NCBI GenBank assembly: GCA_963765675.1
Contig: CAVXXK010000001.1
Location: 384,001-448,000 of the forward strand
Length of the DNA stretch: 64,000 nucleotides
Direction of reading: 5' to 3'
Origin: an uncultured delta proteobacterium
GTDB lineage: Bacteria; Desulfobacterota; Binatia; Binatales; Binataceae
Below are positions 1 through 64,000 of the stretch, one piece after another (position 1 is the stretch's first letter; the number at the start of each line of letters is the position of its first letter). Below the pieces are notes generated by a model. The model searched no databases, was not told the DNA's origin, and saw only the letters and a program-made list of their open reading frames with translations. The translations under genes and the position numbers were made by a program.

Positions 1-995
1 GTCTGCAGCGCCTCGCGCTCGGGAGCAAACCAGTAGCCGTAGTACACCATCTCCGCGTAGCGCGAGACGAGCGAATCGCGCAGATGCATCACCTCGCGAT
101 CGAGCGTCAACTGCTCGACGCCGCGATGCCCATGCGTAAGCATCGTGACGCCCGGGGTTTCGTACACGCCGCGCGATTTGATCCCGACGTAACGGTTCTC
201 GACCAAATCGACGCGGCCGACGCCGTGGCGTCCGGCGATTTCGTTGGCGCGCTCGATTATTCTTGCGGGAGAAAGTTTATCGCCATTGATCGCGATCGGA
301 TTTCCCGCCGCGTATTCGATCTCGACATACTCCGGCTGGTCGGGTGCATTCTCGGGCGCGACCGTTAGCCGGAACATGTCGTTGTAGGGCTCGCGCCACG
401 GGTCTTCGAGGATCCCGCCCTCGTAGCTGATATGCACCAGGTTGCGATCCATCGAATAGGGCTTTTCGGCCGTGACCGAAATGGGAATCTTCTTTTCATT
501 CGCGTAGGCGATCATGTCGGCGCGGCCCTTGAAGGTCCAGTCGGCGCGACGCCATGGAGCGATTATCTTGAGCTCCGGCGCAAGCCGCGCGATCGTCAGC
601 TCGTAGCGAACCTGGTCGTTGCCCTTTCCGGTGGCGCCGTGGGCGACCGCGTCGGCGCCTTCGGCAAGCGCGATTTCGACTTGCCGCTTCGCGATGACAG
701 GACGCGCGATCGACGTGCCGAGCAGATAGTAGCCCTCGTACACCGCGTTCGCGCGCATCATCGGAAACACAAAATCGCGCGCGAATTCCTCACGCAGGTC
801 GGCGAGGATGAACTTGCTCGCGCCGGTAGCTAGCGCTTTTTTCTCGAGCCCTTCAGTTTCCTCGGCCTGTCCGACGTCGGCGCAGTATGCGATCACCTCG
901 CATCCGAATTGATCCTTAATCCAGCGAAGGATCACTGACGTATCGAGCCCGCCAGAGTACGCGAGCACCAGCTTTCTGATTTTTTCCGTGGCCAT
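1..995 (-). CDS. argG: Argininosuccinate synthase (3' end runs off the window)
   Basis: Manual translation from ATG at 995 gives [22 protein letters not shown], followed by [14 protein letters not shown]. Not in the ORF track. Lies directly downstream of argF. Confidence 0.95.
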
Positions 996-1013
996 CTTTT
1001 CTATTCGATTAAA

Positions 1014-2012
1014 TCACGCATCGCGTACGGACGCCGCATGCGCCAGAACCTCCGGACGCAGCAGCCAAACCATCACGGCCTTCTGCGCGTGGAGCCGATT
1101 CTCGGCCTGGTCGAGCACGACCGAGCGCGGGCCGTCGAGCACATCGTCGGTGATTTCCTCGCCGCGATGCGCCGGCAGGCAGTGCATCACCAATGCTTCC
1201 TTTGACGCGTGAGGAACCAGCGCGCCATTTACCTGGAAATCCTTGAAGTCGCGCCGGCGCTGCGGCGCTTCCTTCTCCCGGCCCATCGAAGTCCATGTGT
1301 CGGTATAGATCACGTCGGCGCCGGTCACAGCTTTGACCGGATCGTTGGTTACGACTCCGATCTCCTCGCGCCGCATCCGATCGAGGAAACTCTTTTCCGG
1401 CTCGTAGCCGCGAGGCACCGCCACGCGCAGCTCGAACTTCAATAGCGCGGCCGCTTCGATCCAGCTCTGCGCCATGTTGAATCCGTCGCCAACCCACGCG
1501 ATCTTGAGCTTCGAAATATCGCGGCCGAAATGCTCCTGCAGGGTTTGCAGGTCCGCCAGCACCTGGCACGGATGCAGCAAATCGCTAAGCCCATTGATGA
1601 CCGGCACCGACGCCTCGCGCGCGAGTTCGACGCAGTTCGAGTGCGCGAAAGTCCGAATCATAATCAGATCGACAACCCGCGAGAGATTGCGCGCCACGTC
1701 CTTGACCGTCTCGCGCTCGCCGATTCCGATATCGTTGGGCGCAAGATAGATCGCGTGACCGCCAAGCTGCGCCATCCCCGTCTCGAAGGTGATCCTCGTA
1801 CGCAGCGAGGGCTTCTGAAAAATCATCGCGAGAGTGCGCCCGCGCAGATAAGGATGCTCGATGCCTGACTTGAGCTCGGCCTTCAGCCGTGCCGCGAGGG
1901 CGAGCAGGCCATTCAGCTCATCCGTGGTCACCGACGACATGTCCAGAAAGTCGCGCTTGGCGCGAATCTCCGGCTGCGGCGCGATTCGTCCCTTCTGAAC
2001 CGCGGCACTCAC
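1014..2012 (-). CDS. argF: Ornithine carbamoyltransferase
   Basis: FQKPSLRTR, HPCQ, DVIYTDTW and MHCLP motifs; arg cluster context. Confidence 0.95.
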   Translation of the reverse strand: MSAAVQKGRIAPQPEIRAKRDFLDMSSVTTDELNGLLALAARLKAELKSGIEHPYLRGRTLAMIFQKPSLRTRITFETGMAQLGGHAIYLAPNDIGIGERETVKDVARNLSRVVDLIMIRTFAHSNCVELAREASVPVINGLSDLLHPCQVLADLQTLQEHFGRDISKLKIAWVGDGFNMAQSWIEAAALLKFELRVAVPRGYEPEKSFLDRMRREEIGVVTNDPVKAVTGADVIYTDTWTSMGREKEAPQRRRDFKDFQVNGALVPHASKEALVMHCLPAHRGEEITDDVLDGPRSVVLDQAENRLHAQKAVMVWLLRPEVLAHAASVRDA

Positions 2013-3208
2013 GGCGCCACCTGCGCGCTCTTGAGCGCCTTCTCGATTATCTTGAGCCCGATGTCCGCTTCCTCGCGAGTAAGGTTAAGCGGCGGGAGAA
2101 GGCGCAGGATGTGGCCCGCGGTCCCATTGACGAGGAGCTTTTCTTTCAGGCACGCATCGACGACCGGACGCGGATCGCCCTTCAGCACCACGCCGATGAT
2201 CATGCCGAGGCCGCGGACCTCGACCACGCCTTCGCAGCTCTTTCCGATCTCGCGCAGACGTTCGAGCATGTATGCGCCAACGGTGGTTGCGTTGTCGAGA
2301 ATTCCTTCCTGATCGATCGCGTCCAGAACCGCGAGGCCCGCGCTGCACGCGACCGGGTTTCCGCCGAAGGTGGTGCCGTGGCTGCTGGGCGTGAACGCGG
2401 ACGCAATTTCGTTTTTCGCGATCATCGCTCCGATCGGAATCCCGCCCGCCAGCGCCTTGGCCAGCGTCACGATGTCCGGCTTGATGCGCGCGTGCTCGAA
2501 GGCGAAAAATTTTCCCGTGCGGCCGACCCCGGTTTGAATTTCGTCGAGGATCATCAGGATGCCGCGGCGATCGCAGAAATCTCGCAGGCGGCTCAGGTAG
2601 TCGGGATGCGGCATGACGACGCCGCCCTCGCCCTGGATGGGCTCGACCATTACGCCGACGGTTTCGTCGTGAATCGCATGCTCGATCGCCGCGATATCGT
2701 CGAACGGAGCAAGTCGAAAGCCCGGCACCAGCGGCTGGAACCCCTGATGGTATTTCTCCTGGCCGGTCGCGCTGAGCGTCGCGAGCGTGCGGCCGTGAAA
2801 CGAACCCAACGTCGCTATAATTTCGTAGCGTCCGCCGCCGTCCTTGTGACCCCATCGGCGCGCGAGCTTGATCGCCGCTTCATTGGCCTCTGCGCCCGAA
2901 TTTCCGAAGAATACTTTCGCGCCGCCGAATCGAGTAGCCAAGCGCTCGGCCAGCCGCGCGGTGGGTTCGGTATGAAATACGTTCGAGACGTGGGTTAGTT
3001 TTTCGGCCTGCTCCTTGATCGCGCGGACGACCCGCGGATGTCCATGGCCGAGGCTGGTTACTGCAAGCCCGCAGAAAAAATCGAGGTAGCGGTTTCCGTC
3101 CGCATCGAAGAGGTACGCGCCGTGTCCGCGTACGAACGCGATCGGCAGGCATCCGTAGATGTCCACCATGTTGCGATGCGCCAGTTCGACGATTTCCGCA
3201 TTGTTCAT
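2009..3208 (-). CDS. argD: Acetylornithine aminotransferase
   Basis: Class III aminotransferase motifs NSGAEANE, SFHGRT, DEIQTG and LAKAL. Start taken as MNNAEIV. Confidence 0.92.
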   Translation of the reverse strand: MNNAEIVELAHRNMVDIYGCLPIAFVRGHGAYLFDADGNRYLDFFCGLAVTSLGHGHPRVVRAIKEQAEKLTHVSNVFHTEPTARLAERLATRFGGAKVFFGNSGAEANEAAIKLARRWGHKDGGGRYEIIATLGSFHGRTLATLSATGQEKYHQGFQPLVPGFRLAPFDDIAAIEHAIHDETVGVMVEPIQGEGGVVMPHPDYLSRLRDFCDRRGILMILDEIQTGVGRTGKFFAFEHARIKPDIVTLAKALAGGIPIGAMIAKNEIASAFTPSSHGTTFGGNPVACSAGLAVLDAIDQEGILDNATTVGAYMLERLREIGKSCEGVVEVRGLGMIIGVVLKGDPRPVVDACLKEKLLVNGTAGHILRLLPPLNLTREEADIGLKIIEKALKSAQVAP

Positions 3209-3230
3209 CGTGATGTAGCCATCCGAGTCC

Positions 3231-4157
3231 TCAGGCGTTCTTCTTCGCGCTGCGCGCAAGGTCCGCGACCCGGGCGCGCCGCTGCACCACTTCGGTGCCG
3301 ACTCCCATGCGTGTGAAAATTTCGAGCAGCACGGCGTGGCGGACCCGCCCGTCGAGGATGTGGGTCTTGCCGACGCCCTTGCCCAGAGCGTCGATACAGC
3401 ATTCGACCTTGGGTATCATCCCTTCCTGGATCACTCCGCGTGCGATCATGCGGCGCGCCTCGGCCGCGTCGAGCGTCGAAATGAGTTTGCCGTCGCGATC
3501 CTTCACGCCCTCGACGTCGCTCAGCAAAATCAGCTTCTCAGCTTTGAGCGCGGCGGCAATCTCGCCCGCCGCCACGTCGGCGTTGATATTGTAAGTCTGA
3601 CCGTCGCGGCCCACTCCGGTTGGCGCGATCACAGGGATAAAATTCGCCGCGTCCAGCGTTCTGATAATTTCGGGGTTAATCTGATCGACTTCACCCACAA
3701 GTCCGATATCAACCTCGCTCTTGCGCCCGGCCTCATCCTTGACGACCATCTGCATCTTGCGCGAGACGATCAGATCGCCGTCCTTGCCGGACAGTCCGAC
3801 CGCGCGGCCGCCGTGGCGCGAGAGCATCGCGACGATATCCTTGTTGATCCTCTGCAAGACCATCTCAGCCGCTTCCATCGTGGCCGCGTCGGTCACGCGC
3901 ATCCCACGCACGAAATGAGACTTGAGCCCAAGCTTTCCGATAAGCTCGCTTATCTGCGGACCGCCGCCGTGCACCACGACCGGGTTGATGCCGACCAGAT
4001 CGAGCAGCACCACGTCCTCGGCGAAGCCCGAGCGCAGTTCGTCGGATTGCATCGCATGGCCGCCGTACTTGATTACAAACGTCTGCCCACGAAAGCGCCG
4101 GATAAAGGGCAGCGCCTCGATCAGAACTTCGGCTCGCGCGATGAGATCTTTGTTCAC
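3231..4157 (-). CDS. argB: Acetylglutamate kinase
   Basis: VIKYGG, VHGGGPQI, YNINAD and GMIPKV motifs; GTG start after GGAG. Confidence 0.95.
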   Translation of the reverse strand: MNKDLIARAEVLIEALPFIRRFRGQTFVIKYGGHAMQSDELRSGFAEDVVLLDLVGINPVVVHGGGPQISELIGKLGLKSHFVRGMRVTDAATMEAAEMVLQRINKDIVAMLSRHGGRAVGLSGKDGDLIVSRKMQMVVKDEAGRKSEVDIGLVGEVDQINPEIIRTLDAANFIPVIAPTGVGRDGQTYNINADVAAGEIAAALKAEKLILLSDVEGVKDRDGKLISTLDAAEARRMIARGVIQEGMIPKVECCIDALGKGVGKTHILDGRVRHAVLLEIFTRMGVGTEVVQRRARVADLARSAKKNA

Positions 4158-4317
4158 GTAGTCTCCGCCCACTCCATCCGGTCACGGCGATAACCGCGCC
4201 CTGAGTCGCAATCAAAACAGGCTTGCGGGCGCGGCGCAATTGCCAGCCCATCGCCCTGACCGACTTCCCGCTGAGCCACGGCCCGAACGCGCGCCGGGCA
4301 GCTATAGCGCTTCGACA

Positions 4318-5691
4318 TTACAGGATGTAGCGCGAGAGGTCCTCGTCCTTGAGGATCGGGTCCAGGTGGGCGTGGACGTAGCCCGCGTCGATAGTCAGAT
4401 CGCGATCGCCCAGCTCGGGCGCGTTGAAGGAGATCTCTTCGAGCAGCCGCTCGAGGACGGTGTGCAGGCGCCGTGCGCCGATATTTTCAGTCCGGTCGTT
4501 GACCTGTGCGGCGATCTCCGCCAGCGCGGCCACCGAATCATCGGTGAAAGTGAGCCGCAGCCCCTCGGTCGCCATCAGCGCCACGTATTGCCGTGTCAGC
4601 GAATTTTCAGGCTCGGTCAGGATGCGGATAAAGTCCTCGCGCGCGAGCGCCTTCAGCTCAACGCGAATCGGAAAGCGACCCTGGAACTCGGGAATCAGGT
4701 CGGAGGGCTTACTGGTATGAAACGCGCCCGACGCGACGAACAGGATATGGTCGGTGCGAATCGCGCCGTACTTGGTGTTGACGGTCGAACCCTCGACGAT
4801 CGGCAGCAGGTCGCGTTGCACGCCCTCGCGCGAAACGTCGGGTCCGCGGCCCGCCTCGCGTCCCGCGATTTTGTCGATCTCGTCGATAAATACAATGCCC
4901 GACTGCTCGGCGCGATTGATCGCCTCGTGCGCGACCGCCTCCATATCTACGAGCCGCGCGGCTTCTTCCTGGGTCAGAATCTCGAGCGCTTCGGGAATTT
5001 TCACCTTCCGATGATGCGTCTTCTTGGGCATGATCTGGCTCATCAGGTCCTTCATGTTGAAGCCCATCTCTTCCATGCCCTGCGGTGTAAACACCTCGAC
5101 CATCGGAGTCGCGTTGGCCGAGACCTCGATCTCGACCTCGCGTTCATTGAGATGCCCCTGCGCGAGCAGCTTGCGCAACTTCTCGCGCGTGTCGCGATGC
5201 GAATCGCTTTCGGCCGCTTCGAGATGGCCGTCGGGAGTGATACTTGCCGGGCGGCGCGCTTTCGTCGGCGGCGGAAACAGCAGGTCGAGCAGCCGTTCTT
5301 CAGCATTCTCGCGCGCCTTCACTTTGACGCGGCTGCGCTCTTCCTCCCGCACCATCTTGACCGAGATTTCCGCGAGGTCGCGGATCATCGACTCGACATC
5401 GCGTCCGACGTACCCGACTTCGGTGTAACGCGAGGCTTCCACCTTGACGAACGGCGCCTGCGCGAGCTTTGCCAGGCGGCGCGCGATCTCCGTCTTGCCG
5501 ACGCCGGTCGGGCCAATCATCAGGATGTTCTTGGGAGCGATTTCGTCGCGCAGATCGGGCGCGACGTTCTGCCGCCGCCATCGGTTGCGCAGCGCGATCG
5601 CGACCGCGCGTTTGGCGTCATGCTGACCGACGATATACCGATCGAGTTCGGAGACAATCTCGCGCGGGGTCATTACCTGTGGAACTGCCAT
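4318..5691 (-). CDS. hslU: ATP-dependent protease ATPase subunit HslU
   Basis: [12 protein letters not shown]-terminus, GPTGVGKT Walker A, FIDEIDK Walker B, DLSRYIL C-terminus. Confidence 0.97.
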
Positions 5692-5770
5692 CGTATGGTT
5701 TGCGAATAAATCCGCGTGGGCGGCCTTTGCGCTCCGCGCCTTAAAGACTAATCGCGATTTGGCCGCGTGC

Positions 5771-6304
5771 CTATAACTCTTCGATAATAAATTGGTCGTT
5801 GGTGTAGACGCAGAGTTCGGACGCGATCTTGAGCGACGCTTCCGCGATCTGCCGGGCCGACAGGCCCGTGTTGTGCCGCAAAAGCGCGCGCGCCGCCGAA
5901 AGCGCGAAGTTCCCGCCCGATCCGATCGCCAAAATGCCGTCGTCGGGCTCGATCACGTCACCCACCCCCGACAGGAGTAGCGAGCTTTCGGCGTCGGCAA
6001 CGATCAGCATCGCCTCGAGCCGACGTAGAACCCTATCGGTGCGCCAATCCTTGGCCAGCTCGACCGCGGCGCGCCTCAGCACGCCGTTGTACTCCTGGAG
6101 CTTGCTCTCGAATTTATCGAACAGCGTAAGTCCATCAGCGGTCGAGCCGGCGAAGCCCGCCAGCACGCGGTCTCCGTGAAGACGACGCACCTTGCGCGCC
6201 CCGCTCTTCATGATAGTCGGTCCGGCGCTGACTTGGCCGTCCCCGCCCATCACGACCTTGCCTTCGTGGCGGACGCTCAGAATCGTTGTGCTGCGGATTT
6301 TCAT
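5771..6304 (-). CDS. hslV: ATP-dependent protease peptidase subunit HslV
   Basis: TTI catalytic Thr, [14 protein letters not shown] and CVYTN motifs. Confidence 0.97.
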
Positions 6305-6333
6305 TTTTCCTTCAGGCGTCGCTCGCGCGTTTC

Positions 6334-7242
6334 TTATGCGCGCGGATGCGAGCTCCGGTAAACCTTCTTGAGATGGTTTATGCTGACATGCGTGTAGCGC
6401 TGCGTGGTCGCGAGACTCGCGTGCCCGAGCATCTCCTGGATCGAGCGCAGGTCGGCGCCATTACCCAGCATATGCGTTGCGAACGAATGACGCAGCCCGT
6501 GCGGGGTCAGCGCGATCGGTACGCCCGCGCGGGTGATTCGATCGCGCACGATATTTTCGACGCTGCGGGTCGTCAGCCGCGCGCCGCGCAAGTTTACGAT
6601 CACGGGACCATCCGCCTCCCACGCGATCGGCATCACGCGCCGCCACGCGATTAGCGCGTCGAGCGCGGGATCTCCGATCGGCACCACGCGATCCTTGTTG
6701 CCTTTGCCCGAACGCACCGTCAGCATCCCGATTTCTTCGTCGATATCACGCCAGTTGAGGCCTACCAGCTCGCTCACGCGGATCCCGGTCGAGTAGAGCG
6801 TCTCGATTATCGCGCGATCGCGAAGCGCGGCGGCCGTATGCAGGTCGGCGTCGAGGTCGATCAATTTCCCTACGTCTTCCTGCCCCAGGACCAGAGGTAG
6901 ATGCCGCTCCGAGCGCGGCGAGCGCATCGTGCGCGTGGGGTTGTCGGCAGCGCCGGCGTTCTCGCGGTAGCGGAAAAACGCCTTGGCAGCGCTGAGCCGC
7001 CGCTGCACCGTCGCGCGCTGATATTTCTTTGTATTGATCATATTCGACAGCCATGCGCGAATGTGGTCGGCCGTGATCGACGCGGGATCGACTTCATCTT
7101 CCTTTCGCCCGAGCACCGCCGCGCGCTCGAGCATGAAGCTGCGCAGCGCCATCAGGTCGCGCCGGTAATTATCAACGGTATGCGCCGAGGCGCGTGCCGC
7201 GTGCGCGAGCGCGGCGGCAAACGCCTCGATCGCGTCCAGCAT
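6334..7242 (-). CDS. xerC: Tyrosine recombinase XerC
   Basis: [28 protein letters not shown] and [12 protein letters not shown] motifs. Position upstream of hslVU is typical of xerC. Confidence 0.88.
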
Positions 7243-7344
7243 TGTCTCGCGCGCGGGTGCCACAGCGGCTATGCTATCAGTGGCGAAGTGCTTGAAAAAG
7301 CGCGGTTTTCCGGACCGGGGCCGGGACGCATCGCGGGGCGCGCG

Positions 7345-7620
7345 ATGAACTGTTTCTTCTGTGGCGGTGAAATCGAGGTTCGCGAGCGCGTGAGCTTTCG
7401 CGAGGTCTGTCCCGGATGCGGCCGTGCACAGCATGCGTGCCGAAACTGCGGATTTTACGATCCGGCGTACAATAATCAGTGCCGGGAGCCGATGGCGGAT
7501 CGGGTGGTCGATAAGGAACGCTCGAACTTTTGCGAGTACTTCACTCCGACGAAAAACCGCGCCGTCGCGAAACCGGTCTCGACGCGCAAAGCACTGGACG
7601 AGTTGTTCAAGAAGAAATGA
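7345..7620 (+). CDS. Small Cys-rich (zinc/Fe-S ribbon-like) hypothetical protein, 91 aa
   Basis: MNCFFC...CPGC...HACRNC...QCRE...NFCEYF, 8 Cys; stop overlaps the next start (ATGA). Confidence 0.75.
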   Translation: MNCFFCGGEIEVRERVSFREVCPGCGRAQHACRNCGFYDPAYNNQCREPMADRVVDKERSNFCEYFTPTKNRAVAKPVSTRKALDELFKKK

Positions 7621-8051
7621 TGCCACGGTCACGAGCTAAGAATCGCCGCGCAGGGTTGGGCTCTTTGATGCTCGCGCTTGCGGTCGTCGTTCTCGCCGCA
7701 TCCTCCTGCACCAAGTTCAACAGCCCGCGCGGCGTGGTCGATCGCTTCATCACCGCGCACTACATGGCGATCGATCTGAAAGCCGCCGAGCCGCTATGCA
7801 CCGGGCTGGCGCTCGACAAGCTGCATCAGGAAATGAAACTGACCCAGGGTCAGGCGATCGACGAAACCACGCGCAAGCCTGTCATCCACTACAAGCTCAA
7901 GGCGGAGCGCGACGCTCCCGACCATATCCAGTATGTGTTCCTCGCGACGATCGACGTACCCGAAGGCGGCTCGTTCAAGAAGAATTGGATGATCTCCGCG
8001 CGCAAGGAAGGCGAGACCTGGAAGGTCTCCGACTTCAACGAGTACGACTAG
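7617..8051 (+). CDS. Putative lipoprotein of unknown function
   Basis: Basic N-terminus, hydrophobic stretch and LAASSC lipobox-like Cys; coupled to the upstream ORF. Confidence 0.65.
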   Translation: MMPRSRAKNRRAGLGSLMLALAVVVLAASSCTKFNSPRGVVDRFITAHYMAIDLKAAEPLCTGLALDKLHQEMKLTQGQAIDETTRKPVIHYKLKAERDAPDHIQYVFLATIDVPEGGSFKKNWMISARKEGETWKVSDFNEYD

Positions 8052-8067
8052 CGAGTACGACTAATCG

Positions 8068-9537
8068 ATGGCGCAAGATTCGCGCATAGGGAAAGGCGGC
8101 CTCGCCGCGATCGTGCTCGCTGCCGGACTCGGCACCCGGATGCGCTCGGCGCGGGCCAAGGTTCTGCACGAGATCGGCGGCAGCGCGATGGTCACGCGAG
8201 TCATCCGCGCGCTCGAGGCGGCGGGCGCCGCGCCGATCGTCGCCGTCGCCGGCTATCAGGCGCGCGACGTTGAGGCCGCTGTGCGCAATGCCGCCGCTAG
8301 TGCGCAGATTGCAATCGCGATTCAGGCCGAGCCGCGCGGCACCGGCGACGCCGCGCGCTCAGGCATTGGCGCGACTCCGCCGGACTACGCCGGTGACGTA
8401 CTGATCGCATACGGCGACATGCCGATGCTGACCGCGGCGACGCTTTCTGCGTTCATCCGTGCGCATTACGAAAGCGGCGCGGCGCTGTCGTTCATCAGCG
8501 TGGTCCTCGATAACGGCGGCGCGTACGGGCGAGTGCTCCGCGACGCTGACGGAGCGGCGCTCGCGATCGTTGAGGCGCGCGACGCGTCGCCGGCGGAACT
8601 CGCGGTCCGTGAAATCAACACCGGAATCTATATTGCACACGCAGGCTTTCTGCGCGCGGCGCTTGCCGGCCTCCAACCAAAGAACGCGCAGCATGAATTT
8701 TATCTGACCGATATTGTCGCGTCGGCGCGCAAGCGCGGACTCGCGGTCCAGGCGTGGCGGGCGCGGGACGCGGCGGAATTCGCGGGCGTGAACACGCGCG
8801 AGGAGTTGGCATCGATGGAAACCGTACTTCGTGACCAGGTGAACCGGCGGCTGATGGCGGCGGGAGTGACGTTCGTCGATCCCGCTTCGGCGTATATTTC
8901 CGACCAGGCGGAGATCGCCGCCGACGTGATCATCGGACCCAATGTGCAGATTCTCGGGCGATGCCGCGTTGGCGCGGAGACCAGAATCGAGGGCACCGCG
9001 TGGCTGAAGGACGTCGAGATCGGCGAGCGATGCCATATCAAGCTGGGCGTTCGCGCCGAGGAGTGCCGGATCGGCGCGGACTCGGAGATCGGACCATTCG
9101 CGAATCTGCGCGCTGGGACTGACCTCGAGGGGCACAATCGCATCGGCAATTTCGTCGAAACCAAAAAGGCAAAAATCGGACACGGCACCAAGGCCAGCCA
9201 TCTGAGTTACCTGGGCGACGTGACGATCGGCCGCGACACCAACGTCGGATGCGGCGTGATCACCGTCAACTATGACGGCTACGAAAAGCACGCCACCCAG
9301 ATCGGCGACCGCTGCATGATCGGATGCGACACCCAGCTAGTCGCGCCAATCAAGGTCGGCAACGACGCGTACGTCGCCTCGGGCACGACAATTATCCGCG
9401 AGGTTTCCGATGGCGCGCTGGTGATGTCGAATCATCCGCAACGCGAAAAACCCGGCTGGACCGCAACCTGGCGCAAACGCCACGGCGACAACGGCACTGG
9501 CTCGACGAGTCACGCATCCAAGCCCTCCGGCAAATGA
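8068..9537 (+). CDS. glmU: Bifunctional UDP-GlcNAc pyrophosphorylase / glucosamine-1-phosphate acetyltransferase
   Basis: LAAGLGTRMRS, EINTG, EFYLTD, hexapeptide repeats, GNFVETK, HLSYLGD and NYDG motifs. Confidence 0.96.
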   Translation: MAQDSRIGKGGLAAIVLAAGLGTRMRSARAKVLHEIGGSAMVTRVIRALEAAGAAPIVAVAGYQARDVEAAVRNAAASAQIAIAIQAEPRGTGDAARSGIGATPPDYAGDVLIAYGDMPMLTAATLSAFIRAHYESGAALSFISVVLDNGGAYGRVLRDADGAALAIVEARDASPAELAVREINTGIYIAHAGFLRAALAGLQPKNAQHEFYLTDIVASARKRGLAVQAWRARDAAEFAGVNTREELASMETVLRDQVNRRLMAAGVTFVDPASAYISDQAEIAADVIIGPNVQILGRCRVGAETRIEGTAWLKDVEIGERCHIKLGVRAEECRIGADSEIGPFANLRAGTDLEGHNRIGNFVETKKAKIGHGTKASHLSYLGDVTIGRDTNVGCGVITVNYDGYEKHATQIGDRCMIGCDTQLVAPIKVGNDAYVASGTTIIREVSDGALVMSNHPQREKPGWTATWRKRHGDNGTGSTSHASKPSGK

Positions 9538-9564
9538 CGCAACGGAAAGTCGCGGGATGAACCG

Positions 9565-10443
9565 GTGCGGCAGATTTCTCGCCGAAAGCTGCTGATCGCC
9601 TCGTTGCTCGCCGGGCCGGCTCTGTTGAGTTTTCGGGCTGCTGCCGATGATCAGGACGCAGAGTTGCGACGCAGAGTTGCCGATCTCGAACGGAGGCACG
9701 GTGGCCGGCTTGGCGTCGCGGTTCTCGATACCGCGAGGATGAAGCTGATCGCACATCGTGGTGACGAGCGCTTTCCCATGTGCAGCACGTCCAAGTTTCC
9801 AACCGCCGCATTCGTCATGGCGCGGGTTGATCACAAGCAGGAGAGCCTGGGCCGCCGGATCGTCTATTCGAAGGATTACCTGGTTCCGTATTCCCCGGTC
9901 ACCGAGAAGCACGTCGGCGGCGACGGACTGACCGTCGGCGAAATCTGCGGAGCGGCACTGACCCTCAGCGACAACACGGCAGAGAACCTGCTCCTGGACA
10001 CCTTCGGCGGGCCGGCGGCATTGACGGCCTACCTCCGCTCGCTTGGAGACAGGGTCACTCGGCTCGACCGGCGTGAACCGGAGCTGAACACAGCCATCCC
10101 CGGCGATCCGCGCGACACCACTACTCCGATCGCGATGCTGGAAATCCTGCACAAGATCATCCTCGGTACCGCGCTATCGGCCTCCTCTCGCGAGCAACTG
10201 ACCGCGTGGATCGTCGCAAGTAAGACCGGCGACAAGCGCTTGCGCGCAGGCATGCCAAAAGGTTGGCGCGTCGGAGACAAGACCGGCTCCGGGCCGAACA
10301 ATGTAACGAACGACATCGCCGTCGCATGGCCGCCAGCGCGCGCACCAATAATCGTGACGGCCTACTATGCTGGCGCTCGCGCATCGGATGACGAGCGGAA
10401 TGCGATCCTGGCAGAGGTCGGCCAACTCGCGCTGACGGTTTGA
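9565..10443 (+). CDS. bla: Class A serine beta-lactamase with Tat-type signal peptide
   Basis: SRRKLL twin-arginine signal; SxxK (STSK), SDN, omega-loop EPELN and KTG motifs all intact. Confidence 0.93.
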   Translation: MRQISRRKLLIASLLAGPALLSFRAAADDQDAELRRRVADLERRHGGRLGVAVLDTARMKLIAHRGDERFPMCSTSKFPTAAFVMARVDHKQESLGRRIVYSKDYLVPYSPVTEKHVGGDGLTVGEICGAALTLSDNTAENLLLDTFGGPAALTAYLRSLGDRVTRLDRREPELNTAIPGDPRDTTTPIAMLEILHKIILGTALSASSREQLTAWIVASKTGDKRLRAGMPKGWRVGDKTGSGPNNVTNDIAVAWPPARAPIIVTAYYAGARASDDERNAILAEVGQLALTV

Positions 10444-10516
10444 GGCCATCTGTCACTCGGCGAGTTCTCGGCGCTCCTTGGATATAGTCCATCCAACGCC
10501 ACCCAAAATGCCGCGC

Positions 10517-10545
10517 TTGTACCATCCTGCGCGGGCGGGGATAAT
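10517..10545 (+). promoter_or_regulatory. Putative sigma70 promoter for the ribozyme-glmS transcript
   Basis: TTGTAC-N17-GATAAT, about 75 nt upstream of the ribozyme cleavage site. Confidence 0.55.
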
Positions 10546-10613
10546 CTTTGGTAAGGGAAACGAAGCCCGAATTTCTATCGAGGTGATGGTCGAGCTGATT
10601 CAACGCATAGGAC

Positions 10614-10766
10614 GAGAGTAGCGCCAGGACTCGGATTGTATTCGCAATCCGAGTTGACGAGGTGGAAGCTTCATCGAAAGATTCGGCGGATGGCTTCCCG
10701 GTTCCACGGCCGAAAAAGGCGAACAAACCACGCGGGTGACCGCGTGACAAAAGCCGCCTTGAGTGG
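10614..10766 (+). ncRNA. glmS ribozyme (GlcN6P-activated self-cleaving riboswitch)
   Basis: A^GCGCCAGGACU cleavage motif (cut between 10620 and 10621); P1 GACUCGGAUUG/CAAUCCGAGUU; GACGAGG; P2 GGAAGC/GCUUCC; AUCGAA...UUCGGCGGAUG core; P3 CGGUU-CCAC-GGCCG; P4 with GUGA loop and ACAAA bulges; P3.1 CCAC/GUGG. Lies upstream of glmS. Confidence 0.95.
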
Positions 10767-10937
10767 CAGGGCAAGATGCCCTGACGAAGATTAAACTCTC
10801 CCGCTTTGATCATCCCCTTCGATTCCGGATCGCACGGACGCGACGAGCGCGGCTCGTGGCTCTCGTGATTCCCGAAACTGCCGCGCAAAAGTGCGGCGCA
10901 ACGCTATCTCTGCAACTGATGCGGAGGGGGAATCATT

Positions 10938-12771
10938 ATGTGTGGAATCATCGGATACGTCGGAGCGGATGAGGCCTATCCCATCCTGATTGAAGGGTTG
11001 GCTCGCCTCGAATACCGCGGCTACGACTCGGCCGGCGTCGCGACAATCGTGCAGAACGGCAAGCTCGAGATTCGCCGCGCGGCCGGCAAGCTGGCCAATC
11101 TGCGCACGCGTCTCGCCGACGCTCCGCTTGGCGGCCGGATCGGAATCGGACACACGCGCTGGGCCACCCACGGCCGCCCGTCCGAGGAGAATGCACATCC
11201 GCACAAGGCCGGCCCGGTCGCAGTGATTCACAACGGAATCGTCGAGAACTATCTTGAGCTGCGCGCCGCGCTGCTCGCGCGCGGCCATCAGCTTCGCTCG
11301 CAAACCGACACCGAGCTGATTTCTCATCTGATCGAGGAACGGATCAAGGCGGGACTCGGGCTGACTGAGGCGGTCAGACGCTCGGTCGGCGATCTGCGCG
11401 GCTCATTCTCGATCGTGGTCTTGTCGGAGACCGAGCCCGGCAAGCTGGTCGCGGCGAAGACCGCGACTCCGCTGGTTCTTGGACTTGGCGAGGGCGAGAA
11501 TTTCGTCGCGTCCGATATTCCCGCGATCCTGAACCACACGCGCAGGGCGATCGTGCTCGACGACGGCGAGCTGGCGGAAATCACCGCGCATAGTGTTCGA
11601 ATCATGAAGTTCGACGGCACGCCCGTCACGCGGACGCCGCGCCATATCGAATGGGACGCCGTCGCCGCAACCAAGGGCGGTTTCAAACACTACCTGCGCA
11701 AGGAGATAAGCGAGCAGCCGCAAGCATGGATCGACACGCTGGCCGATCGCGCGATCGCTGGATCATCAGAGGTCCGCTTCGACGAGGAGCTTCTGCCCGC
11801 CGGCGGCCCCGGACTCGATCGGGCGAATCGTGATGGTGAGCGAAGGGGCGTCGTGGATCACGGCGAATATCGGGAAATACATGATCGAGGAGCTGACCGG
11901 AATTCCGGTCGAGGCCGACTTCGCCTCGGAGTTCCGCTACCGCCGCGCGCCGATAGATTCGCGCACCATGATGATCGCGATCTCTCAGTCGGGCGAGACT
12001 GCCGACACTCTGGCCGCGATGGAGGAAGGCATCCGGCGTGGCGCGCACGTGATCGCGCTGACTAATACTCTCGATTCGTCGATCGCGCGGCGCGCGCACG
12101 CGCGGCTGTACACGCGATGCGGTCTCGAGATCAGCGTGACTACGACCAAGTGCTTCATCACCCAGGTCGAGGCTTTCTATCTGTTCGCGATTCATCTCGC
12201 TGCCCGGATGGGGCGCCTTAACGCCGCCGAGGCCGAGGCGCTGCTGGCACCGGCGTTCGCGATTCCCGCGCAGATGAAAGCGATCTTCGCGCTCGAGCCC
12301 GAGATCGAGCGGATCGCGCGCACCTACGCGTCCGCGCGCGATTTCATCTATATCGGCCGCGGGATCAATCATCCGGTCGCGCTCGAAGGCGCGCTCAAGC
12401 TGAAGGAGATCTCTTACATCCACGCCGAGGGCTTTCCCGCGGGTTTCATGAAGCACGGCCCGATCGCGCTGATCGACGAGTCGGTTCCGGTCGTGGTGCT
12501 GATTCCCAACGATGACCTGTTCGACAAGATGCTCTCGAACCTGCGCGAGGTTGAATCGCGCGGCGGAAAGATTATCGCCGTGACCGACCGCGCCACCGAC
12601 GAGCTGCGCTCAGTCGCAACCGAGGTACTCGAGCTTCCGGCGACCAACCGGATGCTCACGCCGGTGCTGATGACTATTCCGCTGCAACTGCTCGCCTACC
12701 ATGTGGCGGCGGAGCGCGGCACCGATATCGACCAGCCGCGCAACCTCGCGAAATCGGTGACGGTCGAGTAG
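10938..12771 (+). CDS. glmS: Glutamine--fructose-6-phosphate aminotransferase; one apparent +1 indel near 11807-11810
   Basis: MCGIIG start, HTRWATHG, SQSGETADT, KLKEISY and PRNLAKSVTVE end. ORFs 10938-12065 and 11830-12771 join if one C of a CCCC run is removed. Confidence 0.93.
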
Positions 12772-12780
12772 CTGGAAAAG

Positions 12781-12818
12781 AAATCGGCGCGGAGCTTGTG
12801 GGCTCCGCGCCGATTTTT
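12781..12818. terminator. Bidirectional intrinsic terminator between glmS and DUF1329 copy 1
   Basis: 15-bp stem AAATCGGCGCGGAGC/GCTCCGCGCCGATTT with a T-run downstream and A-rich sequence upstream. Confidence 0.8.
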
Positions 12819-12846
12819 GTTTACCGATTGCGGTTTCAGGCCGTCA

Positions 12847-14146
12847 TTACGGCGCCGCGGCGACCATCGCCTTTACCGTGCAGAAGTCCTTGTCCACCGC
12901 GCCCATGTTGATGTACCAGCATTCGCGCTCGGGCGTGTTCTGGCCGGGCAGATAGCACATCGTCGAGATTCCGCCCTCCATGTCGACTCGGCTGGCGCCG
13001 ACTACGAACTCGCGCTTGAACGGATAGATCGCCACGCGAGCGTCCGGCACCGGCCGGTCGCGATAGGCCAGCCAATAGATATTCGAGCGCCAGAGTTGAC
13101 CCTGTCGATCGTAGGTATCGACCAAGGGATCAAACCACACTTCGCTGTCGATGTAGATGATCGAGTTCTTGTCCAGCGCGCCGCCCGCCTGGCCAAGATC
13201 GCGGCGCGGGGTCGCGTTGATGACGTAGACGTGGCGCATCTCCCAATCTTCCGGGCACGCCGAGGCGCCACCGTCGGTCGGGCAGGTGACCTCCGGAGAA
13301 TGCTTGGCATGCACGCTCATCAGCATCTCCTTGTCGCCCAGGAATTTGTAGTCATAGAACTCGGTCTTGGCGTTGAAGCCGGAATAGTGATCCGGATCAA
13401 ACTGCTGCGTCCCGGTCGCCGAGCTCAGGATCGCCTCGTTCAACCGGCGCACGCGCCGGGTGCCGGGGTTCCAGTCCCACGAGTCGTCGCCGCGCTTGGG
13501 ATCCATGTACCGATAACGGATTAGTCCCTCTCCGTACGCATCCGCCGGCGCGAGAATCGGATACAGCGCAAACAGCCACATCCGGCCCGTGATCTTGAAG
13601 TCCGGGTCCGTCGGCAGCGGCTCGACCTCGGTGCGTCCGACCAGCGAATAGCCCGCGTAATGGCCGACCCAGATGTCGTTGATGATATGCTGGGACTGGC
13701 CGGGGCGTACGTACTGAATCTGGCAATCGTAGAAGCGCAGATCGTAGTCGTCGGTCTGAATCGGACGGAACACGTTATTCCACATCACCTTGTTGGCGAC
13801 GTAAGGATCGTTCGAATCGATCAGCGGAAACGGCTGTCCCGCGACGTATCCGATGAGCGAACGATGGTCGCTGGTCAGGCGCACCTGCGCGGAATACTTT
13901 TCGGTCGCGTCCTTGTACGGCGGCGGCCAATCGATCCGCTGAGTCGGCACGATGTCCATCTGCATCCCGTGCGTGACCATGTAATAAACGCCGGGGCCGA
14001 CGACATCCTTGACCTGTGTCGCGTTCTGCGGGGTGATTACATCCCCCGGTTTGACTGTGGCTGACGCGAGCGGACGTAGCCGCGAAGACCGCGAGGATCG
14101 CGACCGCGCCAGCGAGCGAGACTCTGGCTAACACCCGCTTGAGCAT
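12847..14146 (-). CDS. DUF1329-family exported protein, copy 1 (frameshift near 14060-14090)
   Basis: GQPFP, WNN, WNPGTRRVRR and DTYDRQGQLWR motifs. GGAGG RBS and signal peptide MLKRVLARVSLAG lie in a different frame from the mature part. Confidence 0.78.
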
Positions 14147-14312
14147 CCAAGAAACCTCCTCGAGCAAAGAAAAATCATGCTTTCGGCAATCCTATCATGT
14201 GAAGCCCACAAGACTTACCCGCCGCACGTTAGAATGCGCACGAAAAATCTTCCTTACACGCATTAGGTACGATTGCCGAGGCGGATCGGATTGAATGTCA
14301 GGCGGAATCAGC

Positions 14313-14353
14313 AAAAAAGCAGGCGGCGCGGAGCCTTTTTTGCCCCGCGCCGC
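14313..14353 (-). terminator. Intrinsic terminator of DUF1329 copy 2
   Basis: GCGGCGCGG/CCGCGCCGC stem followed by a U-tract on the minus strand. Confidence 0.6.
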
Positions 14354-14387
14354 TGGTGTGCGCACAAAACTGAAATCAGAATTTACT

Positions 14388-15686
14388 TCACGGCGCCGCG
14401 GAAACCATCGCCTTCACCGTGCAGAAGTCTTTATCGACCGCGCCCATATTGATGTACCAGCACTCGCGCTCCGGCGTGTTCTGGCCGGGCAAATAGCACA
14501 TCGTCGAGATTCCGCCCTCCATGTCCACCCGATCGGCGCCCACCACGAATTCGCGCTTGAACGGATAGATCGCCACGCGCGCGTCTGGCACCGGCCGGTC
14601 CCGATACGCCAGCCAGTAGATATTCGAGCGCCAGAGCTGTCCCTGCCGATCGTAGGTATCAACCATCGGGTCGAACCAGACTTCGCTGTCGATGTAGATG
14701 ATGGATTCCTTGTCCAACGCTCCGCCTGCTGCGCCCAGGTCGCGCCGCGGCGTCGCCTGGACCACGTACACGTGACGCATCTCCCAGTCTTCCGGACACG
14801 CCGACGCGCCGCCGTCAGTCGGACAAGTGACCTCGGGAGAATGCTTCGCGTGCACGCTCATCAGCATCTCCTTGTCGCCCAGAAATTTGTAGTCATAGAA
14901 CTCCGTCTTGGCGTTGAACCCAGAGTAGTGATCCGGATCGAACTGCTGCGTTCCGGTCGCCGAGCTCAGGATCGATTCGTTGAGCCGGCGCACGCGACGG
15001 GTTCCCGGAGTCCAGGTCCACGAGTCGTCGCCACGCTTGGGATCCTCGTAGCGGTAGCGAATCAGGCCGGTGCCATAAGCGTCCGCCGGAGCGAGAATCG
15101 GATATAAAGCGAACAGCCACATCCGGTTAGTGATCTTGAAGTCAGGATCAGTCGGCATCGGTTCGACCTCGGTACGTCCAACCTCCGAATAACCTGCGTA
15201 GTGCCCCACCCAGATCTCGTTGATGATGTTATGCGACTTGCCGGGGCGGATGTACTGAATCTGGCAGTCGAAGAAGCGCAGGTCATAGTCGTCGCTCTGG
15301 ATCGGACGGAACACGTTGTTCCACATCACCTTGCTCGCGACGAAAGGATCGTTCGCGTCGATGAGCGGAAATGGCTGCCCGGCCACGTATCCGATGAGCG
15401 ATCGATGGTCGGTGGTCAGGCGGACCTGCGATGAGTACTTCTCGGTCGCGTCTTTGTACGGTGGCGGCCAATCGATCCGTTGGGTCGGTACGATATCCAT
15501 CTGCATCCCGTGCGTGACCATGTAATAGACACCGGGAGTGACGACATCCTTGACCGATGTGGCGTTGGCGGGAGTGATTACTTCTCCCGGTTTCACAGCC
15601 GCCTGGGAGCATAGCGATCCGGCGACGATGAGAAACATCGCTAACGCTCCAGTAAGAATACCTCTGGTCAGCACCCGGTTGAGCAT
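14388..15686 (-). CDS. DUF1329-family exported protein, copy 2
   Basis: Same motifs as copy 1 and nearly identical in the C-terminal half; start MLNRVL after GGAGG; signal peptide. Confidence 0.82.
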   Translation of the reverse strand: MLNRVLTRGILTGALAMFLIVAGSLCSQAAVKPGEVITPANATSVKDVVTPGVYYMVTHGMQMDIVPTQRIDWPPPYKDATEKYSSQVRLTTDHRSLIGYVAGQPFPLIDANDPFVASKVMWNNVFRPIQSDDYDLRFFDCQIQYIRPGKSHNIINEIWVGHYAGYSEVGRTEVEPMPTDPDFKITNRMWLFALYPILAPADAYGTGLIRYRYEDPKRGDDSWTWTPGTRRVRRLNESILSSATGTQQFDPDHYSGFNAKTEFYDYKFLGDKEMLMSVHAKHSPEVTCPTDGGASACPEDWEMRHVYVVQATPRRDLGAAGGALDKESIIYIDSEVWFDPMVDTYDRQGQLWRSNIYWLAYRDRPVPDARVAIYPFKREFVVGADRVDMEGGISTMCYLPGQNTPERECWYINMGAVDKDFCTVKAMVSAAP

Positions 15687-15821
15687 CCGAGAAACCTCCA
15701 TAAGACAAAGTATCTGTTTAGATTAGTGTTGATCTATTGAGCCGTAATTGCTTCCGAAAAAATCTAATGCTCGGATTAGCGCAGGTTGTCCTCGCCGCAG
15801 CTGTTGCGTTGTTTTGCGCTC

Positions 15822-15861
15822 AAAAAGGAAACGGCGCGAAGGATTGTCTCCTCCGCGCCGT
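15822..15861 (-). terminator. Intrinsic terminator of DUF1329 copy 3
   Basis: ACGGCGCG/CGCGCCGT stem plus U-rich tract on the minus strand; homologous to the other two terminators. Confidence 0.55.
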
Positions 15862-15893
15862 CGGTTATCAGCAATTTTACGATCAGGCTGTCG

Positions 15894-17192
15894 TCACGGA
15901 GCCGCCGCGACCATCGCCTTCACCGTGCAGAAATCCTTGGACACCGCACCCATGTTGATATACCAGCATTCGCGCTCCGGCGTATGCTGTCCCGGCAGAT
16001 AACACATCGTCGAGACGTTGCCCTGCACGTCGATCGACGCCGCTCCCACCACGAACTCGCGCTTGAACGGATAGACCGCCACGCGCGCGTCCGGCACCGG
16101 CCGATCGCGATAGGTCAGCCAGTAGATGTGCGCGCGCCACAGCTGCCCCTTCTGGTCGTAGGTGTCGATGTACGGCTCGAACCACGCTTCGGCGTCGAGG
16201 TAGATCACCGTGTCGCGATCCAGCGCGGTTGGCGCACCCTTGCGGTCGCGGCGAGGGATCGCGTCGACGATATACATCCGCCGCATCTCCCAGTCCTCCG
16301 GGCATGCCGTCCCGCCGCCGTCATAGGGGCAGGTCATTTCGGGCGAGTGTGCCGCATGAACGCTGGCCAGCAGCTCGCGCTGCCCGAGGAACCGGTAGGT
16401 GTACTGTTCGGTCTTCGGGTTGAAGCCGGAATAGTGATCCGGGTCATAGGTCTGCGTGCCGGTCGCCGAGCTCATCATCGCTTCGTTGAGACGGCGCACG
16501 CGGCGCGTTCCAGGCTGCCAATCCCAACTGTCGTCGCCCTTGTCGGGATCGGCATAGCGCCACCGGATGAGCCCCTGCCCGCGCGACTCTTCCGGCGAAA
16601 GAATCGGATAGAGCGCGAACAGCCACATCCGCCCCGTGGTCCGGTAGTCCGGATCGATCGGGAGCGGATCAACTTCCGTGCGCCCGACCAGATCGTAACC
16701 GGCGTAGTGCCCGATCTCGATATCGTCGATAATCCGCTGCTCCTGTCCCGGCTTGATGTACTCGGTCTGGCAATCATAGAAGCGCAGATCGTAGTCGTCG
16801 GTCGAGATTGGGCGAAACACGTTGTTCCACACGAGCTTGATCGCGATGTCGGGATCATTCGCGTCGATCAACGGAAACGGCTGCCCTGCCACGTAACCGA
16901 CCACCGTGCGATGGTCTTCGCTGAGCCGCACCTGGCCCGAGTATTTCTCGGTCGCCTCGCGGTATGGCGGCGGCCATTCGATCACGTCCGGCGCGACGAT
17001 ATTCATGCGCATCCCGTGCGTGACGGCGTAATAAACGCCGGGCGATACGAGCTGCCTGACCTGAGTTGCGTTTTGCGCCCCGATCACTTCCCCCGGCTTC
17101 ACCGCGGCCCGTGCCCCCGCCGACGCAATCATCAGTGAAGCGAGACAGGATGCGACCGTACAAAGCGTCTGTCCCCATCTACGCTTTAACAT
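15894..17192 (-). CDS. DUF1329-family exported protein, copy 3 (most divergent)
   Basis: Same motifs as the other copies; signal peptide ending ARA; C-terminus DFCTVKAMVAAAP identical to copy 1. Confidence 0.82.
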   Translation of the reverse strand: MLKRRWGQTLCTVASCLASLMIASAGARAAVKPGEVIGAQNATQVRQLVSPGVYYAVTHGMRMNIVAPDVIEWPPPYREATEKYSGQVRLSEDHRTVVGYVAGQPFPLIDANDPDIAIKLVWNNVFRPISTDDYDLRFYDCQTEYIKPGQEQRIIDDIEIGHYAGYDLVGRTEVDPLPIDPDYRTTGRMWLFALYPILSPEESRGQGLIRWRYADPDKGDDSWDWQPGTRRVRRLNEAMMSSATGTQTYDPDHYSGFNPKTEQYTYRFLGQRELLASVHAAHSPEMTCPYDGGGTACPEDWEMRRMYIVDAIPRRDRKGAPTALDRDTVIYLDAEAWFEPYIDTYDQKGQLWRAHIYWLTYRDRPVPDARVAVYPFKREFVVGAASIDVQGNVSTMCYLPGQHTPERECWYINMGAVSKDFCTVKAMVAAAP

Positions 17193-17557
17193 TTCATGAC
17201 CTCCCTGCCCTGCCCTGCCTTCGGAGAGATAGTTTGTTTTTCCCTCTTTGGCTCATTCAGACTAAATCCTACAAATTGACGTATCAATCTGCACAACTTG
17301 TATCAAGAGGGGGCAAGGAGAAAAAAAGACACCCGTAGCGCAGCAGGCCTGATGCCCACGATTGACATGTGCCACACCCGCTCTGCCGCGAGCCTCTGCC
17401 GCTCAAGGCAGACCCCGCGGGGTGGGCGATTTTGCAGCGCCCAAAGCCCCCAAAGCTCGCCGGCACGCTCTACCTTCAGCTCTCCACCTGTCGAAGATCG
17501 GCTGGCAATTCGATGGCGCTGCCCTTATTTTGGGATTCAAAAGTCGAGGTGACCCCG

Positions 17558-18568
17558 ATGCCCATCGCGAAAAAACTCCCTTCTCCGATGCCGATCGCGC
17601 GGGACATTTTGTGGGGCGGATGGAGCGCGCTAGCCGCCGGCGCGGCGGTGGAGCTCGATCTGTTCACGATAATCCATCGCGGCAAAACCACCGCGGCGGA
17701 GATCGCCGCCGAAGCCAACACCCACGAACCGTCTACCCGGCGGCTGCTCGACGCGATGGTCGCACTCAAGTATCTGACGCGCAACAAAGATCGCTACCGA
17801 CTGACGCCCGCGGCCGCGACCTTCCTGGTGAGGACCAGCGAGCTTTACATGGAAGGCGCAGGAAAGTTCGCAGGCGGGCATCTCATGGGATGGAACGACT
17901 TGGCCCAGGCCGTGAGGACGGGCGCACCGGTTGTCACGGACGAGCCGGCAGCCCGCGGGCAGTTTTTCTCGATGCTCGTGCGATGTATCTTCCCGCCGGG
18001 CTATGCGGCGGCGACTGCTGCGATGAATTCGCTCGATCGCGCTACGCGCGCACGAATCCGCAAGATCCTGGATATTGCGGGAGGCGCGGCCGCGTGGTCG
18101 ATTCCTTTCGTGCAGGCGATTGCAGGAGCGCGCGCCAAGGTGTTGGATTTGCCGCAAGTCACCCCAGTCGCTCGCGAATACGCCGCAAAATTCGGCGTCG
18201 CGGATCGATTCGAGTATATGGATGGCGACCTTCATCAGGTCGATCTTGGCGGCGGCTACGATCTGATCACGCTTGGTCACGTGATTCACACCGAAGGGCG
18301 CGAGGACGGAGTAAAATTGATTGCGCGATGCTTTCGCGCACTTGCGGAGCGCGGGATGCTGCTGATTGGGGAGTTCATTCCAAATGACGATCGTACCGGG
18401 CCGCCAATCGCGATGTTGTTCGGCCTCAACATGCTGTTGCATACGCCGGTTGGCGATGTGTTCACGATGAAGGATTATCGCGAATGGCTGAAACGCGCCG
18501 GCTTTCGAACAATCAAAACGATTCGCACACCATCGGCGGTGTCGCCGCTAATCCTCGCACGGAAGTAG
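17558..18568 (+). CDS. SAM-dependent O-methyltransferase (Methyltransf_2 with dimerisation domain)
   Basis: N-terminal wHTH (AVELDLFT), LDIAGG motif I, GDL and HVIH. Confidence 0.85.
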   Translation: MPIAKKLPSPMPIARDILWGGWSALAAGAAVELDLFTIIHRGKTTAAEIAAEANTHEPSTRRLLDAMVALKYLTRNKDRYRLTPAAATFLVRTSELYMEGAGKFAGGHLMGWNDLAQAVRTGAPVVTDEPAARGQFFSMLVRCIFPPGYAAATAAMNSLDRATRARIRKILDIAGGAAAWSIPFVQAIAGARAKVLDLPQVTPVAREYAAKFGVADRFEYMDGDLHQVDLGGGYDLITLGHVIHTEGREDGVKLIARCFRALAERGMLLIGEFIPNDDRTGPPIAMLFGLNMLLHTPVGDVFTMKDYREWLKRAGFRTIKTIRTPSAVSPLILARK

Positions 18569-18685
18569 CTCTGCGATAGCATTACCGGCGAAACTCAATC
18601 GCTGACACGTCCATTGTGCGAGCTGCCGTGGGGGCGTTGGCAATACGTGCGCGCGACACACCCAGATGCTAAAACCATCGCCGCT

Positions 18686-19258
18686 ATGGCCAAAAAAGAT
18701 ACGGATCGTGTCCGATGCGCGTGGGCGAAAGGCGACCTCGACATCCTCTACCACGACCGCGAATGGGGGGTTCCGGAGCATGACGACCGCAAGCTCTTCG
18801 AGTTCCTGATCCTCGAAGGCGCGCAGGCCGGTCTCAGTTGGGCAACAATTCTGCGCAAGCGCGAGAACTACCGCGCCGCGTTTGCCGCCTTCGATCCCGC
18901 AAAAGTCGCGCGGTTCGACCGCAAAAAACTCGCGCGCCTGATGCTCGATCCCGGAATCGTGCGCAATCGGCTCAAGATCGATGCGTCCGTCCGCAACGCG
19001 AAAGCATTCCTGAAAGTTCAGGAAGAGTTTGGGAGCTTCGACGCCTTCGTCTGGCGCTTCGTCGACGGCCGCCCGCGCCGCAACCCCGGAAAGAAGGCGC
19101 CCGCCAGCACTGCGGAATCAGACGCGATGAGCAAAGAGCTGAAGCGCCGCGGCTTCACCTTCGTCGGCTCAACGATCTGCTACGCCTTCATGCAGGCAGT
19201 AGGTATGGTCAACGACCACGCCCAAACCTGCTTCCGCCACTCGCAGATTCGCGGATAG
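18686..19258 (+). CDS. tag: DNA-3-methyladenine glycosylase I
   Basis: RCAW, YHDREWG, LEGAQAGLSW, FVGSTICYAFMQA and NDH...C motifs. Confidence 0.95.
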   Translation: MAKKDTDRVRCAWAKGDLDILYHDREWGVPEHDDRKLFEFLILEGAQAGLSWATILRKRENYRAAFAAFDPAKVARFDRKKLARLMLDPGIVRNRLKIDASVRNAKAFLKVQEEFGSFDAFVWRFVDGRPRRNPGKKAPASTAESDAMSKELKRRGFTFVGSTICYAFMQAVGMVNDHAQTCFRHSQIRG

Positions 19259-19272
19259 AGACGACGCTTCGC

Positions 19273-19409
19273 GTGGGCCGACGGGCCGTCGGCCGCCACT
19301 GGCAGAATTTTCCCTGCAGAAGGAACGCCATCGCGATCGCCTGGTTCGTCGCGGACGATTTCCTTCGCTCCCGTAGTGAGATTTCAGGTGGCACAGGCTT
19401 CAGCCTGTG
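19273..19409 (+). repeat. Two GTGG-headed REP-like hairpins between convergent tag and macB
   Basis: GTGG-GCCGACGG-G-CCGTCGGC (19273-19293) and GTGG-CACAGGCT-TC-AGCCTGTG (19388-19409). Confidence 0.5.
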
Positions 19410-19421
19410 ATTCTTCACGCT

Positions 19422-21569
19422 CTATTCATACCGGAGCGCGTCGATTGGATGGAGCAGCGAGGCTTTGCGGGCTGGGTAGTAGCCGAAGAAGACGCCGACT
19501 GCCGCCGCGAAGATGAAGCCGCCGGCGATCGACGTGGGGGATACCAGCGTCGGCCATCCTGCCAGCGCTGAAATCAGTTTCGACGCCACGATCCCAAGGA
19601 TCGCGCCCGCGATTCCGCCGAGCGCGCTCAGCAGCACCGCTTCGACCAAAAATTGCAGCAGGATATGTATCCGCCGCGCGCCGATCGCCATCCGGATTCC
19701 GATCTCGCGCGTGCGCTCGGTCACCGAAACCAGCATGATATTCATGATTCCGATTCCGCCGACCAGCAGCGAAATCGACGCGACCGCGGCCAGCAGGATC
19801 GTCATCACGCCGCTCTGCTTTTCCGACGCCTGCGCGATTTCATTCAGGCTGCGCACCGTGAAATCGTCATCCTGGCCGGGCTGGATATGATGATGCCGAT
19901 GCAGCGATTTGCGTGATCTCGCTCATCGCTGCATCGACCTCGGCCGCGCTCTTGGCCTGCACATAGATCAGGTTGACGACCCCGGTGATTTTCGGCGGCG
20001 CTCCGAATGGGCTGACCTCGGCGGTGGCGAGCTGTAGATCGAATTGGCGGTCGGCAGGCCGTGTAAGGATTCTCGACCGTCGGGGTGGCGGTGGCGACCG
20101 CGACCGAAGTAGAGGGCGCCGACACTCCAAGCACTTTGCGCTCCGCAGTCTCGAACGGGATCAGCACGATATCGTCCTGATCCTGCCCCCATTGCGACTG
20201 GCCTTTGACCGAGAGCACGCCGATTACCCGCAGCGGAAAATTCTTGACCCGCACCATCGCCCCGACCGGATTTTGCTGTTCGCCAAAAAGATTGTTCGAC
20301 CACCGTCTGGCCGAGCAGCAGACCGGTGCGGCGGTCTGGTCGTCCTCATCGGTCATCGCGCGGCCCGAGGTCACCGGCCATTCACGGATATTCTGATATT
20401 CGGCGGTGATTCCTTCGATACTGGTACTCCAGTTCGGTTTCCGTTGACGATCTGCGCGATTTGCCGGTCCATATAGCTTACGCGTGAGGATCGCGCGCAC
20501 TTCCTTGCGGATCGCGAGCGCGTCGTCCGGTCGTTGAGGGTCGAAGTCGAGCCGAAGCCGCGCGCGGACGCCGTTGGAAGTCGTCGCGCCGGGCAGTACC
20601 ACGATCAAATTGGTGCCGAGGCTCTGGAGTTGCGCCTGCACCGAGGCGCGCGCCCCGTCTCCGACCGCGACCATCGCGATCACCGCCGCCACACCAATAA
20701 AGATGCCGAGCATCGTCAGCGCCGCGCGCATCTTGTTGCGGCGCAGCGCACGTGGCCGCCGCAGATCACCGCCATCGCGGCAAAGGTCAGCGCCTCATCG
20801 GCGGAAGAGGTGATGTTGCCGGGTGTCGTCCACGTGCGAGCGCCGGGCGCGGCTGTCCCGATGATCGGCATGCGGCGCGCCGGGTTTGCGCACGTCCGAG
20901 ACTACCTGCCCGTCGCGAAAGCTTATCGTGCGATCTGCGTATGCGCCGACATCGGGATCGTGCGTCACCAGGATTATCGTGATGCCCTGCTCGCGGTTGA
21001 GCCGCGTGATGATCTCCATGATTTCGGTGGAGCTGGTCGAATCGAGGTTTCCAGTCGGCTCGTCGGCCAGCACGATCGACGGCTGATTGATTAGCGCCCG
21101 CGCGATCGCGACCCGTTGCTGTTGTCCGCCCGAGAGCTGGTTGGGATGGTTCTGCGCGCGCCCGGTCAGCCCCACCAGCTTGAGCAGTTCTTCGGCGCGA
21201 TGCTCCCTGTGATGGTTCCATGCGGAATAGAACAGCGGCAGTTCGACGTTTTCGAGCGCACTGGTGCGTGCGAGCAGGTTGAAGCTCTGAAACACGAATC
21301 CGATTCTGCCGGCTCCGGATCGCCGCGAGATCTTCTTCGGCCAGGGCGGCCACGTCCTCACCTTCGAGCAGGTAGCGCCCTCGCGTGGGCCGATCCAGGC
21401 ATCCGAGGATATTCATCAGGGTCGATTTCCCCGACCCCGACGCACCCATCACCGCCACGAACTCGCCCCGATCGATAGTAAGCGACACTCCGCGCAGTGC
21501 GTTAACCTCGACCTCGCCCAGCACGTAGGTTTTCCAGAGATCAACCAATTCGATGACTGGCATCGTCAT
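19422..21569 (-). pseudogene. macB: MacB-type ABC transporter (ATPase plus permease, probably fused) broken by multiple frameshifts; pseudogene or sequencing errors
   Basis: [58 protein letters not shown] and ALRYE are spread over several frames. Confidence 0.8.
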
Positions 21570-21641
21570 TGTTCCTGCGAGACTAATGCGGGAAATGCAG
21601 GGCACGGTGCGCTTGGCGCTCTGGGCATCTGGATTCGTCGG

Positions 21642-22790
21642 TCACCACCAGATCGCCGGGCTTTCAGCGCTCCGCTCAGCACCTCGGCGTTTACGCCGTC
21701 GTCGAGGCCGACCGCTGACGGTGACCGGCTCGATCCCGCCGCCCGACGGAATCCATACCTGCGTGTTGCGGGTCGACGAGCGCGTCGTTGCCCGACACCG
21801 GATCGGCGGCGGACGCCACGATTTTTGCGAACCGCGCGGCTTGAAGCGCAAAGCGTCGAGCGGCAGCCGCACCACCTGGTCGCGCCGCGCGGTGGTGATC
21901 GTCACGTTGGCGGTCATCCCCGGCTTGAGCAGCAACTCGGGGTTATCGACATTCACGACCACGTCGTAAGTCACGACGTTCTGCACCGTGATCGGAGCCT
22001 GGCGCACCTGTCCGACGGTTCCCTGAAACATCCGATCCGGGAACGCATCCACTTTGAAGTCGGCCGGCTCGCCCTTCTTCACGTAGCCGATATCGGATTC
22101 ACTTACGCTCGCATCGACCTGCATCTTGGTCAGGTCCTGCGCGACCAGAAACAGCACCGGAGTCTGAAAGCTCGCCGCGACCGTCTGTCCGACATCGACG
22201 TTGCGCGCGACCACGGTGCCGTCCACCGGCGACCTGATATCAGTGTAGTTCAAGTTGAGCTGCGCCTGTTTGAGCGTGGCTTCCTGCTGCTGGATAGCGG
22301 CTTTGTCCAGCGCGATCTGCGCGACCGCCTGGTTGTAGGTGCTGAACTGGCTGTCGATCTGGTCCTGGGAATCGACTTCCTCCGCGAGCAGTTTCTTATC
22401 GCGCTCGTAGGTGACCTTCTGATAGGCGAGGTTCGCCTGGTCCTTCAAGAGCTGCGCCTTGGCGTTGGCAACCGCGGCGGTGGAAAGCGCGACCGTCGCG
22501 GCGTACGGACGCGGATCGATCTTGGCGATTATCTGCCCCTGTTTCACCGGCGAATTGAAGTCGGCAGAGATCTGCGTGATCGGTCCGGACACGTATGTGC
22601 CGACCTGCACCGTCGTGACCGGATTGACGGTTCCGGTCGCAGCTACCGAGCGGACGATCGAGCCCGAGGTCACCGGCGCCGTCACGAATCGGGTCCCGTC
22701 GCCCCTTCCGTGCATGAAATACCACGCGATCAGGATGACGACGACCGCGCCGAGGCTGATCCGCGCGATCCTTGATGAGAAGAGCTTCAT
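21642..22790 (-). CDS. macA: MacA-type periplasmic adaptor (membrane fusion protein); C-terminus probably frameshifted
   Basis: N-terminal anchor, VQVGTYVSG, IRSPVDG, GQTVAASFQTP and LKPGMTANV motifs. Confidence 0.85.
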   Translation of the reverse strand: MKLFSSRIARISLGAVVVILIAWYFMHGRGDGTRFVTAPVTSGSIVRSVAATGTVNPVTTVQVGTYVSGPITQISADFNSPVKQGQIIAKIDPRPYAATVALSTAAVANAKAQLLKDQANLAYQKVTYERDKKLLAEEVDSQDQIDSQFSTYNQAVAQIALDKAAIQQQEATLKQAQLNLNYTDIRSPVDGTVVARNVDVGQTVAASFQTPVLFLVAQDLTKMQVDASVSESDIGYVKKGEPADFKVDAFPDRMFQGTVGQVRQAPITVQNVVTYDVVVNVDNPELLLKPGMTANVTITTARRDQVVRLPLDALRFKPRGSQKSWRPPPIRCRATTRSSTRNTQVWIPSGGGIEPVTVSGRPRRRRKRRGAERSAESPAIWW

Positions 22791-22873
22791 GTTAAGTTGT
22801 CCATTATGACCCGGTGGTCATTCGCAATCCATCCAACCCCCGGCGTCCAGGCCGAGTGCGCACCTACCGATGG

Positions 22874-22902
22874 TTAGACGCGGCATCCACCTTAGGGTTT
22901 CA
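22874..22902 (-). promoter_or_regulatory. Putative ECF-sigma promoter for macAB
   Basis: TGAAAC-N16-CGTCTAA on the minus strand, about 85 nt upstream of the macA start. Confidence 0.65.
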
Positions 22903-22934
22903 GCATCAGTCGTGCCGCTGCAGGAAAGGGGGAA

Positions 22935-24053
22935 TTACCGATCGTTAAGCGGCAGAGCGGCGATGAAGAGTCCTTGCAGATACGCGCGCAAATCGGTGCG
23001 GCCGAGGAGATTGGTGCTATCGGCAAATTGATCGATCCCGCCAATCGGTCCGGCGGCACCATGGATTCGCTTCATCTCCGGATCGATCATCGCGCCCGTG
23101 AGCGCGATCGCGAATCGCTCGGCGTCGAGCACGAGATATGGCCGGTCGTGAAAATGGCGGACGCTGGGATCGAGCGGCGCCGTGACTGCGAGATGATTGT
23201 GCATCCGCGCGATGGCTTCATACGCGGCGCTGAGGTGCGACTCGCGCTGCGAGAAGCTCGCGGCGTCCATCGCCGAGCGCAGGATAGGCGCGAGCTCGCT
23301 CGCACAATCGAGATGCGCGAATGCGGTCCCGAGCCACTTGCTGTAGGGCGCGTAGCGGCGCTCGATTAGAAAGCACAGGCGCATCAGATCGCGGACCATC
23401 CGTCCCGCTACGATCCGCGACCCAAGCTCGTCGCCTGCCTCCGCGCATCTGCCGATGAACGGCTCCTCCTGCGCAATCCGCATCCACTGCGACGCGAGCA
23501 GGTAGAGCCATACGTCGTGCGGATACCACGCGAGCTTCTCGCGAATCGGGATCAGCTCGCCCAGTCCGTCGTGGAAAACGCCTCCTGCAGTGACTTCGAG
23601 CAGCGCCTGCTGCGGCATCAGCAGCCAATCGGCGGCGCTAAGAGCTGGGCCGAGATCGATTCCGAGCATCGCGCGAATGAATTCGTGCAGCGTCGCGGTC
23701 TGCACGTCGTGATTGACGCGGCCGGGCTTCGCGGGTCGAAGTGTCCGCGTGCCGTGCCGGGCGGGATTATCGTAGCCGGTGGAATATCCGCGAAAGGTCG
23801 CGGGCAGATGCGTGGAGAGCTCAGAGATGATTCGCGCGCCGAGCCGATCGCGATCGCCGGCGGAGAGGAACAAAGTCACGCCGGGACCCCATCCGTGATC
23901 GGTCGAACGCTCCGAGTCGTAACCGAGCACGTCCGAGCCGGGGCCGATTCGCGCCGCCGAGTATCGCAGATCAGGAAAGGCGGAAATGAGAATCGGGGCG
24001 ACCGCCTCGCGAAAAAACATCTCGCACAGCAGCAACCCCGGAATGAAAGTCAT
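22935..24053 (-). CDS. DUF4037 domain protein (nucleotidyltransferase-like fold)
   Basis: GPGSDVLGYD...DHGWGP, WYPHDVW and YAPYSKW motifs. Confidence 0.75.
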   Translation of the reverse strand: MTFIPGLLLCEMFFREAVAPILISAFPDLRYSAARIGPGSDVLGYDSERSTDHGWGPGVTLFLSAGDRDRLGARIISELSTHLPATFRGYSTGYDNPARHGTRTLRPAKPGRVNHDVQTATLHEFIRAMLGIDLGPALSAADWLLMPQQALLEVTAGGVFHDGLGELIPIREKLAWYPHDVWLYLLASQWMRIAQEEPFIGRCAEAGDELGSRIVAGRMVRDLMRLCFLIERRYAPYSKWLGTAFAHLDCASELAPILRSAMDAASFSQRESHLSAAYEAIARMHNHLAVTAPLDPSVRHFHDRPYLVLDAERFAIALTGAMIDPEMKRIHGAAGPIGGIDQFADSTNLLGRTDLRAYLQGLFIAALPLNDR

Positions 24054-24087
24054 CGCCGCGAATCTTAAGACGCGGTCGTCTTCTCGC

Positions 24088-25878
<1,791 letters not shown>

Positions 25879-26195
25879 CCGTTCAGAGCGGGTGACGCGA
25901 CCCGGCCCATGCGCTTTCGCCGGCCTATTTTGTGAAGATTGGCCGGGGATGGAACTGACTCAATAGTACAGGCTAGCTCGATTAGGCAAGGCAAAGTTAC
26001 CGAATTAACTACCTTACGCGGCATCGGAAATCGAGTCAAATTTCGTCCTGAATCATCACGACTCGCGATCTTCCATGCGGAATCGCCGGGCGGCAGCCCT
26101 TCTGATTAATTATACGCATGATTCCCGCCCCGCGCTGCACCGCGATCCTCGCCGAAGCTTCGCCTTTTGCGGCCGGCCACGCGCGCATTCTACGG

Positions 26196-26477
26196 TTGTC
26201 ATTCCCGCGCGTGGCTGCCGCGCGAGACCGTACCGGGGGGAGACTGCATATGGTGTTGGCGTTGAGCATGGACGCCTCGGGATTTCTCGCCTTTGGCTCG
26301 AAAATGACGATTGAGGAGTCGGCTGGGATTACGATACTCATGCGCCAAGCCCACATTCGTCATTCCGAGCCATAGGCGAGGAATCCCGGGACGTCCGTGC
26401 TCCGAGCTGTGTTCACGTGCAGTGGACCTCCGTTCGGGATTCCTCGCGCGCGGCAGCCAGGCGCGCGGGAATGACAA
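26196..26477. repeat. Nested palindromic (MITE/REPIN-like) element, about 280 bp
   Basis: Termini TTGTCATTCCCGCGCG / CGCGCGGGAATGACAA; two inverted units of about 110 bp, each bounded by GTCATT...AATGAC. Confidence 0.75.
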
Positions 26478-26579
26478 TTCGGCGTCGGGCCTCATACAAT
26501 ACGCCAGCGACCGGAGTCTCGTTGCGAACGCCGGGACCAAAGAGCATTGAGCTTATAGCCGCTGGTTTCGAGGACCATC

Positions 26580-27509
26580 ATGAACGACGCGTTTCAACAG
26601 GCCTTCAAATCCGAAAATTTGGACGCGATCCGCAAGTGCCCCAAGAGCGATCTGCACAATCATGGATGGGCCGGTGCCGAGCCCGCCGCGGTCGCGGTGA
26701 TCCTCGGGAGGAAATGTGCTCCGCTGGATCATAAGCTCACCTCGATGGACCAGATGCACGCATGGGCTGGCGAGCATTTCGGAAATCCCGATCCGAAGCT
26801 CAGACCCGCGTTGTTCGAGGCGGCGTTTGTTCGAGCGGCTAAAGACGGGCTCGTGCGTTACGAACTCGGCGACGATGTTTGGGCGACCACGCTTGATGGT
26901 TCCGCGGAAAATGTGACCGGCATGCTCAAGCGCGCACACGAACGCGGCGCGCCCGGCGTCGAATGGATTCCGCAGCTCGGGATGTCGCGGCATTGTCGTA
27001 TCGAGGATATTCGCCGCTGGATGGAACCATTTCTGGCGCTTCGCTTCTACCGAACTCTCGACCTTTCTGGCGACGAGTTCGCGCAGCCGATCGAGAATTT
27101 CAAGCCGCTTTATCGGCTCGCGAAGAACAATGGGCTGCGTCTCAAGGCCCATGTCGGCGAGTGGGGTGACGCGGATTCGGTGTGGCGGGCGGTCGAAACG
27201 CTCGAGCTCGACGAAGTGCAGCATGGGATCGCGGCAGCCGGCTCTCCATCGGTGATGCGATTCCTCGCCGAGAATCACATCCGGCTCAACCTCTGCCCGA
27301 CTTCCAACCTGATGCTCGGCAGGATCGAGACGCTTGCCTCACATCCGATCCGAAAGCTCTTTGACGCGGGAGTCCGAGTGACCGTCAACACCGATGACAT
27401 GGCGATGTTCGGTCAGAGTGTCTCGCACGAGTTCCTGAACTTGTACAAAGCCGGATGCCTGAATGAGCAAGAACTCGATCGAATCCGCGAGAACGGCCTT
27501 TCGGATTAA
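26580..27509 (+). CDS. Adenosine deaminase-like amidohydrolase
   Basis: PKSDLHNH, HVGE, HG, CPTSN and NTDD motifs. Confidence 0.82.
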   Translation: MNDAFQQAFKSENLDAIRKCPKSDLHNHGWAGAEPAAVAVILGRKCAPLDHKLTSMDQMHAWAGEHFGNPDPKLRPALFEAAFVRAAKDGLVRYELGDDVWATTLDGSAENVTGMLKRAHERGAPGVEWIPQLGMSRHCRIEDIRRWMEPFLALRFYRTLDLSGDEFAQPIENFKPLYRLAKNNGLRLKAHVGEWGDADSVWRAVETLELDEVQHGIAAAGSPSVMRFLAENHIRLNLCPTSNLMLGRIETLASHPIRKLFDAGVRVTVNTDDMAMFGQSVSHEFLNLYKAGCLNEQELDRIRENGLSD

Positions 27510-27599
27510 CACCGACCTCAGCGTGATCCCCACATACGGTCGCCAAATCTCGCGCGGCGCTGGAAATGATCGGTTGTGCACCTTATTCTCGCTCCGCAA

Positions 27600-28619
27600 A
27601 TGGCTGGTCATGCGATAATCCTGGCGCTCAGCTTCGCGATCATCCTGCTTGGCTCGGAGCTCTTCACCAACGGCGTCGAATGGATGGGCAAGCGGCTCGA
27701 TATCGCAGAGGCCGCGGTCGGCAGCCTGCTCGCCGCCGTCGGCACCGCGCTGCCCGAGACGTTCATTCCTGCGGTCGCGCTGCTGACCGGCCGCAACTCG
27801 GCGGCTGCCCACGACGCGGTCGGAGTCGGCGCGATTATCGGCGCGCCGCTGATGCTCTCGACGGTCGCGCTGTTCGTGATGGGCTGCGCGGCGCTCGGAT
27901 TTAGGCGCCGGCGCGAACGAATCGCCCTGCGAGTCGCGCGCGAGGACGGACGCCGCGACCTGTCGTTTTTCTTTCCAGTTTTTTTTGCCGTAGTGATTCT
28001 GGGCACGCTGCATCTGGGTGTTATTGCGCGCCATTCGGCCGCCGCCGCCCTGCTGATCGTGTACGCGGGCTATTGCGTCGTGATGCTGCGGCTGACGCGC
28101 GCGGAGGGCGTGGAAATCGAGCATGGACTATATTTCGAATCGATCTTCCGCGGCGTCGGCGAGAATCCCCGTGGGTTCGTTATGGCGGTGCAGGTGCTGT
28201 TCGGCGTCGGAGCGATCCTGCTCGGCGCGGTTGAGTTCGTCGATCAGGTGATCCTGTTCTCGCAGCACGCGGGGATTAACCCCGGCGTGTTGTCGCTGAT
28301 CTTGAGTCCGCTCGCGACCGAGCTGCCCGAGAAATACAACTCGGTCGTCTGGATTCGCCAGGGCAAGGACCATCTGGCGCTCGCGAATATTACCGGTGCG
28401 ATGGTCTTTCAATCGTGCATCCCGGTCGCGCTCGGCCTCGCCTTCACGCCATGGATGCTGTCCGCGCCGGAGTTGCTGGCCGCGACGATCGCGCTCGCGT
28501 CGGTCGTGATCCTGTTCATCAACCTGCGCGACTCAGAACTCGGCACGCCAACGCTGATGATCGGCGGAGCGGCGTACGCGATCTTCCTGGGCGGGCTGGC
28601 ATGGCTCGGAGTGCTGTAG
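27600..28619 (+). CDS. Na+/Ca2+ exchanger (CaCA) family membrane protein
   Basis: Two alpha-repeats (GTALPE, ATELPE) and about 10 hydrophobic segments. Confidence 0.85.
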   Translation: MAGHAIILALSFAIILLGSELFTNGVEWMGKRLDIAEAAVGSLLAAVGTALPETFIPAVALLTGRNSAAAHDAVGVGAIIGAPLMLSTVALFVMGCAALGFRRRRERIALRVAREDGRRDLSFFFPVFFAVVILGTLHLGVIARHSAAAALLIVYAGYCVVMLRLTRAEGVEIEHGLYFESIFRGVGENPRGFVMAVQVLFGVGAILLGAVEFVDQVILFSQHAGINPGVLSLILSPLATELPEKYNSVVWIRQGKDHLALANITGAMVFQSCIPVALGLAFTPWMLSAPELLAATIALASVVILFINLRDSELGTPTLMIGGAAYAIFLGGLAWLGVL

Positions 28620-28674
28620 CGGCCGAACCGCGCGATCTGTGTTAGCTTGATGCTGTCAGGACCTTTCCGCTGCG

Positions 28675-30991
28675 ATGAACCAATACCAGGAAATCTCGCG
28701 CCAGTTTTACGAGAACCGGCTTCTGTTCGGCGATCCCGCCGACGCCGGGATCGTCGCGCTCGAAATCGCGTCGCCGACTGAAATCGAAGTCTTCAAACGG
28801 ATCGGAGGCAAGATTGTCCAGGAGCGCCGCCCGCTCGAATTGTTTGTCCTGCTCGATGATCTCGCGCTTTTGAACGGCTTCAAACCCGCGGTCGATACGC
28901 GCGAGCTCGCCGGAGATTTCCGCTACCGGCATCTCGTGAGGTTCAACTCGGGCGACACGCTCGAAGCGTTGAAGTGGCATCTGCGCGATACCACCGGCAT
29001 CGCGGCGAACGCGCCCGGCGCGCCCTACCTGGTCTTCGCCGATCCGGTCGAACAGCATCTGATGCTCACCGGATCGACCTGCTTTATGGGGCTCGAGCTC
29101 GGCGACCTGGTGCGGATGCAGATCGATATCGAGACCTACATCTCGAAGGGCTTCGAGTTTCCCTCCGCCGCGCGCGAGGGCGACCGCGTCGTCGCAATCT
29201 CGATCTCCGACTCGACCGGCTTCGAGCGCCTGCTGCGCGGCAACGAGATGGACGAGCGCGCGATGCTCGAAGAGCTGGTGCGCGTCGTGGCCGAGCGCGA
29301 CCCCGACGTGATCGAGGGACACAACCTGTTCCGCTTCGACCTCGAATATCTCGAGACCCGCGCGCGGCGTCATCGCGTGAAGCTCGCGCTCGGGCGCGGC
29401 GGAGGTGTGTTGCGCGCGCGACCGTCGCGGCTCCAGATCGCGGAACGATCGATCGCGTACCGGCGCTACGACATCCCCGGCCGCAACATTATCGACACCT
29501 GGATCCTCGCGCAGCATTACGATATCGCCAGCCGCGAGCTCGAAGGCTTCGGACTTAAGCAGCTCGCGATTCATTTCGGTCTCGCGCGCAAGGAGCGGGT
29601 TTATCTCGACGCCTCGCGCGTCAGCGAGATTTTCGATCGCGATCCCGAGCGCCTGTTCGAGTACGCACTCGACGACGTGCGCGAGACTCGCGCGCTGGCC
29701 GAGGTGCTGTCGCCAAGCTACTTCGTGCAGGCCAAGATTTTTCCCTACTCGTACCAGAACGTCGTCCTGCGCGGGAACGCGACCCGAATCAACGCGCTTC
29801 TGATACGCTCGTATCTGGCCGCGGGCCACTCGATTCCCGAGCCGCAGAATTCCGCGGCCGTCGCCGGCGGATACACCGAGATGCGCCGATGCGGCGTCGC
29901 ACGCGGAGTTGCGCACTGCGACGTGACCTCGCTGTATCCCTCGCTGATGCTTCAAAATGGTCTCGCGCCCGGCTCGGACCGGCTGGGCGTGTTCCTGAAA
30001 CTGCTCGGCGACTTGCGCACGTTTCGGGTGAAGGCCAAGAGCCTCGCGCGCGAGCTCGAAGGCGCCGAGCGGCGCAACCTCGAGGCGCTGCAGCAGACCT
30101 TCAAGATTCTGATCAACTCGTTTTATGGATACCTCGGTTTCGGGCTCGGCCATTTCAACGACTTCGAGCAGGCGGGCAACGTCACCCGCCGCGGCCGCGA
30201 TCTAATCCAAAGCGCCGTCGCGCAGCTCGAAGCGCAGGGGGCGCAGGTGATCGAAGTCGATACCGACGGGATCTATTTCGTGCCGCCGGTATCGGCCGCG
30301 AGCGATAGCGAGGTTGAGGCGATAGTCGCGAACCTCGAGATTCCCGCAGGGATCAAGCTCGAAATCGACGGACGCTATGCCGCGATGTTCTCCTACAAGA
30401 TGAAGAACTACGTCTTGATGGACCACGCAGGCGCGATTACGGTGCGCGGCTCGGGACTCAAGTCGCGAGGGCTCGAACGCTTTCAGCGCCGCTTCATGGA
30501 AGAAGATTTTCGTGCTCCTGATGAGCGATCGGCGAGCGGAAATTCCGAAACTGTTCGAGGATTGGTACGGGCGCTTCGCACGTCACGAAGTCGGCATCGC
30601 GGATTTCATGAAGACCGAGACGCTGCAGGACTCGCTCGACAACTATCGCCAGAAGATTTCGGGGAGCCGCAGAAATCTTTCGGCCGCATACGAGCTCGCA
30701 CTCAAAGCCGAACGGCCCTATCAGAGCGGCGACCAGATTTCCTATTACGTTGTCGGCCGCACCGATCGGGTCAGGGTCGCAGAGGCCGCCAAGATGGCGT
30801 CGGAATACGACCCCGCCAATCCCGACGAAAACGTCGCCTACTATCAATCCAAACTCGCCGACCTGTACGAAAAATTTCGTCCGTTTATCGAACGGCCAGG
30901 CCTGTTCGTACCGGAACCGGAACAAGAATCCGGCCAGCAAGAACTCTTCGCGACGCCCGCCAAATCCCCCGATCAGGATTCCGTCGAGTAG
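28675..30991 (+). CDS. polB: Family B DNA polymerase with 3'-5' exonuclease; +1 indel near 30503
   Basis: Exonuclease motifs DIET, GHN..FD and YALDD; polymerase motifs DVTSLYPS, KILINSFYGY, DTDG and K.Y. The C-terminus continues in ORF 30512-30991. Confidence 0.88.
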
Positions 30992-31046
30992 CGAATCGCG
31001 CTTGCGGGTTAGTTCGAGATTTGACGGCTCTCGATGCTTAATGAGT

Positions 31047-31186
31047 GTCATTCGCGCGCGGGTGGCTGCTGCGCGCGAGGCCCGGACGAAGGGGCACTGC
31101 ATGACGCGCGGACGCTGCGCATGGACGCCTCGGGATTTCTCCCTTCGGTCGAAATGACGAATGTTGGCTTGGTGCATGACTATCGT
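31047..31186. repeat. Second, partial copy of the GTCATTC...AATGAC palindromic element
   Basis: Shares GCATGGACGCCTCGGGATTTCTC with the 26196 element, plus the reverse complement of its spacer (CATGCGCCAAGC..CATTC). Confidence 0.75.
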
Positions 31187-31230
31187 TGCCTTATCCGGGC
31201 TCCCGATCGTTATTCCAAGCTCGATGACTA

Positions 31231-31260
31231 TTGACTGAATGAATCATTCAGTTATAGATT
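31231..31260 (+). promoter_or_regulatory. Promoter with overlapping palindromic operator (probable TetR autoregulation)
   Basis: TTGACT -35; 9-bp inverted repeat ACTGAATGA-A-TCATTCAGT (31234-31252); TATAGATT -10 region. Confidence 0.65.
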
Positions 31261-31278
31261 TGGCCGTGAGAAGAAAAC

Positions 31279-32076
31279 ATGGCCAGAACCAAACCCGCCG
31301 ATCGCATCCCGAGCCTCATCAACGCCGCGATCCGCGTGTTCGCGACGAAGGGCTTTAGGCGCGCGCAGATGGCCGACATCGCGCGCGCGATGGGCGTGTC
31401 CCCAGGTTTGCTCTACAACTACGTCGAGAGCAAAGAGGCGCTTTTCTACCTCGTTATCGATCGCGGTTTCAGCCGCCGGCCTTCCGGGGAGCCACCGACC
31501 TTTCCCGTGCGCACTCCTGCGCCCGGCGCGCTCGTCAAACTGATTGCCGAACGCTTCCGGCAAGAAGCCGGGGCTCCTACACTCTTGGCCGCGCTCAAGC
31601 GCATACGCGCCGAGAACCCATCTATCGAACTTGAAAGTATCGTGCGCGAGCTTTATTCGAACATGTATCGCACCGCGCATGTGACCGCGATGCTCGATCG
31701 TTCCGCGCTCGACCTGCCCGAACTCGCGGAGCTCTATTTTGGCAGGATGGTTGGCGGGGTCGTCGCCGCACTCACCCACCTTATCGAATCGCGCGTCGAG
31801 GCGGGTCAGTACCGGCCGGTTCCGCATCCCGCCGTCGCCGCACGGCTTGTTGTCGAGACTATTGCATGGTTCGCCCGAAACCGCCGCGGCGATCGCGCGT
31901 CGCACATCGACGATGAGGCCGCCGAAGAAACGACCGTTGATTTTATCGTGAACTCGCTGGTCGCAACACGCAGCCGGCCGAGTCTCGCGAGGCCCCCGAA
32001 ACCACTCGCGTTCCCCCGCAGCAACAAGATGGTGCCACGTCCGGCATCGGACCAAGGAGACCACAATGTCACATGA
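31279..32076 (+). CDS. TetR/AcrR family regulator
   Basis: AAIRVFATKGF...IARAMGVSPGLLYNYVESKEAL HTH. Confidence 0.88.
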   Translation: MARTKPADRIPSLINAAIRVFATKGFRRAQMADIARAMGVSPGLLYNYVESKEALFYLVIDRGFSRRPSGEPPTFPVRTPAPGALVKLIAERFRQEAGAPTLLAALKRIRAENPSIELESIVRELYSNMYRTAHVTAMLDRSALDLPELAELYFGRMVGGVVAALTHLIESRVEAGQYRPVPHPAVAARLVVETIAWFARNRRGDRASHIDDEAAEETTVDFIVNSLVATRSRPSLARPPKPLAFPRSNKMVPRPASDQGDHNVT

Positions 32077-33724
32077 GATTGTAATTAGAGGCGGCACTAT
32101 TGTCGATGGAACCGGCGTGGAGCCATTCGCGGGCGACCTGGCAATCGACGACGGCCGAATCACCGAAATTGGCGCAAAGATCGGCAGCGGACGGCAGGTG
32201 ATCGACGCCGCGGGAATGGTCGTCTCGCCGGGATTTGTTGATATCCATACTCATCTCGATGCTCAGATCGGATGGGATCCATATCTCACGCCGGTGAGCT
32301 GGCACGGCGTTACCACTGCATTGATGGGTAACTGCGGCGTCACTTTCGCGCCGTGCAAACCCACTGATCGGGAGTTGCTCGCCGGGATGATGGAGACGGT
32401 CGAGGATATCCCACGCAACGCGATCCTCACCGGTCTGCCCTGGACGTGGGAAGACTACGGCGGGTATCTCGATTCGATCGAGAAGCTCAGGCCCGGGATC
32501 AACGTGGCCGGGATGGTCGGCCATTGCGCGGTGCGCTTTTACGTAATGGGTGAGCGCGCGGTCGAGGAACAGGCGACCGAAGCTGAGCGGCGCAGGATGG
32601 CCGAAATCGTAGGCGAGTCCATCGATCGCGGCGCGGTCGGGTTCTCGACCAATCGTCATCCGCCGCACAAGCTCCCCGACGGGCGGTCGATTCCTGGAAC
32701 CTTCGCTGATCCGATCGAGCTCGTCGATATCGCCGGCCAAGTCTGGTCGCGCGACGGCCTGGTTCAGTTCGTTGGTGACGACCCCAAAGCCCTCATGGCG
32801 ATCGTGAAAAGCGGCAGGGGCCGCTTCCTGTTCAGCTATGGCGCGGGCGAGGACGAGAGTTCCGGCACGCAACGGCGCGAGGTCCTTGACCGGCTATGCG
32901 CCGGGCGCGACATCACGGCGATCACTCAGGTGCGCGGCTCGGGCGGTATGTTTGGGCTGCAATCCCCGCAGCTGCCGCAATTGGGTGAAACTTGGAAACG
33001 CTTGCAGAAGATGGGATTCCCCGAACGCGTGTCCGCGCTGAATGATCCCGACTTGTGCGCCAAGCTGATTGAAGAAGGCCGCCGCCAGAATCCCACCCCG
33101 GCCGAGATGAAGTGGGTCTACTATCTGGGCGCGGGCACCTCGCCTGATTACAGAGATGCGCCGGAAAACAATCTGCTCGCGATTGCCGCCGCGGCCGGCG
33201 AGCACTGGTCGGAAACTTTCCTGCGGCTCTCGCGCGAGACCAAGGGCAAAGCGCTCTTCAATTTCATCATGCACAACCGCAACCTCAAGGCGCTGAGCGA
33301 GGTGATCAAGAGCGAGCACTGCTTCCCGGGCTTGGGCGATGCCGGCGCGCACGTCTCGCAAATGATCGACGCGGGATGGGCGAGTTTCGTGCTCTCTTAT
33401 TGGGTGCGCAAAACCGGCCTTTATTCGATCGCGGAAGCGATTCGCCGCATGACCTCGGGTCCCGCGCGAGTGATCGGGCTGAAAGATCGCGGGACGCTCG
33501 CGGTAGGCATGCGCGCTGACGTGAACGTGTTTGATGCGGACAAAGTCGCGGAGTTGCAGCCCGAGTTGGTGAACGATTTCCCAGGCGGCGCGCCGCGATG
33601 GACTCAGCGCTCGATCGGCTACAAGGCGACCATCGTAAACGGCAAGATAAACGTGCTCGACGGTCAACACACAGGAGCCCGCGCAGGCGAGGTGATCCGC
33701 CACGGTAAACCGGCCGCACGATGA
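32066..33724 (+). CDS. N-acyl-D-amino-acid deacylase-like amidohydrolase
   Basis: PGFVDIHTH, GNCG, DAGAH and DRGTLAVGMRAD motifs. Confidence 0.85.
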   Translation: MSHEIVIRGGTIVDGTGVEPFAGDLAIDDGRITEIGAKIGSGRQVIDAAGMVVSPGFVDIHTHLDAQIGWDPYLTPVSWHGVTTALMGNCGVTFAPCKPTDRELLAGMMETVEDIPRNAILTGLPWTWEDYGGYLDSIEKLRPGINVAGMVGHCAVRFYVMGERAVEEQATEAERRRMAEIVGESIDRGAVGFSTNRHPPHKLPDGRSIPGTFADPIELVDIAGQVWSRDGLVQFVGDDPKALMAIVKSGRGRFLFSYGAGEDESSGTQRREVLDRLCAGRDITAITQVRGSGGMFGLQSPQLPQLGETWKRLQKMGFPERVSALNDPDLCAKLIEEGRRQNPTPAEMKWVYYLGAGTSPDYRDAPENNLLAIAAAAGEHWSETFLRLSRETKGKALFNFIMHNRNLKALSEVIKSEHCFPGLGDAGAHVSQMIDAGWASFVLSYWVRKTGLYSIAEAIRRMTSGPARVIGLKDRGTLAVGMRADVNVFDADKVAELQPELVNDFPGGAPRWTQRSIGYKATIVNGKINVLDGQHTGARAGEVIRHGKPAAR

Positions 33725-33791
33725 TCGAGCTGGGACTCGTCAAACCAGCGCTCAAGTAACATCCGTCAAGGCGCAAGCCGCAGAGGTCTCG

Positions 33792-34679
33792 ATGGCTCGA
33801 AAAGGAAAGCAGGCGAACATCAGTTCGACGTTTGAAAGAATCCGTTACGAAAATCCCGCGCCGCATATTGCTCGCGTGGTGCTGGCCCGGCCCGAGCAGC
33901 GCAACGCGCAGGACCGCAAGATGCTCTACGAGATCGACCGCGCTTTTCGGATCGCGGTTGCCGATGACGACATCAAGGTGATCATCATATCCGCCGACGG
34001 CCCGCACTACTCATCCGGACATGATCTGAACGATCGCGCCGACCTGAACGACTTCGACACCGTGAGTCTGTGGGGCGGATTCGATGAAGAGGGTCAGGCC
34101 GGCATGATGAACGGCGAAGAAGAGATCTACCTCGGGTTTTGCTGGCGATGGCGCAATCTGCCCAAACCGACGATCGCGCAAGTCCATGGAAAAGTTATCG
34201 CCGGCGGCCTGATGCTGGTGTGGCCGTTCGATATCGTAGTCGCGAGCGAGGATGCGACCTTCTCTGACCCCGTGGTTGCCTTCGGCGTGAATGGCCACGA
34301 GTTTTTCGTTCACACCTGGGAGCTCGGCGCCCGCAAGGCTAAAGAGATGCTGTTCACGGGCGCCGCCTTGAGCGCTCAAGAGTGCCACCAACTCGGAATG
34401 GTCAATCTGGTGGTCCCTCGGTCGGATCTGGAGTCCGCCACCCTCGAACTGGCCGAGCGTATCGCCAAGCGTCCGGCGATTGGACTTAGACTGGCGAAGA
34501 TGGCCGTCAATCAAAGCCTCGACGCCCAAGGGCAGTGGACAGCGATCCAGGCGGCGTTCTCGCTTCATCACGTCGGACACGCCAACGCGAGAAGCAAGTA
34601 TGGCTACCCGGTCGAGCCGTCCGGAGCCGAACTGATTCGCGACGACGCAAAGGGCCGCAAGGCTAAAGGTGAGCGTTAG
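33792..34679 (+). CDS. Crotonase / enoyl-CoA hydratase family protein
   Basis: RPEQRNA, SSGHDL, PKPTIAQVHG, AGG and RKAKEMLFTG motifs. Confidence 0.87.
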   Translation: MARKGKQANISSTFERIRYENPAPHIARVVLARPEQRNAQDRKMLYEIDRAFRIAVADDDIKVIIISADGPHYSSGHDLNDRADLNDFDTVSLWGGFDEEGQAGMMNGEEEIYLGFCWRWRNLPKPTIAQVHGKVIAGGLMLVWPFDIVVASEDATFSDPVVAFGVNGHEFFVHTWELGARKAKEMLFTGAALSAQECHQLGMVNLVVPRSDLESATLELAERIAKRPAIGLRLAKMAVNQSLDAQGQWTAIQAAFSLHHVGHANARSKYGYPVEPSGAELIRDDAKGRKAKGER

Positions 34680-34681
34680 CC

Positions 34682-35494
34682 ATGGAGCGAACCTATGTGG
34701 TCACAGGCGCCGCGTCGGGCATCGGAGCCGCGACAGCGCTTTATCTTCGGGAGCGAGGAGACCGGGTCATCGTCTGCGATCTCCGCAATGCAGATGTCGT
34801 CGCAGATTTGACGACCACCGCAGGACGTGCCGAGTTGTTCGAAGGTGTCACGCGCCTGTCGGGAGGCAGGATTGACGGGATCGTCGCCAATGCCGGTGGC
34901 GGGCCGCCACAGACCAGCCTTTCGCTGAATTTCTTCGGCGCGGTGGCCACGCTCGAGGGCTTGCGCCCACTGCTTAAGGCCAGTTCTGCGCCTCGCGCCG
35001 TCGCGGTGTCGTCAATCGCCTCGTTTGGTCCTGCGGATCCAGGACTGGTCGCAGCTTGTCTGAGTATGGACGAACACGCAGCAAATGCGGCCGGGTGGGA
35101 GTTCGCCGCGAAAACTGCGCCCCTGGACAAGCTGACCACGGCCCAGGCGATAAAGATCGGTTTGGATCTGTATGGCGCTGCCAAGCATTCCTTGAACTGC
35201 TGGTGTCGAAGAGTCGCGGTGAAACCAGAGTGGGCTGGCGCCGGGATTCCGCTGAACGTGGTTGCTCCAGGATTTATCGACACGCCAGCGGCTTCATACA
35301 TCCTGTCAGATCCAGACCGGAGCGCGGCGATGGAGCGGATGGTGCCGATGCGCGGGGTCTATCCAGCGCGTCCAGAGCAGATGGCCGCGATCCTGGGCTG
35401 GTGCGTGAGCCCGGAAAATTCGCTGATGACGGGACAAATCCTCTTTGTGGATGGTGGCGCTGAGTGTCTGGCGCGCGGAGAGCGTGCCTGGTGA
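34682..35494 (+). CDS. SDR oxidoreductase (3-alpha-hydroxysteroid dehydrogenase-like)
   Basis: TGAASGIG, NAG, YGAAK, PG and VDGG motifs. Confidence 0.83.
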   Translation: MERTYVVTGAASGIGAATALYLRERGDRVIVCDLRNADVVADLTTTAGRAELFEGVTRLSGGRIDGIVANAGGGPPQTSLSLNFFGAVATLEGLRPLLKASSAPRAVAVSSIASFGPADPGLVAACLSMDEHAANAAGWEFAAKTAPLDKLTTAQAIKIGLDLYGAAKHSLNCWCRRVAVKPEWAGAGIPLNVVAPGFIDTPAASYILSDPDRSAAMERMVPMRGVYPARPEQMAAILGWCVSPENSLMTGQILFVDGGAECLARGERAW

Positions 35495-36996
35495 GCGTTG
35501 ATTCAAATTCAGGGCGCCCGCCGCTGACATTTTCGACCAATGTCTTGTACGGCGTCGGATCGGTCGCGTTTGGGGTGCACACGACCGCACTCTCGCTTTT
35601 GTTGCTGTTCTTCAACCAGGTCGTGGGACTGCCGGCGGCATGGGTGGGCACGGCGCTGATGATCACCCTGATGTTCGATGCGATCTGTGATCCGTTGATC
35701 GGGGAATGGTCGGATCACACGCGCTCGCGATGGGGCCGGCGGCATCCTTTCATGTACGCTTCCGCGGTCCCGGCCGCAGTCGCGTTCTATTTCCTGTTCG
35801 ATCCTCCGCTCGGATGGCCCAAAAGCTACCTGTTCGTGTACGTGGTCGCGATGCTGGTGATCGTGCGGGTGCTGCTGAGCCTGTATGAAATCCCCAGCTC
35901 TGCGCTGGGACCGGAACTCACCCTCGACTACGACCAGCGCACCGGCCTGATGAGTTCGCGATTTTTTTTCGGAGCCATCGGCGGCGCGGGGATGTCGATC
36001 CTCGCGTTCCAGGTCTTCCTGCGCAAGGACGCGACGCATCCGCTGGGCTTGCTCAACCGCGCGGGCTACAGCGAATACGCGCTGGTCGCGAGCATCGCGA
36101 TTTTCCTCTCGATCATGATCTCATGTCTGGGCACTCATCGCTTCATCGAGGCCCTGGTCCATACTCCGGTCATACGGGGCTCATGGCGCGAGAAGTTCCA
36201 CGAAGTCAGCGGCACGTTGACCAATCGATCATTTCTCGCGTTGATGATCGCGGGAGTAATCTCGGCCATTTCAGGCGGCCTCAGGCAGGGGCTCAGCATC
36301 TACATCGCAAATTATTTCTTTGAGCTGACGCCCGCCCAACTTTCGTACCTTGCGATGGTCGGGCTTTTGGCCGCGTTTGCCGGAGTTGCGTTCGCGCCGG
36401 CAATCTCAAAGCGGTTCGGGAAGAAGCCGACGATGATCGGCCTCTTTTTCGCCTCGCTATTCGCGTCAATCATACCGATCACGCTGCGTCTGCTCGACTT
36501 GGCGCCCCCCAACCGCACCGGCGGATTGCTGGCGCTCGTGATCGTCTTCGAGTTCATCGCCAGCACCCTCGGAATTGCCGGATTCATCATCGTGGCCTCG
36601 ATGATGTCAGACGTGGTCGAAGATGCGGCGGTGTCGACCGGACAGCGTTCGGAGGGGCTGCTGTTTGCGGCCAACGGTCTCATCTCGAAATGCGTCACCG
36701 GCGTTGGCATCTTCCTTTCCGGACTTATTCTCGCCTGGGTCAACTTTCCGCAGCATGCGGTGCAAGGCGGCGTGGACCCGGCGATTTTGCGCCACTTCGG
36801 CTTGATCTTCGTGGTGCTGGTGACGACGTTCAGCGCGATCGCGATCGCGGTCCTGCTGTTTTACAACATCGATCGCTCCAGGCATCAGCAAAATGTCGAG
36901 CGGCTGGAAAGCGCGGTTGAGTTTGATTCAGACGCTATCGCTAAGGGGAGCGCGCCCGGCGCCGAGAGCGTAGCCGCATCGGCGCAGATCCTGTGA
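35491..36996 (+). CDS. MFS transporter (GPH/MelB-like)
   Basis: FDAICDPLIG...SD..RSRWGRRHPF and R.EG motifs; about 12 TM segments. Confidence 0.87.
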   Translation: MSVDSNSGRPPLTFSTNVLYGVGSVAFGVHTTALSLLLLFFNQVVGLPAAWVGTALMITLMFDAICDPLIGEWSDHTRSRWGRRHPFMYASAVPAAVAFYFLFDPPLGWPKSYLFVYVVAMLVIVRVLLSLYEIPSSALGPELTLDYDQRTGLMSSRFFFGAIGGAGMSILAFQVFLRKDATHPLGLLNRAGYSEYALVASIAIFLSIMISCLGTHRFIEALVHTPVIRGSWREKFHEVSGTLTNRSFLALMIAGVISAISGGLRQGLSIYIANYFFELTPAQLSYLAMVGLLAAFAGVAFAPAISKRFGKKPTMIGLFFASLFASIIPITLRLLDLAPPNRTGGLLALVIVFEFIASTLGIAGFIIVASMMSDVVEDAAVSTGQRSEGLLFAANGLISKCVTGVGIFLSGLILAWVNFPQHAVQGGVDPAILRHFGLIFVVLVTTFSAIAIAVLLFYNIDRSRHQQNVERLESAVEFDSDAIAKGSAPGAESVAASAQIL

Positions 36997-37067
36997 TCCG
37001 CGACTGTTGAACCGGGGCGCGGATCCTCGTGAGGGAAAAATAGCTTTCGGAGAAGAGCGAATCGATC

Positions 37068-38012
37068 ATGGCATCAGCTACGCTCACGGTGCGCGAACTC
37101 AGAAAATCCTTCGGCGAGCGAATCGCCGTCGATCGAGTCAGCTTCGCGATCGATGCGGGTGAAGTTTACGGAATGCTCGGACCCAATGGTGCGGGCAAAA
37201 CCACGTCGATTTCGATGATCGCCGGAATCCTGGCGCGCGACGGCGGCGAAATAACTATCGACGGCATCGGCATCGACGCCGGTCCGCCGGCGCGCGCCCG
37301 GATCGGTATCGTCCCGCAGTCGATCACGATTTATCCGGACCTGACCGCGCGCGAGAACCTGAACTTCTGGGGACGAATGTACGATCTGAGCGGCGACCGG
37401 CTCAAAATTGCGGTGGACGCTGCACTGGGCGCTGTCGGCTTGACCCCGCGCGCCGACGATATTTCGAGCACGTTCTCGGGCGGCATGCAGCGCCGCTTGA
37501 ACCTGGCTTGCGGCATTCTGCATCAGCCCAAGCTCTTGATACTCGATGAGCCGACGGTCGGAGTTGATCCGCAGAGCCGCAGCGCAATCTTCGATCTGGT
37601 CGAACGCCTGCGCGATGAGGGAACGGCGATCCTCTATACCACTCACTACATGGAAGAAGCCGAGCGCCTATGTACCCGGATCGGCATTATCGACGCGGGC
37701 AAGCTTATCGCGGAAGGCACTCGCTCGGAGTTGGTCGCCAAGCTCGGCCACGATGCGCGGATCGAGATCGGTTTGGGTCGTGGCGAGAGACTCGAAGGCG
37801 CGATACCGGTGATCACCGCGCTCGAAGGGGTGCGCTCCGCGCAAGTGATTGATGAACGCCTGAGCGTGTCTGCCGACCGCGGGGCGTACCGGTTACCCGC
37901 GCTCTTATCGGCGCTCCTAAGCAAAGGCCTGGTCGCGGAAAGCATCAGGGTCGTCGAGCCGAATCTGGAAGATGTCTTTCTGTCGATGACGGGCCGCGCG
38001 CTGCGTGACTGA
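37068..38012 (+). CDS. ABC-2 type exporter ATP-binding protein
   Basis: GPNGAGKT, FSGGMQRR, LDEPT, THYMEEA and LEDVFL motifs. Confidence 0.9.
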   Translation: MASATLTVRELRKSFGERIAVDRVSFAIDAGEVYGMLGPNGAGKTTSISMIAGILARDGGEITIDGIGIDAGPPARARIGIVPQSITIYPDLTARENLNFWGRMYDLSGDRLKIAVDAALGAVGLTPRADDISSTFSGGMQRRLNLACGILHQPKLLILDEPTVGVDPQSRSAIFDLVERLRDEGTAILYTTHYMEEAERLCTRIGIIDAGKLIAEGTRSELVAKLGHDARIEIGLGRGERLEGAIPVITALEGVRSAQVIDERLSVSADRGAYRLPALLSALLSKGLVAESIRVVEPNLEDVFLSMTGRALRD

Positions 38013-38017
38013 CTCGT

Positions 38018-39133
38018 ATGCATTACGCATGGCAAATCTGTTTGAAGGATCTCCGCCAGCGATTTCGCGATCGCACCCTTCTGATTGTCGCTGTGATCGC
38101 CCCGCTGGCGCTGACCGGGCTAATCGGTCTGGCTCTAGGCGGATCGAGCAGCATTCGCATGCGCCTTGCGATCGCGAACCTCGACCACACTCAGCTCTCT
38201 CGCAGCTTCGTCGATTTCGTAAAGCGGCCGCCCCGTCCGCCACTGCGCGAGGAAATTGTTGTGCTCCCTATGAACTCGCGCTCGGCGGCCGAAGCCGCCA
38301 TCAAAGCACACGAGGTTGAATCCGGAGTGGTATTGGCTCCGGGTTTCGCGCAAGCGGCCCGAGCCGGCAATTCCGGATCGGTCGAGATCCTTGCCGCCGG
38401 CAACGAGCACTTCGCGATGATGATGACCGACGCACGGCTCCGTGATTTCCTGAACCGCGTCGCCGCCCAGTCCGACGGAGTCAGGATTGCCTCGGTAATA
38501 CCGCGTTCTCCTGGCGGCCTGCTCAGAGTCGTTGATTTCTTCGCGGCCTCGATGACGGTTCTGTTCCTGACTTTCGCTGTGCTCTCCGGCGTGCAGGCAA
38601 TGCGAGCGGAGGTAGACGACCGGACAATTTTGCGGCTGATGGCCTCGCCCGCCGAGCCGGCCGCGATACTCGCCGGGAAGTTCGGCGCACTCCTGGTGCT
38701 CGGACTTACCCAAATGATTGTAATGATCGCGGCGACGTCTGTGCTGTTCGGGACCAAATGGGGCAACCCGTTTCTGGTGGCGGCACTGGTCTTAACCAGC
38801 GTGCTGATGGCAATCGGGCTCACCGCGTTCCTGATGAGCCTGGCAAAGAACGCTGATCAAGGGACAGGGATAGCGGCGCTCGTGATCGCGTTGCTGTCGG
38901 TGGTGGGCGGCCAATTCCTTCCGCCGCACGGTCTTCCAGACGTGTTCGAGACGCTTACTCGTCTGACGCCGAACGGACAGGCATTTTATGGCTTTATCGA
39001 TCTGTCCGCCGCCGGGAGCCACGGCAGCCTTGGGACTATCGCACAACCCTTGTTGGTTACCGGACTCGTTGGGGTGGCAGGGATCGCGTTCGCCGCGTAC
39101 AGAGCGCGCTCGGCATTGCAGAGCATGACTTGA
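38018..39133 (+). CDS. ABC-2 type permease
   Basis: KDLRQRFRD N-terminus; one TM segment, periplasmic loop, then five TM segments. Confidence 0.82.
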   Translation: MHYAWQICLKDLRQRFRDRTLLIVAVIAPLALTGLIGLALGGSSSIRMRLAIANLDHTQLSRSFVDFVKRPPRPPLREEIVVLPMNSRSAAEAAIKAHEVESGVVLAPGFAQAARAGNSGSVEILAAGNEHFAMMMTDARLRDFLNRVAAQSDGVRIASVIPRSPGGLLRVVDFFAASMTVLFLTFAVLSGVQAMRAEVDDRTILRLMASPAEPAAILAGKFGALLVLGLTQMIVMIAATSVLFGTKWGNPFLVAALVLTSVLMAIGLTAFLMSLAKNADQGTGIAALVIALLSVVGGQFLPPHGLPDVFETLTRLTPNGQAFYGFIDLSAAGSHGSLGTIAQPLLVTGLVGVAGIAFAAYRARSALQSMT

Positions 39134-39137
39134 GAAT

Positions 39138-40221
39138 ATGCGAACCGGACTAAATGTTATCGCGGCAGCCTCCGCTGCCAACGGTGCCAGCACCAGGCGC
39201 AACCAGCGCAGGCTTGCAGCGCTGTTCCTGGTGCCTGCCGCCGTGATGGCGATCATCGGAATTGCGATGGGCGGTTACAGCGACCCGTCCATGGTCGTAG
39301 GCGTTCTCGATCGCGCGGGCACAAGCGCGAGCGGCTCGCTATCGGCAGCCATTCGCGGCCGATCAGCAGATGCGCATCCGCACGTACACCGATCAGGCGA
39401 AATTGCGCCTCGCCGTGTTCCGCGGCCGGCTGGACGCGGGGGTCATCATTCCGTCTGGGTGGCGAGTCACCGACGACCTCGAAGTTTACCTATCGCCCGC
39501 CAACGCTGAGGCGCCTGTGCTCGAGGCAATGATCAATGCCGACCTGAGCCGTCTCGCTCGCGGGACAAAACCGCCCGACGTAGCAGTCGTTTACCCGGGC
39601 GGCGGACGCGCAGAGGCTCCCCGGCTCGGCTTTCAGTACACCGCACCTGCGAATCTGGTGCTGTTCGTGATCATCAATGGATTCATCTCCGCACTCGCCA
39701 TCATTGAACTTCGCCGCAGCGGGCTTTCGCAGCGACTACTCGCCACCCCGGCGCGAACGTGGGAGCTGTTCGCGATGCTCACGGTCGGGCCGTTTCAACA
39801 GATGGTCGGGCAAGCGGTTTTCTTGATCCTCATGGCGTGGCTATTTTTCGGAGTCCACTGGGGCGATCCGCTCGGAGTCTTTATCCTGACCGCCGCATTG
39901 ATCTGTTTGGGCGTGTCGCTGGTCCTGTTCATGGGAACCATTTTCCGAAACTCCCAGCAGCCCGCTTCGTTGGGGCCGTGGCTCGGTGTGTTCCTCGGCA
40001 TGCTTGGCGGGTGCATGTGGCCGCTGGAGGTTGTCCCACCCATCATGAAGACCCTTGCATTTCTCTCGCCTGCCGCGTGGGCGATGGATGCGTATCTGGC
40101 ACTGATCTTCGGCCACGCCTCTGCTCGCGCAATCATGCCGGACGTAGCAGTCCTCTTACTATTTTCCGCAGCGCTGGCGATTGTGGGAGCGTTGCGGCTT
40201 CGTCCCCAGCTTTCGAGATGA
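39138..40221 (+). CDS. ABC-2 type permease; +1 indel near 39354
   Basis: ORFs 39138-39509 and 39370-40221 join; RLLATP and LGGCMWPLE motifs. Confidence 0.75.
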
Positions 40222-40265
40222 CGGTCAACCCAAGGAATTCAGATGAAGATGAGGATCTTTAATCA

Positions 40266-42140
40266 ATGAACAGAAGAGCGTTCTTGAAAACAATCGGATC
40301 GGCGGCGGTGCTTCTGCCGATTTTGCCACGCCGCCTTTGGGCGGCTACTACGAATTTCAGCCGGCGCCGTCCTTCCGATGCCGCGTGGCCGTCGCAGGCG
40401 GCGTGGAAGCAACTGAGTGATGCGGTCGGCGGAAATCTGATTCCAGTAAACTTTCCGCTTTCGGCATCTGATCCGACGGCCTCCGCGGCCGCGCTTAGCT
40501 CGAAGGATCTGAAGAATCCATATTATATCGGCGATCAGCCGGGCCTCACCGAGACCTTGGGGTGGGTTGACGCATGGGCCACCAAACCAAGCGCCTATGC
40601 CGTCGCGGCAAGAAATGCCAACGACATCGCAGCAGCGGTGAACTTTGCCCGCGACAATAATTTGCGCCTGGTGGTCAAGGGAGGAGGCCATAGCTACCAG
40701 GGCACCTCGAATGCGCCCGATTCACTTCTGATCTGGACCCGGCATATGAACGATATCGAGATGCATCCGGCATTCGTCCCGCAGGGATGCGAGCAAACCA
40801 TGCAGCCGCAACCGGCTGTGACGCTCGGCGCGGGAACCATCGACATCCAGGCCTACGAAGCGGTTACGACCAAGGGCGGGAGATACGTCCAAGGAGGAGG
40901 CTGCCTGACCGTAGGGCTGGCGGGCCTGGTTCAAGGTGGCGGGTTCGGTAGTTTCTCGAAGCACTATGGTTCGGCCTCGGGAAACCTGCTCGAAGCCGAA
41001 GTAGTCACGGCCGACGGCCAGATACGCATCGCGAATGCATGCACAAATCCGGATCTGTTCTGGGCGCTGAAAGGCGGCGGGGGCGGCAGCTTCGGCGTGG
41101 TGAGCAAGTTGACGGTACGCACCCACGATCTTCCCGAATTCTTCGGCTCCGCCAGCTTCAAAGTCAAAGCCCCGTCGGATGATGCCTACCGCAGCCTGAT
41201 CCGCGAGTTCATAAGCTTCTACAAGGAGCATCTCTTCAACGACCATTGGGGAGAGCAGGTCCAGTTCAGCCCCGACAATACGCTCGAAATCAGCATGGTC
41301 TCTCAAGGATTGAGCGCGGAGCAGCCGAAACAGATCTTCCAGCCATTTCTCGACTGGGTCGCGCATTCATCCAACGGATGTTCGCTTGAAGGGCGGACAC
41401 CTTTCGCGAGCATACCGGCCCGGCACTTCTGGGACCCGCAGTGGTGGAAAGAGCATTGGCCGGAAGCCGCTTTTCCTCGAAATGGCAGTATCTTGCACGC
41501 GCTGCTTGACGATGTCCTGGTAAAAGTGATTCCGCAGCCTGTTTTGGACTTCGACCCTCGGCCCGGCCCGAGCTCTGAGAACGCATGGTGGAAGGGGAAC
41601 ACGGGGGAGTGCGGCTGGTTCATTTGGGGGTACGAGTCGCTTTGGATACCCGCGTCGCTGCTCGAGAGTGACGCGCAGGCTCGTCTCGTCGACGCGTTGT
41701 TTGCAGGCTCCCGGATTTCTGGATTGAGCCTGCACTTAAACAAGGGACTCGCCGGTGCGCCGCCCGACGCGATCGCCGGGGCCAGAGACACCGCAATGAA
41801 TCCAGCGGTGCTGAGCGCCTTCGCGCTCGCGATCGTGGCCGACGGTCAGGATCCCGCCTACCCTGGAATTCCGGGGCATGAGCCGTCGGTGGCGGAGGGA
41901 AGAGAAGCCGCGAAGCGCATTGATCAATGCGTCAATCAACTTCGAGCCGTCACGGGAGAAACCGGAGCCTACTGGGCTGAGAGTAATTATTTCGAGAAGG
42001 GATGGCAGCAGGCGTACTGGGGCAGCAACTATTCTCGCCTCGCTGAAATCAAGAAAAAATACGATCCCGACGGGCTGTTCTTCGTCCATAACGGAGTTGG
42101 TTCGGAACAGTGGACTACGGACGGCTTCACCAAGCTATGA
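40266..42140 (+). CDS. Tat-exported FAD-binding oxidoreductase (BBE/VAO family), copy A
   Basis: NRRAFLK Tat motif; KGGGHS (covalent-FAD His), GGGC, DLFWALKGGGG and YWGSNY.RL..IK.KYDP BBE tail. Confidence 0.9.
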   Translation: MNRRAFLKTIGSAAVLLPILPRRLWAATTNFSRRRPSDAAWPSQAAWKQLSDAVGGNLIPVNFPLSASDPTASAAALSSKDLKNPYYIGDQPGLTETLGWVDAWATKPSAYAVAARNANDIAAAVNFARDNNLRLVVKGGGHSYQGTSNAPDSLLIWTRHMNDIEMHPAFVPQGCEQTMQPQPAVTLGAGTIDIQAYEAVTTKGGRYVQGGGCLTVGLAGLVQGGGFGSFSKHYGSASGNLLEAEVVTADGQIRIANACTNPDLFWALKGGGGGSFGVVSKLTVRTHDLPEFFGSASFKVKAPSDDAYRSLIREFISFYKEHLFNDHWGEQVQFSPDNTLEISMVSQGLSAEQPKQIFQPFLDWVAHSSNGCSLEGRTPFASIPARHFWDPQWWKEHWPEAAFPRNGSILHALLDDVLVKVIPQPVLDFDPRPGPSSENAWWKGNTGECGWFIWGYESLWIPASLLESDAQARLVDALFAGSRISGLSLHLNKGLAGAPPDAIAGARDTAMNPAVLSAFALAIVADGQDPAYPGIPGHEPSVAEGREAAKRIDQCVNQLRAVTGETGAYWAESNYFEKGWQQAYWGSNYSRLAEIKKKYDPDGLFFVHNGVGSEQWTTDGFTKL

Positions 42141-42154
42141 TTTCGACGCGAACA

Positions 42155-42290
42155 ATGAACCGAAGAGCATTCTTGAAAACCCTCGGATCGGCGACGGTGC
42201 TCCTGCCGATTTTGCCACGCCGCCTTTGGGCGGCAACTGCGAATTTCCGCCGATGCCGCCCGTCCGATGCCGCGTGGCCATCGCCAGCGA
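42155..42290 (+). pseudogene. Truncated 5' fragment of a third BBE oxidoreductase
   Basis: MNRRAFLKTLGSATVLLPILPRRLWAATANFRRCRPSDAAWPS is near-identical to the copy A N-terminus, then homology stops. Confidence 0.85.
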
Positions 42291-42312
42291 CCGGTCGGGA
42301 GATGGCGCTCAA

Positions 42313-42975
42313 TCAATGCGCCGCCGGCTGACGCACGCTCCTGATCAGCTGCTCCGTGATCTCGTTGGCAATCCAGTCAAGCTTCCACTTCCCGCCCTCC
42401 CGATACCAGTTGGTAACGGTATTGGCGGCGCGCAGGATTACGAAGGTCATCAGTTTCGGGTCGCCCCGCGCGAACACTCCCTGCTTCATTCCGCTGCGCA
42501 GGACCCCTATGAACATCTGCTCGATTTGGCGTGACAGGGTTCGAACGCGCTTCAGACTCGCCGGGCTGAGCGATACCGGGTTACCCATCTCCGGTTCGTA
42601 GCGTTCTTCCCGATGAGAGAATCTGGTGATCAGGCAGGATATGGATTTCCGCAGTACCAGTTCCGGATCGTCACCGCCTGCGCGCGCGATAGCGTCCAAT
42701 TGTCCGATGATCCGGCTCATTGCGTCGACACGGATCTCCGTGAAGATTTCCTCCTTGCTACGGAAGTAATGATAGATGTGTCCCTTGGCCAGGCCGCACT
42801 CGCTGGCAATCTGATCCATGTTGGTTCCGTCATAGCCGCCATGCGCGAAGGCGCGCGCGGCGCCGGTCAGGATTTCTTGGCGGCGCTCTTCCGCTTTGGC
42901 GACATTGCGAACACGATGCCCGCGGACCCCGACTTCGCCGCGAGCGGTGGCGATCAAGTTGCGTTTCGAGGCCAT
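42313..42975 (-). CDS. TetR family regulator
   Basis: RQEILTGAARAF...IASECGLAKGHIYHYFRSKEEI HTH; C-terminal WYREGG. Confidence 0.88.
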   Translation of the reverse strand: MASKRNLIATARGEVGVRGHRVRNVAKAEERRQEILTGAARAFAHGGYDGTNMDQIASECGLAKGHIYHYFRSKEEIFTEIRVDAMSRIIGQLDAIARAGGDDPELVLRKSISCLITRFSHREERYEPEMGNPVSLSPASLKRVRTLSRQIEQMFIGVLRSGMKQGVFARGDPKLMTFVILRAANTVTNWYREGGKWKLDWIANEITEQLIRSVRQPAAH

Positions 42976-43003
42976 CGCTCTCTCCGGGTTCCTCATACTT
43001 GAC

Positions 43004-43033
43004 TCGAACGTCTATTTTAGAATATTCGTTCTA
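43004..43033. promoter_or_regulatory. Candidate tandem TetR operators
   Basis: TAGAATATTCGTTCTA and the weaker TCGAACGTCTATTTTA in the divergent intergenic region. Confidence 0.45.
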
Positions 43034-43127
43034 CCAATTGCGAGGTCCTGAAACCATTTTGAGGCACGCGAAAGAGACCCTGTTCCACCGCGCGAGCAAT
43101 TATGCGCATTGAGCCACCGAGATCACA

Positions 43128-45044
43128 ATGTCAGATGAAATCGTAGTTAAGGGCGGAAGCATCAGAAGAAGGACATTTCTCAAGACGATCGGAATGGCGG
43201 CGCTCCTGCCGATATTGCCGCGCAGCCTCTGGGCGGCTGCGACCACACCGAAGCGGATCAGGTGCCGTCCTACCGATGCGTCGTGGCCGTCGAAGTCGGC
43301 GTGGAAGCAGCTCAACGACGCGGTGGGCGGCAACCTGGCTCCGGTGGACTTTCCGCTCTCGGTACTCAAATCCGACACGGACGGTGCTGCCGCCAAGGAG
43401 CTTCTCGCGAACCTCAAGAATCCTTACTACATGCGCGAGCAGGCTGGGCTGACGCAGAGCCTCGGATGGATCGACGCATGGAAGACCAGCCCTAGCGTCT
43501 ACGCGGTCGCGGCCCGAAATGCGCAGGACATCGCGGCGGCCGTCAACTTTGCTCGCAACCACAACTTGCGTCTGGTGATCAAAGGCGGCGGCCATAGCTT
43601 CCAGGGCACCTCCGATGCGCCCGATTCGCTCCTTATCTGGACGCGCAACATGCACGACATCGAGATGCATGACGCATTCGTGCCACAAGGATGCGAGCAT
43701 ACGATGAAGCCGCAACCGGCGGTGACGGTCGGCGCCGGAACGATCGGGATTCAGGCGTACGAGGCGGTGACCACCAAGAGCGGCCGATACGTTCAGGGCG
43801 GCGGATGCCTCACTGTTGGCCTTGCGGGTCTGGTTCAAAGCGGAGGATTCGGGAGTTGCTCAAAGCACTATGGAACCGCCGCGGGAGGCCTGCTCGAAGC
43901 CGAGGTAGTGACCGCCGACGGCCAAATCCGAATTGCCAATGCGTGTACCAATCCCGATCTCTTCTGGGCGCTCAAGGGCGGGGGTGGCGGCACCTTTGCG
44001 GTCGTCAGCAAGATGACGTTGCGCACGCACGATCTCCCCGACTTCTTCGGCGTCGCCACCTTCAAGGTCAAGGCTGCGTCGGACGATGCATACAGGCGAT
44101 TGCTAGGTGAGTTCGTAAGCTTCTACAAAGAGCATCTTTTCAACGACCACTGGGGAGAGACGGTTCACCTGAAACCCGACAACACGCTTGAGGTCAGCAT
44201 GCTCTCGCATGGGTTGGATGGCGAGCAGGTGAAAAAGACCTGGCAACCGTTTATGGATTGGGTGGCGCAGTCGTCCAATGGATGCTCGATTCAGGGGCGA
44301 GCCAATCTAGGGAGCATCCCGGCGCGACATTACTGGGATCCGCAATGGTGGAACGAGCATTGGCCCGAGATCGTTTTTCCTCGAAATGGCAGCTTACTAC
44401 GCGCGGTGCTTGACGATGTCCTCGTACGGGCTATGGGGCAGCCTTCCCTGAATTTCGATCCGCGGCCCGGCGCGCAGGCGAATAACGCGTGGTGGAAGGG
44501 AGACACCATCGATTGCGGTGCCTTCTGGTGGGGATTCGAGTCGCTATGGCTGCCGGACTCGCTACTCGAGACAGACGCCCAAGTTCGTCTGGCAGACGCG
44601 CTATTTGCAAGTTCGCGGATCTTCGATGTCCAACTGGCGTTCAACAAGGGGCTCGCCGGAGCTCCACCCGACGCGATCGCCGGAGCAAAGGACACTGCGA
44701 TGAATCCGGCGGTTCTGACCGCCTTCGCACTGGTGATCGTTGCTGGCCTGCAAGGACCCGCTTATCCGGGAATCCCCGGTCATGAGCCGTCGGTCGCCGA
44801 AGGCCGGAAAGCTGCGGCGCGGATCGATCAATGTGTGAATCAACTGCGCGCCGTGGCCGGCGATAACGGAGCCTACGTCAGCGAGAGCAACTACTTCCAG
44901 CGGGATTGGCAGCAAGCGTACTGGGGCAGCAATTACGCGCGCCTTGCCCAGATTAAACAGAAATACGATCCGGAGGGGCTGTTTTTCGTCCATAACGGAG
45001 TTGGTTCGGAACAGTGGAGCACGGACGGCTTCACTAAGCTGTGA
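43128..45044 (+). CDS. Tat-exported FAD-binding oxidoreductase (BBE/VAO family), copy B, with amidohydrolase-like first 12 residues
   Basis: Same motifs as copy A; begins MSDEIVVKGGSI, then RRRTFLK. Confidence 0.9.
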   Translation: MSDEIVVKGGSIRRRTFLKTIGMAALLPILPRSLWAAATTPKRIRCRPTDASWPSKSAWKQLNDAVGGNLAPVDFPLSVLKSDTDGAAAKELLANLKNPYYMREQAGLTQSLGWIDAWKTSPSVYAVAARNAQDIAAAVNFARNHNLRLVIKGGGHSFQGTSDAPDSLLIWTRNMHDIEMHDAFVPQGCEHTMKPQPAVTVGAGTIGIQAYEAVTTKSGRYVQGGGCLTVGLAGLVQSGGFGSCSKHYGTAAGGLLEAEVVTADGQIRIANACTNPDLFWALKGGGGGTFAVVSKMTLRTHDLPDFFGVATFKVKAASDDAYRRLLGEFVSFYKEHLFNDHWGETVHLKPDNTLEVSMLSHGLDGEQVKKTWQPFMDWVAQSSNGCSIQGRANLGSIPARHYWDPQWWNEHWPEIVFPRNGSLLRAVLDDVLVRAMGQPSLNFDPRPGAQANNAWWKGDTIDCGAFWWGFESLWLPDSLLETDAQVRLADALFASSRIFDVQLAFNKGLAGAPPDAIAGAKDTAMNPAVLTAFALVIVAGLQGPAYPGIPGHEPSVAEGRKAAARIDQCVNQLRAVAGDNGAYVSESNYFQRDWQQAYWGSNYARLAQIKQKYDPEGLFFVHNGVGSEQWSTDGFTKL

Positions 45045-45219
45045 TTTCGACGCGGATACCTCTGCTCCACCGGCACACTATACGCGCCATTACCGTCCGA
45101 ATAATCGGCCGGGTTCACGCTTTCCGCATCTGTGGCTCGATCCAGCGCGCCGGTACTCGACGCTCGACTGGTTTGACCGGCAGTTCGCGGTGGTCGCCGG
45201 CTCGATGGGTTCCCAATGA
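45045..45219 (+). pseudogene. Remnant of the C-terminal domain of an FAD-dependent (PheA/TfdB-type) monooxygenase
   Basis: YRPNNRPGSRFPHLWLD...STLDWFDRQFAVVAG matches the PGxRxPHxWL...STLD signature; no start codon or N-terminal domain. Confidence 0.65.
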
Positions 45220-45603
45220 ATCGAAGCCGGCGGGCGCGTTTCCGCAAAGATCAACCTGCCGCTCGCTCTTCACACGCTTCCCACGGCGAATCCCGGCGAC
45301 GGATTCCTCATCGGGTTGCGCGGCACCGGGCCGGTGCGTCCTGACGGACACGTCGGATGGCGGATGCCATGGCGCCGCACTGCTGCGCTGAAAGACCAGG
45401 CTCCCCGCTTGTCTAACGATCGTTCGTGTTTTGTTTTCTTTTGAGCCACTAAGAAATTTACCAAACGAACCCACCGAAAATTGCCGAGATCGAAAATTCG
45501 AAGGCATCCGCGTGTCCAGATTCGCGCCAGACGAGTACAGAACGCTCTCCCGCACCACTGCGATTTCTTGATAGGGTTCTCGAACACTGCGGAGGTTTGC
45601 GCC

Positions 45604-46677
45604 ATGGCCGACACCAAATCCAATCTCGACTGGAACGTCATCAAGTCTTTCTCCAAGCAGGTCTCGATCGATATCGGAGCCGCGATGCTCGGCGCGATGA
45701 GCTATATCGGCGACCGGCTCGGCATTTTTAAAACTCTCGCGGATTCCGGCGCGGTCACCTCGGCGGAACTCGCGGCCAAAAGTGGCCTCAACGAACGCTA
45801 CCTGCGCGAATGGCTGGGCGCGATGACCGCGGCCGGATACGTGAGCTACGATCCGGCCACCCGGCGCTACGCGATGTCGCCGGAGCATGCGATGGTTCTG
45901 GCGCGTGAAGATTCGCCCTTCTTCAGCGGTGGATTTATCCAGGGAATTATCGCCAACCTCTCCGTCACGCCGAAAGTGATGGAGGCATTCAAGACCGGCA
46001 AAGGCGTCGCGCAGAGCGAGTATCCGCCCGAGACCTTCGAATCGATGGAGCGAGCGTCGGGCGCGATGTATCGGCATCAGCTCGTCCGCAAATGGCTGCC
46101 GACGATGCCGCAAATCGGCGCCGCGCTCGAGGCGGGAGGCTCGGCGGCCGACGTAGGATGCGGCAGCGGGCGCGCGGTGATCGCACTCGCACAGGCGTTT
46201 CCCGCCGCCAAGATTTTCGGCTTCGACGCGCATCCGGGCTCGCTCGAACGCGCGCGCGCGAACGCTCGCGCCGCAGGCCTCGGCGAGCGCATCACGTTCG
46301 AGGTCCGCGACTGCACCAGGCTTCCGACCGCCGCGTTCGATTTCATCTCGACCTTCGACGTGGTGCATGACTCGATCGATCCGCTTGGACTGCTGCGCTC
46401 GATTCGCGCCGCGCTCAAGCCCGGCGGCACCTACTTGATGCTCGAGGTCAACGTGTCATCGCGCGTCGAGGACAATATCAATCCGATGGGCCGGCTGATG
46501 TACTCGATGTCCACGCTGTACTGCATGAGCGTGTCGCTCGGCGGCGGCGGCGCGGGAATCGGCGCCTGCATGGGCGAGGAAAAGGCCCGCGAGCTAACCC
46601 GCGAGGCAGGCTTCACCCAATTCCGCCGCCTGCCGATCGAGGATCCATTTTCGGCGCTCTACGAGCTTCGCGCGTAG
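45604..46677 (+). CDS. Class I SAM-dependent methyltransferase with N-terminal wHTH (Rv2258c-like)
   Basis: GDRLGIF, ERYLREWL, DVGCGSG, FDVVHD and STLYCM motifs. Confidence 0.87.
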   Translation: MADTKSNLDWNVIKSFSKQVSIDIGAAMLGAMSYIGDRLGIFKTLADSGAVTSAELAAKSGLNERYLREWLGAMTAAGYVSYDPATRRYAMSPEHAMVLAREDSPFFSGGFIQGIIANLSVTPKVMEAFKTGKGVAQSEYPPETFESMERASGAMYRHQLVRKWLPTMPQIGAALEAGGSAADVGCGSGRAVIALAQAFPAAKIFGFDAHPGSLERARANARAAGLGERITFEVRDCTRLPTAAFDFISTFDVVHDSIDPLGLLRSIRAALKPGGTYLMLEVNVSSRVEDNINPMGRLMYSMSTLYCMSVSLGGGGAGIGACMGEEKARELTREAGFTQFRRLPIEDPFSALYELRA

Positions 46678-46719
46678 TCACTACGATTTCGCGAAGATCG
46701 CAACCATCAGCGCCACGCG

Positions 46720-48544
46720 CTATCGCAGACGATTGCGCAGCGCGTTCGTCAGCGTGGGCAGGATCGCGGTCCAGTCGGCGACCAGTCCGATGTTCGCGCG
46801 CTCGAAGATTGCCGCCTCGGGGTCGTTGTTGATCGCGACCACGCATCCGGCGCGCTTTATGCCGACCGTGTGATTCGGCTGACCGCGAAGGCCGATCGCG
46901 AAATACAGACGCGGATCGATCGACTTGCCCGTAAGACCCACCTGCAACTGCCGCGGCACCCATCCCGCGTCAGTCACGCGCCGCGTGGCGCAGAGCGAGC
47001 CGTGCAGCACGCGCACCAACGCGGTCGCCTGCGCGACTCCGTCGGGTCCGCCAATTCCGGTCCCGACGCCAACCACCACCTCCGCGCCTTCAAGCGGCTC
47101 GATCGAGGGATCGAGCAGCGAGTGCGACGCAATCAGGCGGATGAGGGCCGGCGCGATCTCCGGCTGAACCACTTCGACCGGCGCGCGCTTTTCCGCTTGC
47201 GGCTCCGCCAGCTCGAGCACGCCCGAGCGCACCGTCGCCATTTGCGGATAGGTCTTCGATAGAATCGGTGCGACCACATTGCCGCCGAACGCCGGCTTGA
47301 GCGCCACCATCCTGTCGTCCGCGTCGATCTCGATTCCGATCGCGTCACCAGTCAGCCCAAGGCCGAGCCTTGCGGCCAAACGCGGACCCCAATCGCGTCC
47401 GCACTCGCTGGCGGACAGCAGCAATCCCCACGGCGAGCGCTCTCGCACGAGCTGCGCGACAGCCTCGGCCAGGAGCGCAGGCGAATAACCGTCGAGCCCG
47501 GCGTTGCCGAGCACCAGAACGCGATCGGCGCCGTAGCTCGCGACGATCGCCGCGTGCTTGGCGAATGACGCCGGATACCCGACTGCGATCACGGCGCCGC
47601 CGAGGCGCGGGGCCAGCGCGTCGGCCTCGGAGAGCAATTCGAGCGAGCCGCGCGTCACCCGTTGCTCGAGATCGGTTTCGCAGGCGACCCACAGGTCGCG
47701 GCCGCGCACGCTCGGGCGGATTTTCGCCGAGACCGCGCGGCGCGTGTACTTTCGCGGCTCGAGCGCGCCGAGCGCGTCCAGCTCGTCGATCAACGCGGCC
47801 GCGGCGCGCTCTGGGTCGGACGCATCGATCATCCGGCACTCGGTTTTCGGCGGCGGCTGGACGCGCACCGACTGCACCCAGGTCGGCGAGCCGGCAAAAC
47901 CGAACGCCGCAGGATCGCCGCTCAGCTCGCCCGCCCGCACCGTGAGGATCGGCTTCGACTTCGCTTCGTCCTGCGCGCCCGGCTTCATCCTGATCGGTTG
48001 CGCCACGCGCTCGGCGCAAGTCAGCACCGCCGGCATCCGCGCCTCGACTTCGTCGTAGCCCTCGTCGCTCTCGCGTTCGGCGCGAATCAGTCTTGCCCTC
48101 GATTTCGACTTTGCGCACGCCGGTGATTTGCGCGGCGGCGATCAACTCGGCGATTTCGGGACCGACCTGCCCGGTCTCCGCGTCGAGCGAATATTTTCCG
48201 AGCAGCAGCAGATCGAAACTCTCCCGCGCGAGCCAGGTCGCAAGCGCACGCGCGGTCGCCAACGTGTCCGAGCCGGCGAACGCGCGATCTTCCAGGTGCA
48301 CCGCCCGATCCATCCCCATCGCAAGCGCGTCGATCAGCGCGCCGCGCGCCTGCGGCGGCCCCATCGTGATGACCGTGGTGTCAGCGCCGTGGCGCGCCTT
48401 GAGCTCGACCGCGAGCGCGATCGCGCGCAGGTCGAAGGCGCTGATGACCGCGGGTCCGTCGCGCTTGATGGTCTTGGTCTCGGCGTCGAAGTTGGCGTCT
48501 TCAATCAGCGGGATCTGCTTGATGCATACGGCGATCTTGAGCAA
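46720..48544 (-). CDS. Fused electron-transfer flavoprotein beta-alpha; +1 indel near 48090
   Basis: EtfB motifs VCIKQ, GSDTLAT and DAETGQVGP continue after the shift into EtfA motifs PAFGG, TVR, ATRRV, QVGLTG and AINNDPEA. Confidence 0.8.
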
Positions 48545-48654
48545 GTGCGATCTCCTTGGCTACCGCTGAAGCTAATCGACGCGTGCGCGCGGATGCAACA
48601 TCGCGCGCGGCGCGACCACTTACGGCGGCCTGCGGGATCGGGTACCTTCGCGGG

Positions 48655-49533
48655 ATGACTGGCGCATCCGCACGCGCGCGCACAACTATGATCGCCGCAA
48701 TATTTTGCGCGATTTTCTGCGCCGCGCCCGCTCTTGCGGCAAGCGCAAGCCGCGCCCAGCGAATCGTCTCGTTGGCGCCGTCGGTGACCGAGACTCTGTT
48801 CGCGCTGGGCGCAGGCGACGAGGTCGTCGGCGTGTCGCAGTACTGCGACTATCCTCCGGCGGCAACGCGACTGCCGCGAGTCGGCTCGTTTCTGACCCCG
48901 AACGTGGAAGCGATCATCGGCCTTCGCCCGACCCTGGTGATCGGACTTGGACTCTCCTCCGACACGCGCGAGCTCGACGTGCTGCGCGCGACCGGATGCG
49001 GCGTGATGATCACCAGCGACGACTCGCTGGCCGAGATCGAGGAGGGCATCGTCGAGGTGGGGGCGAGGATCGATCGTGCACAGGCGGCGCGTGCGATGCA
49101 GTCCTCGATCAACGCCGAGATCGATTCGGTGCGTGCGAAAGTCGCAGGTACGCGGCGACTGCGGGTATTGATGCTGGTCGGGCACGAACCGATCTACGCG
49201 GTCGGCGCGCGAACCTACCTCGACGATCTGCTCACGATTGCCAATTCCGAAAACGTCGCCGATTCTTCCGGCCAGCAATGGCCCGAGTTGAGCATCGAAT
49301 ACATCATAGCGGCGCGTCCCGACGTGATCCTCGACGGACAGATGGGCACCGGCGCCGTGGCTCCGAGCCATTTCTGGGAGCGCTTTCCGATCATTCCGGC
49401 CGTGCGGAATCATCGCGTGTACGGCTATCCGCAAAATCCGGTGCTGCATCCGGGACCGAGAGTCGGCAAATCGCTCGAGCTGATCGCCGCGATGATTCAT
49501 CCGGAGCGGTTCACCGCGGAGGCGGCGCAATGA
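48655..49533 (+). CDS. BtuF/TroA-family periplasmic binding protein (cobalamin or iron chelate)
   Basis: RIVSLAPSVTETLFALG, YCDYP and PGPR motifs. Confidence 0.85.
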   Translation: MTGASARARTTMIAAIFCAIFCAAPALAASASRAQRIVSLAPSVTETLFALGAGDEVVGVSQYCDYPPAATRLPRVGSFLTPNVEAIIGLRPTLVIGLGLSSDTRELDVLRATGCGVMITSDDSLAEIEEGIVEVGARIDRAQAARAMQSSINAEIDSVRAKVAGTRRLRVLMLVGHEPIYAVGARTYLDDLLTIANSENVADSSGQQWPELSIEYIIAARPDVILDGQMGTGAVAPSHFWERFPIIPAVRNHRVYGYPQNPVLHPGPRVGKSLELIAAMIHPERFTAEAAQ

Positions 49534-50561
49534 GCGAGCCGACCCCGTTGGCGCGAGCATACCTGACGCGCGGGCGGATGCTCGCAATCCTGGGCGGGCT
49601 TGGCGCGCTGACCGTGGTGTCGGCGATCGTCGCGACTGCTTTCGGCAGCGTGCATATCAGCCTTGCGCGCGCGCTCGCGGATCCGGCCAGTCCCGACCAC
49701 GTGATCTTCTTCGCGGCGCGGCTGCCGCGCGTAATGATGGGAATCGCGGTGGGCGCTGTTCTCGCCAGTGTCGGAGCGGCTCTGCAAGCGCTCGTGCGCA
49801 ATCCTCTCGCGGAGGGTGGAATTTTGGGGATCTCGGGCGGCGGCGCGCTCGGCGCGATTATCGCGCTGGTATTCCTGTCGCGAATTGGCGGCGGCGAAAC
49901 CATCGTGCCGATATTCGCCTTCGGCGCCGCGCTGTTCTCGACCCTCGCCGTCTATCGAATCGCGCTGGTGGACGGCCAGCTCGAACCGTTCACGCTGCTG
50001 CTGGTCGGCGTGATCTTCAACGCGTTTTGGGGCGCCGCGATCATGCTCGTCAACAGTGTGGTGGACTTTTACTACGCGCACACGATCCTGTTCTGGCTGA
50101 TGGGAAGCCTCGAAGCTCCGACCTGGCGCGAAGTCGGGACCGTCGGCGTGCTCGGCGCCGCGGGTTTCGCCGTGCTGATGTATAAGGCGCGCGATCTGAA
50201 TCTGCTAAGCCTGGGCGACGACGCGGCGGCCGAGCTTGGGGTCGAGGTCAACGCACTGCGGCGCACGATCTTCATCGCGACCTCGGTGATGATCGGCGCG
50301 GCCGTGTCGGTGAGCGGGATCATCTCGTTCGTCGGATTGATCGTGCCGCACGTGCTGCGGCTCGCGTTCGGCTCGGACCATCGGCTGCTCTTGCCGGCGT
50401 CGCTGCTCGGCGGGGCGGCCTTCATGGTAATTGCCGATCTGGCGGCTCGCGTCGTGATCTCGCCGGCGGAGATTCCGGTAGGTGCGATCACCGCGTTATG
50501 CGGCGGTCCGTTTTTTATCTATATGCTGCGGCGTCAGGAGCGCCGTCCGCTTTCACTGTGA
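49530..50561 (+). CDS. FecCD/BtuC-family ABC permease
   Basis: RLPR, RNPLAE..ILGIS.G, LGDDAA.ELGV, FVGLIVPH and EIPVG motifs. Confidence 0.88.
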   Translation: MSEPTPLARAYLTRGRMLAILGGLGALTVVSAIVATAFGSVHISLARALADPASPDHVIFFAARLPRVMMGIAVGAVLASVGAALQALVRNPLAEGGILGISGGGALGAIIALVFLSRIGGGETIVPIFAFGAALFSTLAVYRIALVDGQLEPFTLLLVGVIFNAFWGAAIMLVNSVVDFYYAHTILFWLMGSLEAPTWREVGTVGVLGAAGFAVLMYKARDLNLLSLGDDAAAELGVEVNALRRTIFIATSVMIGAAVSVSGIISFVGLIVPHVLRLAFGSDHRLLLPASLLGGAAFMVIADLAARVVISPAEIPVGAITALCGGPFFIYMLRRQERRPLSL

Positions 50562-51367
50562 ACACTGACGCGACAGGCGCTGTCCGCGCGACGGGTATTC
50601 GCGCCGGTTACGACGCGCACGACGTGCTGCACGGCGTATCGTTCTCGGTCGATCCCGGACGGATCTTCGCGATCGTCGGTCCCAACGGCAGCGGCAAGTC
50701 GACGATCCTGCGCGTGCTCTCGGGCGCGATGCGGCCGCGCGGCGGCGCCGTCGAGATTTGCGGCCGCGCGCTCGAGTCCTACGATCGTCGGGCGCTTGCG
50801 AAAGTCATCGCTTCGGTCGCGCAGGAAAATACCGTTGCGTTTCGATTCACAGTGCTCGAAATCGTGCTGATGGGGCGCGCGCCGCATCTGGGCGCGTTCC
50901 GGTTCGAGAGCGGCGCCGACCTGAAAATCGCACGCGACGCGCTCGAGCGCTTCGATCTGCTCGAGTTCGCGCATCGCCATGTCGAAGAGCTTTCGGGTGG
51001 CGAGCGCAAGCGCGTGTTCCTTGCGCGCGCTCTCGCGCAGGAGCCGCGGGTCGTGATGCTGGACGAGCCGACGGCGTTCCTTGATCTGCGCCACGTCGCT
51101 GGAATCTTCGCACGGTTTCGCGAACTGGCGTCTGAGCGCGGACTGGCGGTAATAGCGACGCTGCACGACCTCAACGCGGCTGCGACCTACGCGGATCGCG
51201 TGATGCTGCTGAAAGATGGCGCGGCAGTGGCGATCGGAACTCCGATCGAGGTATTGACCGAGGACAATCTTACCAAAGTTTACGAAACCGAGGTTTATGT
51301 CGGACGCAATCCGAACACGGGCGCGCTTGCGATTTTTCCGTCCGGCCGTCCGCAGCCGCGCGCCTGA
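50558..51367 (+). CDS. BtuD/FepC-family ABC ATPase
   Basis: GPNGSGKST, LSGGERKR, LDEPT and HDLN motifs. Confidence 0.88.
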   Translation: MNTDATGAVRATGIRAGYDAHDVLHGVSFSVDPGRIFAIVGPNGSGKSTILRVLSGAMRPRGGAVEICGRALESYDRRALAKVIASVAQENTVAFRFTVLEIVLMGRAPHLGAFRFESGADLKIARDALERFDLLEFAHRHVEELSGGERKRVFLARALAQEPRVVMLDEPTAFLDLRHVAGIFARFRELASERGLAVIATLHDLNAAATYADRVMLLKDGAAVAIGTPIEVLTEDNLTKVYETEVYVGRNPNTGALAIFPSGRPQPRA

Positions 51368-51427
51368 TCGCTAGCCATGCGCGTCGCCAGATTGCCCGGC
51401 TGCGCGCGTGCCGGTAAGTTTGAATTG

Positions 51428-52132
51428 ATGAGTGCAAATTCCCGCGAGCCGCGGCATCTGATTTTCGACGCCGACGACACGCTCTGGGACTCGAACATCC
51501 ATTTTCTCGAAGCCTTCGCCCAATTCGCCGCGGCAGCCGCGCGCAGCAATCCGGGAATCGCGGAAAAGTCCGCCGCGGACGCGGTGCGGCGCGCCGAACT
51601 CAAGCTGATCGAGACGCACGGCTATGGGCGGCGTCCGTACGTGCTGGCGCTGCACAACGCAGCCGATCAACTCTCGCCCAACGGCGGCGGAGAGGCACTT
51701 CACGCTGCGATCGAGGAGATCGGAGAGCGTCTCTGCACCCGGGAGTGTCCTCTGTTGCCCGGCGTCGCCGAGACGGTCGCCGCGCTCGCGGGGCGCCATC
51801 GCCTGGTACTCTTCACCAAGGGTCAGCGCGACGAACAGTTGCACAAGCTCGCTCGCTCCGGCCTGGAAAAATATTTCAGCCGGGTCGAGACGCCGCGCGA
51901 AAAGGACGTTGACGCATACCGGCGGCTGATCCTCGACGCGCAGTTGCATCCGGAGCGAGCATGGATGATCGGCAATAGCCCTCGCTCGGACATTAATCCG
52001 TCGGTGCGCGCCGGCCTGCGCGCGGTTTTCATCCCGCATCCGCATACCTGGGAGCTCGAGGACGAGGAGCTTGATATCGACGACCGCATTGTGCGCTTGG
52101 GTAGCTTTCGCGGCCTCCTCGATCTGTTCTAG
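51428..52132 (+). CDS. HAD-family hydrolase
   Basis: FDADDTLW, TKG and GNSPRSDI motifs. Confidence 0.85.
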   Translation: MSANSREPRHLIFDADDTLWDSNIHFLEAFAQFAAAAARSNPGIAEKSAADAVRRAELKLIETHGYGRRPYVLALHNAADQLSPNGGGEALHAAIEEIGERLCTRECPLLPGVAETVAALAGRHRLVLFTKGQRDEQLHKLARSGLEKYFSRVETPREKDVDAYRRLILDAQLHPERAWMIGNSPRSDINPSVRAGLRAVFIPHPHTWELEDEELDIDDRIVRLGSFRGLLDLF

Positions 52133-52145
52133 TATAGCGGTCCTG

Positions 52146-53156
52146 ATGTCCACGGCGGAGTTAATCGCCGATCCCCCTCGTTCGAAGCATGCCGAGCACG
52201 CAAAGCCGCGCAAGCGCAGGCCGCCGCTCGCGCTGCGTCCGCTGCATCGCATGTGGCGGCGAACGATCGACGAACTCGACGTCACGCGAATCGAGCTCCC
52301 GATGCGCGGCCTCGCGGAAGTGCATCACGGCGTGGTCGCGTGCCAGATCAGCGATTTCCACGTCGATCGCGACGAGGACCTGGCGCGGCTGCACGTCGCG
52401 GTCGAGGCGATAAATCGCGAACGTCCCGAGCTGGTGTTTCTGACCGGAGATTATTTTTCCGGGCCGGATACGATGCAGCGCTATCTGGCGCCGTTTCGCG
52501 AGGCGCTGTCAGGACTCAAGCCGGCGCACGGCGTGATCGCCATTCTAGGGAATCACGATCACTGGTCGTCGGCCGACAAGATCACCGCCACGCTTCGCGC
52601 CGCAGGCGCCGACGTGCTGTGCAACGAAAACCGTCGCATCGCGATTCGCGGACGCGAGTTGATCGTTGTCGGAATCGACGACTTGTGGTCGCGGCACGCG
52701 GAACCCGCGCGGGCGTTTGCGGGTGTCGAGCCCGGCGAAAGCGCGATCGTGCTGGCGCATAATCCTGACACCGCTCTGTACGCGCGCCATCTGCATCCGG
52801 GCGTGATGCTGTCGGGACACACGCACGGCGGCGTGGTACGAATTCCGTATTACGGCTCGCCGCTCAAATCGATTCTCCGAATCGGCAAGCGGTTTTACTC
52901 AGGCCTCAACCGCTACGAAGATTTTTTCATTTATACCAATCGGGGGCTCGGCACCTTTTGGCTGCGGATCAGAATCAATTGCCGCCCCGAGATCTCCCGC
53001 TTCAGCCTGGTGCCGCTCGATCCTGCCACGCTTCAGTCCGCGATCGCATCAGAGACGGCGCCGGAATCGCTGCCCGATGAAGTAGTCCGCCGAAAGCGCC
53101 GCCGAACCAAACCGGCTCGCGTCAAACGGCCGCGGCGCCCGCGCAAGACGCATTAA
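52146..53156 (+). CDS. Metallophosphoesterase (YkuE-like)
   Basis: SDFH, TGD, GNHD, HNPD and GHTHGG motifs. Confidence 0.87.
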   Translation: MSTAELIADPPRSKHAEHAKPRKRRPPLALRPLHRMWRRTIDELDVTRIELPMRGLAEVHHGVVACQISDFHVDRDEDLARLHVAVEAINRERPELVFLTGDYFSGPDTMQRYLAPFREALSGLKPAHGVIAILGNHDHWSSADKITATLRAAGADVLCNENRRIAIRGRELIVVGIDDLWSRHAEPARAFAGVEPGESAIVLAHNPDTALYARHLHPGVMLSGHTHGGVVRIPYYGSPLKSILRIGKRFYSGLNRYEDFFIYTNRGLGTFWLRIRINCRPEISRFSLVPLDPATLQSAIASETAPESLPDEVVRRKRRRTKPARVKRPRRPRKTH

Positions 53157-53177
53157 CTACACGGGCAAGGGTGCCTG

Positions 53178-54560
53178 ATGCTCGACCTCGCAATTGCAGG
53201 CGCGACCGCGGTGACGCCCGGCGGCGTGCTCGCGACAGACGTCGGCGTGCGCGCGGGCAAAATCGTTCAGGTCGTCGCGCCGGGAACTCTCGAAGCTGCG
53301 ACAACCACGATCGACGCGCGCGGGATGCTGCTGCTGCCGGGCGCGATCGATGCGCACACGCATCTCGATGCCGAGATGTACAACGCTCACACGATCGACG
53401 ACTTCGAGTCCGGCACCATCGCGGCGGCGGCTGGCGGCGTCACCTCGATTATCGACTACGCATTCCAACCCGAAGGCGGCACGCTTACCGACGCGATCGC
53501 CAAATGGCATGCGAAGGCTGATAGCCGCGCGGTAATCGACTACGGGTTTCATGTAGCCATCCTCGATCCGTCGCCGGCGACGATCGCGGAGATCGCTTCC
53601 ATAGCCGAGCGCGGCGTGACGAGCTTCAAGATTTTCATGATGCGCGGATTCGAAGCTCGCGCCCGCGATTTTATGCGCGCGTTTCGGGCTGTTGCCGATG
53701 CGGGTGCGATGCTCGCGATCCATGCCGAAGACGAGCACGTGATCGGATACTGCACCGAGCGGCTGCTGGGTGCCGGAAAATTTGAGGTGGCGAATTTTCC
53801 CGCCAGCCGCCCGCCGCTGTCGGAGGCCGCCGCCGTCGAGCGGGGGCTCGCGATGGCGTCGAGCGCAAATGCGCCCGCCTATTTCGTTCATCTGTCCACT
53901 GCCGGCGCGCTGAACGCGATTCGCCGTGCACGCGTCCGCGGGCAGGACGTACTCGCCGAGACGCGCCCGATATATCTCTACCTGACCGAAGAGCGGTTCC
54001 TCGAACCGCGCGGCGAGAAGTATGTTGGATTTCCGCCGCTCCGGTCCGAGCGCGATCGCGAGGCCGTGTGGGAAGGGATCGCCGACGGCACTATCGACGT
54101 GCTCGCGACGGACCATTGCAGTTGGAACCTTGCTCACAAGAGTGCGCCGGATCGTTTCAGCCGGATCCCGCCCGGCATGGCGAATCTCGAAACTCTGGTG
54201 CCGATGCTGTATTCCGAGGGCGTCGTGAAGCGCCGCCTGCCCCTGGCGCGCTTTGTCGATCTGATCGCCACGAATCCAGCGCGAATCTTCGGGCTGTATC
54301 CGCGCAAGGGGGTGATTGCCGAAGGCAGTGACGCGGATCTGATTGTGTTCGATCCAAATCGGCAGGTCGTGATTCGCAGCACCGAGATGCACTCGCGAGC
54401 GGACTACGACGTGTTCGAGGGCTTCGAGGTTACGGGATGGCCGCGGGAGACGATCGCGCGCGGCGAGGTGGTCGCGATCGATCGCAAACCCAGCGCCCGC
54501 GCCGGACGCGGGCGCTACCTCGAGCGCGCACGTTTCAATCCCGCGTGGCGAAGCCTGTAG
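53178..54560 (+). CDS. hydA: Dihydropyrimidinase / D-hydantoinase
   Basis: DAHTH, SFK (carboxylated Lys), HAE, VH, TDHC and RKGVIAEGSDAD motifs. Confidence 0.85.
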   Translation: MLDLAIAGATAVTPGGVLATDVGVRAGKIVQVVAPGTLEAATTTIDARGMLLLPGAIDAHTHLDAEMYNAHTIDDFESGTIAAAAGGVTSIIDYAFQPEGGTLTDAIAKWHAKADSRAVIDYGFHVAILDPSPATIAEIASIAERGVTSFKIFMMRGFEARARDFMRAFRAVADAGAMLAIHAEDEHVIGYCTERLLGAGKFEVANFPASRPPLSEAAAVERGLAMASSANAPAYFVHLSTAGALNAIRRARVRGQDVLAETRPIYLYLTEERFLEPRGEKYVGFPPLRSERDREAVWEGIADGTIDVLATDHCSWNLAHKSAPDRFSRIPPGMANLETLVPMLYSEGVVKRRLPLARFVDLIATNPARIFGLYPRKGVIAEGSDADLIVFDPNRQVVIRSTEMHSRADYDVFEGFEVTGWPRETIARGEVVAIDRKPSARAGRGRYLERARFNPAWRSL

Positions 54561-54629
54561 GTTTTCGCCGTCAAATTTTTCCGCTTGTTCATTATTGCGC
54601 GTGGGGGCCTAATTGAGAGGGACGCGTGC

Positions 54630-55544
54630 ATGGACGAAAAGACTATTGCCGTCGCTGGAGGCTCGGGGTTCATCGGCCGCGCGATTGTGCGCCGGCTGGC
54701 CGCGATTGATTCACTCAAACTCCGCGTGCTGAGCCGCAACCCGGAGAAGGCGCGCACACAGCTCTGGGAGTCTCACGCGGAGTTCGTCGAGACCGACATC
54801 TCCAAGCCGGAATCCGTGCGCGCCGCACTCGACGGCGCCGCCGCCGTAATCGATGCGATCCAGTTCGACGGCTACCCGGTCGAGAATCCGCGCCGCGGGC
54901 TGACCTTCGAGCGAATCGATCTCGGCGGAGTGCTCGCGCTGATCGCGGCGGCCAAAGCAAACGACGTCAGGCAATTCATCTACATCAGTGGCGCGTCAGC
55001 CAACGAGACTTCAGCGCATCCGGGCTTTCGCGCCAAGGGCAAAGCGGAGCGCGCGATTCGCGAATCAGGACTCGACTACACGATCTTCCGGCCGTCGCTG
55101 GTGTACGGGCCGGAGGACGCGGTCGTCAACAATTTCGTCAAGCTGCTGAAATTCGCGCCGGTGTTCGCGGTGCCGGGAACCGGACGGCAGAAGGTGCAGC
55201 CGGTCCTGGTCGACGATCTGGCCGCGTGCGTCGCGCTCGCGATCTCCGGACGCGGAAAGAATGGCATCTACGAGGTCGGCGGTCCCGAGTTGATGACCTT
55301 TGACGAGATGATGCGAACTATCATGGAGGCGAGCGGGCATCGGCGTCCGATCGTCCACATTTCAGAGGGCTTGATGCGCGGGATCGGCGCGATCGCTGAG
55401 AAGCTGCCCAAGCCGATGCTGTCGCGCGACGCGGTCACCTTCGTCACCGCGGACAATGCCTGTGATATCGCGCCGCTGGTCGCGGAGTTCGGAATTCAGC
55501 TCACGCCGGCGCGCGTCGGGATGCGGTACCTGGCAAAGAAGTAA
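54630..55544 (+). CDS. NAD(P)-binding atypical SDR (NDUFA9-like)
   Basis: GGSGFIG, RPSLVYG and QPV.VDD motifs. Confidence 0.8.
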   Translation: MDEKTIAVAGGSGFIGRAIVRRLAAIDSLKLRVLSRNPEKARTQLWESHAEFVETDISKPESVRAALDGAAAVIDAIQFDGYPVENPRRGLTFERIDLGGVLALIAAAKANDVRQFIYISGASANETSAHPGFRAKGKAERAIRESGLDYTIFRPSLVYGPEDAVVNNFVKLLKFAPVFAVPGTGRQKVQPVLVDDLAACVALAISGRGKNGIYEVGGPELMTFDEMMRTIMEASGHRRPIVHISEGLMRGIGAIAEKLPKPMLSRDAVTFVTADNACDIAPLVAEFGIQLTPARVGMRYLAKK

Positions 55545-55551
55545 TTTCCCG

Positions 55552-56466
55552 CTACGCGCGGCGCCACCCGATATTTTCGTGGCCGAAATTGAACGCCTCG
55601 GGATGAAGCAGCTCGGCCAGGATCTCGAGCGACTCGACCAGGCGCGGGCCGGGGCGATTGAAGTATTGATTTCCGTCCGCAATGAACACGCGGCGCTCGC
55701 GTGCCGCGCGCAGCTTGCTCCATCGCGGATCGCGCGTCAGCGCGGGAAGCTCGATGAGCGTGCGTGCGATATCGAAGCCGCACGGCGAAATCATGATCAC
55801 TTCGGGATCGGCCGCCGCAAGCTCTTCGAACTTCATCCACGGCGAATGCTCGCCCGCGCGGCCGAAAAGATTGTCGCCGCCTGCCATCGCCGCCAACTCG
55901 GGCATCCAGTTGCCCGCCGACATCATCGGATCGATCCACTCGATACAGGCAAACGTCGGGCGCGTAGCGAGCACGCCGGCGCGCGCGGCGATCGCGTCCA
56001 TTCGATTGCGCATTTCCACTACCAGCGCGTCTCCACGCTCGGTGGCTCCCAGAGCCTTCGCGACGCGCTTGATGTCCGCGAAGACATCCGCCAGGGCATA
56101 GGGCGCGAGCGACACGATCCTGGGCAGAATACCGAGCCACTGCGCGACCGCAGCCTCGACGTCGCGCTCGCTGACCGCGCAAACCTCGCATTGCGATTGC
56201 GTGACGATAACCTCGGGACGAAGGTCACGCAGCCGGTCCGCATCGACCCGATACACCGACAGCGCGTCGCCGACGATCTGCTTCACGCGCTGGTCGATCT
56301 CGGCGCTGGTGCCTTCGACTTTGAATTTGGGTTCAGTAAGCGCGGGCAACTTTGCGATGCTCGACGGATAGTCGCATTCATGCGAGCGGCCAACCAGATC
56401 ATTTTCAAACCCGAGCGCGCAGACGATCTCGGTCGCGCTCGGCAGCAGGGTTACGATTCGATGCAT
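55552..56466 (-). CDS. Stand-alone TroA/BtuF-like binding protein
   Basis: RIVTLLPSATEI, SHECDYP and FNRPGPRL motifs; no obvious signal peptide. Confidence 0.8.
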   Translation of the reverse strand: MHRIVTLLPSATEIVCALGFENDLVGRSHECDYPSSIAKLPALTEPKFKVEGTSAEIDQRVKQIVGDALSVYRVDADRLRDLRPEVIVTQSQCEVCAVSERDVEAAVAQWLGILPRIVSLAPYALADVFADIKRVAKALGATERGDALVVEMRNRMDAIAARAGVLATRPTFACIEWIDPMMSAGNWMPELAAMAGGDNLFGRAGEHSPWMKFEELAAADPEVIMISPCGFDIARTLIELPALTRDPRWSKLRAARERRVFIADGNQYFNRPGPRLVESLEILAELLHPEAFNFGHENIGWRRA

Positions 56467-56483
56467 CTTGTAATCCCGGGGTT

Positions 56484-56915
56484 CTATTGCGGCGTACGAG
56501 TTGATCCGATCTCGTCGAGGCCGGTAGCGCGATCGACCTTGGTGAGCGTGACCTGGCTCGATGCGAGTCCGCCCGAAACAACTTCGCGCACGAAGTAATC
56601 GTTCTCGGGCCGCGCCTCAAAGATGACCGGAGCGGTGCCCGCGCTCGCGGCGGAGCATTTGATCGTTCCCGGCGCCTCGACGAAAGCGTGATAACCACCT
56701 GACCCGATCGCGATCGTGTCGCTGCCGCAGGTTATATCAGGTTCGTCGCTCGCGCCAAAAAACTGATACGGGCGATAGACATAGACGACCGCCTTGGTGC
56801 TCGGACGCGCCATCCGCGTGAACGCCGGCCCCTCGACCTCGCATCCGGCGAAGATAAGGATCGCGATCATCGACGCGGCGAATTTCCCGAAGTTCCTGGA
56901 ATGGATTGATCTCAT
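56484..56915 (-). CDS. Putative lipoprotein (DUF2846-like)
   Basis: FAGC lipobox; AVVYVYRP...GGY...PG pattern. Confidence 0.6.
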   Translation of the reverse strand: MRSIHSRNFGKFAASMIAILIFAGCEVEGPAFTRMARPSTKAVVYVYRPYQFFGASDEPDITCGSDTIAIGSGGYHAFVEAPGTIKCSAASAGTAPVIFEARPENDYFVREVVSGGLASSQVTLTKVDRATGLDEIGSTRTPQ

Positions 56916-56977
56916 CGTTTCCGATTCGGCTCCTGCGCGCGATTCTAATCGCGCCGTGCCTGAATGCGAAACGGCGA

Positions 56978-57796
56978 TCATCCGCCCGGCTTGACCGCGC
57001 GCACGTAAAAGAACAGCGGCATATGCTCGCGCCATCGCACAAGCCATGGATTCGCGCGGCAGGCTTCTTCGGTGGGACGCGGTTCGTGAATTTCTTTCAG
57101 CGCGAAGCCGGCGGCAACGACCGGGTTGATGTAGTCCGAAAGGATACGATCGAAACGCGGCACGGAAAAATCTTCAACTTGCGGAGCGCCCGGTGCTTTC
57201 GAGAACTTCCATCGCTCAATCCACGGTTGATTGTTGAAGTACTCGGCCCCGGTGTATCCGGTCTCGCGTCCACTCTCGTCATGAATCCATCTGAACCCGC
57301 GAGTCATGAAACAAGGATGAATGATGCTGAAACAAAGCTGAGCGCCGGGGCGCATCACGCGAAAGATCTCGCGCATCGCGGACGGGAAATCGGGTCCGTC
57401 CATCAATGCCATGAACGACACTGCGGCGTCGAACGAATCCGCCGCGAATTGCGGCATCGCGGTGTATGATGCGACTTGGTACTGGATCCCAAGCGGCTCG
57501 CGGCGCTCCTCCTCGCGCGCCAACTCGATCATCCTGCTCGAGATGTCCGCGCCGATCATCTTTGCGCCGCGCCGCGCCAGGATGCGCGTGTTGTGCCCCT
57601 CGCCGCATCCGGCGTCGAGGACGCGCTTACCGGCCAGATCACCGATAAAGGCGATGAACGCCGGATTGTTGTAGTGCTCGCGATAAACGTCGTGTCCGGC
57701 GCGAACCTCGGCGGCCCACAGGTCGGCGTTGCGATTCCAGTTATCGGCGACTTCGGCGGCGGAAATCCCTGAAGGCGGCTCGTCGATTTTGCGCAC
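56978..57796 (-). CDS. Class I SAM-dependent methyltransferase
   Basis: VLDAGCGEG and FSIIHP motifs; GTG start after AAGGAGG. Confidence 0.85.
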   Translation of the reverse strand: MRKIDEPPSGISAAEVADNWNRNADLWAAEVRAGHDVYREHYNNPAFIAFIGDLAGKRVLDAGCGEGHNTRILARRGAKMIGADISSRMIELAREEERREPLGIQYQVASYTAMPQFAADSFDAAVSFMALMDGPDFPSAMREIFRVMRPGAQLCFSIIHPCFMTRGFRWIHDESGRETGYTGAEYFNNQPWIERWKFSKAPGAPQVEDFSVPRFDRILSDYINPVVAAGFALKEIHEPRPTEEACRANPWLVRWREHMPLFFYVRAVKPGG

Positions 57797-57833
57797 GCGG
57801 ATCCTCCTTGTTGCACGAGACGACGCATAGCGG

Positions 57834-57860
57834 AAAAGAAAAGGGCCGAAATCTCGGCCC
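57834..57860 (-). terminator. Terminator-like hairpin in the 5' leader of the methyltransferase
   Basis: GGGCCGAG-AU-UUCGGCCC followed by UUUUCUUUU. Confidence 0.55.
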
Positions 57861-57910
57861 ATCGTTTCCGCACCGTCGGTGCGTTTTTCGGTCATCCTTA
57901 GGGTTTGGTG

Positions 57911-57939
57911 AATTTATACGAAATGCTCAACGTTGACAA
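57911..57939 (-). promoter_or_regulatory. Putative sigma70 promoter for the methyltransferase leader
   Basis: TTGTCA-N17-TAAATT on the minus strand; overlaps a plus-strand TTGACA facing the Hsp70 gene. Confidence 0.5.
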
Positions 57940-57996
57940 CGATTCTGCGCAACCGGATTCTCGACGGATGACTCAACCTCGCGCAGTTCTCACCTC

Positions 57997-59310
57997 ATGA
58001 GCGCGCCGATCCACGCCGTCGGGCTGGATTTCGGCACCACCAACAGCGCGATCGCGATCATCGGCGGCGACGGCGCGGTGCGCCTGGCGCGCTTTGCCGC
58101 CGACATCGCGGACGCGCCCGAGACCGAAACCTTTCGCTCGATTCTGTTTTTCGAATCGACCGAAGAAACCGGCGGCACTGAGGCGGCGCTGTCGGTCGGC
58201 AACGACGCGATCCGCCGCTACCTTGCCGCGGGCGGCAACGGCAGGCTCATCCAGTCGCTCAAGTCGTTTCTGGCTGATCGAACGTTCCAATCTACCGACA
58301 TCATGGGCGAAGACTATTCGCTCGGAGATCTGATCGCGCCGATTCTGATCAAGCTGCGCCAGAGCGCGGAAGCGCAGTTCGGACCGCTGCCAGCGCGTAT
58401 CGTCGTCGGTCGCCCGGTGCATTTTTCCGACGCACAAACCTCTGCCGACGACGACGCGGCGCGCGCCCGCCTTGACGTTGCGGTCCGGCGCGCGGGCTGG
58501 GACGAAGTTGTGTTCGAGTACGAGCCGGTCGCTGCGGCGTATGACTACGCGAGCCGAATCAGTCGCGACGAGACGGTGATGATCGCGGACTTCGGCGGAG
58601 GCACCAGCGACTTCTCGATCCTGCGGCTCAAGGCTCCGCGCGCAGGCTCGGCGGAGCCGCGCGAGCGATTCGAGATTCTTGGCAACGACGGCGTCGCGAT
58701 CGCGGGCGACGCATTTGACGGGCGGATGATCCATCACATCGTCGCGCCAGCGCTCGGACGCGGCTCGAAGTATCGCTCGCCATACGGTGCGACGTTGCCC
58801 GCGCCGACCTGGCCGTACGCAAGGCTCGAGCGATGGCATCATCTGTCGATGCTCAAGACGCGCGCGACGCTGTTTCGGCTGCGCGAGCTCGAACGCGAGT
58901 CGCTCGAGCCGGCGAAGATCGCGGCGCTGATCAACGTGATCGACAGTGACCTGGGCTACTACATATTTCGCGAGATCGAACGCACCAAGCTCGCGCTATC
59001 GGACGATGAATCCGCCGAGTTCGACTTTACCGATGGGCCGACCGAGATCCGCCGCGTGATTGCGCGCGGCGAACTCAACGACTGGATCGCGCGCCTGCTC
59101 GCCGAGATCGCGGGATGCGTTGATCGGCTGATGCGGACGGTCGCGATCGATCGTAAAGCAATCGATAGCGTATTTCTGACCGGTGGCTCGTCGTTCGTGC
59201 CCGCGGTCCGGCGAATATTTGAAGAGCGCTTCGGCGCGGACAAAATCCGGATGGGCAACGAATTCACCTCGGTCGCCCGCGGGCTCGCGCTACGCGCGCT
59301 GGAGACCTGA
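57997..59310 (+). CDS. Hsp70-family protein (YegD-like)
   Basis: GLDFGTTNS, GRPVHF, EPVAAA, DFGGGTSDFS and TGGSS motifs; no substrate-binding domain. Confidence 0.87.
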   Translation: MSAPIHAVGLDFGTTNSAIAIIGGDGAVRLARFAADIADAPETETFRSILFFESTEETGGTEAALSVGNDAIRRYLAAGGNGRLIQSLKSFLADRTFQSTDIMGEDYSLGDLIAPILIKLRQSAEAQFGPLPARIVVGRPVHFSDAQTSADDDAARARLDVAVRRAGWDEVVFEYEPVAAAYDYASRISRDETVMIADFGGGTSDFSILRLKAPRAGSAEPRERFEILGNDGVAIAGDAFDGRMIHHIVAPALGRGSKYRSPYGATLPAPTWPYARLERWHHLSMLKTRATLFRLRELERESLEPAKIAALINVIDSDLGYYIFREIERTKLALSDDESAEFDFTDGPTEIRRVIARGELNDWIARLLAEIAGCVDRLMRTVAIDRKAIDSVFLTGGSSFVPAVRRIFEERFGADKIRMGNEFTSVARGLALRALET

Positions 59311-59416
59311 GAGTCGTCATTGTGAGGCCGCCATCGACGGCGGGCGAGCCGCGGCGGTGTTTCTCGCGCGGCGACCCGTGAGGCGGCGTCCGCTACTGCT
59401 GTGCCCGAACGCTCGC

Positions 59417-60175
59417 TCAAGCGGCGGCGTGCGGATAGCCGGAAGTCAGCGCGGGAAGTGCGATTCCGAGCTGCTCGCAGCGCTTGCTAATCATCGCGAG
59501 GTACAGGTCGGCGAGTTCCTGGTTGTCGCGCGTCTTGAGGCCGTATCGAATACAATCGTAAGTGAAGCCCGTCCCCGGCGGTCCGAAAAAATTAACCGCG
59601 CGCGGAAGCCATTCGCGCAATGCCGCGCCGACTCGATCCGCGCCAAAGTGCTCCACCGCCTCGCCCAGTTGATGGCTCGCGAAGACTTCGTGATCGGCTT
59701 CTTCTTCCAGGATTATCTCGGCCGCGCTCGCATGCGGCGCGTAGCTCGAATCGCGGTAGTTCACGCCGATCATGATTAGGCCAGTCGCGTCGAGCGCGAG
59801 CGCCGCCATCAGCAGATCGAGCTCGTCGGCCGCGTGCTGCGCAAAATGCACTGCGGCCGCGAACGAAGGCGCCTTGACGATCGTGATCATCGCGCGGTCG
59901 GCCTGCTGCTCGGTCACGCCCAGCTCGGCCAGCGCGCGATAGACCAGCCGCGCGTGCTTCTTCTCTTCGCGGAAATTCTTTTCGAGCGTCGGTCGCAGCA
60001 CGGGATTGTCGATGGTCTCGATCGCCTGCTGGTAGCCGAGCGCGGTCAGTTTTTCGGCAAACGCATGCGCGGAGAGCAGGCGCACCAGGATCTTGCGGTA
60101 GTGGCTGTCGATGCTGCCGCTTAGAACCGCGGCCGCATCGATCGATCGCGGGGGATACTCACGCCGGATCGGCAT
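59417..60175 (-). CDS. Ferritin-like di-iron protein (PaaA/BoxB-like)
   Basis: E...EEKKH...D...EEADH ligand pattern; W.PRA...FG motif. Confidence 0.7.
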   Translation of the reverse strand: MPIRREYPPRSIDAAAVLSGSIDSHYRKILVRLLSAHAFAEKLTALGYQQAIETIDNPVLRPTLEKNFREEKKHARLVYRALAELGVTEQQADRAMITIVKAPSFAAAVHFAQHAADELDLLMAALALDATGLIMIGVNYRDSSYAPHASAAEIILEEEADHEVFASHQLGEAVEHFGADRVGAALREWLPRAVNFFGPPGTGFTYDCIRYGLKTRDNQELADLYLAMISKRCEQLGIALPALTSGYPHAAA

Positions 60176-60187
60176 CGCCGCACCTTG

Positions 60188-60631
60188 TTACGTCGCGTGA
60201 CCGTTCTTCGAGGGCAGGATCACGGTCGCGCTGCCGGGAGTGGTCTTTTCGCCCTTCGCATTTTCGAGCCAGATTTCGCAATCGACCATGTGATGTCCGT
60301 GCTCGGAATATTTCTTCGCGACCTTGCCGCGGCACACGACCTTGGTCCCGGGCTGATCCATCCCGCGATAAGTCACCGAGAGTTTGCGGACCCATCCGTG
60401 CTCGCCCGCGAAATCGGTCACGAGGCGGCCCAGGAACGCGTTCTTCAGCGCGCCGTGCAGGATTACACCCGGCAACTTGTTGGCGAGCGCAAAATCCTTG
60501 TCGTAATGAATCTGGTAGAAATCGCCCGAGGCGCCCGCGTACTTCACCAGCTGCTGGGTGGTCGGGTGTATTTCGAGCGGCCCAATTTCCGCGCCCACTT
60601 CGATATCTTCAATGTAGTGCTGCTTCGTCAT
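60188..60631 (-). CDS. MaoC-like (hot-dog) dehydratase, catalytic subunit
   Basis: YAGASGDFYQIHYD...HG hydratase motif. Confidence 0.85.
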   Translation of the reverse strand: MTKQHYIEDIEVGAEIGPLEIHPTTQQLVKYAGASGDFYQIHYDKDFALANKLPGVILHGALKNAFLGRLVTDFAGEHGWVRKLSVTYRGMDQPGTKVVCRGKVAKKYSEHGHHMVDCEIWLENAKGEKTTPGSATVILPSKNGHAT

Positions 60632-60663
60632 CGTGGTTAACCTCGCGTGGTAACGGCCGCGGC

Positions 60664-61119
60664 CTAGTAGCGAATTCCGGTCGAGCGCTGCGTCGCGCAC
60701 ACTTCGCCGAACTGGTTGGTGTAAGTCGTCTCCATCGTGATGAACACCATCACGCCGAGCCGCCCTTCCGATTCGCGCAGATCGGCCAGGCGGGTCTGCA
60801 CGCTGATACGGTCGCCGACTTTAATCGGATGGAAATATTCCCAGTCCGAGCCGCCGTCGAGTCCGCGAAATTCCTTGCCCATCCCCGGCAGCTCGATTCC
60901 CGGAATCGGCGAGCCCATCGAGCGGCAGAACGTCGGTGGCGCGATCATCCCGCCGAAGCGGGTCTTGCGCGCCTCACGCTCGTCGTTGAAGAGCGGGTTC
61001 GGATCGCCTATCGCCTCGGCGAAGCGGCGAATCGCGCCGCGCTCAACCTCGTAGGTGCGAATCTCGCCGGTCGTGCCGATCTGCTTGCGGACTTCGTCGG
61101 TAACGTATTTGTTCGCCAT
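60664..61119 (-). CDS. MaoC N-terminal / FAS1-like dehydratase partner subunit
   Basis: VERGAIRRFAEAIGDPNP, APPTF and TNQFGE motifs. Confidence 0.82.
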   Translation of the reverse strand: MANKYVTDEVRKQIGTTGEIRTYEVERGAIRRFAEAIGDPNPLFNDEREARKTRFGGMIAPPTFCRSMGSPIPGIELPGMGKEFRGLDGGSDWEYFHPIKVGDRISVQTRLADLRESEGRLGVMVFITMETTYTNQFGEVCATQRSTGIRY

Positions 61120-61260
61120 GACCTGTTTCCTTTTCCCGAACTGGCTGCCCCTTTTATTACCACAGCCTGCGGCCGGGCCGATAACTCTTCATAGCGGCCC
61201 GCGGCTAGTGCGGCTACGATCAAGATACGCGCGGCGCTCGCCGCGCCGGAGGTGCATCGG

Positions 61261-61557
61261 ATGGCAAAGCTCGACGCCGGACAGATTTCATCGAAGCTCT
61301 CCGCGCTTCCCGGATGGGAGCATCGGCAGGACGCGATTGCCAAGCAATTCGAATTCAAGGAATTCATGGACGCGATTCGCTTTGTCGAAAAGATCGCCAA
61401 GATCGCGGAAGCCGCCGACCATCATCCCGACATGCTGATCAACTATCGGCGCGTGACTTTCACCTGCTCGACACACGATCAGGGCGGTATCACCGAGAAG
61501 GATTTTCGCCTCGCCGCGAATATCGAGGCCGCGTACAAATCCGCGCACGGAAAATAA
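61261..61557 (+). CDS. phhB: Pterin-4-alpha-carbinolamine dehydratase
   Basis: AE..DHHPD and STHD.GGIT.KD motifs. Confidence 0.88.
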   Translation: MAKLDAGQISSKLSALPGWEHRQDAIAKQFEFKEFMDAIRFVEKIAKIAEAADHHPDMLINYRRVTFTCSTHDQGGITEKDFRLAANIEAAYKSAHGK

Positions 61558-61579
61558 TTCGCGCGGATCGGCGGAACGA

Positions 61580-62263
61580 TTAATCTCGGGCAAAGATAAG
61601 CCCGGTAGCCTTCGCCAGATCGTCCAGCGCCTGCGCCTCGGTGACGACCTTGATCGCCGTCATGCCGAGTTGCGCCGCGGGCTTGCAGTTGACACCCAGG
61701 TCGTCGAGATAAACGCACGCCTGCGGCTTGACCGCGAGCAGCTCGCACATCATCAGGTAGATTCTCGGGTCGGGCTTGCGGATGCCGGCCTTCGAGCTTT
61801 CGATGATCGCGTCGAAGTACTGCATGATATCGCGAGCGCGCGTGGCGCCCTGCGGGCTCGCCGCCATCCCGGGGCCGTGGCCCTGCGGCATGTTGTTGGT
61901 GATGCATCCGAGCTTGAAGTGGCGCTTGCACACCAGCAGCGCCGCGACCATCCGCGGCCGCACATCGCCTGACAGCAGCGGCAGGATTTCCGCGCCGCGC
62001 ACGGGATGACCGAGCGCGGTCGATTCCTCGAGGTACTTGCGGTCGAAGCCGTGCGCGTCGATCTCCGCGCGTTCGAACAGCGCCCACGCGTTGGAATCGG
62101 GATTGGTCGAGTTGACTTTGCGGATATGATCGCGCGGGATCCCGCGCTGGATTTCATAGCGACTGAAAGCCTCGAACGGAGAAGTCGTAAACACACCCCC
62201 GAAATCCCAAATCACCCCCTCGATCGCCACGCTGCCTTTCTCCTCGTCCCTGTTGCTCGTCAC
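61580..62263 (-). CDS. HAD-IA family hydrolase
   Basis: WDFGGV, TNN, RKPDP and YLDD..N motifs. Confidence 0.85.
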   Translation of the reverse strand: MTSNRDEEKGSVAIEGVIWDFGGVFTTSPFEAFSRYEIQRGIPRDHIRKVNSTNPDSNAWALFERAEIDAHGFDRKYLEESTALGHPVRGAEILPLLSGDVRPRMVAALLVCKRHFKLGCITNNMPQGHGPGMAASPQGATRARDIMQYFDAIIESSKAGIRKPDPRIYLMMCELLAVKPQACVYLDDLGVNCKPAAQLGMTAIKVVTEAQALDDLAKATGLIFARD

Positions 62264-62440
62264 TCAAATCCAGATCGCGATACCGATGCAAGCGGCGCCT
62301 CGCAATCGTCTAGATCGGCGACCCTGCTGTCGCGCGGGCCTCATCCGTTGATCCGCTTCTGGCTCGGTACTCACCACCAGTTCGCTAATTCTTCGCAAAC
62401 CTCCGCAGGTTCGAATGAGAAACGACACCCCGGAATACGT

Positions 62441-62479
62441 AAAAAAGAACGGGCAGTCTATCGAGAGGCTGCCCGTTTC
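62441..62479 (-). terminator. Intrinsic terminator downstream of the low-GC ORFs
   Basis: AACGGGCAGCCU/AGACUGCCCGUU stem (one mismatch) followed by CUUUUUU on the minus strand. Confidence 0.75.
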
Positions 62480-62499
62480 AGGTCAAATGACGCCTATCG

Positions 62500-63085
62500 C
62501 TAGGATCTTAATGTGACTCGGTGAACTATGACACTCAGAAATTCCGATGCAAGCCACTTAGAAAACTGCTTTTTGTCTGACAGCAATAGAGGAATCTCTT
62601 CGCGGCCAAAATTTAACTGATCCAGCTTTTCAGTGGCTTTTTCGGCCTCTTGTTGCACCCTTGCTATCACTGATTTCTCTGTGATTTCGCGTACCATAAA
62701 TTTCAAAGGCTCCTGAATATTGGACGAATTCCTTCTACCACTAATTCGATATAATAGACCAGTGATCGTCCAGCAAAACTCGCGCCAAGGCCGCGGCATA
62801 AGGTCTATGAAGGCTTGGATGGATATGCTGCCTGCTGTGAATCATTTTGCTGAATCTGCTGGAGCGAAACAGTGCGAGAGTTAACGATGCCTCAATGTCA
62901 CTTGGCAGCGGAGGCGTAGAGATGAGCGTTGGCGGAGACATCACAAGAGCGAAAATTGCTGCATACACTATTTTCGCTACTCCAATTAATTCACTGGTGT
63001 GGTTTTGATAGTCCGAGTAAAGACTTTGACTTTGGAGGTTACTTCGATCCTGGTGGGTCGAAATCGGCTGATGAGTCGACGCCAT
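62500..63085 (-). CDS. Low-GC hypothetical protein (two overlapping ORFs, possibly one frameshifted gene)
   Basis: ORFs 62741-63085 and 62500-62799 overlap; the first starts 1 nt after the upstream ORF and the pair is followed by a terminator. Confidence 0.4.
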
Positions 63086-63086
63086 T

Positions 63087-63425
63087 TTAGTGCATGTACC
63101 AAAAGGCCATTCCCAGACTAACGATTGTTAGTCCGATTGCCGAAGTGCCAAGCCCCAACGATAGCGTCTCGTCTATTCGCCCTGAGGGCGTCAGCAGATA
63201 AAGTGGCGTTAGCGTTGTCGCGCAGTTCATAAATCCCAACACCGCCAAGAAACGACACAGCTTTCGTAGCGTGATCGCGATCTGCGGTCTCTCTATCTCC
63301 GGCTGGGACATGTAGAGCGCGTATACGGAATAAAAGATTCCGAAAACTCCGAAGAGGATTGCTCCGAACGCCAAAGACGCCGTGAACAGCGTCGCCAGAA
63401 ACTCAGTCTGATTCAATTCTCCCAC
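63087..63425 (-). CDS. Low-GC hypothetical membrane protein (about 3 TM segments)
   Basis: Three hydrophobic segments in 112 aa. Confidence 0.55.
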   Translation of the reverse strand: MGELNQTEFLATLFTASLAFGAILFGVFGIFYSVYALYMSQPEIERPQIAITLRKLCRFLAVLGFMNCATTLTPLYLLTPSGRIDETLSLGLGTSAIGLTIVSLGMAFWYMH

Positions 63426-63572
63426 CCTGCAGAGCCAGCCTACCTAACTAGCTGTTCACTAGCGGTCAGCGCAAGTGCTCCACAAGAGTCGTCCGCTCGC
63501 GCCGAACTACGTCCCCTTGAATGGTTTGTATGATGTTCCACAGAGCACCGCCAATAGAGGCCTTCCCGTGCA

Positions 63573-64000
63573 TCATCCCTTGCGCGGGACGAAGTATTGC
63601 GTGCCGGGGCCGGCGGCGTCGATCTCGCGGATCAGATCCGTCAGATCGGCGGGATTGGCGACGAAATCTATCTCCGACGAATCCACTACGAGCAGCGGGG
63701 CTTCATCGTAGTAGAAAAAGAAGTCGCGATATGCCGACGAGACGCGATCCAGATATTCGTAGCTGATGTGCTTCTCGAAGTCGCGATTGCGCTTGCGCAG
63801 GCGCTCGCCCAGCACCTCGACGCGGGCGCGCACGTAGACCACCAGGTCGGGCTTGGCCATCTGAGCGTCCACCAGCTTGTACACGCCTTCGTAGAGTTTG
63901 AGCTCGTCGGGCGCGAGATTCAGATTGGCGAAAATCCGATCCTTGGCGAACAGATAATCCGCAACCGTCGCCTGTTCGAAGAGATCGCGCTGCAACAGTT
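63573..64000 (-). CDS. Deoxynucleoside kinase (5' end outside the window)
   Basis: DY...KD.IFA, PDLVVY and R.RKRNR.FE lid motifs. Confidence 0.85.
   Translation of the reverse strand, partial: LLQRDLFEQATVADYLFAKDRIFANLNLAPDELKLYEGVYKLVDAQMAKPDLVVYVRARVEVLGERLRKRNRDFEKHISYEYLDRVSSAYRDFFFYYDEAPLLVVDSSEIDFVANPADLTDLIREIDAAGPGTQYFVPRKG

Follow-up and report, generated by a model that had tools for sequence, protein, structure and literature searches.

The leader of the glmS mRNA in an uncultured soil bacterium from the Binataceae contains what is, by family membership, a genuine and canonical glmS self-cleaving ribozyme, whose catalysis is predicted from its sequence. We consider it likely that this RNA is activated by GlcN6P, that its cleavage exposes the glmS mRNA to decay by RNase J, and that it reached the locus as an inserted module. 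Throughout the text, the window is the whole stretch of 64,000 nucleotides that was analysed; its features are collected in Table 1.

Ribozyme Core and Predicted Cleavage Site

When the whole window was scanned with cmscan against Rfam 15, a single family exceeded its gathering threshold, namely RF00234 (glmS), which matched at 10609-10771 on the plus strand with 92.9 bits (gathering score 37, E value 2.9e-20). The alignment is untruncated and spans model positions 1-167 of 167. A search of the whole genome gave the same result, the match being the sole copy in 4.5 Mb. The original prediction, made by reading the DNA, had placed a complete glmS ribozyme at 10614-10766, which lies inside the match, and the cut that it proposed at 10620/10621 coincides with the position obtained by alignment to the Rfam consensus, 317 nt 5′ of the glmS start codon. 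The helices that it listed (P1, P2, P3, P3.1 and P4 with a GUGA loop) were recovered as well: P1, P2/P2a, P3, P4/P4.1 and P3.1 are all there and all pairing, and the consensus capitals AGCGCC, GACGAGG, AUCGA and UCGGCGGAUG are all matched by the window element.

Alignment of 35 Binataceae sequences from at least 12 genera revealed that AGCGCCAG, ACGAGG and ATCGA...TCGGCGGAT are invariant, the lone exception in the core blocks being the first base of GACGAGG, which is changed from G to A in five rows. No variation was seen between A12 and G19 of the RF00234 match. In the helices, 96.9% of 1293 pair cells are paired and both-side (compensatory) changes are present in 17 of 39 pairs, compared with 35-42% paired in slid alignments used as controls; none of 500 shuffles reached the observed value. 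The P3.1 pseudoknot is paired in 100% of the 34 distinct rows, with compensatory rows carrying G-C (G008) and U-A (G048) and with one wobble. The bases that we take to form P2.1/P2.2 around the cut site are invariant in all 35 sequences, so that covariation is uninformative for these pairings, which are missing from the Rfam structure line.

A structured leader of this kind could be conserved and no longer be a GlcN6P-dependent ribozyme, being inactive, ligand-independent, or kept as a processing site or stability element. According to a 2022 paper, two predicted glmS ribozymes of Gram-negative Fusobacterium were inactive under the conditions tested (PMC10099748), which lends this idea some plausibility. 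We nevertheless regard it as improbable, given that the 92.9-bit score is at the canonical level (37-88 bits in a Chloroflexota sample), that the core consensus is retained at every position and does not vary among 12 or more genera, that compensatory changes maintain the helices, and that the element always stands ahead of glmS where both are visible, including 10 of 10 matches in named Binataceae loci.

Additional Helices P0 and P5

The Binataceae element would be larger than the Rfam match, outside which lie the 3′ half of an extra hairpin, P5, and the 3′ strand of a further helix, P0. For P5, changes on both sides were found in six of six pairs, and 94.1% of cells are paired among 34 distinct sequences. 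P0, in which the six bases before the cut are predicted to pair with a downstream strand, is a lineage-specific closing helix as judged from the alignment: it can be drawn at each of the 35 loci, and its six core pairs show 203 paired cells out of 204, double changes to A-U in two separate genera (G013 and G047) and a wobble in G021. The motif AAACUCUCC, which houses the 3′ strand of P0, is located 22-37 nt 3′ of the Rfam match in the 35 tabulated loci (that of L035 was taken from the alignment), and AAACT does not vary in the alignment. To our knowledge, neither P0 nor P5 is part of the published glmS ribozyme consensus. No P0-like helix was detected at p 0.05 among 30 Chloroflexota ribozymes by a crude shuffle test of low power, which only three of nine Binataceae controls passed.

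Table 1. Features of the glmU-glmS region, in window coordinates.
Feature	Position	Strand	Basis
glmU, ancestral upstream operon partner of glmS	8068-9537	+	TIGR01173, 491.9 bits (cut-off 366.85)
Promoter-like element: -35 TTGTAC (10517-10522), 17-nt spacer, -10 GATAAT (10540-10545)	10517-10545	+	conservation
Shine-Dalgarno-like purine tract GAGGTGATGGTCGAG, 5′ leader, before the cut	10580-10594	+	recurrence in genera
glmS ribozyme core (P1, P2/P2a, P3, P3.1, P4, P4.1)	10609-10771	+	RF00234
P0 5′ strand GAGAGU (positions -7 to -2)	10614-10619	+	pairs with ACUCUC 10795-10800
Predicted self-cleavage site, A^G of GUA^GCGCC	10620-10621	+	alignment to Rfam consensus (A-1/G+1)
P1	10628-10655	+	consensus alignment
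P2/P2a	10664-10698	+	consensus alignment
P3	10699-10712	+	consensus alignment
P3.1 pseudoknot (P3 loop with 3′ tail)	CCAC 10704-10707 with GUGG 10763-10766	+	consensus alignment
P4/P4.1, GUGA loop 10736-10739	10716-10760	+	consensus alignment
P5, extra 3′ hairpin CAGGGC-AAGAU-GCCCUG	10767-10783	+	covariation
P0 3′ strand ACUCUC, inside conserved motif AAACUCUCC	10795-10800	+	pairs with 10614-10619
CU-rich tract TTTGATCATCCCCTTCG, 3′ leader	10805-10821	+	may pair with purine tract or glmS Shine-Dalgarno
glmS Shine-Dalgarno GGAGGGGG, 7 nt before ATG, conserved in genus	10923-10930	+	read from sequence
glmS (glutamine--fructose-6-phosphate transaminase), two frames	10938-12771	+	NCBIfam

Promoter-Like Element, Leader and glmS Gene

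The promoter that had been proposed upstream of the ribozyme was recovered in part. A strict sigma-70 scan of positions 10200-11100 returned no sites; what is present is a conserved promoter-like element, at whose TTGTAC (10517) the alignability of nine genomes of the genus starts abruptly. Most other genera have a similar element 50-76 nt 5′ of the cut: of 29 loci scanned, 23 have their best match there, with a score of 8-9 of 12, and in the remaining six the best match is weaker or placed differently. The transcript would thus start near 10552-10554.

Between this putative start and the cut, GAGGTGA/GGAGGT-like tracts recur in most genera, about 30-45 nt before the cut. In the window, bases 10585-10594 of the purine tract are complementary to the CU-rich tract of the 3′ leader (10 bp, including three G-U), and the purine tract may have a role in leader pairing. 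In the minimum free energy fold of the 3′ leader alone, the CU-rich tract pairs with the glmS Shine-Dalgarno, so this tract might pair alternatively with one partner or the other. An 11-codon frame also runs from an ATG at 10585 to a TAG spanning the cut site, with a Shine-Dalgarno-to-ATG spacing of only 2 nt.

The distance from the end of the Rfam match to the ATG at 10938 is 166 nt. The gene that begins there is glmS, as originally proposed: its first ORF begins with MCGI, both of its halves are matched by NCBIfam glmS models, and it is present in a single copy in the genome. One extra base near 11813 splits it into ORFs 10938-12065 and 11830-12771, and TIGR01135/NF001484 match the first over its residues 1-276 and the second over profile positions 291-607. 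This base is missing in every close relative in the BLAST alignment, and the frames of relatives whose genes are complete in the contig are open (611-651 aa); the frameshift is probably an assembly error. The one public contig that crosses 11813 belongs to a relative about 91% identical and not to the same strain. If the frameshift were real, the switch would control a dead gene in this strain. Among public runs, no RNA run with the locus was found, the best run matching 0.23 of sampled words and none reaching half.

Distribution and Origin

A survey of related genomes, suggested together with the original prediction, revealed the ribozyme in each of the 10 other genomes sampled from the genus. 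Within the family, 68 of 151 genomes carry it, and it occurs in 12 of 30 genera in a nearly all-or-none manner by genus. Sixteen genomes from other families of the class gave no match, nor did a further 150 genomes of the phylum. Among named genomes, the nearest GlmS loci belong to Candidatus Binataceae bacterium, Candidatus Binatus sp. and uncultured delta proteobacterium MAGs; NCBI taxonomy puts Binataceae within Candidatus Binatota, in agreement with the Binatota-like lineage that had been guessed. We found no published work linking the glmS ribozyme with Binatota/Binataceae or Deltaproteobacteria. The phyla with glmS ribozymes are reportedly listed by McCown et al. 2011 (RNA 17:728) and McCown et al. 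2012 (Methods Mol Biol 848:113), whose supplements may already hold MAG-like sequences of the Binataceae type. The Binataceae are apparently a lineage where the ribozyme had no earlier report, and the range extension claimed originally is plausible at the level of this lineage. It does not hold for diderm hosts as such, which had already been counted: a 2022 paper gives five glmS ribozyme representatives in Gram-negatives, none of them verified according to its text (PMC10099748).

The element could in principle be artefactual, a Firmicutes or Chloroflexota fragment that was binned wrongly or joined into a chimera, since the source is a metagenome-assembled genome with an estimated contamination of 4.32% and at least three genes in the window are frameshifted. 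The chance of this is negligible, and the reading is effectively refuted by the position of the window within C1, a contig of more than 2.1 Mb, by the same locus in 67 other genomes of the family from many assemblies, by the Binataceae-like glmU and glmS on either side, and by one contig of an unrelated public run that spans 10514-10986 with two differences.

In 11 loci that lack the ribozyme, two of which belong to another family, glmU and glmS are 3-56 nt apart; in the four ribozyme-bearing loci in which glmU is adjacent, the distance is 384-521 nt. GlmS itself looks vertically inherited, judging from its identity to family members, which is 70-77% in the C-terminal half and 72-83% in the N-terminal half with or without the ribozyme. 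In the GlmS tree, the ribozyme pattern can be explained by a single gain, within a derived clade, and a single loss, the tree being one of a single gene at half length with support of 85/30 for a 21-row clade and 94/95 for a 20-row clade. A module of about 400 nt, comprising promoter, leader and ribozyme, appears to have entered a Binataceae sub-clade by insertion into an ancestral glmUS operon, between its two genes. No remnants of a ribozyme were detected at E up to 1 in eight loci of ribozyme-less relatives. The only long glmU-glmS gap without a ribozyme, that of L031 (485 nt), contains a small GIY-YIG-like ORF flanked by inverted repeats and no glmS ribozyme match at E up to 10.

The next-best GlmS matches outside Binataceae are from Chloroflexota. 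Transfer of the whole gene from that phylum was rejected: GlmS is closer to that of other families of the class (50-61%, versus 46-52% for Chloroflexota), the tree groups Binataceae with their own class, and ribozyme profile matches between the two groups are weak. No donor of the ribozyme module was identified, and Chloroflexota are not evident donors.

Proposed Route from Cleavage to Repression

Since BamA (611.5 bits) and LpxC (231.3 bits) are encoded in the genome, the host is reasonably described as diderm, as the original prediction had it. RNase J, whose presence it had proposed to check, is encoded too (TIGR00649, 450.7 bits against a cut-off of 400; G000:C6:158320-159948, no internal stops), as are RNase Y (685.5 bits) and RNase E/G (508.3 bits). 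In B. subtilis, RNase J1 degrades the 5′-OH product of the glmS ribozyme (PMC3997798, PMC10099748). RNase J occurs in 39 of 41 genomes of a class sample regardless of the ribozyme; its presence permits a mechanism of the Bacillus type without specifically arguing for it. Since the enzyme is encoded, we consider this route the likeliest, which largely answers the question, raised originally, of how cleavage is turned into repression. Transcription would begin at the dedicated promoter, and GlcN6P, the product of GlmS, would on accumulating bind the pre-folded RNA as a cofactor, upon which the RNA would cut itself between A10620 and G10621, with the 2′,3′-cyclic phosphate and 5′-OH ends expected of this ribozyme family. 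The downstream fragment carrying glmS would then start with a 5′-hydroxyl and be degraded from that end by host RNase J, and GlmS synthesis would drop, a negative feedback as in Bacillus subtilis.

Cleavage may also, or even mainly, repress translation, perhaps jointly with RNase J, though we judge this unlikely. The uncut 5′ leader would be held to the 3′ leader by P0 and by pairing of 10580-10594 with 10805-10821; once the 5′ fragment is lost, the CU-rich strand would be free to pair with 10923-10930 and block the Shine-Dalgarno. The presence of P0 in every locus with two independent compensatory changes is consistent with such a clamp, as are the recurrence of the purine tract in most genera, its complementarity to CU-rich 3′-leader segments in the window, G016, L023, G068, G014 and G046, and the pairing of the CU tract with the Shine-Dalgarno when the 3′ leader is folded alone. 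On the other hand, no special 5′/3′ complementarity was seen in G014, G047, G163, G087 and G021, and a long duplex between the two leaders might retain the cut fragment instead of releasing it.

Constrained partition-function folds of the full leader at 34 loci gave the Shine-Dalgarno a mean probability of being unpaired of 0.26 in the uncleaved and 0.16 in the cleaved state; this probability went down by more than 0.1 on cleavage in 10 loci and up in one. However, the Shine-Dalgarno is predicted to be mostly paired in both states, the change is below 0.1 in 23 of the 34 loci, and the folds ignore pseudoknots and kinetics. An earlier constrained-fold test with a truncated 5′ leader gave lower accessibility in 13, higher in 4 and unchanged in 17 of 34 loci. 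Among 13 group representatives, cognate 5′/3′ leader duplexes were somewhat stronger than non-cognate ones (-33.9 versus -31.9 kcal/mol, permutation p 0.046), but pairing of ACUCUCC with the cognate Shine-Dalgarno was not (-11.65 versus -11.35 kcal/mol, p 0.16), and these p-values overstate the case, the loci being related. With no significant difference in the latter energies, ACUCUCC was rejected as a co-evolving anti-Shine-Dalgarno.

A related scenario joins this switch to the origin of the locus: a mobile promoter-leader-ribozyme cassette would have been inserted without the gene, bringing a P0 clamp and a Shine-Dalgarno mimic, and its cleavage would also turn translation off. We hold this combination to be rather unlikely. 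If true, it would make this a glmS ribozyme acting through a translational switch-off, beyond exposure of a 5′-OH to RNase J.

Comparison with Known Systems

With the glmS ribozyme of Bacillus subtilis and other Firmicutes (Winkler et al. 2004, Collins et al. 2007, as cited in PMC3997798), the Binataceae element shares a full-length RF00234 match, the A^GCGCC cut context, helices P1-P4.1 and P3.1, and the position in the glmS leader, and the Binataceae host also encodes RNase J and RNase Y, which make up the decay pathway in Bacillus. It differs in residing in a candidate phylum of diderm cells with BamA and LpxC, where RNase E/G is present too, in the addition of P5 and P0, and in a ribozyme-to-ATG leader of 123-384 nt.

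In Chloroflexota, RF00234 elements likewise stand ahead of glmS (46 of 151 sampled genomes match, 37 over the cut-off), but many are low-scoring variants with inserts (37-57 bits, 170-245 nt). A profile built from Binataceae gave Chloroflexota ribozymes at most 43 bits, compared with 127-171 bits for Binataceae. Many Chloroflexota cores read AGCGCA(U/A)G, the AAACUCUCC motif was absent from the 15 examined, and the GlmS proteins, 46-52% identical, form a separate clade.

The Fusobacterium RNAs, like those of Binataceae, are predicted glmS ribozymes of an outer-membrane bacterium; the former did not cleave under the conditions tested, as the 2022 paper has it (PMC10099748), whereas the latter combine a high score with covariation. 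The GlmY/GlmZ/RapZ system of Enterobacteria also provides GlcN6P feedback on GlmS synthesis in a diderm, acting on a glmUS operon mRNA, but is described as relying on small RNAs that act in trans, together with an adaptor protein and RNase E (PMC4152352, PMC2377431). In Binataceae, by contrast, a cis-acting ribozyme splits glmU from glmS and would give glmS its own promoter.

Significance

With a canonical glmS ribozyme in no fewer than 68 of its genomes, this candidate phylum of soil bacteria provides a large and clean diderm set; according to a 2022 account, no Gram-negative glmS ribozyme had been shown to cleave (PMC10099748). In other respects, the finding widens the range of an RNA that is already well understood. 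The sharp contrast among relatives, in which glmU and glmS either abut or are separated by a ribozyme module of about 400 nt while GlmS looks vertical, would neatly illustrate how a riboswitch-ribozyme can be acquired as a module of its own and rewire an operon. The extra helices, above all P0 just upstream of the scissile bond, offer a natural variant that may bear on folding, product release and translation.

Identity and architecture of the ribozyme

The only match above a gathering threshold in the entire 64-kb window, when scanned with cmscan against Rfam 15, was the glmS ribozyme (RF00234) at positions 10609-10771 of the forward strand, which scored 92.9 bits versus a curated cut-off of 37 (E 2.9e-20) and covered model positions 1-167 with no truncation. 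The interval 10614-10766, named as a glmS ribozyme in the original prediction, falls within this match. Alignment to the consensus puts the predicted scissile bond at A10620/G10621 (context GUA^GCGCC), where the cut had been expected, and shows helices P1, P2, P3, P3.1 and P4 (with a GUGA loop) of the original prediction to be present. The genome (4.5 Mb, 16 contigs) has one copy only. As judged from sequence, the Binataceae RNA displays all the defining features of RF00234 that are open to such analysis, and our confidence in family membership alone is much higher than that in the complete regulatory chain considered below.

Covariation was scored in an alignment of 35 Binataceae ribozymes, which represent at least 12 genera (the unpublished genome G010 was excluded), using a structure of Rfam-derived pairs and P3.1 that comprised 39 pairs and 1293 pair cells. 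Core blocks were without change and helices were variable. Standard pairs were present in 96.9% of the cells, both-side changes occurred in 17 of the 39 pairs, and none of 500 shuffles matched the observed pairing and covariation values; when 3′ partners were slid by 1-3 columns, pairing was only 35-42%. P3.1 was paired in all rows, two of them compensatory. The P2.1/P2.2 core pairings did not vary across the alignment and thus give no covariation signal either way.

Features of the glmU-glmS region (window positions)
Feature	Position	Strand	Basis or remark
glmU	8068-9537	+	upstream of ribozyme
class A beta-lactamase gene	9565-10443	+	NF033103, 335 bits vs cut-off 200
P0 helix	GAGAGU 10614-10619 (-7 to -2 from cut) with ACUCUC 10795-10800	+	complementarity, covariation
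P1	10628-10655	+	RF00234 alignment
P2/P2a	10664-10698	+	RF00234 alignment
P3	10699-10712	+	RF00234 alignment
P3.1 pseudoknot	CCAC 10704-10707 with GUGG 10763-10766	+	RF00234 alignment
P4/P4.1	10716-10760, GUGA loop 10736-10739	+	RF00234 alignment
P5 hairpin	10767-10783	+	immediately 3′ of P3.1 strand
glmS	10938-12771	+	ATG 10938, product starts MCGIIGYVG, NCBIfam glmS models match both halves

The alignment was lengthened by 45 nt downstream. Two helices, a 3′ hairpin (P5) and a pairing of the bases preceding the cut with a downstream strand (P0), lie partly or wholly outside the Rfam match. All six pairs of P5 showed both-side changes, with 94.1% of cells paired. The motif AAACUCUCC was found 22-37 nt 3′ of the Rfam match at 35 of 35 loci. 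The six P0 pairs were formed in 203 of 204 cells; double changes were seen in two separate genera (AAGAGU/ACUCUU in genome G013 and GAAAGU/ACUUUC in G047), and a third genome, G021, has one G-U wobble. Two additional outer P0 pairs were unsupported, being unpaired in 25-27 of 34 rows. P0 would thus enclose the entire ribozyme and grip the strand that departs after cleavage. It is not known to belong to the published glmS consensus.

Promoter, glmS gene and surroundings

The original prediction also placed a promoter upstream and glmS downstream of the ribozyme. A strict promoter scan found no promoter; what stands is a conserved promoter-like element at 10517-10545, present across the genus, with an equivalent in most other genera. 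Alignability within the genus starts exactly at TTGTAC (10517-10522), followed by 17 nt and GATAAT (10540-10545), and most other genera have TTGAAC or TTGTGC, 17 nt and NATAAT (8-9 of 12 matches) located 50-76 nt 5′ of the cut. Transcription would start near 10552-10554. The beta-lactamase gene is located between glmU and this element, and it appears to be a variable neighbour, since sequences 5′ of the promoter could not be aligned in other genomes of the genus. An 11-codon frame (10585-10623, forward strand) opens with ATG 10585, just 2 nt from a Shine-Dalgarno sequence, stays in frame across the genus and terminates at a TAG spanning the ribozyme cut site, which is likely a coincidence.

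The glmS gene is present where expected. In this assembly, it is split by one extra base near 11813 into ORFs 10938-12065 and 11830-12771. The extra base adjoins a CGATCG/GATC site and is missing both from every close relative in the displayed alignment and from a related-strain contig from a public run; in relatives whose contig covers the complete gene, the frame is open over 611-651 aa. No second glmS was found in the genome. On the reverse strand, a MacB-type permease gene is frameshifted near 19850-19920 (ORFs 19844-20731 and 19422-19856), as is an ABC ATPase gene near 21361-21640, whose Walker-A part precedes ORF 20795-21361 in a different frame. Three broken genes among ca. 60 in the window point to residual indel errors in the assembly, and the extra glmS base is probably one such long-read error rather than the sign of a dead gene.

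Directly 3′ of glmS lie three tandem DUF1329 protein paralogues (377, 437 and 432 aa; 12847-17192, reverse strand). The reverse-strand stretch just 5′ of glmU (4318-7632) contains an hslU/hslV-like pair (AAA_2 ATPase and proteasome-type subunit) and, adjoining it, a phage-integrase-family tyrosine recombinase (6334-7632). At 28675-31041 (forward strand), in a bacterial chromosome context, there is a gene for a family B DNA polymerase (PF03104 and PF00136).

Host lineage, distribution and origin

The guess of a diderm, Binatota-like host was correct. The nearest GlmS loci (top identity 94-98%) come from MAGs titled Candidatus Binataceae bacterium, Candidatus Binatus sp. or uncultured delta proteobacterium, and NCBI places Binataceae in Candidatus Binatota. 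Genes for BamA (611.5 bits) and LpxC (231.3 bits) are present, so that the cell should possess a lipid A-containing outer membrane.

The ribozyme was found in all ten other genomes of the genus. Across the family, it was matched in 68 of 151 genomes, the host included (67 above the cut-off), and in 12 of 30 genera; these counts take in the unpublished genomes G010, G108 and G157. Presence was nearly all-or-none per genus (32/33, 10/10, 9/10, 5/6 and 3/3 versus 0/17, 0/13, 0/7 and 0/7). No ribozyme was found in 16 genomes from ten other families of the class or in 150 from the rest of the phylum sample.

Within the family, the GlmS C-terminal half was 70-77% identical to that of the window irrespective of ribozyme presence; the figures were 50-61% for the class's other families and 46-52% for Chloroflexota. 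N-terminal-half identity was also continuous across the family. A maximum-likelihood tree built from 56 rows of the C-terminal half grouped Binataceae in a single clade (100/100) beside the other families of the class. By these measures, GlmS behaves as a vertically inherited protein. Ribozyme presence requires two changes within Binataceae on this tree: a gain in a derived clade (support 94/95 for 20 rows, 85/30 for 21 rows) and a loss in G018 plus L031, a ribozyme-less MAG locus (100/97).

Locus architecture agrees with such a gain. The distance from glmU stop to glmS start is 384-521 nt at four ribozyme-bearing loci with adjacent glmU (unpublished G010 included) and 3-56 nt at 11 ribozyme-less loci, two of them from another family; two further ribozyme-less loci have 137 nt (L125, another family) and 485 nt (L031). 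In the L031 gap (1625-2109), ~30-nt inverted repeats enclose a small ORF whose N-terminal part is GIY-YIG-like, an arrangement that looks like a small mobile insertion. A search of eight loci lacking the ribozyme, at E values of up to 1, detected no remnants of it. These data are most simply explained if promoter, leader and ribozyme entered the glmU-glmS interval as one module in an ancestor of a Binataceae sub-clade.

No donor was found, the Chloroflexota sample having been examined. There, 46 of 151 genomes had glmS ribozyme matches (loci L147-L177), ranging from canonical (~88 bits) to long 200-245-nt variants at 37-47 bits. Chloroflexota are not an evident donor: their GlmS is distant in the tree and their ribozymes fit a Binataceae-built profile poorly (at most 43 bits, versus 127-171 for Binataceae). 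Many of them have AGCGCA(U/A)G after the cut in place of AGCGCCAG, and none of the 15 leaders examined contained a AAACUCUCC-type motif.

Probable route from cleavage to repression

According to PMC3997798 and PMC10099748, glucosamine-6-phosphate (GlcN6P) is the cofactor for glmS self-cleavage in B. subtilis, and the downstream product, bearing a 5′-OH, is degraded by RNase J1. RNase J, which the original prediction proposed to look for, is encoded full-length in the genome (TIGR00649, 450.7 bits versus a cut-off of 400, no stops), together with RNase Y (685.5 bits) and RNase E/G (508.3 bits). Since 39 of 41 class-sample genomes have RNase J above the cut-off whether or not they bear the ribozyme, the nuclease was presumably in place by the time the ribozyme arrived. 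With RNase J encoded, the puzzle of how cleavage represses is mostly resolved: with GlcN6P as cofactor, the ribozyme would cleave itself, leaving glmS RNA with a 5′-OH, which RNase J would degrade in a Bacillus-type feedback loop. We consider this full chain, in which ligand dependence, cut and decay are all predicted, the best explanation and a likely one.

Loss of the 5′ fragment could also turn off the glmS Shine-Dalgarno through a freed CU-rich strand, a mechanism compatible with RNase J decay. The strand freed by cleavage is CU-rich, and in the 3′ leader folded alone, a CU tract (10805-10821) pairs with the real glmS Shine-Dalgarno. The 5′ leader has a Shine-Dalgarno-like tract (GAGGTGATGG, 10580-10589), kept in most genera and complementary in several to CU-rich segments right after P0. 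In folds of 34 loci with the ribozyme core held unpaired, which ignore pseudoknots and kinetics, the mean unpaired probability of the Shine-Dalgarno went from 0.26 before to 0.16 after the cut, with a drop of more than 0.1 at ten loci and a rise at one, but it was essentially constant at 23. Cognate 5′/3′ leader duplexes were marginally stronger (p 0.046, 13 group representatives), whereas cognate ACUCUCC/Shine-Dalgarno duplexes were no better than non-cognate ones (p 0.16), the sequences in these tests being related. The leader-pairing models thus give a translational switch weak support, and we regard it as unlikely; RNase J-mediated decay is preferred.

Significance

Full-text searches turned up no paper linking the glmS ribozyme to Binat* or Deltaproteobacteria, or Binatota to a riboswitch. 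A 2022 paper (PMC10099748) gives more than 450 known representatives, five in Gram-negatives with none of these verified, and two inactive Fusobacterium candidates. The proposed extension of range, here to a diderm host from a candidate phylum, is therefore plausible in that no earlier Binatota report was found, although the Rfam species list or the 2011 survey supplements might already contain such sequences. The Binataceae ribozyme has peripheral helices that are specific to its lineage, and its history of insertion is clear. Its value lies in offering a canonical glmS ribozyme from Gram-negatives that is open to testing, as well as in the history of module insertion and the P0 clamp.
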